Assembly (NCBI GenBank): GCA_040954595.2
Contig: CM082581.2
Span: 12,708,286-12,772,285 of the forward strand
DNA length: 64,000 nucleotides
Direction: 5' to 3'
DNA from: Balanoglossus misakiensis
Lineage: Eukaryota > Animalia > Hemichordata
Shown here: piece after piece, positions 1 through 64,000 of the stretch
How the letters are laid out: the number at the start of each line of letters is the position of its first letter
How positions within the stretch are numbered: the first letter of the stretch is position 1
Translations under genes and position numbers: made by a program
Notes under the pieces: generated by a model
What the model was told of the DNA's origin: nothing
The model's input: only the letters and a program-made list of their open reading frames with translations
The model's database searches: none

Positions 1-3000
1 ATAGGTTGGCATGACATACTCTTGGGGCAAAAACAATTTTTGACAACAAAAAAATATCATATTAACTGGATAAATACGAAAACCCTGGGGATGACAGTTT
101 TAGGCCATGTCTTTGGGGATTTCATCTAATCCATCAATTGAAACACATCTAGTATTCACACTACATACTGTAGGGGGAGGCTATGTTATTGCTAGAACCT
201 ACTAGTAATTATGGCATAACAATTATAACTGTTTACATAATGTGGTATCACAAATTACAGAAATTGTGTGGTCTCACTGCTGTGATGTTTCAGTGCACAG
301 TCGACCATCAAGTAAACCTGTTGACCGACTCCTTATTTCGGGCCATTTTGGGCAAAGAAACTTGTGTTGTGACTTTGACTCACCATAAGGGAAACCTATG
401 ATACAGTAAACTGTTGTCCACTGTGAAGGTCAATGCAACCCAAAATGGTGAATAAGCTGCTGTACTTTATAAGCGGCCACCAGCTTCTGTAATTAATCTG
501 GACGATTGTATGGAGGTTCTAGAATCTACTGATAACCCAGGATTCAACAGCATTTCAACTGGTACCACCCTGATATAATCAGAAATTGTCTTTGTCTTTT
601 GATAATTCACCTCTGAACGGATTACATTTCATCCTATTTACAGGTAACATAATGGATCATTTCCGGAAACATGCTGCACATGCATGCGTTTCCTGGTACT
701 AGTGTATTTATCCGCTTTATTTCCAAAGTGTAAATACACAAAAGAGCTTTCTGTTCTGTATGTTATCGATCATCTAAAACAACAGTGGACATGTTTTGAA
801 TACACTCATGGCCTACTTCAGCACTGATCTGTTGTGATTACCAAGTCACGGGGGTCATCTACATGTATGCATTTTACCAAGCGCAAGAGCATTCAGTGGT
901 CAGAGGGTTAAGCTGGGGCACGACCCGACACAAGATATCACATGGTGTACACTGTATTCTTTCAGATAGAAAAAAAGACCTCTTTTGAAAATGAACAGAC
1001 TGATGCTACAAATGTTAGAAGACAATATGTGCCACAGGTCTCTGCACCACCTGTCTATCTGTGGATTCCAATATGGCATCAGTCAAATTTTTATTTGATA
1101 CATAGAGTAGTTGTGGCAGCAGTTCCATCAGGTCAATACTGAATTTTCCACAGTAACCATGGTGAAAACATCATTAATAACTAAACATTTTTTAATAATC
1201 AAGGAAATGTAACAAGCTCCCACTAAAAATGCACATGAATAAACAAAACCCCCTCATAAAAACTACATGTACTATAAACCCTACAGAAAATTGCCCTTTA
1301 TATTATTTGATCTGAATTTTTCAGATTTGTTTATCCTCCTCCTCTTCTTACCTATTTCAATGTTGCCTCCCTGTTCAAGAAATCATTACCACATCATCCC
1401 CTGAACATGTGCCCTTTTTCAGCAGCTGCAAATGATTTCTTTGACAAATGATGCAGGGTGATAAGTAAACTTGTAATATTGAATATTGATGGTTTATGTT
1501 TGAATATCAAGGACGTTTGTTAGCTGGCAGTATGTGTGCATGTGTGTGCATGGGCGTGTGCATGTGTGTGTCAAGCCTCGCAGACTTCAGTCTGCTGTCT
1601 TGTTTCAGGACAGACTTAAAAGCAGAAGCATTACGCCAAATATGCTGCCTTAATGTATTGCATCAAAAGCTCACCTCCAGTCAACTGCCCACAGGGAAGA
1701 TTTTCTATGGCCTCCTATATATTAAACTCATGAATGGACAACAAATTAACAAATTCACACAGCAAGCTCTTGACAAATCAAGCAGTGAAATCTTTCTGAG
1801 AAAAACACGACACTTTGACATTCCAGTATCATTACCCTTTGTCAACGAGATGCATCTCAAAATTGCTCGATTTTGTGAAATGCAAGCATTGTATCTTCTC
1901 CTGTAGGATAGCGTGTTTCTGCCTTTGAAATGTTTCCATGGCAACATGACACACACACCCCAAATTGCCTGTGAATCTGTTCAGATGCTCATCTTTTTCT
2001 CAAAATGTGTGTTGATTGCTGTGGTCAAGGTCACCAAAAAGCATGAGATTGTGTGATATAGAACTGATCTTATTCAGTAGTGAAGTGAGCTTGAAGTTGA
2101 AGTGAGCTTGCTACATCTCTGATTACAGTGTGAGGTATCTACAAAGGTGTGTCAGAACTGATGGTACACTTGAACAAGTATATCCATAACATTCATGCAA
2201 ATGGCAGTATGATTGGTTCTCGTTCATGAAAAAGCCATGCAACCAGCCAGCCAGCCAGCCGCCACATATCAAAGCCAGGGTAAGCCAGACTGGCTGCACG
2301 CAAGACACAAGATATCCACCCCTGCAGTCTGCAAACAATGAGACAAAAGAAAGAATGAAGATGTCTGACAAAGGTAAAAAGGAAACAAGCATATAATGCA
2401 CTGCACAGATTAAAACCAAACATAACTTTGATATCACAGACAGACAAACACACGGAGAGAGTGACAGTCTCCGAATATACACAGTGGGTTTGAAACAGTT
2501 CCCCGTGGTGCTCACCCACAATGTTGACATACTCAGGACGGCTGTCTCCCGCGACATCAAGGGATACAAATCAACTTGATGAGATCGGTAACTAGGGACT
2601 TTAGTGGAAACAAGTGAGAAAAACTGCATCTGGAGTCACGATCTGACATTTGCTCAGCCAGCCCTCTCTGGAATTACGCTCTATTAAGGTGAAAAATCGG
2701 ACAATAATATGATTTCTGAACTAACAAAGCAAACTCTGGTGACGATGAAGACCTACGTATCACATCGTGAATATTTGATTAAATAAAGGTCTCACAATGC
2801 AAATAAATTCAAATTTGCCTCTCAAGGAAATGTGTCAGGCAATTTACATGATTGTTATGATGTAGATTTATGAAGAGCACAAAAGATATGCGTGTTTCTG
2901 AACACATCATGAAGTGTAGTTACTGGGATCTGAGTTTTAAAAACACGCATCATTTCCTTTAGGATTAAGTCAAGCTTTGTATTAACTTTCCCTCTGGGAA

Positions 3001-4946
3001 TTTTCTTCTTTGACATAAATCACAGTGTGTAGGCAAATGGGACTAATGACAAAAAAGGAAAAAAAACCCAGAAAAATTAATGTTTCAATTGGGATTTTGT
3101 TGTTGCTTTGACAGCAGGATTGATGCGTCCACGCACACCAATCAATAGTGGAGGGGGACGTGAAATGTCATCTGTCATGTATGAAGAAATCGGTGTGTAG
3201 GCAGCCATCTGTTCTCAAAAACACGTTACATATGACTAGTTATCATTAATAGAAGGTCCATAGAGTATCAAGCGTGTACACCTGAATACGACTTTGATGG
3301 CAAAAAATCACTGAGGTGGATGGATATAGATGTGCGTGCGTGTGAGTATGTGTACTGTTACTGGACGAAACAATCACGTCAGGCTAACTCACGCACAGGA
3401 ATTTGCGATGATTGCACGGCACTTTGTAGTGTTCCGCCCGACGCACGTCAAAATAAAGGGCTGCATGCTGCTGAGCTTGATTCGAAGGTCAGGGGTTTAA
3501 CGCTGGCAGCCACAGAACATCAGACAGGGAGGGTGAATGACACGCACTTGACGGTGTCACCTCTCGTAGGACTAATAAAACGAGACGAACTTGGACTCTG
3601 CGAAAAAAAGAAATGCCAAACGCACACACTGGGACAGAATATTAAGGACAATTGACAGGGAAAGTGATCATAGAAATGACACCTGGATGAAAGACAACCA
3701 CAAAAGGCACGGACAATGGGAGTGTGACAGACTCTCTAAAGAGACTCTTGAGACACGAGAGAAAGTGTGGTGTTTTATAAAGAGATTAGCAAGACAGAGA
3801 CATTGAGGATGCAGTCGGTCTGCTTCCACGTGTGAAGCGCCGGTATATCACAATGCCTGGAGAGACCCTCTGACAGCACGTCCCCTGATTGCAAGGCACA
3901 ATTCAATCAGTGACCGTGTATCAAACTCCTCAATAAAGCCATACTCAATAGCATCTCCCTGTGTCAATTTAATCGCCGACAAGTGCCTTTGAGAGACAAC
4001 TTCAATGGCATCAATCGAGTCACATCTGATTGCTTCTTGAGCATCCTTCAATTAAAGCACACGGCTGACCTTGCTCAGTGTCATCAGAAAGTCAAAGACA
4101 GCTCTGTGTCTTTGTGTGTGTGTCACTACAATCTGCGGGGCAAAATTACCATCATTATCAATTCTTGGGAACAGTTGTGGGCTGTACCTTTAAATTTGAG
4201 CAACACAAAAAATTAATGGGTGGCAGACCTGTTTATTCAGTCTCCACTGCAAGAGTAAACAACAGACATGGTATACGCACATGCATATTAGAATCTTCAT
4301 AAATTCAAAATGGTGCCATCCATTGGCTAATTTTTTTATCGCTAAAAACATGCTAGATGTGGCAGCTCATGGGGCTTTCAGATTAATCCATATGCTAACT
4401 ACAGTCCTGCCATCCATCTATATATCCAGTCAGCCTTCAACTAAAATGACAAACTTTGTACAAAATGGTGTTTCTGCACCACTGCAGCCGCCCACCCATG
4501 TAGACATTCAACCCCCACAATGGAATATGACAGATCCATTTATAAAGTCACATCCCGAGCCCTGACAGATGACATTTCACTAAAAGCTTTACATTGATCG
4601 GATATTAATTTTGTTGGTTTTCAATTATCATCCTCTGTGTCACACCTTGTCGAAAGAAAACAATTTTTTTTTGTCAGCAGGAAATTTTGAAAAACAAAGG
4701 TCAGCACAAATTCTTTGTTTATAAACTATTAAAAGAACAATGAATAATATTTTTAAAAGGTCACTGCAATTTACGAATTCAGTTTAGACATTGAAGTGAA
4801 AGTCCTACTGCTATTTTTTATGATGTGACTGTCGTTTCTCATTTTTTTTTTAATATTTCTTTTACAGGCCAGAATTCGAAAGGTCAAGTTAGAACAGACT
4901 GATTGATTATATCAACTTGAAAACAAAATCTAATTATCTTACTTAC

Positions 4947-5425
4947 CATTATCGTTCTTTGCAAGTTTGAACTCAGCGACCCGAACATGACCTTTCCGCA
5001 CAGCGTGGCAATGGTTGGGAAAATTAAGGCACCGCAGAGTATCCTGGTGGCAGAGATGGGGTCGTTCATCGGGACAGGCTCGGCGGGAATCCGCAGACCG
5101 GGGGCAAGATCGGGGAAGAGGTAATTAAGGAATGGGATCTTGGTGGAGTGCTTTCTCCACAGCTTCAAGATGTAGTCTTCCCACCGGATCATCTTTCCCA
5201 GTATGAGCATAACGGGAATAGTGGGAAGACCTATGAGGAGAAAGAGAGGATCGGCCCGTTCCATGACATCCAAGCCTTCCTTGTGGCCCAGTACTTGCAT
5301 AACAGTCACTGCTCCATAGGTAACTGCAGTCCAGTAGATGGAACCCACCACAATACCTGCTGCGGCAAATGGACACACTTTGTAGATGATCTTGTCAACC
5401 ATGTCAAGGATATATACAAAAGACC
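4947..5425 (-). CDS. MARCHF5: MARCH5 internal coding exon (transmembrane region), 479 nt, phase 1 to phase 0
   Basis: Translation GSFVYILDMVDK...CPFAAAGIVVGSIYWTAVTYGAVTVMQVLGHKEGLDVMERADPLFLLIGLPTIPVMLILGKMIRWEDY...SATRILCGALIFPTIAT...SNLQRTIM closely matches human MARCH5. Minus-strand acceptor CTCACAG| at 5426 and donor |GTAAGT at 4946. Confidence 0.96.
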
Positions 5426-6555
5426 CTGTGAGGTAGAAAACACAGAAAATGTTCAAATTCAATATTTGGAATTTTCAAAATAGTTGGTTGTAGCAATTAC
5501 TTACAATTTTAAAAGCCCTAGTAGCTCGATGTCATGCAGTTTTTTCAATTCAAAAGACATCATTCTCTTAGTGAATACAAATTACTGTGCCATAACTTTA
5601 GTTTTGAATATAAATCATGAAAATAATGTGAAAACACACAGTGCCACTACACACTCTGTCCTTGACAGAATGATTACTTTTGGTGTTATTTTATTCCACG
5701 TAAAAATATTTTCCTCCCACTGAAATGGTGTAATTACTGCCACTGGCAACCAACATTTTTGTAACCTTTCAAACAGGAAGCTGTCAACGCAATTCAATGA
5801 TATTTTGGAAATTCTCTATTATTGCAAATATTTCAGGGTTAATACAAATATGAGATGACGGTCCAAGCAGTAAACACTGACACTTTTGTGTATTCTAATA
5901 ATGTTTCAATAGAGGACATTTTTCAGTTAAATTTTTAAATGAAAGAAACGTAACCCAAACAACTGTACACTGAATACTAGATGAATTCAACTTGAAATGG
6001 CATTTACCATTCAAAACAGTTGCTGCAGACACCGATGTATGTTATAATGAATGTCCTTGCACAATAACATAAATGCATAATTGCATGTTTTGGCATAATT
6101 TCCTGGGAATACCTATTGAAATTCTCAAAATGGAAAAGCATTTCTGTTATTAATAATTCAGTAAATGGAAGTGTTTTTTTCATTGTGGACACTTCCCCTG
6201 CTTTTGACAATGGCACCATGTTCCTATACAAGGTGGCACAATGAGGTCTTTGAAAACTGAAATTCAGGAAAAATCGAATATAGTGATTAGAGGAGGATTT
6301 CCTTGTACCTAATGCTTTCAGGAAATACCCACTTTGTAGTCAGGGTTAGACAATTACATTTACTTGGAGAGAGAATAAAAAACAGTAGGGCCATTCACAC
6401 GTGTCTCAGAATCTTCATTTCTTTGACAGACTGGCAACGGTAAAAAGAAATCTCACAAGGTCACCAAATATGATGGAGAAAACAAAAACAAAATAATAAA
6501 TATATAGCAACATTGATCCTCTCACATCCAAGTATGACAAATCCCTTCCCTTTAC

Positions 6556-6761
6556 CTAGTTTTGGATAGACTATCAGATACTCGGTATTGCACTGTGGAC
6601 AAGATACTTTGGTGGTGCTGTTGCCTTTCTGTTTCTCGTCTATCCACCGTTGGAGGCATGATTGATGTACCCATTTGGTTGTTCCTTTGCACCTGCACGG
6701 CCGAGTCCATGGTGCTGATCGATCATCTTCTTCCGTGGCAAAACAAACCCAGCACGTACGC
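6556..6761 (-). CDS. MARCHF5: MARCH5 RING-CH (RINGv) exon, 206 nt, phase 2 to phase 1
   Basis: RTCWVCFATEEDDRSAPWTRPCRCKGTTKWVHQSCLQRWIDEKQKGNSTTKVSCPQCNTEYLIVYPKLG is the C4HC3 RING-CH of MARCH5. Acceptor TTTGCAG| at 6762 and donor |GTAAAG at 6555; it joins in frame to the 5425 exon. Confidence 0.96.
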
Positions 6762-9700
6762 CTGCAAATCAAGGACAGAGAGAGAGAGAAAGTGGGTCAT
6801 TTATTGGTGTGTAGTCATTCATCGTGTTCTTCCTGGAATTTTCTGAGAATCAATCGTATCTGGACGTTCTGCTGAAATAAAGAGGGTAATTAAAACTCGG
6901 GTGCGCTGACATCGAAGTAAGGCACATATAATAAACCTGAGGTGCTCTGACATCAGAGTCAAACTCTCCCGGCTAACAGCCTCTCTTTGAGAAAGATTAG
7001 CATCTTCAGGTACCGGTAGAACCTCACAACCCTGAGACATCTAGTTTCATTTCATGAACCCCAGACTGACTTAATTCACAGGTTTTCATGGTACACATTT
7101 TGTTGTATTACACTTCATAAACAAGTTGCCCAAAACAGAGATTGTGCGATGAGTTTTCAAAGATAACAAACTTGTTTGGCCTATTTCTCTAGAAAAACAG
7201 AAATCGGTGAGATATGATGAATATTGTATAAGTGTTCTTATCAGAGGTTTCAAGTGTATTCCCACTGACAAGTGTCGTGAGACACACGCCAAGACTTGCC
7301 GTGGGTTATATTATCACTACTATTGTCTGATTGGTTGGATCACTTTCATTTGCCCCGGTGTTGCATTTCATTGCTGAGTGGCCCTGTTGGAGATCTTTGC
7401 CCCCCATACAGTCTTAGGGGAGCTCTTTACAGATGACTGAATTCTCATCCACTGTGAACTCTGCCAACAAAGCCAAAATGGGAACATGTCCAGTTGCATC
7501 GAGGAGGAGTGAAAATTAGTATTCACCATAATCAATCCCAAAAACTTGACTTTCACCATAAACTTATCACTATTAGTGCAGCGAAGCATATCTGCATTTT
7601 GAATACTTTGATTAATATGCGTCACAAGGAGTTTCGATTTTTAGCAAACATTTCACAATTGTAATAAGAATGATTGATGTAACTGTCTTGCACTGAGTGT
7701 GTGCTCTTGTCATCACGCACTTTCATCCAATATTGTCCCCCTTTCTGACAATACAGGTTCTGCATTACCCACAATTATTGGCGTGATCACCCTTTCGCTA
7801 ACAAATGTGTTTTTAATAAATTTTATTTGACTAAAATGAAGGTGGGAAATTCATTTTGCCATTTCACGTCAGGACTGAAACTCATTAATCACTGTTGACA
7901 TCCTTGAGAGAGGAGGGAGTTGCAAAGGGTATATCCATTTTTCATCTGGGATCGCATCTATGGGAAGGTTTCGGCTGTTGCTATGTGGAAGTCAGAATGA
8001 CGCCACAAAAGCAGGGACAGATGATTGATATGCGATAACTTCTCTTCATAGATCCGGATGAAATTCTGAGAAGCTGTATGCGTGGGGGGAAAGTATATTT
8101 TTCACAGAAAGTCTGGTTAGAATTTGAGTGTTATACATGGACTGTATGTGGGAGTGAAGATGTAACATTGTTCAACGTGTAGCAGGCAGGAAATGTGCTG
8201 GGCCCACAAGGACAAATCTGATGACTGCAACCACACATAATGATCAACCACTTGAGCCTGATCACCGAATTCTGTTCGTCAATTCTGGCGATGATTATCT
8301 CATTAGTATTTTGCAACCTTCTCTGATTGTGCAGAAGCACGGAAAAATTGAACATGTTGCCACTACATGGCCATTTCCGCTGGGTATTTATTCAATTATC
8401 ATCTAAACACGATTCTATTTTTCCCTTTGGTGCAGGCTTTGAACTTGGCAATGGCTCTGTCATTGAACTTGATTCCGAAAAAGAGTGGGTAACAATGCCT
8501 GGTGGTCTAATTTAATTGGGACACGGATTAAACACAGTCTTGGATTACAAAATAGGAATATCTCAGCCTATTAGGCTTTTTCTCAAGGTCCACATTTTGT
8601 ATGGAAAACCTGCATCTCACCAACAAGGCTGAATAACTCTGGTATGAAAAACATGTAGAAATTTCCATGTTTCATAAATTTCTCAGTGGTTATCAGAATG
8701 AGTTCCTCATTTCTAAGCATTTTAGGTTTGCTTTTTCAGTCTTTTTCTTTTCATTCATGCTTTCACTCGATTTGATACTTGATCAGCCGAGAGTGTTGAG
8801 AAATTAATTTCCTTGGTAGCATTCACATAGCATATGATGTAAAATGGTCAAATGGGTATGTTTCTAATTAAATTACAGTATACATGATTTGTTTACACCT
8901 TGCCGGTAATTTGCATCAATTTGTGAATTAGTTTTGATCCAGTGAGCGGATCCTTTTACGTGAACAGTAAAATGAACAGCGAAAAACATCAAACTGCATT
9001 TTTCCTACCAGTTCTTTTCACTCACCAGGAATACAAAGAATCTAAGCTCATCCCCCAGTTTACACAGTGTCCATGTGTTTCCGGGATTACAGGCGATTGT
9101 CATGCCTACGTTATTCATTGCATGAAATCCTGCTGGTTTGAGATTGATGCTGTGACATTCACTGTACATGTACCTTTAGCGGTCATATTGACACTGTTTA
9201 GGGTTTCCCATTGACAGTGTTTCATCGCAATACCTTATGTATGCTCTCATCACCAAATGACAAATTTTAAATCTGCCACTCTTACAAAACAGCCATCTCC
9301 TAATTGTCATCTTTTAATGAACGTTCTCACCCCGATTTCAGAGGAACAGCCCAGCTTCTTCATTCCATGTAATGAGGTCAAACTATGGCATGGAGAGTGA
9401 TGGCATTTTGTAATTATACTATTGGCATCACCTTTTCTTGAACTTGAAGATCGTGTAGTCATAAAAAGGGCAAAATAAATGAATTTCACTGGATTTGAAT
9501 ATCATATTAGAAATACACACATATATACATGTAAATGAGGGAACTGTTTGCTTAATAGTACTCTGTTTAATAGTACTCCAATAAATTTCCCATTTGATCT
9601 CTGCTTGGCATCTAAAAACTGTAAATGTCACAGAATTGCTTAAACTGGCAACTTTGCCAATAAATGATTTAGGGGGTGTCAAATCCCAGCTACATGAGCT

Positions 9701-9857
9701 GTAGGTTCCCTGTACATTTTGACCAGTTTCATGGAATTTTGGCAAATGGCACGCTGAGGAATGACAAGATGTAGTCATATTTTTAATTCATTTTGTTCCA
9801 CCAATTTGAAATTTTATCAGGAAAAAGATCTAACCAATGAAGGTATTTTGTATCTTT

Positions 9858-9873
9858 AGAGAGAGAGAGAGAG
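9858..9873. repeat. (AG)n microsatellite
   Basis: Directly visible AG run. Confidence 0.85.
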
Positions 9874-12800
9874 AACAGACATCTGGAAGAGCTATTTTAT
9901 CTGCCTGACATTTGAATTTTGAATAATAGATATTATTGAAAGGTACTGAAAGGTACAATGACTGTGGGTGTTCAGACTGAAAAAAGAACTTCCCCCTTTC
10001 TAGATAACTATCTGGCTCATCTTAATATTGTTGAACAAGTCCACTCCTTTCATTGCATCACTTTTTTTGTACTTACACACACCTGGAATAAATTTAATCA
10101 TGATAAAATGCAAACAGCTCCCTTAAGAATAGTCAAATGGCTGTTTTTATTTCCCTGTCTATTATTGCATGATAAAACTGAAACTTTTACTGTGCTGACA
10201 CAGTTGAACTCAAATATTTACTGATCTAACCCACCATTTTTTCACCTCGTGATAGTGCGTGCTGGATGTGATTTTCTAATGGGATTGGATTCCACTTCAA
10301 TCTTTACATTAAATTAAGTGAATTCAAGATTCGGGAGGGGGGGGGGGGTGACTTCTTTTATACTGACAGTTCATTTCTGTCTGTACGCTTCAGAGTATTT
10401 TGCATAAACATCCCACGATTTGACATTTCAGTTTGAATAATTACATGGAACCGACAGAGTAATGGTGACTCCTGCCCACATGAAACTTCGACTGATTTTT
10501 TCTAATAAAAGATTTCCCTTGTGAAATTGTTGTGGGTGTTTTACTCCTACTGTGGCTGCATGGTTTTGTCAATTTGTTGAACAGCTTCTCAAGATTGTCA
10601 GGATGTGGTACTTCACTCGAAGGAGAATGTAGATGGTCTGAAAAAACTTTGACAAAAACAGTCAGACAGTGTCATCAAAGACAGGTCAGATGAGCATGCA
10701 GCTATTCGGTATTTAAACATGTTTCACCGAGTAGAACAACATAAATGGCTCATCAAATGAAATTAAAATAACCAAAATCGTGAAAAGTATAGCCACTTTG
10801 TCCTGTATTATTGTCGATTTCATCAGAGCCATCTAATAGGATGGATGCGTGTGTGTTTCCAGTTGTTTGAATTGATAGCTTTTTTGAAATCCAGAAACCT
10901 GTGATTACTTCAGATCAAACTTCATCCAGTCAGCTGGCCTGCACTTAATAATGCAACAATGATCTCCAGCCAATACATTACAACACAGCTGTGTTAATCT
11001 CTCCCCAGTGTTTGCGTCTTGTGAGTGGACTATTTCTCTTTCAATGTTTAATACAAACACAGTCCTCTGGGTAACATGAAACTTTCACTAATCCTTAAAA
11101 CTCATAGTTTTTTTGGAAATGTGACAGAAAGAGTGGACGAGTGATTTTTAAAATTGATGATTTCAGCCTCCCAATATTACTATAATGGAGCATTCTCATA
11201 ATTAAACAAATACAAATGTATCAGTCACAGTGGTTTTTGAATTGTATGACAAATTCTTCTCAGGAAACCTCATTATAGTTTCAATGGAATGTAACACTTT
11301 CAAGTTTCTCAAACCTTCTCTCGGCAGAGTGGAGTTGTCTGGCTATGTGGCTTTTGACATTTCCATAAAAACGCTACACCTCGCTACTCAGCGAACTTGA
11401 AAATGTCAAGAACAAAACCTGCCATTTCACAGCTTTGTTCTCGGCGCCGCAATTTTGCAGTGTCCTTTTGGAGCTAACGTGGGCAGCTTTATCATAAAAA
11501 CATAAGCTTGTGCCATATTCATCAAATAACATTCTGTTAAAACAGGAATACATACAGAATCAAACGCCAACTATCACTGAAATGACAGTGACCCACACTC
11601 TGCCTGGGGACACGGACACACGGCTTGTTCACTTCTATTCAATCAAACATCCGAAGAAACAGGGGTCACAAAAGAGTCCCAGCTTACATGTCATAAGGTC
11701 CCATCCAGGGAGTCAAGTACTAAGCCTTCTGACGTCAGCAGGGCCATGAAATCCCAGCTCATGCACTCATTTTTTCTAAGACACGAGAAATTCAAGTCGC
11801 AACTGACTTAGTGGATTGCTTCACACAAGAAAAAAACGGATATAGGAAAGGATTTACGATTACTCGGCCCAGTAATTGCTTTTTTCTAGAAATACAACTT
11901 GAAAAATGGAGTCGATCAGAGGATTACAATGAGTGTAGGTATCTCGGAGGGGTATATTTGACAAAAAAGATAGGCAGTTAAGGAGAGGTGTTATTAAATA
12001 AATGAATACCCTTGATAAAGTCTTCAATTATTAAAGTATTATTACCGGTATAAGTTAAGCTCAGTTTCAGATTGATACTGTGGGCAGAATGAACTTTGTT
12101 TTGAGGACGTCATACGATGAAATGCGATAGAGCTGTGGGAAGATATTAGGCTGTGACATTATTCTTTATGCTAGATGCGTAGGCAATGGTTAGAACTTGA
12201 ATACCGGTTTTTGGAGAAAAAAACTGCTTTGTCATTAAAATACACTGGGAAAGCCAAGGACTGAACATTGAGTGGATGCGTATGGACATCTTGTTAGTTC
12301 CTGATGAGCTCTAAAATGGAGGGAATCATTATTTCATGTTAGGTTAAGGGAGCTTGTATGAAGAAGGTACCCAAGAACTCACTGAGCTGCACAGTACAAT
12401 CAGTTCTAGCTGCCAGGCCAGACTGTACGTGTGCTGTCTGTTTTGCCCAATCAGGATTGTAGGTTAATAAAGAACAAGAGGTTAATAGAAGAGAGTGCAC
12501 TGACTTAGTTACTTGGAGGATTGGGGATTTGTTCCAAATCAAATGCTAATCCACTTCTTCGAATTGCCCACACAGCAAACAATGTTTATAGGTAAAATTG
12601 GAAAAAGGTTTATTTGCTCAGAACCGATTTTACATGTACCCACCCACACATCCAGGTGTTTTTAAATGTCCCATTGATTCTCTTGCACAACTGGACAGTC
12701 AAACTTACAGTAGTTAAGTTTGAACTGAAAACATGGATGTCACCAAAAAGTCTGCCCATGGTTGATGGAAACAACAGTAACACAGGATAGTTGCTGGTTC

Positions 12801-15800
12801 AGTCGGTCATCACTGTCCTCCACATCAAAATCCCGCTGTTTAGTTTTATTTACACCTAGCTCCATAGAAGCTAATTGACTTCTTAATGCTTCCGGCAAAA
12901 ACATTCTAAAGCTGACATTTAAAAAAGACAGACATTATAACGCAGCCTCACAATGGATTTAAAATGTCAGACTTCTTTTGCAAATCAACATTTTGTACCT
13001 TGATTAACCCCAGAAAATAATTACATCTGCTTTTAGATGCACTAACGGCAAAGTCATTCGTACGAGTACTAATGCAACCAATATGACTGTTAACATTTTG
13101 TTCCTACTAAAAATTGACAACATGCCTCTTGGCATTAGGTTGAATGATTAGTTAATTGATGACAAGTCTTGTGATCTTCCCCAAGAAGTCAAATTCATAA
13201 TGGTGGATCTACAAGAAATCTGGTCAATGTTAAAAGCACCCTACCACAAGTGATTAGATGACGTCAATCATGAAATTATGATGATGTAATCTATGGAATG
13301 CTTTATGACTGCATGGTGATGTGGTGTAAGGCAAGCTGGATATTGCTTTGAGGTTATAGGGATGCCAGTGCTAAACTAGTTACAGACAATTATGACATTT
13401 TACTCCAACCCTATCCCTAACCCTGACTGTTGGGTGGGAAATGTCCAGATGTGAAATACACAGTGGGAACCAGTCCTGATACAGTTAGAAACTGAAGGTC
13501 ATGAATTGATAAAGTTGAAATAGGCAATTTGCTAGAGAATCAGAAGGCTGTCACAAAAGCTTATTCAGATAGGTACAGATACAGCAGCTTTGACCAATGA
13601 ACCGGTGGTGCATGCGGCAGGGAGATGGAAGCCAATTGCTTATTTTCGTCTCTGCAGTACAAAATAAATTGTTGATAGAGGATTGTTTTTCTTCTTCTTG
13701 CAGATCTTGAAGATTCAATGAATCTGTCCAATTGGCAGTGGGTAGGAGAAACACACTGACGTAATGACCAGGCGACATCGTATGACGCGGTCAAAACGGG
13801 GAAAAAGTGGGTTTTTTTGACAGGCAGCAGAAGTTTCCGGCGATACTTCCGTTGTGGCTGACATAATTACAGCAAGGTTGATTGAGACTGTGAACTGCTA
13901 GCCAACAAATGAGCAACCACTGTGTTGGTGACAATGCATACACTTTCAACCATTTTTATCCTAGCCAACTGCACAAAAGTAACCCCCCACACACACGCGT
14001 GCCCCAAGTAATTTCATTATTGTGTTGGCTCACTTGACGTCATTACACAGCTCTTACAAATCACATAGTTTGCGCCGTGAGGAGATTTCCGCAGAGCTTT
14101 TTTCAACGACTGTGATTCTATTCAGTGCTGTGTGCCAGCAGCTGATGTTATTTCCATTTCAAAATTCTATAAGGCCACAACTTATTTCTGGATGATACAA
14201 TGATCTTTTTTCTGCACAAAAGAGGCTCCGACTGACATTTAGACATGAAAAGTAAATAAGGAGACACAATGCAGTGGAGTTTTTCATACAAGTATGGGGC
14301 ACTCGTCAGTGAGGAGGAAAAAAATCCCATCATCACAAATCAAAAGTTGTTTTCCTGGCTTTCTTTGGGTTAACATCCCCTTTCTGACAAACCTACTTCA
14401 AGAAAGAGTGAACCTTCTTTGAATTGACGCCCAATAATCTCACAGGGTGGTTGGAAATGAGGAAACCACCAATAGGCACACACTGGCAGCGCCTGAATGA
14501 AGCACAACACAATAATGTTACATGCTAAGCTTTTGAAAGCCGACTGGCACTGGCAGGGCTCCACAAGGACCCTGGCATGCCCCCAGGAAAAATACACATT
14601 TCTCTGCAGGTAACATTGATGGCAAAGTCAATAACCGGTACATGCATGATGCAGAAACTACTTTGCAGGGTTGTTTTCGATTTTTTTACGCGAGTTCTCC
14701 CTGAGCAGGGCCAAGCAATCAAACATTGGAGCAATATAATCTGTATGATGCGATGATAAATCCGAGATATCAACATGACTAGCAGACCATTAAAACATGC
14801 ATTTTACGGGTCGTGAAAGATGGAATCGCAATAATGAATTAGCAAAGTGTGAGTGCTGCTGGCTGGCTGATTGTACTTTCCTCCTCCCATTAAACTGAGC
14901 AATTCTTGAAATATTGCAAAGTTCATAAAACTTGTGGCTTGCAAAAGACTATATTAAGGAGTGGCCTGAGGCCAGGTGGAACCTGGATCACACCTTTCAG
15001 AGGAAAGTGTTTATTTGATTGTTTGCTATGGTGAGGCTGGTGTGGAAGCTGCTTTTTAAACGGTTTCGACATTGTGTGACAATGAATGCTGAACTCTCTT
15101 TGTACAATCCACTGTACTTTTTTGAATGATGATTAAGACACCTGTTGATCTGGCTTGTGTTATTAATACGTTCTTGCCCACGGACGTTTAACTTTCTACT
15201 CGTTCACAACATAAAAAATTTCTTCAATTTGATCGCTAAATAATTAAAGTTTGTGGTCATCTCATATTTTCATTAAGCCCCATTGTGCTTACTTATAGAC
15301 ATGTCTATACATAGCACTGGAAGTAATGACTTTCTTAAAATATCCACAGAATAATTTTGTTAAACCATTTTTCTGAGGAACTAAATCAATTTGACATTGA
15401 TTAAAGTGTTTTGCTGAAAATTACAGAAATTCAGAGCACAGACCTGAACTCTATGGAATTAATGAAAAACTTTGCATTACATGAATATTCAAATGAGCGC
15501 AGTTAATGTAATAGCTGGCTTGCCGAGTCTACACTCTGATATCTGAGTCAATTAACTGAATTCAACATGTTTGAACATCAGTTGATCCCACCAACATTCA
15601 AGAAATGTGTCCAAGGCTAAAAGTGAATACCCTCTACTATTTGCTTACACTCTGTTATTTTGAAAACACTTCAACATTCCAGTTTTAAGACGAGCCCTGC
15701 CACACTCGAAACAAAATATGAATTTCCACTTCCCTTGCCAGACAAATACACAAGCATGTCTTTTCTGCCATTAAAATACAGACTGCAAACAAACATAAAA

Positions 15801-18800
15801 CACTGTTTGATGGTAAGAACTACACTTGACTCTCAAGGAATGCAAATTTGGGTAATTGCTTTTTATTTTTATCATGTACAACCTCTTAATTTTGTTATTG
15901 GATTCACGGTGAGAATGTTAAGCTGCCCAGCATCAAGCTGTGTACATATTTTAAGAGGATATGATATGCGTTGTTGGCGAATGAAAAACACAATTTCAGG
16001 GTCAAACAAGAGTCTTCACAACACTTCGGCAAATCAGAATACTCATGGTATGTACACAGCTTGAGTAGTGGACCAGCAAAATTGACTAGTATATTAAACT
16101 CCACGAGAAACAGTGGAAAATCTTGAGTTTAACGGTTTAATGATCCGGGCTGGGGTCCAGACTGAGCAAACACTACCCTGCGATTTAAAATTCAATGGCT
16201 GTGAGTTAAGAAACTGAAGGTGCTAATGTACTTGCTGTTGTTCCTGAAAAAATAGCATGTAACAGTTGAATCTTCCAAAAGCACTATGATGTACAATTGA
16301 GGTTCTGTACCTGGTGGCGCTTTCAGTCAATGCAAAAAGTAAGCGCTATTCAAACACCTTGTATAACCCTCTCTGTATGATGTGACTATAAGTCTCATCT
16401 ATAAATAAATAGATCCTAAATTTTTCAGTTAAATTTAGAGCATTCAGTCTTTTGCAGTGACAGACTGACTGCCTGTCATGACCTCCAAATAACATTTACA
16501 ACAAAATGTAATGCCCGTTAAAATCACTTGTTATTTTGCTGCACTTTGGCAGGAAATTACAGGCATTCACTAATGAGACCAGCCTTGTTTGCTTCCTGGA
16601 ATGACAGTGCCACAGATAACTTTATAATCATTTTCCAAATCAGCTTTCTTGTGCATGTTGATGCGTCGGAAAGGTCACCAGTGAATTGCAAATTAAATCA
16701 GCATTATGTCAAATAAGTAAGTGACAACTTCCCTGAGCTGTGTGAATTACAAAGGACTATAATTTGCTGATAGTTCCTGATTGTCCCATGTACACAAGCT
16801 ATGATGGCTACAAAATGGGACTGGAAAATGTTTATTTTGATACAGGTTTTTCAATGTATAGATGTCTAAAATTCAGGCCCATAATCACAGTAATCATTTG
16901 GGTATGTAACTTGTATTTACACATTAATTCATATTGATACTGATAGTGATAAACATTTCACTACAGCAGAGAAAAATATATCAGTGCACACAAGTTGCGA
17001 GCAGGAAAAAAAAACCTTGTGGTATTAATACTGTAGAGTAGGATCGGAGACGTGCCACACTATCTCCCCCTCAATGAACGCTTTTATCTAAGAATTGTGC
17101 ACTTTCTGTGGCCTTCATGAGATCAACAACAGAATAGCATGGGCATTGACCTGGTGAATACATGAGGGAGAAGGTGGTCACCTGTGTGTTGGTGCTGCAC
17201 CACTTGAATCAGACGGTCCGGGCAGGAGTAGAATTTCCCCTTCCGCAAACTGACAGCCTCAAAAGACTGGATTCGTCTGTGTCATGCATCTATATTGTAT
17301 CCTCCAGCCATGTTAAGTAATTTCAATTAAAATGTGGATCTAGTGGTGCGAGTACGGAATTAGAAGTACATTGACTCTCTAATGGAATGGATTAGAGTAA
17401 TTGAGCACAGGTCAAGTAGGAATATAGTACCAGATATTGTGATTACACAGGTTCTGATAGAGAGAACATTCCACTGGCAATACATTAGTCAATTCTACGC
17501 ACAGTATCTTGTATTTCCAGGTGAATAAATAAAAGAGATATATTCTGGAATGCAATGCAATTCTATACTGCTATGATGAACCCTTGTGTGGATGAATACA
17601 CAGATTACCTCCGGCACAAAGAAGACTGATTTGGCTAAAAATGGAAACTGTTTCTTGAAAGCCGACCAATGCTGTGCCACATTAAATTTGTTTCAAGTTT
17701 GGAGAAAAAGTTAGAAATATACCAAGTAACAATAATGTAACATCACTTGGACGTGCCTGCTTTGAACAAAATTTCCTAGTATTTGGAGTGCATGTGACCT
17801 ATTGGACTAGTCAAATGTAACATTCTAAGTACTGTAATTACACACCAAATGGACTGATGGCTCCATTTTAAAAAGCACAATAAAATGTTAAAGAGCTAAA
17901 ATTCAGTCTTTTAACATCATGAGGCCATGACATTTATGACGGATTCAACACATTTGCATCTAAAAGCTATACACAGACTTTAATACATTGAGCTTATTCT
18001 ACAAAACACCACTTTGCATTAATGACTGGACTACACAAGCATGGTTACAGGCATCTCAGTCATTACAATGCGCTGTGCACTTGCCATGTATCAGTTGCCA
18101 TATGTTGTGGTTGCAACCTGCATGAAACACCAAAGCAGCAATGGCTGCCCTGCTAATGTACAGTAACTGTCATCTAACTAGCAAATGATTTGCCACCCCC
18201 CCCCCCCCAAACACACACCTCCAATAATTGCATGACTAATTAAGAATAACGGTTTTGATAACTCTGTGTGATATTTGATGAGAACGGTGGCTGATTTCTC
18301 AGTTGAAACATTTTCGACAAGTTTGCAGTCGCCTCGCCTCGGATGATTGAGTGAAATTGAAACATCAACATGACTGTATCAAATCCATAACGGTAGTTGA
18401 CACTGTGTATTTTGCATGCTGTGCATATCACTGATCAATTGGGAAAGGGAGGTGACTATCAAACAGGTGGAATGAAGTCTGGCTTGCACTGTTTTTGATG
18501 AAAAATAACTGTCTCGGTGATTGGCTTTGAAATTTATGGTACCAATTTTGTTCTCCTTTGTACTGAGAAAACAATTTCAGTGATCGTTTATCATTTTGTC
18601 TTTCAACCAATTGACAAATCCTAAAAATAGCCTCATCTTTGCCTCTGTGCCGATCAATGTACCTGGCTCTATCAACATTGCCCTAAGTACAAGACTGATC
18701 AGTACATATTTGTTCCTAACTTTATAAGGGACACAGCTACGATCTTATGAACTATTTTCACATTGTCAATTTCTGTCAATTTCATCCAAAATCAACTCTG

Positions 18801-21800
18801 TACTTCAACAAATGCTGGTCTCCATGCCAGAACACAACATGCTATTTTGCTTTTGGAGCATATGGTTTGACAGGAAGAAAGGGATTGCCTTTTTTTATTA
18901 TTCATACTGCCATGCATACATGTACATGGATTCATGAACAGGTTGTGTGTATATGTTTGTGTATATACATGTATGTGTGAGCTGTGTGTGCATATATTCA
19001 TGCATATGCATGTACATACATGTGTTTTATATACAAGTTGTAGGCTTCTTGGTGGTACGTATAGGTACTAGGTATACATCTATGTTTTTGTCAAGCCCAT
19101 ACTTGAATATTGTGCATACCTGCAATACTTAGCAATGAGTGAAAACATGTCAAAAATACAGAAATTGCTGTTTTTCACTGCGTATGTACATCATTCATAG
19201 TTTAATACCAAAATAACACGTGAATCAGAATCGCCATTGTGGAACTATTTGCATTTGAAGGGGTCACCTTGACATTTACTTATGCAGTGACTTTGATATT
19301 TTTCAGAAAACAATACAGTGACAAACAATGAACATCCAATCGCTCTAAATATATTTGCTTCATGATATGGTTAATACATGGCAAACATGTCATCTGCATC
19401 TGTGGTCTTTTTTAATACAGGAATGTGACATTTTCTGCACATTTTCTTGTCAACACGACATCCAGGTGTCTGAACATTACACTCACACACAAGGGCGAAC
19501 ACAGGATATACACTGATTTATTGCACCGGGGGAGTTCTAAAAGTGTTACTGAACACCTGTTTCCCAACACAGCCAGTCCAATGAAGTTTATGCTTAGAAG
19601 TTAGAACATGCAAAGTTCAAATGTTAACGATGGCACTTGACATGTAATGTATACAAACTAAAAGTGTATGTTATCATGGGTACAGACAAAAGCATCACAG
19701 ATGACACCAAATGATGTATTCTTGGAAAGTTTTCACACATAGTGATCATGCACTGCACTGACTGTTTCCTGTTTGAATGGATCAATATTGATTAAAACGC
19801 TGCGCTATTTTATTCAGAGAGGTAATAAAAACCGGGACCGGCAGTCTACATGTGTCTCCACATTTATATCGCAGATAAACAACATGATCGACAGTTCATT
19901 ATAGATTTCTATAAACTTTATGATTTACTTTGTGCCAGCTTGCGTATACATGTATATACAATATAGCCTGTCTGTTTTAATTACACCAACTCTGGCAGCC
20001 GAATTTCCAGCGTCGTGTATCGCATATAGTGAGCACGGCATTATGGGACAGCACTGCAGTGTACCTTGGGTCCCGCAGTGCATTTGGGGTACATGGCAGC
20101 TTGCTTTTCATGTATAATACACACCAATTACAGTGAACGTTCAGATGATTGGAGAGAGCATGTCATCGACTGATCCATGGCTCGATTTTGTTGGCCATCT
20201 GGATTATCATCGAGTGAAATTTTGTTTACTCACAGAACAGAAAATGAAGTATTCTTGGGAGTGGAGCCACTTCTGGCCCCAAGGTGATCAAAACATTAAA
20301 TGTGATACCTTTGTTCCAACTTTCAACCCACCAAAGTGGGGTGTGTCTGTTTGTGCCAAACTGAGCCTTGGCTCTGTGCCACTGACAGGCCATCCAATCA
20401 TTTCTATGCAGCTGAGCAAAACATCTCTGCCACGTTTTATCAATCACACACAATTGGAATGTCAGTTCATTACATGTTGATGTGTCAGCCTCTGTTATAA
20501 GAATGTGTGAATCAGTCAAATTTTCCCTCTCTATATATAAAAGACCCCAATCTTTATAGGCCTGCATATAAAAATTGAAAAACAATTTTTTGAACAAAGT
20601 GACATCAGTATTAAAGGACAGAACAGCTGTCACAGGTCTGATTTGATCCAACACAGGATGTCAAGAGTTTTAAAATGTCAATCGTTGCTCAGCCAGGGCA
20701 ATGTGAGTTACAGCAATGCTAAACAGCTAGCTTATTCAAGTTTTATAAATAGCAAATATGGTGCATGTATTTAATGGTTAAAACTGTACCCTGGGAAATA
20801 CATTATTTAAAGCAAACATGATCAACGTGTCACACTCAATACTGGTGTTAACAACAGTCATGTCTGTCGTCCTGTGAAAATCTTTTGTAATATAAACAAG
20901 GAGGTATTACACCCACGATCAGCATCTGCATACATGTCAATGATGATCATGGGTGACAACTGGCTGATGTGCAAACATATATGGTGTACTGCTGCATGGT
21001 CACTTATTTGCAGTCATATTTCCAGACTCATAACAGTTGTCTTGTCTCCCAACAAAACTTTTCACCACATCCGAAGCACACTTTTCCCCAGAAGTATGAC
21101 CACTACAGCTTGCTGGTGAATGTACTGCTCAGTGGCAAATAGCATCTTAGTAAATATTTGCACTGCTTTCATACTCAACACCCTCATTAGGTTATTACTG
21201 CACACAAAATATGACAGATAAAAACCTCCACACACCAAATCACCAAAGCACTGTAACACATGCACATAAACCTTGAAGTTGAAGTCCATTATCCGTCTCA
21301 AATCCCCTTTGCTATTAGTAATCAAATCAGTACGCATACCTTCTGCATCATTAAATGCTGTGAAAGAGCCAAGTTCAATTTAATGCCAACACTAAATCCA
21401 ACATGAACCTTACACATGCATTACAAAGTTTCATACTGTATGCCACATGCAAGAGAAAAACACACACACACATACTCATAGTACATGTACACAAAGCTGG
21501 CTGGTTAATTGTCACAAGCAGTTTATTGAACTATGCCCCATTTTCTACTGAGTAATTTAGACCCTCTTGGTGATATGGATAAAATGGGTTTATAATTACT
21601 CTTGTTGAATGAACTGTAATTAAGCTGGAAACAAGTTTCCCCTTATTTGCTGATTAAAAAAACAACAATAATAAAACCATTTTGACAGGTCAGGATGGTT
21701 TAGATAATGGAATATGGTTCCTTGTTTTAGCAGACAAAGAGAATCAATTGTTCTGACGCATCAGGTTGGTTCTGATCACAGTTGCAATATGGAATATGAC

Positions 21801-24800
21801 CTTGAACAGTGTGTGTTCAGTATATAGACACAATTGATCTATGGCAATCCATACTGTATTGCAGTAGAAAGACACATTAAGAACAATATTAGGAAACTAC
21901 TTCCAGGAGCTATTTTTTCTCTAATGTGTACACTACCACCTGTTCACACTTGGCTGATCTCCACGCTTGTCTCTGATTGGTCAGAAAGGTCTGCAAACAG
22001 ATGGTAGTATGTTTGAGATCTCCCTACAAAAAGGAGGGGAGGGGTACCCACAGCCATCTTACAAGACTGGCTATAATTGGTCAATCAGTTTCTATTTCAT
22101 CATATTGGTACAAGATGGTCGTATAGTTTAAACCATTCATACAAGTGACAATAAGTGGAATTTCGAAATAATGGTAATGCCGGCAGTAAACAAATGCTAT
22201 ACTATCAAAACAGACCATTTAATTTCATTTAAAAGTCAACATTTCTCAGTAGCCTTCTATTTACATCAGATTTTTAGCTCTCCCGTAAAAATATAGAACT
22301 ATGTCTATACGACCTTCTTGACATGACAATACATTTGTCTGACCCATTTTTAGCTTTGTGCAAACATGTGTAGAGCAGGCCTGTTTATTTCTTAAATAAC
22401 TACCAACATGTTGTGGGTTATTGCCCTAAAATTTGTGATGGTGCTATTGATAGTGTTGGGAGATGTATTACATGTTGTATATCATCTTTACCACAGCTAT
22501 GACATCAAAGCTAGCCAGGTGGGACATTTTATTTTAATACAAAAACAGCATAACAGGCCTTCTTTGATGAATCTTTCTCACTCTCATGACATCATAGCTT
22601 GCCACGTGTTACACCAAATTCGTAGCAAGATGTCACGTCGTCTGCCATACGTTGCAACAGGTTTTGTGTACCAGGTCACTTCAGAACGACAGCGACATAT
22701 GCCGTGGTAGGGGGGTTTGCAAGCGTGGCAATTGCACCATGCTGTGTATGGAGGAAGAATTGAAAATTCTTGTGTTGAATTCGAAGAGGTGTTTGTATGT
22801 GTCGGGTCTGTGAAGTAGGTTGGACTATTATTTGCATCTATGCAACTGGTAGAAGAAATACTACCATTAACTTAAAATGTTGTTAAGGCCAGAATGAGAA
22901 ACTTCGGCCAATACCCAGAGCAAAAAAAAAACCCCTCCAGCGATCAAAGTCTGTGCCACGGTGCAAGTGGGTCAATTGAACTAATCGCAATATTCAAATG
23001 AATAATTTTTTAATAAGTTGGCATTTTTATTTCACAAGAATTGTAACCAATATGTCTTATCACTCCAAATGAAATATGCTATTATTAAATGTTGTAGAAA
23101 CACATGGTAGTTTCACACATTGCCCTGTGATATGATACAATCATTCATCAATGCATGGAATTAGCCTCTCTTATCTCACCTGATACATGTAGTATGGTAC
23201 ACCCAGTCTAAAGGTCGGCGACGGAAAAACAAAATAGGGTGCACCCGGTAAACTGTTTGGGGACATACATGTAGCTGAACAGTGCATGCCATGAATTTTA
23301 AACATTTAAACAAAATTTCAGTAGCTTTTATTGTGAAATTTCAACATTTTTGATGGTTTACACAATCATTTTTTCCTTTAATACTGGACACAGACACAGT
23401 AACTGGTTGATATTTCACCACTTTGAATTCAAATCCACCATATGTTAATCAACTGAGCAGTAAGTAAGCAGTACACAATGTATTTTGTTGGGTGAATTTT
23501 GAGAGATTAGGAAAAGGTGATCCTTGAACTAACCACGAATCGGCTCAAATGAACTTGTACATATGACAAATATACCAACTATCACAAGATAGTAAAAGTT
23601 TGTACATGATTCATTGCCATTACAGGACAGCACCCACCCACCTCTGATTAGTTTTAATTTTCCCAGTTGTGTGTGCACACTTGTTGAACAGTGGCATCAC
23701 ACAATTAGTTAATAAAGCCAACCAACAAAACATTTCTCACAGAGTGTGAAGATTGACACTCAATTAAATTTCTTTTAATTTACGACAATCTCTATTCAAC
23801 AATCCCCTATTAATACAGCTACCTGTTAGCGTTCCTGGAAAATTAGAAAGGACCAGCTGAACATGTTGGCTCTGAACTTTTTATAGCCAATCAGGGATGG
23901 CAAATTAAAGCTTGTGTCAAATAACATGATAAAATATTTACGCTAATAATAAATTAAGGCTGTTTATTGTAATTTGTAATTAAAGAGTATCAGCAATTGC
24001 TTGTCAAGATAAATATATCCTTTTTTCGTGTGACCAAGTTATGGTTATGGTGACTACTTCCCCAAGGAAAACAGTCATGCTTATTTTTCAGTGAATGATT
24101 TATTTTGCAGTTTGCACATGTGTAAAACAAACAAACATGAGTTTCACTACAACGAAATATATATCAATCAGTCTTGTTGTTAACTAAATATTTGTGCTAG
24201 AAAATCCTGACATGCAGTAACATTCAGCAATTATTTTTTTTATATGAGAATGGTATCACATGACAACACGCGTACTGGTTATTGACACCGAACTGTATCT
24301 GCGAAATAATTCACTGGAAGTGATGATATCATGATTTGATAGGTGGTGTAGATACAGGAGACTTGTGCAAGAGCACCTGAAGTCTGGATGTTTACATTAA
24401 GGTCAACCCACGTGTGAGTGGCTCACGTGGTCGCAGCTATTGAAAGCCTACACTGCACTCCCAAGGAGAAGTAATCATAGTGTAATTTGACATCTTGAAA
24501 GTGATCTCATGACGTTCAACTTCAAGTGTTGAATTTCAATAGGATAAATCCACACACGTCAAACTTCCTGAAAAATGATCTTTTTTCTATAAAAAAAATC
24601 CGACCAATATGTGCCAGTAATTATTATCCATTGTATTTGTGAAAATACAATAATGGGTAGTTCAACTTATCGGGTATTGTCGGGAAAGCAGGCACAAGAA
24701 AGTATAAATTACATTGGCATAGTTGTATTGATATCAGTAGCCATTCAAGAAGTAACATCTGCATTGTGCTTGTTATTTGTTACATATCCGATATTATAAT

Positions 24801-27800
24801 AATAGATATTGGTCTCGTCTGCCACTTGAGCCAAAGCTCTGCATCAGATACTGTCAACTTTGAGAAAGACGGATGAATCCTCAAACTTTTCACAGTGTCA
24901 TCGACCACCTGAGGTTCTGTTAAGTAACGGCTTCCCCAGCGATCCACTGGCGACGACGAATGCCTCAAGTTCCTTCGGCTTCAAGAAAAAGTGGCTGCCT
25001 GCACAGTGTCATCAAGCGAGAAAGAAGTAGGTCAACTTCTTGGCAAAGTGCCCTCCTACAAGCTATTTCGCCCAGCTCATTTTACTGGAAATGGACTCAA
25101 ATTTGGCAGAAACTTCTGCCGCACAGGTAATGTGGCCTAATGAGGCGCCATTTGCTCTACATCCATGATACTGCCCTGTGATGTTTTGTGCGCTGAGTCA
25201 CTGTATTCTATTTCTTTTGCAGTGTTGATCTCAAAGAGGAGGGAGGAAACTACATTAACTCTCAACTGTCAGGAGTCTGGCCATGGCTAAAAATTCTGAG
25301 GGTTATATTCACAAGATATTATTCAGTAACACAGGCAGGGTTTACATTATGGATAAAATTATGATTACTGATACTACTAAGAACGAACTCCAATAATACT
25401 CCTCCATCTTGAAATGAAAATGTATACTGTAGACCAAATATGATATTTCAGCTAGTCATCAAGCGGTCAAATTATATATCTGGGGACGAGAATTAAAATC
25501 AAGAAGGTTCCCCCGAGATCATCAAATGAGCAGTCCCCCGTGGAAAATTTGCTTCAGAAACCCATTTCAAAACAGAATTTACTGTTGCAGAACTCATTTA
25601 CACACACATTTAGATTCCTACAATACAATTGCTTTCATCCCAACCTGCCTAAATGGACTCAAAATGTCAGAAAAGGGTTTCAATTTTTCAGCAAAGTCAT
25701 GCATGAATTGCCTTCTCTAGCTGATTTATTGTACCAGGTTGACTGAAACATTTTCATTTTCATTAGAATTCAAGTGATGATTTATGATGTGTCTTAGCAA
25801 CAACACAAAAAAATACTTGCAAGACCCCCCAAAAAGGAGAATTCAAAAGCTTCTGAAATGTTGGTGAATGTAACGAAGAATTCAAATTTGAATAATCTTA
25901 TTACCTGTATTGATTTCATTTCTTTCAGAGAGTAATTTTATTCTATCATACCATATTCTTCAATTGAGAATAAAGAAAAATTATAGATTATTCGTGTCAT
26001 TGATCAATATTGCCAGCCAGAACAAACCGTTTTCAATACCAGCCATTTAATTCCCAGAATGCAGTGCAACAAATAGCATGCTTGTTTCTCCAGGCATGGC
26101 GCAGGAATACTATGAATGACTTAAGTAATATTTCGGGTCTTGACCTGAAAATGGTGACATGAGGTCGAGTATGCAGCATAGATTCCAAATGAAGAATTTC
26201 ATTTATACTCGTATAACTCTAATTGTTGGCGAAAATCCCAGGAAAAAGGTTCTTCATGATATCTGAATTACAATCAAGGATTATGATCTGATTTGTGGAT
26301 TTCAGTACGGATTTTCTGCCAAAAGTAGAAACGTTTAAAATTGAAAATGGTTGAATGAAAACAGGTTGGAGAGTAACCCTTTTTTACTTCTCAGAATGAC
26401 CTGACTACAACAACATATAACAGGGCTTTCATTTTTTCTACAAATTTGTCCCTGGTGTGATCCAAATCAGGAAATATGAGCTGGGGGTATCGGTATGCAA
26501 ATGCTGGAGGCATTTTCACACCTATGGATATATACCATTCCATTTTCAATCCATAATGCAATAAATCACTATGGAAAACATCACTCATGGCCTCCATAAT
26601 TAGAAAATTGAATTAGATTTGTACATCGTTACAAGTGACTATGGGTCAGTGGGCAAACACAGAGTGCTGTCCTGTGATTGGCTGCCGGGAAGGTCAACAC
26701 AACCAATCATATTAAATGCCACCCTCAGTATGCGAATGTAGGAACTGATCAAATGGGACTGGATTACCGGTACCCATCATTTCATGTTTGTGAGTGATCT
26801 ATTTACTTCCTTCGCAATGTTCCATCTGAAAGCCTCACGTGTACGTGTCAAATACCAAGTCTCCATGCGGTCAGATTCACTTTTTTATGTCTTGGACATC
26901 ATTAGAACAACATAGCAGAAATGACGGAAATTTAAACCAGACACTCTTGAATAAAACGTGGCACCGAGCAAACACGTTCAAACTATTCTACTTTCACATC
27001 ACTGGGCTGTGTTCAAGGTTACTCACAATGGATTCTGTGATTCATACACACAGACAACGAGGTCATCAGAGGTGACGCCTGTTACATCACAAATCATGTC
27101 TCGTCTCAGCTCTCAACACATTTATTTATTCCTTTACACCAATTCTATTGACTTCCTCCCAGCCTCATCTGATGAAACGCAATAAAAGATGAGAGCGGAA
27201 TTTTTTTTATCTCTTTCACAGTTGCTTCATATCATTGCTGATGAAAGGAGTCGCTGCGGGTGAATTATAATAAATACTGACACGAACAAACAAAGCCAGC
27301 TGCATGATGCTGTAAGCCCAGAATATTGATTTAACCATTTAAAACGGGGTGTTTCAGAATCTAACAAAACAGGGATGGTGTTACATTCTTTGTCTGATTA
27401 CAGACAGCATAAAAACTGGCAGTGGGCTGATTAGAACGCGAGGGTCCTAACGTGTTGGATCATTCTTGTATGAAATATTTTGTCTCTTCTGTATGAATCC
27501 TAATTTTTAACAGACAAAGAGTGACTAGTTTCACACAGGTCTGTTTGTACAGTACTATGGTCTGTTTAATTTCACAGTGTGTGCCATTCTGCTCCTTAGG
27601 GTGATACAATTATATGCTTACAACTTGAGACATTTTCATACCAGGGGTCTAAATTGATGGCTGTACTAAAGAGGACATTAACACCGGTTTATCAGTTAAT
27701 GATCACTTGCAATCAAACCAGCAGTTTATCAGAGATGACAATGTTGTCGGCTTATACCAATACATCCGCGATAAATCATCTTGGAGGGCCATAGAACGTG

Positions 27801-30800
27801 TCCGCAACCAATGTGCATCTGTCAAAGGCCAATCTATATAGAGGGACATGTGACCTAGCAGCAAGCAACTGCAGACTCACTTCTGACCTAATTCATGAAA
27901 TTTCGTAAAATATGCAAACGCTCTCTTGCACTCTCTTCATCTGTGGTTTTGATATAATTAATCAAGAATATAAAGAAACTGGAAGAAAAACATAATATTT
28001 TCACAAAGTTCGAGAATTACAAATGGACCATTTCAGGCCGGCTTCCTATGGGGAAAGTAAAATTTCGCAACCATTACCTGCAGTCACTCTGTCGATGAAA
28101 TGACTTTTTGCAAATGTGCAGGGCATGAGTGAAACACTATCACATGTAATGAAACGCACAAGCTGAAATTGAGATTTCAATTCTTCTACAAACGTCACAC
28201 TTCAACATTCGTGCGTGGAATTCCTTCACACGCATCACGAGTTTCACATGACAGTTTTTAGTTCCTAATGAGAGAATATAGAATACAACTCTTCATGTGG
28301 GGTTTCCCCATTCAACACAAAGACAGGATGCGGATCTGTTTTCAGATGGCATTTAGCCTTTTATCTGAAGGTATCGGATATAGCGCTGATGTAAAAGCGC
28401 TGGGAGTGCAAGAGAATACATGCGCATGGGGATTGCACGGGAAAAGATGCTGAGTAATGGTCAGATGAGACCTGGTTTACAGCATATGCTGGTACATGTA
28501 CTTGTCAAACATCATCTGGATAACATCCAGTCAAGTTGAATATTAATTAACCCATGGTTGAAATGGACTGCTTATTTAGAAATTATCCTATGTTTTCACT
28601 TTTCCACTTGGCATCTACTTCAACAACTCTGACACATCACACGTAAATATCACGAGATCATTTCCAGTAAAATGGTTCACGGAAGTCATTAGTAACTGTC
28701 TTATAGGCTCTACATCCGCTCATGTGCTTGGATTTCTAAATTTACATCGTGCTCTGAAAGATAACATTTGATAAAAGCCACACACTTGTAATTACATTGT
28801 TTTCGATGTTTGCAAGGCCCTGTTCAAACACAAACAGCTGCTTTAAATCTAGGCTTTGTCATTAGTGACATTTATTATTGACAGAAATGATTTTACTTTG
28901 TTACAAATCAATCATTATCTAAGAATTATAGCTTCTGTTCAGAAGTTGAAAACATATTTAAACACCCAGTGTAGGTCTGTCAACACACAGTACTCCCGTT
29001 GGTCACAACTAAATTTGAGATGAGTATTTACTTGCCAATGATAGCATGCTGGCTATGTGACTGTGAGGTGTGTGACCAATACTGGACATTTCATCCTGTT
29101 TTATGTCATATACCAGAATAATACATTACTGCTGTCACTTTGACTAGTTTTTACAGAAACGTAGGCCATAACAAGACCATCCTGACCAGCCGTGTAAACC
29201 CATGGTCAACATGCTGGTAGTTGCTCTTTGCACGGCCCACTAATAGCATCAATTGTGAGGTCTGCGCTATTAAAATGAAGAGGATAATGATACCACTGTT
29301 AAACTCAGTACGCAGGACAACAGTATGCATGTCAGCGAGCTGTGGTACAACCAGCCGTATTGTAATGTTATGTCCTGTGCAGAAAATTTTCAAGCAGTAT
29401 GATCCAAGTCTGCCATGTAGCGGTATAGACCTGTAGTGTGTGGTGCATGTGAAGTACTGTGAGATCTTATCCTGCTCTACTATAAGATCAGACAATCATT
29501 GCTTCATTTCCGAATTGTAAATTCATACAACTAGAGTGCTTACAAAGGTCATCTATTGGTACAAGTCTAAATGTTTGCTGAGTGGAGTCATTAGCTTCAC
29601 ATGCTTTTTATCTCAAAACCACAAAGCCACTCAGATAACAGAGAAATGACTAGTTCAGAATGTGCACATAACAAATCATGGTATTTCCCCCAGAATAGCT
29701 GAAATTTTAGACAAAATAAAGGGAGATACACAACTTTTGAAACCAAGGAATCTCCACGAATTTGACTAGAATTGATAAATTAGCATAATTATTCATATAT
29801 TCATACCCAGAATTCCCTGTAATTTGTCCCTCTTTGATTAGTTTGATTACAAGTAATTCTCTAAACCGAAGTTAAAGTTATGTTTCTCCAACTTATAAGT
29901 GGAATGTAATTTCTGTGTTGTTTATTCATCACGCTTGTAATCTCTCCCATATTTGAGAATAACTATCATGGTTTACCTACATTGCCTGTATTGACAAGAC
30001 GCAAATGGCCAAACTTGGTCAACAAGAAATTTCTCAGGATCAAGATGGCTATCAGCAACTTATCATACAACAAATGTAAGTAGGTACACATTTTAAAAGC
30101 AACATGTCCACTGTATCCAGTTGTTATGATAATGCATTCCTGTCTACACGCCTGCAAAGTTGTTTTATGCTGGAACTCATCAGCTTTGCCAAAGAACTGG
30201 CCGCTGGTGACTTGTTTCATGATGCAACCCCTGAAAGTGAAAATGATTCTTATTTGGATGCAAAGGGAAAAAATACTTTCACTTACCTGACAGTTTTGAA
30301 ACATTACAATCATTAAATATAATAAATAGAATCACGACCACAAAAGGTTCACTGAATGTCTGGGAATGTTGTACTTAATTGAACCCCTATCACTTTGGCT
30401 GTGAGAGGTGAAAATTACTGTTGCCATGGGCAACCGAATGGCATCGCTCATTTACATATTCTTCTGAGACTTTTGTACAAAGTAAACACTTCTGATCATT
30501 GCACCCTCATATTAAGTCACGGCTGAATGTCTGTTACATAAATCGTGTATTCGCATAAGCTAATAAACTCCAGGTTTAGGACAAGATCAGTTTGGGGAGA
30601 TGTGTCGATTTCAAGTACTGTTTTGAGGATCAGTGTGGGCTAATGTGTCGCCCGTTCCTTTGAGAACATACCTATCGTCAACACTTGACACTCTTCTAAC
30701 ACTTGAAACTTGAGTCATGGCTGATTCTTCTCCAATATGATTCTGTCCTTGAAGTGACCTATATTCTATGAAGACAGAACTTGAGGTTACAGATATGATG

Positions 30801-30992
30801 GTCTGATATTGATAAAGCAGTGTTTCCTACCGCTCCGATGACGGAAGCCGCTGACGGTGTCCGATCGCTTCAGAAACAGATTTCTCAACCAGACATATCA
30901 GCCATGTGAACTGAAAAACAGTTAACATAAAATGACATAAAATTCAAATGTCCTTTGCCGTTGTTATTAGGAAATTGGTTTGGGTCCAAACG

Positions 30993-31025
30993 CGGAAGTG
31001 CTTGCCCTTCGTCCTCAAAATGGCG
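30993..31025 (+). promoter_or_regulatory. ETS/GABP-type (CGGAAGTG) and YY1-type (CAAAATGGCG) motifs; candidate core of a bidirectional promoter
   Basis: CGGAAGTG at 30993-31000 and CAAAATGGCG at 31016-31025, where the visibly CpG-richer zone (about 30.8-34 kb) between the two divergent genes begins. Confidence 0.55.
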
Positions 31026-32195
31026 ACGCAGAACGACATGGTAGATACTATTTGGCCGTGGGTAAAGTAATACCCAAGTTCACTCATTTTTTGCGATAGT
31101 TGCAGCCTACATGAGATATTTCAAGAGCTAAACAACGTTTAACCACTATATAAGTACGATAGGTGCAATATAAAAAGGCTGGGAACGTAAATCTGATCTA
31201 AACGCCAAACGTTGGCGAAGGTGTATTCCATCAACATTATTATCGTTCAGCCCAACTTAGGACGACTGACACCTTCAGGTCATAAGGCACGTGGGGTCTT
31301 CCCCCTTGCGGTTCGATCTAGGTGGAGCGTCTCAGGTCACCTTGCCTGCAATTCAAGGTGGTCCTGACCCAGGGGTCCTGACCCATCCATTCTGTTGATG
31401 ACTTTGAATCGCCACCCTTGTTAACCAAAATGCGTTTGGTTTGAGGACAACATTGAAACAGTGAATATCTCTTAGAAATGCACAACCCTCAGAAACATAC
31501 GACGTGGGTTATTTGCATGTATCCGCATTAAAATGTTAATTATTGACAGTTGTCAGGTCGACCAGCTGCTCGTTGATTACACGTCAATAGAAATAGAAAT
31601 GTGTGAAACATCTATTGAGTCCACAGCTGTACGTTCGTTTGTCTAATCGAACTCGTCAATTGAATTGTTCCGACTATTTGTTTGCTGCCCATAATGCAAT
31701 ACCGGAGTCAATTTATGCAATATGTATGATTTATTCATAGAAATGGCTTGCAAAATAACAAGAATTTCAACATTCAGTTTTAACGTGCCGATGTTCGTGT
31801 TTTTCTTGCATTTTTATTATCCGTAAGTACGTCAGCAGTTCAGAGTTCCCGTAGGAAAGTCAGCTGATTATAAATTCTTACACGCCACCAACCGCTATCC
31901 TAAGCACATGACCAGTATCAACATGACCCGATCAACATCGTAACTGTTTCATGGCACTCCATGTCTGGTCGTCGCCTACAATATTTTTTTTCGCTTTCAC
32001 CTTAATCCGGCATTCAGTTGATTTTTTTAATCTTTGTAGTACATCTCAAATAGGAACGGACCTCTGCTATCTAAAATTTAAAAAAATAATTCAATGTTGT
32101 GTTATTATTTTCCCAAAACAGAGACTTCCTGAAATCGCACATACAATTACGTAAGTAGGGGAGTCTTGAAACAGCCTTCTAAATAAGGAACTCAC

Positions 32196-32212
32196 TTCAG
32201 TGCAGACGGCAT
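32196..32212 (-). CDS. MARCHF5: Candidate MARCH5 first coding exon (MPSALK, phase 2)
   Basis: Minus strand reads ACAAA ATG CCG TCT GCA CTG AA|GTGAGT. It has an A-rich start context, a consensus donor and the phase 2 required by the RING exon, and human MARCH5 begins MPDQAL. Two other phase-2 candidates exist (30831-30928, 31341-31390), so this is unresolved. Confidence 0.4.
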
Positions 32213-32352
32213 TTTGTGCACCTCCAGAGTACGTGTGTGGTAAGGTTCGGGAGCACCTGCGTCAAACAGTTCAGTTTAGGTCGACATTTTGGAAGACGGA
32301 GCGCGTGAACGGCACCAAAATCCACAGATCAAGTAAGGACTGTTATCGCTAA

Positions 32353-33336
32353 ATGGGGGAATACGGTTTTGGTCTCAATACAAGTAATCCTAGGGCTTTG
32401 TCACCGATTGAGTTCTACAACAGCCTGAACACGACAACGTCTTTGTTTTCCTCCGAGTCACCTACCATGCAAGATGATATGTTGGCAGAGAAAACTGCTG
32501 GAAAGCAGCAACCACAGCAACTCTCACCAGGTGTGGATCACAGTTCAGATAATTCAGAAGATTTGTCGCCGTTAGGCAGGTCAAAATCGGAAGGTTCAAG
32601 CCCAGTTACCGTTCCAGACAAGAGAAGCGCACAAATTGAAACGACGACCTCAACGAATTCGCCATTGCAGTTGGGATATCAGGACGCCGGTAATAACGCC
32701 GCTCTTGCACCGAGTTTCTGGTCAACAGCGTCCGTTGACGACACATTTATGCAAGGAATACCGACAATGAACGGTGCCGTTCAATTTCAGAACTTTCCTC
32801 CAAACCCTGCGCCAATGTTTAACGCATCCATCGCCCCTCAAATAAATCTGCCTCAGCCTCAGCCCCAGCAGACGCAACCGCACAACCAAGCTCAGCGGCG
32901 AACTCAACAGAATCTTTTCCCGGCTTCGAGCAGTCAAGCTATATTGCAGCAGCAGCAGCAGCAGCAACAGCAACAACAACCAGCGAATATATACATGCAG
33001 CCAAGCAAGCAGTATACAAACTGGAGCAACCCACAGCAACACCAACAGCCATCGTGGGCCAACCCCCAGAATGTGCAGCAAAATTCTCCATGGGGGACAG
33101 TCGGTGGCCCACATTCCCAGCAACGGAGGTCAGCTCCAATGAACCCCGGTCCAATATCACCGATGAAAAAGTCGGGTCATCCGCAGCATCCTGTCATCTC
33201 GCCTTCAAAATTTACACGTAGTACGTCACTACCAGGAACGAAGGCGTATCATAACGCAGGCATGAATCCGAGTTTCGAGATCACCTCACACGACGACAAG
33301 AGAAACGACCAGCACTCGATGATGTCCTTTCATCAG
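32353..33336 (+). CDS. CPEB4: CPEB large N-terminal coding exon (328 codons, Q/P/S/N-rich low-complexity region with Q11)
   Basis: ORF 32353+ with an in-frame TAA directly before the ATG. Contains ISPMKK (cf. ISPLKK in CPEB2-4). Donor CAG|GTAAAT at 33337, phase 0. Confidence 0.92.
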
Positions 33337-36300
33337 GTAAATCCTTGTTCTCTTTTTCAGGAAGTGAACTGATAGCAGAGGACAGAACCGGCTAGCGTTC
33401 CCTTGAATCGCGTTACCGTCCATTCATTCTTTTTAGCTAGGAAGTGAGAATGTTTAAGGCCGTGAAAGGGGTTTCTTTATATTTTACAAAATCGACTGAA
33501 AATTAAATGGAGACTAAATTGTCCTTTGCTTAAACTAGACGCACATTTACAAGAAAACCTTTGTGCGCTGGCGACTTATCATACTCAGAAGACCCAGGGC
33601 AAATGCCAGAGATTCTTGACAAAGGTCCACGATTGTGGATATCTTGTAGCCAGAAATAGAATGGCGTAAATAGGCAGGTTTATTTTCCCCTTCTGTGGCT
33701 TGGCCCCTCTGTAGAGTTTATTTTGTAGTTTATTGCGATATATTGAAGTCTGTGATGAAAATAAGTTTAAAAGCCCATCACATCAGCTGGGTCGCCAACG
33801 GGGTGGTTTGTGGACAAAAGCTGCACTTAGTGATAAGTCGGGACAAAGGTCGATGTTTTGGGTGAACCCTGGTCGACATTTTTAAGGGTTTCGCTTTTCT
33901 GGATTTAGTTCGAACAGTATATATCGCCTGGCTCAGTCGCTGTTATTTGAGTAATAAATCATTTTCCCAAGCTTTATTTTTTCTTCATTGTGTAAATTTA
34001 GCCATCCAAGTCGTCGATACTGCAGCTCAATCAGTCAAACAAAGGATTGTGCCCTTTACAGAGTTGCAATCTACATATGCACATTGGTCAACAACCCTTT
34101 GTTATGATTGAATTTAGAAAAAAAATAGTAATTATTGAAAATTAGAATATACTTATTGAGCTGCGGCAGTTCTCATTGGAAAAAAATCTGATTTTATTGC
34201 CATCGCAAATAATATAAAATTTAAGTGGGAGGTATAGGTAGTCTGTCTAGTGTGAACTTGCTATATGATGTGTACAGTTTGGAAGATATTGAATGCCATA
34301 AATATCGAATGTATGATTTATGCCATATGGTCATAATGAGAAAGGTAATATTTCTAACGGCAAGAGGGGTTCATTGTCTAGTATTTGTGAGTGTTAGGCT
34401 TGGGTACTGAGAAATTTCCATAATGCAACATACTAGATGGCCTCTTTACAATTACTGACCAAAAGTACCAGTCTTTCTAATAATGTACACATCCATGTAT
34501 TCTTGGATGCTTTCCCACATGCCGACTCTTAGACAGATGAAGCTGTCTAAAATTATGCGTGTATGGAGATAGTGAACATATATCTGAAATAGACGCAAAT
34601 ACAAACACGGACTTATTCTGTAGATTTATTCGAGACAGACTAAACAGGCAAATCTGCTAAAGATGCCTTGATATATTTTTTCAGTAGCTGCACCTTGGTT
34701 AATATTAATACTAAAATTAAAATTGTCTTTTTGAAGTAAAGAAGTCTGTCTCATGCAGGTGAGATAGTGAACAATTTCAATGTTTACTGCTTAAGACTTA
34801 TTATCAAGATAATAATTTACCTCCTTAAACATTTCTTTTGAGATGTATATGCAATCAATACTGAGGGGTTACCAAGTTGTTACGGATAATGAATTATTAA
34901 TTCAATCCAATTTCAATGAAAGGAGTCTTTCTAAAGGACAACTTATAGTGGACAAGTCTTAGTGAAGTCCTCACTGTAGGTCACATGAATTTCTTTATTT
35001 ACTCTTGTGCCTTGAGTGATAAGATGGGGATTGTTCACTTGTGCACCTAGATCAGTAACCCTAAATGCCTCTAGGCAAGCAAATAAAAGGATTGGGGTAT
35101 AAATTGATATCCTTTACCTGAAAGCTTTAGAGCAATCTATTAGTATTTGCACAGTACGTGGCTCTTTCTTGTTAATATCAAGGTGACCTCTTACCTTTAC
35201 TTTGTTCTATTCCTGGCCACCATTGACACAGTGCCCTTTGTCTTATTTACCTGAGCTGTTAGTCGTACTGACCTGGGGTGATACAGCAAACACTGCCAAC
35301 CCTTGAGGCATTTCAGTGTGCCCTGTAATTAATATTTTTGAAAATGATTCAAGTGTTCATTTGTTTCCAAAGTTTGTATCGTTTCCTTAGTGTGTAACTT
35401 GGACGTGCTGTTTATTTTTTTATCTGGTAGGATCGCAATACCCAGACCTATGATACTATGAAGTTTCCAGCTTTGGAGCATCATCTAATGGATATCATGC
35501 GCACACCAGCAGACCAGCATCAGCATCCTGATAGTCATTTAAGAGGTTTGTAATGTGCAAAACAATTTTCTGTTGCATGTAGTACAGTGACAGTTTATTT
35601 CTAACATATATTGGTGAATTTTATAGTTGAACCTCCCAGCATGCAATGTGGCGTCTCTTGGAGATTATGCCTATTGTACTGTGTACAAGTCATGTTTGGC
35701 ATTACACTTGTGTTCTGATTGCCCCAGTGTTTGAGTTTATTATTGTGGTGTGATTGTCAGCATTTTTGAGCAATTGGAAAATGATAATATTTACATCACT
35801 TTTATGACTTAATTAGTGGCTTAAGTTCTGTTTTTGGTGTGTTTGGGTCGAGTCGACAATTTTGATACGTGGAAACATTTCAGGATAGAGCAAAGTATGG
35901 CAGCGTCTATTTGTGATATATTTGACCAAGGGGATGTAATGAGCTGTCACAACTGTAATATCACTGATGCTTGACTTTATTAATATACATATATTGGTGA
36001 GTGGTGACGAACTAAAAATACCTACCCTCAGGTATAACGCATGACCTTTATACTAAATGCATAAACTCAATTTACCTCAAGTGCTACCGTTCTACGTCAT
36101 TCTGTAAAACCACAAATATGAAAGCTGCCATATATTAACTTGCCTCATGATTTTCCCCCTCTGATGTATTATTAGTATGTACTGGAGTAGAATTGAGCAT
36201 GAGTTGAACAATAGAAGATACAGATAATTATAATATAGTGATGTTAATTCTGATTTTGAAGTTAAGGTAAAATGGTTCATTTAAAATGAAACAAACTTAA

Positions 36301-39300
36301 ATTCATAGGAGGCATTCAAAACTTGTGGTTTAAACAGAGGGTTAATTAACGTTTGCCGTTCCTCAACAAGATTTACCAGTAACTGTTCCATTTTATAATT
36401 CAAAATAATGTCTCAAATTGGATGTCATTGAATTTGAATGCTACCTTATATTTTCATAGATTTGAAAGAAAAATAACAGCAGGGGTTGTATTCAGCCTGT
36501 CCAAACCACAATGTTGTATTATAGTTAGTAAATTATTTTATTGAACCCACAGGAAATTGAAAGTTGTCAATCAGACATTTATGTAGTGTAGTGTACAGGT
36601 TTAGCCCACAGGGTTTGCATGGTTGTGATTTAACTTTTCAACCTAGCTGTGGCCCCTCAACTCTGTATTTTCACTCAGGTGAAATTATGGGGTACTAGCA
36701 TTTTGCGTCAATAAAGCCATGAATGAGAAATGTAAATTAACAATCCCATCAGTTTAATTAGGGACAGTCAATCATTAATTTACAGTAGGAAAGTAATTTC
36801 TCTGTATTCTTTAGATTTGAAATGAGTAAATGCACACACTGTGTGTTTTTGCCCATTTCATTTGTAAAGTAATATTTGTGGTAACCTTTTGAAATCGACA
36901 TGTTAAATGGATATGCCATGGTCCAATTTACTATTTACTGTAGCAAAATAGCCTCTCAGTTGAACTGATGAGCCATAACATTTAATTTAGCAAATTGTCA
37001 TGACCTTGACTTATGTCTACCTAATGGTAAGGCTTGATTTTTCTCCCAATGTATCCAGGCAAGATTGGCAATGTTGTGCATTAATATTTCAGTTTTGATC
37101 ATGAAAGTAAAAACGAGGCAGAATCTAACTATTTAAAAACTGATGGTATTGTTTGGGGAAATAATGAAATGATGCCATCATAAATTTGTTACCTTTCTAA
37201 AGTACTAAAGTTCAACTTCATAAATTAACTAACAAACTAGGTAAATGGTGAAAGTTCAGATGTCTTCAAGCCCTTGCCATTGATAATTGAGATGCATCAT
37301 CTAAGATACTGAAATACAATCAATATTGACAGTTGGTTGTCTAAGCCCAAACTACATCATTTCCCTGTTATCTGTAGGCGAGGTAAAGAGGTCAAAGATC
37401 ACATTACTGGGGACATTAGTAATCAAACATCACAAAGATACACAATTGAACATACATGGGACGATATGTACATGTACTATAAAGAGCTCTGAAGCTTGCA
37501 TCATTTGATTGTTGGGTGTACATGACCAGTTCTCTTGATGTTGAATTTATCCTTGACCCCATCAAGGGATTATGAAAAAGGGTGTACATGTATCCAAAAT
37601 TGAGGATAGAATGGGTAAGACTTGTAATGTACCGAGTGAGTGGAATTCTCACACTTAGAATTTAGTGAACAGTCATAGTGTGATAAAACATGTAATTAGT
37701 GATTTGAGTTCTGCATGAAGACTTTTTTTCGGATTTGAATTGGATGGGATAATATAACAAGTCAATGATAATCAAACTCCTGATTATTCATTGACAGCAT
37801 CAGGAATCATCCCCTCATAGTTAATCAAACAAATGGATGATTGTCGCCAGTTATTTGATTTTGAAATTATTAATGTTTTAGTGTGAATTTTAAGTGGAAA
37901 TCAAGTTGCTATGGTTAACAACCTCCACAGACTCTTATTAGTCTAATAAAAGTGAGTAGAAGGCTTGTGAGAGTCCAATATGGCTGTGAAATATTAAACA
38001 GTGGTCATTGTAGTTTCAATTTGCCAGCAATTATTCAAATTAGGGAATTTATAAATATTACATTTCAATACCAAATTCTTCATCGGTTACACAGTAATGG
38101 GCCTCCTTTGTAATTTTTTTCTTTCTGTAATACGCACACCACTGTTCTGCTGCCTGTAATAAAACATGCGTGAGTCAAATGATACTTCATAATATGCGAC
38201 ACACTAGTATGAACACTAGTGTCGTGACAAAAATGAATTATTAACATTCTAAAAATATACAGTGCTCTGTATCCAGCCTTCATTATTGAATGAATGATTT
38301 TCTAGATATTCTGACATTTCTATATGAAGATATTAGAAGTTCATATAATTTTAAAGTATTAACTGCAGTTTTGCAGTTTTTATTGTCTGAGAATTAACAT
38401 TGTTAAGCGCATCGTTATTAAAAGATCACATGACTGGTAAAAATTGAAGGTTTCCACTTCTCATTATCCTTTCTCCATGTCAGACCATGGTGAGACCAAG
38501 TTACCTTCAAAACAGAATTGATAATTTACAGTTTATCTGGTAACAGGAAACCTGGTAATTGTTGTAGGAAAGTAAACATTTAATGATAAAAGAGATGTAG
38601 ATTTCACATTATTAATTATGATGGCACGTCACCATATGGAAGCCTCCAGGAGTGGTTTCTGTGGCTATTATTTAGCAGAACTCTTATTTATCATACGTGT
38701 TGGCGTAGCTCAGCAGGTTTCCGAAAAATTCATGAGCGAGTTGCTGGTACCCATGTTGTAACAGAAGTATGCCGGAAAACTTGAGATCACATCCGGTCGT
38801 CAGGTTGTTGGTCTTAACTTGGTCTGACATTTTTAATTTTTTCCACAAAATAATGATAACTTATTATACAGTGTGCATGATTCAATAATAATGACCAAGC
38901 TTTTCAGAAGGCCATTGTTGTGGAAATGACTGTCATTATCTGCTGTGATGATAACTAATAATTTTACTATAATTATGGGGGTTCTGTAGCACGCAATTTG
39001 AAGCACCACAGTAATGGCACTGCTGTTGTTGGCAGAATCTCCCTGAAGCATTTTATATAATGGATGATTATTCATGAAAGATGGGAATGTGGCAGATGTT
39101 CAGACATTCCTTTACTGAATATATCTTGGAGATTTAGAACATGGATAGTACAAAAATGGATTTTTTAATAAATACCATTGAGTTCTATATTCATAAAATA
39201 GCCACCCAATTTTTACATAATGTATACCTTGGACAGTACCTCTTGTGGATTTGTTTTTGTTTTGCTGTGTGTTTGTAGTCATGCAGTCATAGTTCTGTTT

Positions 39301-42300
39301 GATGTTAAGTGCTTAGTGTCAGGTGTTCAAGCAATTGCTACATTTTCAAATATTAATAATTCAGTGACATAATTCCTTCGTGTGCACATACCAGCATTGT
39401 CACATCATATCCATGACCCAAAAGTTCAACATGCCTCACATAGCAGGAAAAAAAAGAACATTTTATTTTTCGGAGACCTTTTTGATATGTTCATAACTAA
39501 ATGGTCGGGACACAGTCCAATCCATGGTCGAGGTATTGGTCTTTTTCCCTTTAAAAATGTATTTTGCCTTATGAGGTAAGATGGCCGTGTTCTAGCAAAG
39601 TATAATGAATATATTTATGATTTTCTTGCCGAAACAAGGACAGTTTTATTTTGTTGATAAGGATGCATACATCAAGAAAAATGAATTAAGAGAAGAGGGC
39701 CAGGGAACTTACATGTAATTGCTTTTCATATCACAATAGGAGATCTATGTACAGCATGGCTTGCATAGCAACTAATCATTGTTGCAAAGTATGTCTGACA
39801 CATGTACCAGTATGAAAAATCAATCAGCCAGAATTAATGAATTTGACTTCAATTGAAAAGAGGTCGAGTTTTAGCCACTTTTAATTAAATCATTGTTGAT
39901 CAGTTTTGCAAAAATTAACAAAACAGATATAGATTTAAGCAAAAGTCTGATTTTTAGCCTGTATGTGTTTCCGTAACATGTGTGATATATACATGTACAT
40001 GTGCATATCAAAATCTGGAATGTTTTTGATTTTGTTGATCAATGATGTTTTGGTGTCAACATTGCTACCTCACTTAAAATACTCCTGTGCTTAGTCTAGG
40101 TCAAAGGTCACAATACATGAGAACGTCAAGCAATTTATATTATTTTGGAAATTTTTGGTACTTAGAATGGCATGGAAATTGTGTATTTTGCACAGTGACA
40201 TTGTGCAAATGACAAACTGAGGATAATCTCCTTGATATGCTCCCAATTCCTGTCACTGATATTTCTACATGTAAATGCTGTGTGGACAATCTAATCTTGT
40301 TACATTTTTTTGCAGCCAGTCATATAATAAATTAATGTGGAGAAGTTAGATGCTCATGAAATATTCAAGTTATTTACCTATGTTGATGAATAATGGATGA
40401 AAATGTTTATTTTTCAGTTTCGCTGGTCCCTTCCCAATGGCAACTATTAATGGAATCATCGAGAATAAAGCCCCAAAGTAAGATTTTGAAATCAACAATT
40501 TTTTTTCTGCTTATTTCTAATATAATATTAACAATTTGAATATTTAAAATATTGCACTTACCATTTCACTTATAAAGTTTCATCACATTTCTTTATTGGA
40601 AGAAGAATTTATTGACACCATGCTTCAGTGATCATTGAGGTTTACTGGAAGCATTTTTACATGTTTGTCCATTTAATTTATGCTAATGATTGTTCATATC
40701 ACCAGTCTACATTAGTGACATTTATGTTGTTGTTTTTTAACTCCACTGTGTAAAAGATGAATCTTTGTGAAGCTGTCTATAGTTACATGTATAAGTCGCC
40801 TTTTTTCACTTCATCCATAAGCCATCACTTTCTGAGAAACCTGTGTTCCGTTCATTCACACAATCATTCTACTTCACAGGTAGCAGGTTGTTTGTTGCCA
40901 CATGTAAACATTGTCACATGTGTATACTTGCTATCTGAAATACTTTACTTGATTATGGCCGGAGACAGAACAGCTAAATCATCAATATGCCCAGTGATAT
41001 ATTATTGTGTGTTTGATGGCCATTTGATTCTGTAGATACTTGTTTATAAATCATGTGTTTGAATTGAAATTGCCACTTCCACCATACTGCTAACAGAAAC
41101 TATATGATTATTTCCTGTATGGACAAGGCAAGTTTCAACACTCTTGTCTCTTAAATACTGAAGATATTTTCTTGATCATGTTCAACATCGCTGGGTATAT
41201 TGCTGATAGGCTGTCAATCACTGGATTTTTGCATGATGTATTATACATAAATCTCTATACATCACCACACAAGTGTTTTAAATTCTTCACCAGTAAGAGC
41301 ACACCACAGTGTTATGTTTGCTACATGTGTATATTGCTTGTGTACATTACATTGTTGTCCATAATTATCTCCATAGTCTCTTGTAAATGAAATGAAATTT
41401 TTATCAATACATTAATCAGGAAATAGTGGAAACTTATTATTAGACCTATTGTTGTCATCAGTGACAACCAAATTGCAGATTTGGTCCAATGTGTGACGGT
41501 ACAATATGGCAATCAATTGTGGGAAGAAAGATAAAAAAAATTGATTAATGCTACTAGGACCAAAATGGATTGGTGGTCAGTGTCACATTACCATACCTGA
41601 AAAGGTTATTGCAGTGAACCTGATGTACATACATGTATGTAGACACTTAAAGACAAAAATAAAATCAGGTCATCAGTGCTGCTTTTATAAAACTGGAAAT
41701 TAGAGTGCTTACTTGAGTGACCCCATGTTTCTATTCATTGTATGGGAAGAGGCAGATGTTCAGGATGTGCATAAATTTAGAAGCATATCATGTGCTTCCT
41801 GTATTGTGGTTTGCGCAATGTTTGTTCAGCTATTTAGGGCTTGCCTGGGATAGTCAGCCAGTTGTACATTTGTAGGTTGAAATGGATACCCACATCTACT
41901 GCCAAGGAGATGATCAAGCCTTGCCGATGGGTATTGTTTGTCAATTCTGTGCAATTATAATTGACCAGGATATTGATCACATTGTTGACAATATTATTAA
42001 TGGAGACATCACCAGAAGATTTAATTTTGAGCCCTAATTACCTGCTGTTGTCATCACTGACCTCTGCAATTATAGTTATGTATTCAAGTGTATCTGCAAG
42101 GCATAGGGCATTGTAATTTCAACACACTTCTATTGAGGAAAAAAAGACACATACTTGCGTAGGTTGTGATTGAAAAAGATGTCTGTGGTACTAGTGTCTA
42201 AATTTGGACTAGAGTGAATAATGCTTGTGATTCCTAACGAGGCAGAGGTCAGGCAAAAGTCAAATGGTGTCAGAAACGTGCGAGAAATTTCCCTTCTCAT

Positions 42301-45300
42301 TATGACAGTCCACTGGGAGTTGTGGGGAATAATAAATATGTAACTTAGCAATTGGCAGCTTGTTACTATATTTATACAGTGTGCTGTTCAAGTGATGTTG
42401 TGAGCTGGGTTATGGGTAAAAAGATGACCAGACAAGCTTGCTGGAAATTTCATCTCGGTTCAGTATTAACAACACAATCATGAATTTGCATCTATGCACT
42501 GAGTGACTGAAGAGTTCTAATTTTGGCTGGATACCAATATATTTGCATAAGTTTTTAATAATTTGATACAGTTGTCGCCTGCACAGCTGTTTACTCCCCA
42601 AAATCTACCCCAAAATGACAAAAATGAATATTACCGTAATAAGAATTGAAGATGTTTATTGGTTGTCCACAAATTACAGCCGTGTGTAGGGCTTTGTGTG
42701 TGAGGTATTGGACTAGCCAAAGTACGACGTCAGGTATCTATGGATTCAGTGCTATTTCTGAATACGTGTAACTGTTGGAGATCTATGAATATTGAATTCA
42801 TCAAAGTTCCGGAAGTATTACTGTATTCACATTAACATCAGAAGTGGCCATATGGTACATGCAAACAACACCGTGCAATAACAAATTTAATATGTATCCA
42901 CGTTTTCATTTGTATATTCTAATATTAATTTGCTGAAAGCTTGTCAGTGATTACATATTAATTTTACTACAGTGTAATCTCCATTGCAATATAAGCTTGG
43001 GTCAAATAACAAAATGTCGTAATAGCTTATTTTATATTGATCTACCGGTATGAACCTCTAACAGAGGGCAGCCAATCTAATTTTATGGTACTATACTGTG
43101 TATTGCGGTACATGTAATTAGATGGATCATTCTTTTATTTTATTCGCTTTCTCATTTTTTGAACTATTTTATTTCATTTTAATGTTTTTGTTTCTCCAGT
43201 TTTACATGTAGATCTTTGAAATTCCAAGAACAGATAGATTTTTATCAGCAAAGCAAGGGACTGTAACTTTGTTATCATGCTTCACATCTTCCACTGATGG
43301 CCTTGCATGACTGAGAAAAACGTCTACTTGAGAGTCATAGCATGCGAGCACTGTTAGAAAATCATTTTCTGCGGGAGTGACATTCAATTTGAGTAATTTC
43401 ACCTTTGCCCAATATGTTGTTTTATGCACTGTCAAAGTTGTGGCAAAATTCAACATCTGACACTCTTCCCCTGATTGGTTCCATTGAAATGCGCGACCGG
43501 CCTTTTTGTTAGAAATGATTTTCTCTTGGCAGCCTCCTCGCGCCTACTGGGTTCCATCCAGAGAATTAAACCTCCCAATATACAGAATAGAATTGGCAGG
43601 AAAATGATTTTGGCATTGCAGTCGATCTTAGCAGACCTTGATGACGTCAACAGGAAAAGTGGCACACTCAACTATAGGCGACCAGCATGCTAAGTCGCCA
43701 GCTGATGAATATGCAAGTGATCGGCAGATACTGTAACATACCGCTGTTCAAGTATGCCAGACACGTATCTGTCCTTTCTAAACAGAAAGCTTGATGAGGT
43801 GAATACCAATACACCGAGGCTGTTTCTCAGCAAGAGTTGCGCATGTGTTCTCCGTTGGTCAGGGAGCCAAACATTTCCAGCAAAACTGCAAACACACTTT
43901 TCCTTTAATTATCTGTCTAGTCATTTATTAAGTATGTAAATGTATGTCAGACAAAGCATTCTTTTGTATGTGTAGTGTTGCATGTTTACCTACGAAGAGC
44001 TGGTTTGGTTTCATTTGTGATGATTTGTTAGTGATGATATTCTCAGTATTATATTCTTTTTCAAATGAGACCAAAAGATATACCCTCTCTAGCCTTTTAT
44101 AAGGTTGGATAACATTTTTGATAAATTTATTTTTCTTGTGCATGTATATAGGCTTAGTGTTTGCTGATCACCAATATATTTGTTTCCATATTTGCACATT
44201 GAGTTGGACTTTGCTGGCGACTGACCCTGGGGTTTTGTAGTAACAATAGTATGGGAAAGAACCGCATTGTTCTTGTAACTACTAAGGTCATTTATTAATA
44301 CCCAAGCATCCCCATAAACTGCTCATTTAAATTAAACCCAACTGCCATGGTCCGTCCCGTATTGTACATCTTTCCCTAGAATTTGTTTGTATTCTCATTC
44401 TAGACACAGGAGAGATGGCAATGCAATGTTCTCAGCCTACCTGTTCTAATGTGTCAGCTGCTAAATTTGGAAATTGAGACATTAGCAGTGTGAACATCAC
44501 TCCTCTGTGTCAGGAAAAAAAAATTGTACGCCAGTAATGATCCGAGACTCTGATTGCTTCTTCGAATTATGTAACAATCACCAAGGTTATGCTCATAAGC
44601 CCAAGTTTTGTAGAGTAGTGATACCTAGACAGTCTAAGGTTATAGTAAATCTTTGAAGAAAATCATCCCAGCAGCATTGTGCTCAGGTGCAACAAACCAT
44701 GTTTTCTCAATTATTCATTATTGTCTTCATTGCTTATTTATATGGCAAATTATATGCAAGTAAATCCTTTTCACCAATGAATTTTAAGCTGTCGACTGCT
44801 TCAAGGCTAAGATTTTTCTCAGTCTTTTCTTCTTAATTTTTCCCGTTGGCTGTTGTATTAGAAGAATATTCATGGTAATGATGAATTGGCTGTCAGGCAG
44901 GATTCCCTTGTTCATTCTCTTGTTCATTTCTAGCAAGGAAGTGACTTATCGTAGCATTTGTTGTTTTGAGAATTTTATATACAGTTATATGAATGAAATG
45001 GGGTATATGATTTATAAAGCACTATTATTAGGACATATAGTACAAGGACAGTTATAGGTTTCTTGTTGTAGCTGCAAAGATGATGGAGGAGGCCTCTGAA
45101 ACCAGATATTATTGTATGCTAAATTTATGGAAGTAATGGTAATTAAATGATTTGAATTCTCATTCAGCAGCCCAAGTGGGCAGCTGCTGTGAGGTTTATC
45201 ATTTCTTTTCCCTGACAAACAGATTGTCATCCATCCAAGCTGAAGTGTCCTCCTGGGGCCCATTAGTAAATTTGTGGTTTGTGCTCTGGACACATTTGAA

Positions 45301-48300
45301 TCCCCCCCCCCCCCCCCCCCCCCACCTTCCTAGTGTTCAAAGATGTACACCTTACAAATTGTAGGCAGCCTTCATACTGGATTATTTTAAATTCCATTAT
45401 TAACAATCTGTGATCAACCACTTAAAATGGGAAGCAGCAAGCACTAGTCACCTACAGTCTAACAAGGTACATGTATCTAGAATTTCATCTTTGATGGAAT
45501 GTGTGCGCAAGTCCATTAGCCGACTGTATCTGTAATGTTGAGATAGCCTGTACTATGGTAGCATGTTCATTTTTTTCTAAAGGCACTTTGTAGATATGCA
45601 TCCAGCGCACATTTATCAGATTTTGGAGTTGTCACAGATGTGACAGTTTCATAAAGAATATTGCCAGAGCGTGGAATATGGCTGCCCACCGGAGAGATTC
45701 TCTATTAAAGCCAAATCCTTCAATTGAGACATCTCAGCTTGACAACATATTCCACTCTTGTTCTGCAACAGCTGATCGCGGAATAATAACAGCGACGGGC
45801 TGACGCAATTTGTCAACACTGTGAAAATTCACTTGATGATTTAACAGGAGTTCAGACCTTGGGTTTTTCAACCACCTGAAAATGCCCATTTAGAAAATGA
45901 ATATCAAAGTCCCTAATGTAGTTTGAGATCTCTGCAGGCACATGCTACTGTGTGTTAATTTAACAATGCAAGCCTTCCATAAAACATGCAATCATAATTT
46001 AATGAAAGCAGTGCTGAAACTTTTCCAGGAAGTGCCCATTGAAATGTATTCCTCACTGTTGCCATGGAGCTGTATTAAATTATAATAAGTCAGATTGCAT
46101 CAGAGAGAGTGGGGTCAAGGGTTAAGTGCCTCAAAGATTGCAACAGCATAGTACAAAGAACAGTAAATATTTTCATTTTAAGCATTATGTCTAATTTAGT
46201 TGATTTTAGCGCATACCACTGTGAATATTTTTTCTTTGTGGTGGAATTTTAGTCTGTTAATGTTATTTCCATCAGCTGTTTGCACTGTTAGATGTATGGC
46301 TAATGGATGTCTTGAGAGAAAAGCTACAATTATTGACGTCATAGCCATGGCAACTCATAGAAAGCCTTATCAGCATGCATGACAAATCTTTCCTGTAGCT
46401 GCTTGGTCTTAAAGCAATTTTGCTCAGGTTCAGGAAATGGAATCTATAGAAGCTCCAACATGCATGATAATGCCAGTTTGGAATACTGGCTGCAAGTCCG
46501 GCAGTTAGTGTGGAAATCGTGACCCTATAGCTTTCCCAGGAGAAAAATTAAATCAATCCAGTAATCATACCTGACTGTGCTTCAAAGACAGCATCATTTC
46601 ACTGCTTCTAGATATTTGAGCCAGCAGTGTAGAATTGGCCAGAAAATTGTAAAGATCTAAACATTGACCGTATTATTGTAATGTTTTACAAAATTTTATC
46701 TTATTCTTGACATGAAGGTCACCCTCATGGGAGCTAGATGATAAACAATATTACACATCATTTTGAAAAAAAGAATTGTTGATGAGGTCACGTCAGTATA
46801 CTGTTTGTGTTTGTTGAGCTTGATGTGAAATGTACATGTACGTTAGTTTCTACTTTTGCCTGCATTGTAATGGTATCAAGATAAACAGGTTCAACAAATG
46901 ATTAATTTTTATAGGCATGTTATGTGAAAATGGTTAGAAAAAAAGTGTTGTTGTGCTAGAACATCCAATTGAAATTGTGTTCTCGTTGCCAACTGGCTTT
47001 CATTGTTGTCATACAGTAAAGAAATGAAAGTGTTATTTGCCCGACTTTTTCTGAGTTGCAGCAATATCACATAACTATGTCCAAATGAGGCGATTACGTT
47101 GTGATGAAATTTCTTGTAATTTGAGTTGCTTTGTGGCAAGGGCACATAGTGTATGAATAGCTTAATAAACAATGTCCCCTGCAGGAACACAATTGCAAAT
47201 CCAATTATCCAATTCAAAAGAAGGTAGCCATTAAATTGAACCGAGGGTGGCCGCTCATATTCAGTAGCTGGCAGTATAGTCAGGAAGTGCCGCCTTTCCA
47301 ACATCAAGAAGGTAACATTTGTAATCGAAAGTTACTTCTTCCAAATCCAGGTGCTGATTCAATCTTGTGCACTGAAAGGAACCAAATGAATATGACCTTC
47401 ACAGTATTACACTGTCACTTCAGATTTATTCCTGCATACGTGTGTACGTTTCTGAAGATAGAGATATTAAGCATATATAATCCCAGCCTTCAGTGTGTGT
47501 CCAGTTGAAGTACCCTGTTTTTCTCATCACTCAATTTACCAGCATTGCTTCACTTTCACCAATTCTTGTCGGCATTCCCAAAACAACCAATTTATCTAGC
47601 TAAACTTTATTTCCACAAGTAAATTATACTTTTGAGAATGTCCAGTGAAAAGGTAGATATAAGCTCAAACTGCCTTATTGATCACTAGACTAGTGAACCT
47701 TCCCACGAATTTTCTTTCAGTGTAACACAACAACCCACACCATTCTTCCTCAAGCCAAAACAAAATCCAATCATGTTCTGGCTTGATTGAAAAGTCTTTT
47801 TTGTCTACCTTCAGCATCATAATTGCACAATGTGGAGTATCAGAAGGGATGAAATCAATAACCATACTTACCGTATTTACATAGCAGATTGTGATATATC
47901 CCACAGAATTAATGACTACTAAAAATAGCAAAAGAAAGACGTTTTCCACAAAATCAATACAGCTGCTTGTCAGTACAGATTGGTATTTTCTTCAAGTATG
48001 AAAAAATATGAATGAAAATTGTGTAGATTTCATGCCAAATATGTGCTCAAGCAACAGACACATATTTGCACAAAAATCTACTACCCAAAGGCATTTTCAA
48101 CAATAACAGTCAATATTCATTTTCTGCTACAAGTTTTGTTGGGCTGGCTATTTAGAAAGCTTTGATGTGTTGCAGTAGCAGTGTGCTGCCCAGGGACCAT
48201 GTTATTCTTCTCGCATCCAATAGTGAAAATGAAAATTGAGTTTTATTCCCATCCAGATGCTGCCTCAGCCTTGTATCTCTGATCTCCGTATTTCGCCATT

Positions 48301-51300
48301 TCCATACAAATTCTGTGCCATTAAAACTCAAGTGGGCATATACTGTACATGAGAGCTCCATATTATTCATGGAAAGGAAAAAAAATCTCAGCACGTGCCA
48401 CCCACGGTGCCTCTTCCCTCCATTCTCAGCAGAGACAAACATTCTCATCCAGAAACATTCTCCCTCCTCAGTGGGGAAACAGCATTTCATGTTTTGTCAT
48501 TGTAATATCGGCAATATAAAGAAATTTAGGTTAGCTGTGGGAAGCTGAACCCAATATTTAGGGAAGCCAATCACTGTCTTGCTTTTATCCAAGAATGCAG
48601 AATAAGGACGTTGTTGGTAAAATGGCCTGGCTAATTTTATGAATGCTCTTTTTACTAGTATTTTTTCTCAGAGAGTCATAACTTCAGAATGAGAAGTACA
48701 TGTAATCCTCCCAGCTCTTAATCATGAATTACTCTTGCTACAGCACAAATGATGATTTGATTTGTAAGGCTGATGCTTCAATTAATATACAAAGCTCCCT
48801 GCTTAATTTTAATCCAGTCCTTCAGAATCAAATTAAATATCCATGTAATCAGCCATCACCAGTCGTTGTGGCCTTAGAGAAGATTTCTTGCATTGCTGTT
48901 GAGTGCAGCTCAATCAGCTTCATTGATAATATCTGTGAAATTTGTCAATAATTAATCTCAGTCAGCCTTCAAGGTGATTGACAGTCGTTAAGAAACTTTT
49001 TAATATGGTTACTGGAGCATTATAACTTTCTATGAATAATTCAAGTTGTAATTTTTTCCCATTTACAGATTTGAAAGATCTTACGATTGGGTTGGTGGTA
49101 TTGTAGATTTCTATCAGCCCATTCTGAGATTTAGCCCTTGATCTGTCAATTAGATCTACCCAGTCCTTCATAAATACTGATTTTATTTCTCTCTCTCCTA
49201 ATGCATGCAGCAAGGACATATGGACGCAGACGAGGTATTTGATTTTTCCCTGTTTACTATCTATCATGTGTTAATGTGTGTTGCAGTGCATTTTAATGTC
49301 TAAAAAATATATGTTTCATTTTTGTTCATTTCGAAGTGTTTGGCTATAAAAGGAAGTTATAACACATGGTCATTTTGCAGGTGTTCATACAAAATTGGGT
49401 ATTGTGTTCATTGGTAATTCTAAGAATGTTCTCCCAAGTGAAAGTAAGAGTAATGATAAGATCACTGTTATTTCACTGCGATTTCCTGGCTTCACAGCAA
49501 ATCTGAGACATTTCAGCACCTGCCTAATCACAATACAGCTCTTTCATCATGTGCAGTGTTACTGTTCTACTGTATTTCAAATCTTTCTTCCCAGTATTTG
49601 ACAAATGCATCTCACCTTAAGTCATTTTCCCACTGATAACCCCACCCGGTATGATTAGTTCCTACAGACTGAAGTCAAGGGGAGGGGGGAACTCGTTTGC
49701 TTTGTAAGAAATCATAAACATTTCACGTTTACTTGCCTTACTAAGTGCTAGATTGTGGTTTGCCATGTGGCAAAAATGTGGCAGAGATCACAGCCAGCAG
49801 GTAAACACTGACAGATTTGCTGATAGATATATGGACTTAAAGCCTAAAGACAACAGTGTGAATGTCTACAGCTATAAAGAGATAAGAGTGGTTTACCAAT
49901 TCTCTGCTAAGAAGCCCTAGACCATGGTCCTCATTGTTTACACACTGAAGTGTAATTGACAAGATTAACTGTAGCATAACAAAATAAACAAAGAACCCCA
50001 GGGTAAATAAACATGGCCATAATGGGTACTTCAGTGACCTGTTAAACCACAAAAATGCCAAAACCCGAGGTGACCTAAAGACAGGGGTTATGTCAATCAA
50101 CCAATTACCTGCTGCAGTACCCTGATGTTGTAATTTCAAGCTTCATTGCTTTTCTGTAGGCTGCAGGTTAGACTTTTCACACTAGTGATGTTAAACAGCA
50201 GCTAAGCCCTACGCTAGCAATTGGGTTATCCCTCAAAGTGATATTGTTGATTGTGTGACTACAAATTGCCTTTAGATAAAAGGTTAAAAGCCATTTTAGC
50301 TTGTATACTAGTGCCAAGTAATGGTCTTACTAAAAGTCATGTTCAAAATAGTCTTCTGAAAGCAATTACATGTACTACGTTATCAATTCTCAGTCAAGCG
50401 ATCTGTTAAAAATCTTCCCTTAGAACATTGTCTCTGTAAAAGTTGCTGAATTTAATTTAAGGTAGTTAACGAAAAACTGGATCTACAATTCCACTCGCAT
50501 ACAGAAAAAAAAACGTTTGACCTTGTGGGAAATATTTGTACTAATGGCAGGCAGTTTCAGCTCTTTCAGCTGCTATTACTAAACTGAAATCTATAATCTG
50601 TAAAGAGATAGAAAAAGAATTCATAGCTTAATGTATCTGGGGACTGGTGGCTGTGATTGGGATTTTGTACATAGAAATTGCTAGGATTCCGATGGAATTG
50701 GATGTTAGGCAGGCTGCATGTAGTTCTTTAGAATTGAAAGTCTTTTTTTCCCCCTTCCAATTTCCATTAACATCAATGGGTCAATCAGATTAGGGTAGTG
50801 GTAATCCCTTTAATAGATGGTCAGATTAAAGCTGCGTATAAGTAACCCCTTTAAGATCAGCCATGACACCCCAATGATATCACAACACATTACTGCAATT
50901 ATGGATTAAGGTGAGGGAAACTCAGATGTGACAGGAACTTTTCCTGAAAGCAGTTAAAATTTGGAAATTGTGTTAATACAAAATTATGGAACATTATCAG
51001 AGCAGAAATACAACTTGGAGATACATTCCAATACATGCAATAGTGTAAAGTGTGAAAATTTTACCTTTGTGTGTTCAGGATCTCTCCAAACACAAATCAG
51101 ACTTGAGATGTCGGCCAACATAGTACACTACAAAAGTCTAACCCAAATTCTGTTAATGTTGTAAATGTACAGTTTCTCAACCATTTTGCAAAATGACATT
51201 TCAAGCGCCGTGAAAAGCTACAATGGCTAGCAAATTCCCGTGTGGTATTGTTAATTCATGTCTGAAGCATTGCTGAAAAGGTCAGTGCTGGCATGCCTGC

Positions 51301-54300
51301 CAGGGATGTTTCTATTCAGGAGAAAATTCACTGCATCAAGGTAGTCGCAGCTTGTTTCCTGAAAAACAGTCTTCTATTAGCCTGACATATAGGCCAGCTT
51401 CTCCCTTAGGATAACATGGCCAGGTAAAATTTCTACAGCTTCCTTCAGTGGATGCTTAATGACTTGTGTGAAACCAGTACATACAAGATGCACTCATGAT
51501 GAAAATGGAAATTTCATCTTGTGGTTCATGAAAGCTAATCTATTTTGGAGGCCATGCACTCTCCTGTTTTGAAGGATTACATGGAAACTGTTTTCTCAGA
51601 AATTGTGTTCAATCTTGAGAAACAGTCAGTGCCAGCATAAGACAAAATTGCTAACAGACATTGTGCACGTACATGTAACATTAGAATGATGCTGCAGGTG
51701 AATTTTGGTCATAAGCAAGTCCTAACATATGGTCCCATCAAGACATCTCTGTGTACTCTATCAAGACAAGGTCAAGGTCATTGGAAAATGTGTTCATGTT
51801 ACTTTCATTTATCCCCTTCTGGAGAATAGCCAGATTTGTTCATATTAAAATCATAAATCTGCCTCCAGGTAAATTATATTTATAAAGCATATATTGTTTT
51901 GTGTGTAAAGCTGTGTGTTATATTGGCTAGGCAGGCAAGTCTTGTACGGATGTACATGTAGGATTAACATTTGTGTTATATTTTCTCATACCTCCTCTAC
52001 CATCACTGTATCCGTGTAGGAATGTATTCTTCATCAATTAATGTTATTTAATATTTTAGGTAAATGTACCCATCACTAATTAAGTTTGAATGGATTTACC
52101 AAATATCGGGCAGATATTAAAACAATATTTTTCTTCTTTTTTTTTGAAGGTCGGAGTCCCTTTTTCCCCGGTGATGATACTTGCTTTTTAGACGACGGTC
52201 ATGGAGCAGACCAGATTGTACCATCCATCAACTCACCTTCAAGAGGCTCACCAAAATCAAATTCAGACTATCCTGGTGAACGCTACTCACGTAAAGTGTT
52301 TGTGGGAGGCTTACCTCCTGATATTGATGAAGGTGAGTGCTCATTGCATCTTTATTAATGACAGTGTCGTTGAAATCTACTTTATACGCTGCAATCAGTC
52401 ACAATTTCCATTTTGAAATCTGTCTTTTATCCCCCCATGTGTATTGCTCATTTCCTGTTGAAATATGTGACTTAATCTCTAATGGAGAGCACCTTTTACC
52501 TGTTAGACAATTTTGGAGCCCATTTCTCAATATACATGTATTCTGGATACTCACACACACACACACACACACACACGCACGCACGCACGCACACACACAC
52601 ACACACACACACAAATCAGTCCTTGTCAGCCATTTGGCGCATGAAATTGTTCACGCATGCTGAAATCACAACATTGTAAGCTAGCATTGAGTTGGCTAAT
52701 TATATTGATATCAACTGCATTGAAAATATTACACTGTACAGTGTGTGAGGTCAGGGATCAAAGAGGTATACATCTGTCACAGAACTTCAGGTAGCCAGTA
52801 CTTTGAACTTTACATTTTAACTCCTCCAGCCATTCTGTAATGACGTATAACCCATTTCATTTGGCTGTACTGAACGAAAACTGGCATAATGTCGAGTTTA
52901 ATGTTGGGGAATTGGTGTAAATCTGAATGAATGAATATACATGTTGTTGCAAGATGGGTCATTTGTCTTTTTCATTCCTCGCTCTGGTGAAGACTTGTCC
53001 TCGTTCATCCCGAGTCATTCTTGTATTGAACAGATATAGTATTGAAAATGACAAATTGCAAGGTGTTCAGCTGCTACCCACTTGGGCAAATTACAGGATT
53101 GAGCCGAACATTGGGGGTATAGAATTTCATAATTAGACAATGCAATGGAGGTGGAGACTGCACTTGCCAACGTGTAGACATGCTTTTCACATGAAATGCA
53201 TCCTTGTCAATTGACAGCAGTTACAGCTAGGCATTTAATCGGTGATTTATAGAAAATACTCCAAAACACGTTTTCATGCTCATATTGGCTAACAGAAGGT
53301 TTTGCTTTGATCAGAACAGACATGTGAAATGAGTCGTGGCATTTCTCTTGTTGATTATCTGTCAGTGTCATGCCATATTCTGTATCTTTCGGAGAAGGCC
53401 ATTCAAATGCCTGAATTATGGATTAGATGAACATGATGTGGGTGGAAAATTTATTACCAGCTGATGTGCACAGGGCTGAATTAAGTCAATTTTCAGTTAA
53501 GAATGAAGGTGGAGTGTCGCAGATGAAGGAGCTGGACATATAGGCACTGTTAAATATAACGAAAAAATGCTTAATTCCGAAAAGTACACTGTATAAATGG
53601 AGAACCAATGGCAGAACTAGAAATATTCATTGCACATTTCTGTTGGTTGTCACGAGCCTTTTAATATCCCTACCTTCTGCTGTATCTCCATAAATAACCC
53701 CATTAACTACAGGAAAGAGCATGGTTAATTACAGTAAAAACAAAACCACCTGTTTGCTTCTTCCATACTCCGAAATTATGTACGTGAAATACAGTAGGAA
53801 TTTGAAGTTACAAACGACAAAGAAGACCGCAGTTACATCTAGCCAGCCATGACCGGTTAATATATGTACAGATATAATTTATTACATTACAGGAATGATT
53901 TTAATTAAACTGCCAATATATTTTATTCTTGTTTTGTGAACCTGATAATAACAGTGTATTTAATAATATTTTTTGCTTCTGTGTTGGTTGCAGAGGAAAT
54001 AACTGCAAGTTTTCGCCGATTTGGCAGCCTTGTCGTGGATTGGCCCCACAAGGCTGAAAGCAAGTCATACTTCCCACCTAAAGGTATTTAATTTGTGCAG
54101 TCTATTTTATCATTCATTGTGGCATGAAAGTCCTGTATGCATTCAAGACAATCTGTGTATGATATAGAACAGCTGTTTGATGTAGGAGATAGTGGCAGAG
54201 ATTTGGACCTTAAAAAAGATAGCGTTAAAGAAATTTCTTTCAAGTGAATGCTTCAATACTTCTGAGGTTGTCAGTGTTCTGCTATTCTGTAATTATTCAA

Positions 54301-57300
54301 ATGGTTGATATGGACTTGGCTTTTTATAGGTTATGCATTCTTGCTGTTCCAAGATGAGAGATCTGTCCAAGAACTGATAGACGCTTGCATCAAGGACGGA
54401 GACAAACTCTACCTTTGCGTGTCTAGCCCAACAATCAAGGACAAACCTGTAAGTGCCAGACTTCCTATTGAGAGGCCTCTCCCAGTTCACTGCTGATAAT
54501 CAAATCAGGGTCCCATCATAAAAGCACTATTTTTCCATTCAAGATTTTAATTTCATTTATCAACGTTGCGTCAGTGTGTAGCTTGCACTCATCTAGCAGA
54601 CCAATCAGATTGGTTTATTTCGCAAACTGGCTGTTTAAACATATTGATGCCTTGGCGTATTTTTTCCCCTTTTCCGCAAATTGATGTAAATGTTACAGCG
54701 ATGTATTTCAAATGCAGCTCCTACTGAAGTAGGGCTGTGGATTAGTGGCTTAGTATTGTGAGCACCTACGTTTTAGTTGAGGTAATTGCAATAACTGTGT
54801 GTCCTGTCTGAGCCACACTTAAAGATCTATAATAAAGTGCTCTATGAATAAGCATTAGGAGTTCCATTAGGCCCTCAGACACAGTATGAAAAGCTATGAA
54901 GCCATTTGATTCGAACACCAAATTAGCAACGCACAATGTGGTAAATCCCACTTCTACGAAGCATATCAGAGAACATTTTGAAGAAGAAAAATTCCTAGCA
55001 GATCCTCAAGACTTATCTGTGTAATCACCAATTTGCAGTGAAAACTAGAAGCAAGTCGTGCAGAAACTCAGATCGCATTTGTTTTCCTTTATACGGCAGG
55101 TACAAATCCGTCCTTGGAATTTAGCAGACAGCGACTACGTTATGGATGGATCCCAGCCGCTTGATCCAAGGAAAACCATCTTTGTAGGTGGTGTACCAAG
55201 ACCTTTGAGAGCAAGTGAGTCCAAATTCTATTAGTCTCATTATTAAACCTAGTATTAAGGAGGGTTGGGAATGAGAATTAATAGAATCTCTATGTCCTGC
55301 GGGCCCTTAGAAGAGACACCATAGGCAAGGCAGGGAATTGCTAGCTCATACAAGCCACAGATCTTCATGAAGAGAGCAAAAAAGGTGCAAAAGATATGAT
55401 ACCTCATCAACTATACCCCATTAATATTAGTGTCACCATTGTGTTTTTTCACTCATTTGTCACTTGGTGTTGTCAGTACCATCCAAAACAATACCAGAAC
55501 AACTATTGAGGTTTATTTAAGTATATATGGCCAGTTCTAAGCAAATGATTATTTCCCAGTCGATATTGAAATAACTTGTATTGTTTTCAGTTGAATTGGC
55601 GATGATAATGGACCGACTGTACGGTGGAGTGTGCTATGCGGGTATCGACACTGATCCTGAGCTGAAATATCCCAAAGGAGCTGGACGGGTAGCTTTCTCC
55701 AATCAGCAAAGCTACATAGCTGCCATCAGTGCTCGTTTTGTGCAATTACAACATGGTGATATTGACAAGAGAGTAAGTATAATAATGCAAGGTCATTATA
55801 GTGTGATTTCATCCACGTGGTGCAAGTGTTGAGAAGGATGCTTGAAGCAAAAACAGGAAATGAACAGGAGGTTTCCTGTCATTGGCTTTACCCACTGTGG
55901 TGTGTAGTTAAAAGGTCATTTTTGTGCGCAACACAGGGATCCCACCAACGCAAACACCTCAATCAGTTTCATATTTTATTCCCACCCTTGTTAGGTAAGT
56001 CAGGTCACAAGTTTCAGCCCACATAAGGATTCTTCCCACCAACTCCTGAGCCTCAGCTTGAGGAGAACTAGAGATAACATTCATTTCTTGTATTCTATAC
56101 ATGCAGTCAGAACACAATCCTATATAATTAATACACACAATCGCTCATTGAAATGACATTGGAGTAGAAAAGATTGACAAAAATTGTCAGAAGCCTAATG
56201 AAATCATTGTTTCAATGTACATTCTTGGAAACATTCCTTTTGTACATCAAAAAGTGAATTGCAATAATATATGTGATTGCATGTATTCCTTAATACAATT
56301 TTGTTGTCAATTAACAATGCTTGGCAAATTAAATGGCAGTTTTCATTAATCCAAATAATTTCAGCCCACGGCTACTTTTGATTGGTGCAATCAAAATAGA
56401 AACAGCAGCAGTTGTTAAAAAATGTGTTGTAAGTTTGTCTTCCGGTCTTTTGTTGGGGGATAAAAACATACCTGATGCTGCTATAGAAACAATTCAGCTA
56501 TGTTATGGATTTTATTTCAACATATGGCTCTGACAACAGCTTGAAATATATTGATCAGTGCTTTCAATTGAGGTCCTATTTCAAACAAAAGCAGAGAAAA
56601 GTGTCTCAAGTGATGGAATTCACTTCACCTGACTGCTTTCATTTTTTTTTTCACAAGAATTATTATACTGACAAATTTTTAGTCTCTTCAGATTAGTCGT
56701 TGTATTTCTATTGATCTATGATGTTGCAGATTTTCTATATAGCATTTTGTACAAGCTTTATTCATATAGATAATATCAGGGCTGCCATCCCCTTAACTCC
56801 AAATCATTAGGCAATGTAATGTGCAGACATATTCTGTATAATTAATTTAAGGGAAGTGGACATCTGTAGTAAGGTTTAGAGTATTTTTGTGTGGACATCA
56901 TGACGCATGTAATATAAATGTCACGACATGCTCAATTTACTGTGAATCCATACATATTTGTTTGATATTCAGAAGTCCAAACAGAACTTAATTACTTGGG
57001 GTCGAGTTTTTGACATCATGTTCAAAAGTCGCATGTTGACATTCACAACGAATCATATACTATTGACAAGCTCATCTCTCAGCTGAAGAGGCTAACATTT
57101 TTTCATCAGCAGAAATCACCAGAACAGGGGGTTTGCTTCATTCTCCTAACACCACCACTAGTATTAGAGCTATCCATATATCTAAACACTGATCCTTGCT
57201 GCAAATATGTGCTATTGTACAATGTGAACATAGCTCAATCTACTGACAAGTTTCCCTATATCCCTTGATAGCTATCTCATCACACCATTGGTGATTATCA

Positions 57301-58950
57301 GTCTTCAATTCAACTTTTTTCTATGCGAAGACACGAACCATTGTATGTACATTATTGTCAAAGCCTACCTAAGCATAATTTATCCTTTCACAGAACTCTG
57401 TATTCAATAAGACTTGCACTGCATTTTTCAATTTCTTAGTTCTCAACATATTTCCACTCAAAACATGAATGTCAAAGATGAAGTTAATATTGTGAAGTGA
57501 CCTAAATATCAAAATCTGAAGATATTACGATAAAATTAATATTCTGACTGGAATCATAAATGCTAAATTTACTGCTGCTAAAGTGATGTGCTTATTTCAA
57601 AATTATTGTTTTTCATATAGGAGGCAGATCCAAAATATCATATAGAAATAATGTTGAAAAATTAATGTGTGTGAAAAATAGTGATGAATGAGTAATGATA
57701 TAACCAAACACATGAACACAAAAATGTCAAAATGACAGTATGACTAGATATTGCTATTGGAGTACTTTAATATTGACAAGCTGTCATTTATGTATTTGAA
57801 TTTTGTATTGAACAATATGACAGTTAGCTGTATATTTATCTATTCTTATTAACATATTCAAATCCCAAACATCTGGCACAATGACAGTATGATGGATACT
57901 GGTTGCCTGTATGTACACATTAATGTTTCCAATTATAGATTGACAATTCAGGAATATACATGTATGCTGTGCTAGGTTTTATGGACCTGTATATAAACCA
58001 TAATATTTTAGTACATGAACATTCAATGTGCACTTCTGACATGAGGCAAATGAAATGTACCACACACTGGATTGATCAACTCAAATTTATCATACAAGCA
58101 TCTTAAAAATTGGCTTGTCTCTTCCCTGACAGTTGCCAAATGAGCTTTTTTTATATTCAGCTCAAGAAATTGCACTCACTCACAGTAGTGTGCTGTGTTT
58201 CTCATCAACAAAGATGATTTGAGAATTCTGTGTTCAGAATACCACAGTATTAAATGTTTGCAAGAGTTCCCTGCAAAGAACAGGTATCCAATCACTTATG
58301 TTATCCATCAGTGTCAGCACTCGATGAAAAAAAACCCATCCAAGGCTGACAAATGCTGTGACTCTGGAAATGCATACGAGCCAAATGCAGGGCAGCAAAC
58401 ATTGTCCTCTTGAAATGAAAGAATGTACAGGAAATTAGTTCTAGCAGGGAATGGTTTCAGTCATTTTTCATGACACCCATGCCTAATAAACAAGGTTGAG
58501 AAATATATTTTAGTACCAGTAGGAGATAAATGTTGCATAATATCGGTTTTCGTCATTTTATGCAAATGACTTCTGTTTGAAATGTACAGAAGATGGCACA
58601 TGTTCTATTCCCCTCTTGGCCCAAAGGCTGCTTTATGTTAACATTTTTTGCCAAAAGGGACCTGCCAATACAAACAGGGATCATGAATGTACAATAATGA
58701 GTTTTGTGTTGCTTGTTTTCAGGTTGAAGTGAAACCCTATGTACTGGATGACCAAATGTGCGACGAGTGCCAGGGAGCTCGCTCTGGTGGCAAGTTTGCA
58801 CCCTTCTTCTGTGCCAACGTCACATGTCTGCAGTACTACTGCGAACAGTGTTGGGCCACCATCCATTCCCGTGCCGGCAGAGAATTCCATAAACCACTGG
58901 TGAAGGAAGGAGCTGATCGTCCACGCACCGTGCCCTTCCGCTGGTGTTAA
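32353..58950 (+). CDS. CPEB4: CPEB2/3/4-subfamily (orb2-like) cytoplasmic polyadenylation element-binding protein. Spliced CDS join(32353-33336,35431-35545,[40418-40477],[49211-49234],52150-52332,53994-54083,54330-54448,55100-55214,55591-55772,58723-58950); 671 aa without the optional exons, 679 aa with the microexon, 699 aa with both
   Basis: N-terminus MGEYGFG resembles CPEB4 MGDYGFG and MQDDML resembles the CPEB3 start. RRM1 YSRKVFVGGLPPDIDE, RRM2 KTIFVGGVPRPLRA, and a ZZ finger ending ..PFRWC*. All introns are GT-AG with consistent phases. Probably a co-ortholog of vertebrate CPEB2/3/4, so the symbol is nominal. Confidence 0.96.
32947..32979 (+). repeat. Coding (CAG)6 CAA CAG (CAA)3 tract encoding polyQ11
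   Basis: Read directly from the sequence inside CPEB exon 1. Confidence 0.95.
35431..35545 (+). CDS. CPEB4: CPEB coding exon 2 (DRNTQTYDTMKFPALEHHLMDIMRTPADQHQHPDSHLR-G), 115 nt, phase 0 to 1
   Basis: T-rich acceptor TTTATTTTTTTATCTGGTAG| and donor AG|GTTTGT. The peptide aligns with CPEB4 DRPRTFDMHSLESSLIDIMR. Missed by the ORF track. Confidence 0.9.
40418..40477 (+). CDS. CPEB4: Candidate 60-nt frame-preserving cassette exon of CPEB ((V)SLVPSQWQLLMESSRIKPQ)
   Basis: Acceptor TTTATTTTTCAG|, donor |GTAAGA, length divisible by 3 and open in phase 1. It sits where vertebrate CPEB2-4 have a short alternative exon. I recognise no peptide homology. Confidence 0.45.
45302..45323. repeat. Poly-C homopolymer (22 nt)
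   Basis: Directly visible. Confidence 0.9.
49211..49234 (+). CDS. CPEB4: 24-nt CPEB microexon encoding (A)RTYGRRR(G)
   Basis: TTTATTTCTCTCTCTCCTAATGCATGCAG|CAAGGACATATGGACGCAGACGAG|GTATTT, phase 1 to 1. The peptide equals the ARTYGRRR microexon of vertebrate CPEB4. Confidence 0.95.
52150..52332 (+). CDS. CPEB4: CPEB exon: linker and start of RRM1, 183 nt
   Basis: GRSPFFPGDDTCFLDDGHGADQ...ERYSRKVFVGGLPPDIDE; T-rich acceptor ending GAAG| and donor |GTGAGT. Confidence 0.96.
52552..52613. repeat. Compound (CA)n/(CACG)n microsatellite in a CPEB intron
   Basis: Directly visible. Confidence 0.95.
53994..54083 (+). CDS. CPEB4: CPEB exon (RRM1), 90 nt
   Basis: EEITASFRRFGSLVVDWPHKAESKSYFPPKG; TTGCAG| ... 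|GTATTT. Confidence 0.96.
54330..54448 (+). CDS. CPEB4: CPEB exon (RRM1), 119 nt
   Basis: GYAFLLFQDERSVQELIDACIKDGDKLYLCVSSPTIKDKP; TTTTTATAG| ... |GTAAGT. Confidence 0.96.
55100..55214 (+). CDS. CPEB4: CPEB exon (RRM1-RRM2 junction), 115 nt
   Basis: VQIRPWNLADSDYVMDGSQPLDPRKTIFVGGVPRPLRA; GGCAG| ... |GTGAGT. Confidence 0.96.
55591..55772 (+). CDS. CPEB4: CPEB exon (RRM2), 182 nt
   Basis: IELAMIMDRLYGGVCYAGIDTDPELKYPKGAGRVAFSNQQSYIAAISARFVQLQHGDIDKR; TTTTCAG| ... |GTAAGT. Confidence 0.97.
58723..58950 (+). CDS. CPEB4: CPEB last coding exon (ZZ zinc finger), 228 nt including TAA
   Basis: VEVKPYVLDDQMCDECQGARSGGKFAPFFCANVTCLQYYCEQCWATIHSRAGREFHKPLVKEGADRPRTVPFRWC*; acceptor TTTTCAG|. Confidence 0.97.
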   Translation, partial: VEVKPYVLDDQMCDECQGARSGGKFAPFFCANVTCLQYYCEQCWATIHSRAGREFHKPLVKEGADRPRTVPFRWC

Positions 58951-61900
58951 ATTTACATAGAAATCCTAGAAGATGCACATATTGTTAAACTGAAAGTTCA
59001 GGTGAACATACCCTGACAACAGGCTCTGTTATTTTAAGAATACATATTACTAGTATTTTTCTCATTACATTCTATGTGATAGCATTCAGGTAATGCTGTA
59101 TACATGTAATATGATATGATCCCTGCATGATTTTTTGCATGAGATTTGAATGTAAGTATTTGGTCAAGAAAAATTGAAACTCCTTTAGGAGAACCTTATT
59201 TTGTGGCATAAGTTATATTCTTGCCGACTAATGTGACTATTGTATTTAAAAGACAAAATACCATGGATGAACTATTTTTTGCTGCATGTCGCATCATATT
59301 TCTATACAAATGAGTATTTTTTGTATTTGTGATCTCTATGGACAAATCAATGAAGGATGTGTGTGTGTTACATTACATGTCGGTGGCAGAGAACATTGGC
59401 TGGGTTCTCTGCATAGACATGTATATAGCTTAGAGAATTACCCCCAAACTTTTTTCCATTTACCATACTATAGGGAGGTTGTACCAGTTTCCTATTATAC
59501 CTAGACTGGATTATGAATTTACATTTAAAGAAATAAAACTACTCAGTTCAACTTCAAGTATAAGCTAATTACAAAAAATCGCTGTACTATTCTAGAAATT
59601 TACAACGTCAGTTACTGCCTAATTTAAATGAGAGAATCTCAAACACAATGTAGGTGTCTTTTTGTGAGTGCCATTTTTTTCCATGTGTAATATACCAAAG
59701 ATATAAGTACTACAACAGTGTTTTTTTGAAAATTATTCAAAATAACAACTACCGTGTAGCAAAACAATTAGGCCACGATTCTACATCATGTGGCTTTGTG
59801 TGTGATTGTATTTGTATCAAATTTTGACAAATGCAATTTTCAAAATCGACTTTGATACCATTGAGTTTGTGAAGTGTGTGCTACCGATTATAACTCATAC
59901 CATTTTTGGTTGAAAAATATTCTTATGTATACTTTGAGCTGCAATATTTTTTGTACTTTGGATTTTTAGCAATTTTTGCATGTTTATCAGCAATTCGCTC
60001 TATGTCTCAATGGTACTGAAGCCATTTGCTTCTGTAATTTAAAAAAAAACTTCAAAAAAAAAGTCAATCACAGTGACTGAGGAAAAAAGCATGTTTTGTC
60101 ATTTGTAAAGTATATAGATTAAGAAACACCAGAAACTCAATTCTTCAACAATATACAATAGCCAGACAAGCTGCATGTTTAATATTTACAATTCAAGTTT
60201 ATTGAATTTTCCTCAATCCATTCTTTGATCACGGAGATTGTCTTAGTTGTAGAACATAGAGATGTGTTGATAAACACGTATGTGCATGCCAATTACATAT
60301 TGTGCAATCTAAACATTTTTGAAAATTACCTTTTTTTTTTTGCCGGAAGGCAAGCTTTACTATGATATGTGTATGTGTATTTGCCTGCCATTTTCATAGT
60401 AGTGGGTAAATGGTGACTAGGCGTAGTTTGTAGAAAATAATTTAGCAGTCAGTAGTCATAGAAATATACAAGAGCCAGCCAAAACTTCAATGATGGTGGA
60501 AACAGCTGTTGTATGTGTTTACACGGCTGTATTTGTTGAAATTGGAATCACAGTTCATGTGGTCCAGTCTGCGAATACCCTACAGCGAATCAGGGCAAAT
60601 TCGTCATTACCTTGTTTTTCGGAAATTTTCTTCTTTTCTGTTGTAATGTTGTTCGGGCAGAAGGCTGCCAATTCAGCTTTGCAGGAAAGCCAATTAAAAT
60701 TGGGAATATATGGGCGGAGTAGGATGTTGTCAGACTGGCCGAGTTTTACATGAAAAGCCCAGGGAAAGAACTTGTGTGATAGTTGATGCGGGTAACAACA
60801 TGAACCAAGAATAATGAAAGTCTTGGAAATCATTCTAACAATTTTGTCATGTGAGTTCATTGTAGCACACAAGTATTTATATATTCTGTCTCTGTGTTTT
60901 TATTAGTCTCTTTGATGTCTGTAAAATATGTGAATTGTCTTTATTCTTATTGCCGTGGTACTAGTTTACATATTCTAACTATTTTTGTGCAAGATGTGTT
61001 AAAAATTCAGATTCAAGTTTTGTGCACACTAATATTTAAGATTATACAGTGCACTTCGATGTACATGTTTGGATATGATGAGCTGAATAGAAAGCGGTTT
61101 TTTAGATTTTCCTCCCTTTTTGTACACTTGTATTTTTCTCTGGATTTACAGAGGAGAGGCCGCATTTTCCTATTTGCACCACTTCATTACTAGCTTTCAT
61201 ATTTTGGTCATTCCACAGAAGGTAAATATTAAATTACAGTATTTTTGGTGCCACAATTTCTAAAACCAATTTCAGACAGCATTCATCCTTCACGGTTTTC
61301 AAGCAGACATTTTATAGCTGTATTTTTTCTGATATTTTGTAGATCTTTTTGCTAATGTTTACCTCACTTTTAGTCAAGAATTAGGAAAATGAAAAAAAAA
61401 ATCTTTTGGATTTATTCATACGTATCCCGCACTGAAATTTGTGAGAAAGAAATATAAGATTATTAATTTAAGAATTTTGCAATCTGATGATTTAAAAAGA
61501 TATTGGGTAAAATGATTGTTTTATTTTTCTCATTTATTGTTATTGAGCCTTTTGCATAAGAAGGAAAAAGCTTTTAAACCTTTTTTATTATAATATAGCT
61601 AGTTTGGAAACCCAGAGTTAATATATCTTTAAACTTTGTAATTAATGTTACATTGTTCTCCAGATTTGTAATATTCCATTTTGTATTTTTTCGAGTTTTT
61701 GGACAGGTATCGACACGACATTTGACATGTACAGGGGGCATGCTAATAACAGGGTATTGAGGTCAAAAAAAAAGAACCCACTTGGAAGGTTGCATGGTGC
61801 TACACACAAAAACACAGAGACAAAAAAAAATGCTATGGGACATAATTTGTAAATCAAGGATGGGAGAGTGCTTTTATTTTACATATACATCACATGAAAT

Positions 61901-63180
61901 TTAACAATCAGGGCATCAACTTCTTAATTATTTTTATGTGCAATATTTGAGGAAGAAACACAGATGCACCTGTGTTTGTGGAAAGTTGTTACACCAAATG
62001 CAGTACCCTGTTGCCTCTGCCCCATTATCTTAGTATAACCAATCTTTGGAGCAAGCTTAGAATTAGTCATTTTTGTATGAGATTTCTAGTAGTTAACTAT
62101 AGGAATAGATAACAAACTTGTACTCCACTTTTTAAATATTACAGAGATTTCCTATTTTTGTTCATTAGGGTTTTCACCATAATTGTTTATTTTTACTTAA
62201 CGTATTCCCCTTGGAGAAGGCATTATATTTTTTGCTTTATCATCTATGTGCAAATGTAAGTTTTAATTTTATGAAATTAATATATTGTTCTGGAAATACA
62301 TAATTGCTCATGTGTTATCAAAATCAGAACCTTTTATTTCAAAATTTTTTCAACAGTTACTATTTGAGAGTTTAAAAGAGCAGAGTTTTTCTGTTCAAGT
62401 TGTGCTTATGATTGATGTGCAAGTTGTGTTGGATAAAAATAAGTACCACAGAATTTAGTGGTACCAAGTGTGACAAGACTCCTCTAGAAGGTGCTTAGTG
62501 AATGTATGATTTTTAAAAAAGGTGTTAACTATTTGGAATATCCGCTGTTTTGTGGCTGATTTTATTATCGTCTTTTTGTATATGGGGAAGTTTGTTAGTA
62601 TTTTTGTTGGATTATTATAAAGTCAAACCAAAGTTTCTATGTTTTGTTTTTAAAATAAACAAACCTACATTTTGTATCGATAGTTTATTTCCCAGGTGTG
62701 GTGGTTTTATGTTTATTTTTGTTTATTTGTTTGTGTTTGTTTTCCAGTTGACATTTCTATACCCGACTGACTAAGCAGAAGGAGTATCATGAGTTGACCT
62801 GCTTGAAAATAGAACAAACCAATGAATTTACAGGACTCATTAAACTGCACCAATCAGAGAGGTCCTTATAAAACCTGTTCACCCTCATTGGTTCTTTCAC
62901 GTTTGATTGACAACACTGACAATGCATATTCATGATACATTTTCTCTGCTGGATTATATAAATTCATTACGATGATTTTTTAGAATTTTGAGATTTGGTC
63001 TATATATTTGTTGAGATAATTTAAAAACAAAAAGGTGACTTTGTAATTCTACTTTTTTGCTGCTAAGTATTTATATAATACTTTTTCAAATTAATTTTTT
63101 GAAATCTTTCTAACTTTTATGGACCCTTTTGTGTAATCTTTTAGCAATTAAGAATAAAACATGAATTAGAAAACTTGTTG
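58951..63180 (+). other. Probable long U-rich 3' UTR of CPEB
   Basis: T-skewed plus strand with many TTTTAT elements, and AATAAA at 59532, 62654 and 63153. The end point is inferred from the last hexamer followed by TG-rich sequence. Confidence 0.6.
63153..63158 (+). terminator. Candidate distal polyadenylation signal AATAAA
   Basis: AATAAA is followed about 16 nt later by TTGTTGTG and preceded by the CPE TTTTAT at 63115-63120. Confidence 0.5.
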
Positions 63181-63779
63181 TGATTACTAACTTTTACTAA
63201 CCAATGTTTAGGTCTGTTTACTAATTGACTTTACTTGGACAATTTTAGTGCTTCCAATTCTTGTTTCATCATCAGACCTTCTGACTAATATCATTAATAT
63301 TACTAATATTGTACTATGCTTTTGCTAGTAATGAGTAAAGTTCTTTGTAACAGGCTATTTGTCTCTCTATATTTATTCTCCTGTCTTCATACAATTGAAT
63401 GTTTCTTTTCACTCTTTTCTTCAAATGGGTATCTGTCTAATTATTTATCTTGGATGTTTCTTCTATCAGTACATGATCCTTGAACTGCTTGTTACATCAC
63501 AACCGTTACTTTCTCATCATCATCATCACATTAGGGTTTGGTTGCATCTGCTCAACTTTTACAAATTTCACTCAGGGTATAATTTGAAACGTTTTAGAGA
63601 CACTATTTTCCTATATGGTAAACACACAGCATATGAATCCTTTGAGTTGCCTTGCGTCCACACACACTGAGTTTATGTATAGGCGCTGACACAATGGGTT
63701 GAGGAGCGGTGCTAATCCTTAGACCGGCTCTAGTCTGGCAAGTAAGTCATCTCACATCTGAGAAGTTTGGCGACAAATT

Positions 63780-64000
63780 GTCAGATTTTGATGATTTTTA
63801 TAAGCTATATCCCATGAAAAATATCCCCAGATGACAAAATCACCAAAGTTGGCAAAGTCGGAAAACTTTCGGATTTTGATGATTTTCATGAGCTATAACC
63901 CACGAAAATTTGAAAAAATGAAGAAATTGGCAAAGTCGGAAAACTGTCGGAGTTTGATGATTTTCATGAGCTATAACCCACGAAAATTTGAAAAAATGGC
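63780..64000. repeat. Tandem repeat with a unit of about 78 bp, running off the window end
   Basis: TTGGCAAAGTCGGAAAACT..CGGA.TTTGATGATTTTCATGAGCTATAACCCACGAAAATTTGAAAAAATG starts at 63849 and again at 63927. A more diverged copy lies around 63780-63820. Confidence 0.9.

Follow-up and report, generated by a model that had tools for sequence, protein, structure and literature searches.

A 24-nt microexon of the vertebrate CPEB4 type in a CPEB2/3/4-related gene of the acorn worm Balanoglossus misakiensis, and its probable age

The window analysed here is a stretch of 64,000 nt from Balanoglossus misakiensis (GenBank assembly GCA_040954595.2, contig CM082581.2, positions 12,708,286 to 12,772,285 of the forward strand). 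It contains a CPEB gene, the features of which are listed in Table 1. The rebuilt gene has ten coding exons with GT-AG ends at all internal junctions, and encodes a protein of 699 aa with no internal stop, or of 691 aa with the frame intact when the 24-nt microexon is left out. As exons 3, 4 and 5 each begin in phase 1, the frame survives the omission of the microexon, of the 60-nt exon 3 or of both. The 699-aa model shares 670 identical residues with the 691-aa CPEB2-like protein of Ptychodera flava (P0001) and 634 with the Glandiceps protein, and the Pfam domains RRM_7, RRM_1 and CEBP_ZZ were found on the near-identical P0001. Rfam, applied at gathering thresholds, gave 0 matches in the 64-kb window.

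A long AT-rich region (58951-64000) lies past the stop codon. An E3 ligase gene of the RING-variant class (Pfam RINGv) has exons on the minus strand, at 4887-6796, and points away from the CPEB gene. From its sequence we take this ligase to be MARCHF5. In humans, CPEB3 and MARCHF5 are arranged head to head, and the CPEB-MARCHF5 adjacency would be an old linkage.

Table 1. Features of the CPEB gene and its microexon, in window coordinates
Feature	Position	Strand	Remarks
Coding exon 1	32353-33336	+	Q/P/S-rich N-terminal region, predicted disordered by composition; 91 % identity to Ptychodera flava CPEB2-like X1 (P0001)
Coding exon 2	35431-35545	+	115 nt; covered by spliced contigs of a close relative
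Coding exon 3	40418-40477	+	60 nt; positional counterpart of the 51-nt CPEB4 exon 3 (C-region)
3' splice-site region	49163-49210	+	45-nt AG-free zone; putative regulatory function
Coding exon 4 (microexon)	49211-49234	+	24 nt, phase 1, whole codons RTYGRRR
5' splice site	49235-49240	+	GTATTT; contigs of the relative continue into exon 5
Coding exon 5	52150-52332	+	Starts G-R-S-P, leads into RRM1
Coding exon 6	53994-54083	+	Exons 6-10 jointly encode RRM1, RRM2, ZZ domain and stop
Coding exon 7	54330-54448	+	As exon 6
Coding exon 8	55100-55214	+	As exon 6
Coding exon 9	55591-55772	+	As exon 6
Coding exon 10	58723-58950	+	As exon 6

The tandem RRMs and ZZ domain, together with a tree grouping with CPEB2/3/4/Orb2, place the gene in the CPEB2/3/4 subfamily. 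In a quick maximum-likelihood tree of 44 proteins, hand-picked at roughly one per lineage from the 372 fetched, the two hemichordate proteins group with those of echinoderms (SH-aLRT 97) and fall outside the vertebrate CPEB2/3/4 clade (SH-aLRT 100). They show no grouping with CPEB4 that leaves out CPEB2 and CPEB3, and identification of the gene as CPEB4 proper was rejected. The gene is, on this tree, the pro-orthologue of vertebrate CPEB2, CPEB3 and CPEB4 together, and the name CPEB4-type, used in a preliminary description of this locus, is too narrow for a gene that is equally related to all three.

The microexon is bounded by AG and GT, the pyrimidine tract upstream of it ends in CAG, and the introns on both sides are phase 1, so that the frame is kept with or without it. 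It lies downstream of the short exon 3 and upstream of the exon leading into RRM1, its length is inside the 3-27 nt range of eMIC/SRRM4-dependent neural microexons, and its peptide fits the pattern R-[ST]-[YF]-G-R-R-R with the same residues as human nCPEB4. There are 69 AG-24nt-GT sites in the interval 35546-52149, of which 46 are open in phase 1. When these sites were scored against RSYGRRR (BLOSUM62), the microexon reached 34 and the next best site 5, and under a first-order Markov model the number of motif-bearing sites with splice ends expected by chance is 3.7e-7 per 16.6 kb. That the site might be a chance look-alike in an intron, never spliced, could be argued from the fact that the spliced contigs described below come from a relative and not from this exact species. 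However, given the chance expectation, splicing in the relative and annotation in two hemichordates, this reading has next to no probability and is effectively refuted. We regard the microexon as a real exon with near certainty.

The 24-nt frame-preserving exon and the start of the next exon at 52150 are thus as first described. The surrounding 16.6 kb, taken at that time to be otherwise intronic, includes the 60-nt exon 3. This also affects the peptide, originally given as (A)RTYGRRR(G). The seven whole codons stand, but the first residue is T when the 60-nt exon is included, and A would need a joint from 35545 to 49211.

Splicing was examined in one close relative, for which 24 runs were listed at 0.17 of the words, none of them recorded as RNA. 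Eight were aligned to the window at 80 % likeness, the RNA status of runs being judged from spliced joints. In three runs (X8, X13 and X18) the joint 40477 to 49211 (GT..AG) is followed by the microexon and then exon 5, and in a fourth (X22) a single contig runs without a break from exon 2 through exon 3 and the microexon into exon 5. Partial support came from X9, where a contig begins inside the microexon and joins exon 5, and from X2, where a contig passes through exon 3 and stops 15 letters into the microexon. Run X6, which lacks spliced joints and has the microexon in one continuous piece with intron on both sides (49149-49293), appears to be genomic, and X17, for which no contig aligned, is evidence neither way. 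The microexon is therefore included in six of the eight runs, or 6/6 of those with a spliced contig, which come from six studies. Exon 3 is joined directly to the microexon in five of these six and is covered by a separate contig in the sixth. As to the junctions named for checking in the preliminary description, 40477 to 49211 and the joint from the microexon to exon 5 were recovered in the relative, but 35545 to 49211 was not found among the joints listed. Nor was the skip joint 40477 to 52150 found among them, and we note that such contigs drop minor forms.

RefSeq includes isoforms with and without the microexon for the CPEB2-like proteins of both Ptychodera flava (X1/X2, XP_070539951.1/XP_070539952.1) and Glandiceps (XP_077992370.1/XP_077992371.1). 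Skipping is thus at least modelled in hemichordates, and the expectation that gene predictors would miss so small an exon was not borne out. The contigs of the relative and the Ptychodera model are probably not independent, because the junction letters of the contigs fit the Ptychodera protein.

Conservation of the introns flanking the microexon was considered as special evidence and set aside, since the piece in X6 (11 other letters and 5 gaps over 49149-49293) is matched in quality, roughly, by other intronic pieces listed. Intronic stretches at 36452-36664, 45472-45666, 46021-46135, 46301-46489, 47088-47252, 50508-50629 and 51164-51310 align with contigs of the relative at about 85-93 %, while much of the intron is unaligned, and these stretches are possible conserved non-coding elements.

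The acceptor of the microexon contains CTGAT at -34, a TCTC repeat tract from -23 to -14, CTAAT at -13 and TGCATG at -9, the last giving UGC at both -9 and -5. It therefore has the cis features of eMIC/SRRM4 exons, namely a UCUC tract, a UGC near the 3' splice site and a CUAAY branch-like motif. UGCAUG is, in addition, the site bound by RBFOX. The pattern UCUCUC-N1-50-UGC within 12 nt of the AG, a limit that was chosen after the microexon site had been seen, is present at one of the nine true acceptors of the gene, that of the microexon, and at 0/74 pyrimidine-rich decoys. A long AG exclusion zone is a further mark of such exons, and the 45-nt zone of the microexon is the third longest of the nine acceptors, those of exon 3 (46 nt) and exon 7 (53 nt) being longer. 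The UCUCUC..UGC element has been described for SRRM4/SRSF11 (PMC12628316) and an element of the same type for Drosophila eMIC exons (PMC8797185), and inclusion of the vertebrate microexon, me4, falls on SRRM4 depletion in N2a cells (PMC11711090). The cis signature favours neural regulation of the window microexon. If the microexon were strictly limited to neurons, however, assemblies of bulk samples should lack it, and its inclusion in every informative run (6/6), with no skip joint among those listed, is evidence against neuronal restriction, tempered by the loss of minor forms from contigs. Neural enrichment of inclusion in this species appears about evenly balanced.

The same counts bear on a different reading, under which the microexon is a true homologue of me4 that is included broadly and almost constitutively in acorn worms, with minor skipping, strict limitation to neurons being confined to vertebrates or to certain lineages. 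Besides the uniform inclusion in the relative, this reading could draw on a survey of tissue-specific splicing in bilaterians, which describes rapid turnover and names exons of APBB and MADD as the sole bilaterian-ancestral neural exons (bioRxiv 10.64898/2026.09.05.749416, main text). However, skip isoforms are annotated in Ptychodera and Glandiceps, and the eMIC-type signature of the microexon acceptor is absent at the other eight. The CPEB transcripts in bulk samples may also be mainly neuronal, and contigs keep one path. Broad inclusion is a possible but less favoured account.

The age of the microexon was assessed from predicted protein pairs of bilaterians, rather than from the DNA of other invertebrates. 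Isoform models with and without it are present in many phyla. The 372 fetched proteins include 26 isoform pairs whose two members are set apart by one 8-aa indel, in all cases 42-54 aa before RRM1. Five pairs are from vertebrates (hagfish, catfish, two cartilaginous fishes and rat) and 21 are not. The latter are from Ptychodera, Glandiceps, Branchiostoma (3), four spiders, Tachypleus (2), Centruroides, Lineus (2), Lingula, two Octopus species, the chiton Liolophura and three bivalves, and 18 of them conform to R-x-[YF]-G-[RK]-R-[RQ], the three bivalve pairs being diverged at the same position. The junction changes from T..G to S in hemichordates, catfish and cartilaginous fishes, which requires phase 1 in each. 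The three bivalves (P0325, P0326 and P0328) have kept an 8-aa cassette but lost most of its arginines, and ticks (P0270 and P0281) have a diverged Gly/Arg-rich version; these are natural variants with which to probe what the arginines do. Short segments, unrelated in sequence, occupy the place of exon 3 (40418-40477) in proteins of amphioxus, chelicerates, nemerteans and insects as well.

Motif counts cover named proteins that have an RRM1 start, sorted manually into groups, and the proportions are biased upward, as one protein search drew words from the microexon region. The motif is present in 18/35 proteins from chelicerates, 10/15 from amphioxus, 5/7 from nemerteans, 4/6 from cephalopods, 2/5 from hemichordates, and 1/2 each from chitons and brachiopods. 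It was not found in the predicted proteins of pancrustaceans (insects and barnacles, 0/33), echinoderms (0/9), gastropods (0/15), bivalves (0/12), an annelid (0/1) or a named myriapod (0/1), which is not proof of loss. The arthropod proteins P0008 and P0034, which have the peptide, fall outside the barnacle-insect clade in the quick tree.

This patchy spread, particularly the zero counts in pancrustaceans, echinoderms and gastropods, could be read as an 8-aa insert that vertebrates, hemichordates and a number of protostome groups gained separately at a hotspot of splicing, and recurrent neural exons at equivalent positions are described as common (bioRxiv 10.64898/2026.09.05.749416, main text). 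However, length and position are equal and the peptide near-identical in chordates, hemichordates, chelicerates, octopus, chiton and Lingula. As seven identical residues arising several times over is very improbable, and loss or missed annotation is simpler, we give independent origin very little weight. The comparison supports homology of the window microexon with vertebrate CPEB4 me4 and the B-region of CPEB2 and CPEB3, and we hold common ancestry with me4 with high confidence. As there are isoform pairs in protostomes, the origin moves back to the protostome-deuterostome ancestor; the simplest reading of the distribution is that the microexon was probably ancestral to both branches, with losses or missed annotation. 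It is thus older than the vertebrate CPEB2/3/4 duplications, as had been proposed, and by more than was claimed. The very strong constraint that was also proposed holds in many lineages, but not in the three bivalves with a diverged cassette, nor in insects, barnacles, echinoderms and gastropods, where none was seen.

What the microexon adds to the protein was considered in the light of CPEB4, in which me4 provides arginines that bind a cluster of histidines (residues 229-252) and condensates stay reversible (PMC11711090). No CPEB4-type histidine cluster was found in the N-terminal domain of the window protein, where 16 of the 439 N-terminal residues (3.6 %) are histidines, scattered and never more than 5 per 22. 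The maximum per 24 residues is 1-5 in 13 invertebrate inclusion proteins, compared with 9 in 4/4 bird CPEB4 proteins and 10 in skate CPEB2. Hagfish reaches 5, and another three CPEB2/3 proteins of vertebrates reach 3-4. Damselfly proteins (P0248 and P0333-P0337) are the reverse of the hemichordate protein, with long histidine runs just before RRM1 and no microexon peptide in the listed isoforms. That the arginine patch nevertheless works exactly as in human CPEB4, binding histidines and preventing irreversible aggregation after pH shifts, would fit the seven whole codons, which give the human me4 peptide, the mechanism demonstrated for CPEB4 (PMC11711090) and the scattered histidines. However, we consider this unlikely in view of the low histidine maxima here and in the other invertebrates relative to bird CPEB4, and of the damselfly proteins. 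Because the cluster is missing, the CPEB4 condensate mechanism does not carry over directly to the window protein.

A conserved serine lies three residues past the microexon. It is retained in 29/41 non-vertebrate inclusion proteins, and is missing from the ten of amphioxus (0/10), one of a chiton and one of a spider. Phosphorylation of S419/S420 in mouse CPEB3 by PKA and CaMKII, both of which prefer the second serine, S420, depends on the B-region (PMC4767366). The retained invertebrate serine is followed by proline, the second serine of the CPEB3 site is missing here, and nemerteans have Q at -3 of the serine. The sequence R-x-x-S-P would suit DYRK/CLK-type rather than PKA-type kinases.

On balance, we favour the view that the microexon is an optional, eMIC-driven cassette of a CPEB2/3/4-type gene, inherited from the protostome-deuterostome ancestor, that adds an arginine patch. 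A splicing activator of the Srrm234/eMIC (SRRM4) type would switch it on, the TCTC tract and UGC at the acceptor recruiting eMIC-type factors and leading to higher inclusion in neurons. With the microexon included, the regulatory N-terminal region would gain a patch of four arginines about 52 residues ahead of RRM1. Three of them, at positions -3, -4 and -5 relative to the conserved exon 5 serine, may change the kinase context of the latter, and inclusion would also add a basic/aromatic contact patch to the disordered region. Together, the altered serine context and the contact patch could tune when CPEB represses or releases its mRNAs. We rate the chance that the patch acts on both the junction serine and condensate contacts at roughly even, and the histidine-cluster buffering known from human CPEB4 probably came later, as a vertebrate use.

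CPEB is a regulator of translation, and the CPEB4 microexon has been linked to autism. More tentatively, it may be a third bilaterian-ancestral neural microexon, a neuron-enriched eMIC cassette that was lost in insects and is older than the histidine cluster. If this ancestral neural reading is true, the cassette was kept in acorn worms, amphioxus, octopus, brachiopods and spiders, insect loss explains why fly-anchored surveys missed it and why it is absent from work on Orb2, and the older function, likely control of the adjacent serine, is still used by human CPEB2/3/4. Deeply conserved microexons are rare. The bilaterian survey, which names two ancestral neural exons, needs an insect member to make a bilaterian-ancestral call (bioRxiv 10.64898/2026.09.05.749416, main text), and such a rule would overlook a disease-linked microexon that acorn worms, octopus and spiders have kept but insects seem to have lost. 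As they lack the CPEB4 histidine cluster, invertebrate carriers separate the ancestral role from the buffering of aggregation that has been proposed for autism, and they provide unduplicated-gene models for studying the microexon. Existing tissue RNA-seq from octopus, centipede and amphioxus can address neural specificity directly.

The literature search found no report of the microexon outside vertebrates, though Torres-Mendez 2019 (PMID 30833759) and Mackensen & Irimia 2025 (PMID 40393474) may list it, and the peptide string was found in one preprint only. The supplements of bioRxiv 10.64898/2026.09.05.749416 and of PMC11711090 may also list the microexon in invertebrates. CPEB and orb2 occur 0 times in the main text of the former and 0 times in PMC8797185, and passages of PMC8011179, PMC10735318, PMC12871342 and PMC12626424 have nothing on an invertebrate microexon. 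A segment of Cpeb2/3/4 conserved across bilaterians is described in PMC10735318, but it is in the 3' UTR and is not this microexon. What is already known, then, is the exon itself, annotated automatically in relatives, and its known homologue; what is new is how deep it reaches, into both branches of the bilaterians, and that it occurs apart from the histidine cluster of CPEB4.

The closest known system is me4 of human and mouse CPEB4. ARTYGRRR distinguishes human nCPEB4 from the delta-4 form at the corresponding position (bioRxiv 10.1101/2023.03.19.532587), the 24-nt exon 4 of human CPEB4 follows a 51-nt exon 3 (PMC12628316), and the same microexon has been noted in CPEB2 and CPEB3 (PMC11711090). 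In common with me4 (PMC11711090, PMC12628316), the window microexon is a frame-preserving fourth coding exon of 24 nt after a short exon 3, with the residues RTYGRRR and a UC-rich tract upstream. Unlike CPEB4, its host is a single CPEB2/3/4 pro-orthologue with no histidine cluster, and the junction reads G-R-S-P rather than G-Q-S-S. While me4 is neuron-restricted and SRRM4-dependent, the likeness of the window microexon to it is one of sequence and cis motifs.

With the B-region of mouse CPEB3 (exon 7) and its CPEB2 counterpart (PMC4767366), the microexon shares an 8-aa cassette that puts arginines before a serine of the next exon. However, position 3 of the peptide is T here and S in CPEB3, and the residue corresponding to S420 is proline. 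The X1/X2 models of Ptychodera and Glandiceps in RefSeq contain the same exon, and are automatic models without comment on homology or regulation. Like the microexons of APBB1/2/3 (6 nt) and MADD (9 nt) in the bilaterian survey (bioRxiv 10.64898/2026.09.05.749416, main text), that of CPEB is shared by protostomes and deuterostomes, but it is longer, is located in an RNA-binding translational regulator and was not seen in insects. The APBB and MADD exons were called bilaterian-ancestral under a requirement for insect support.
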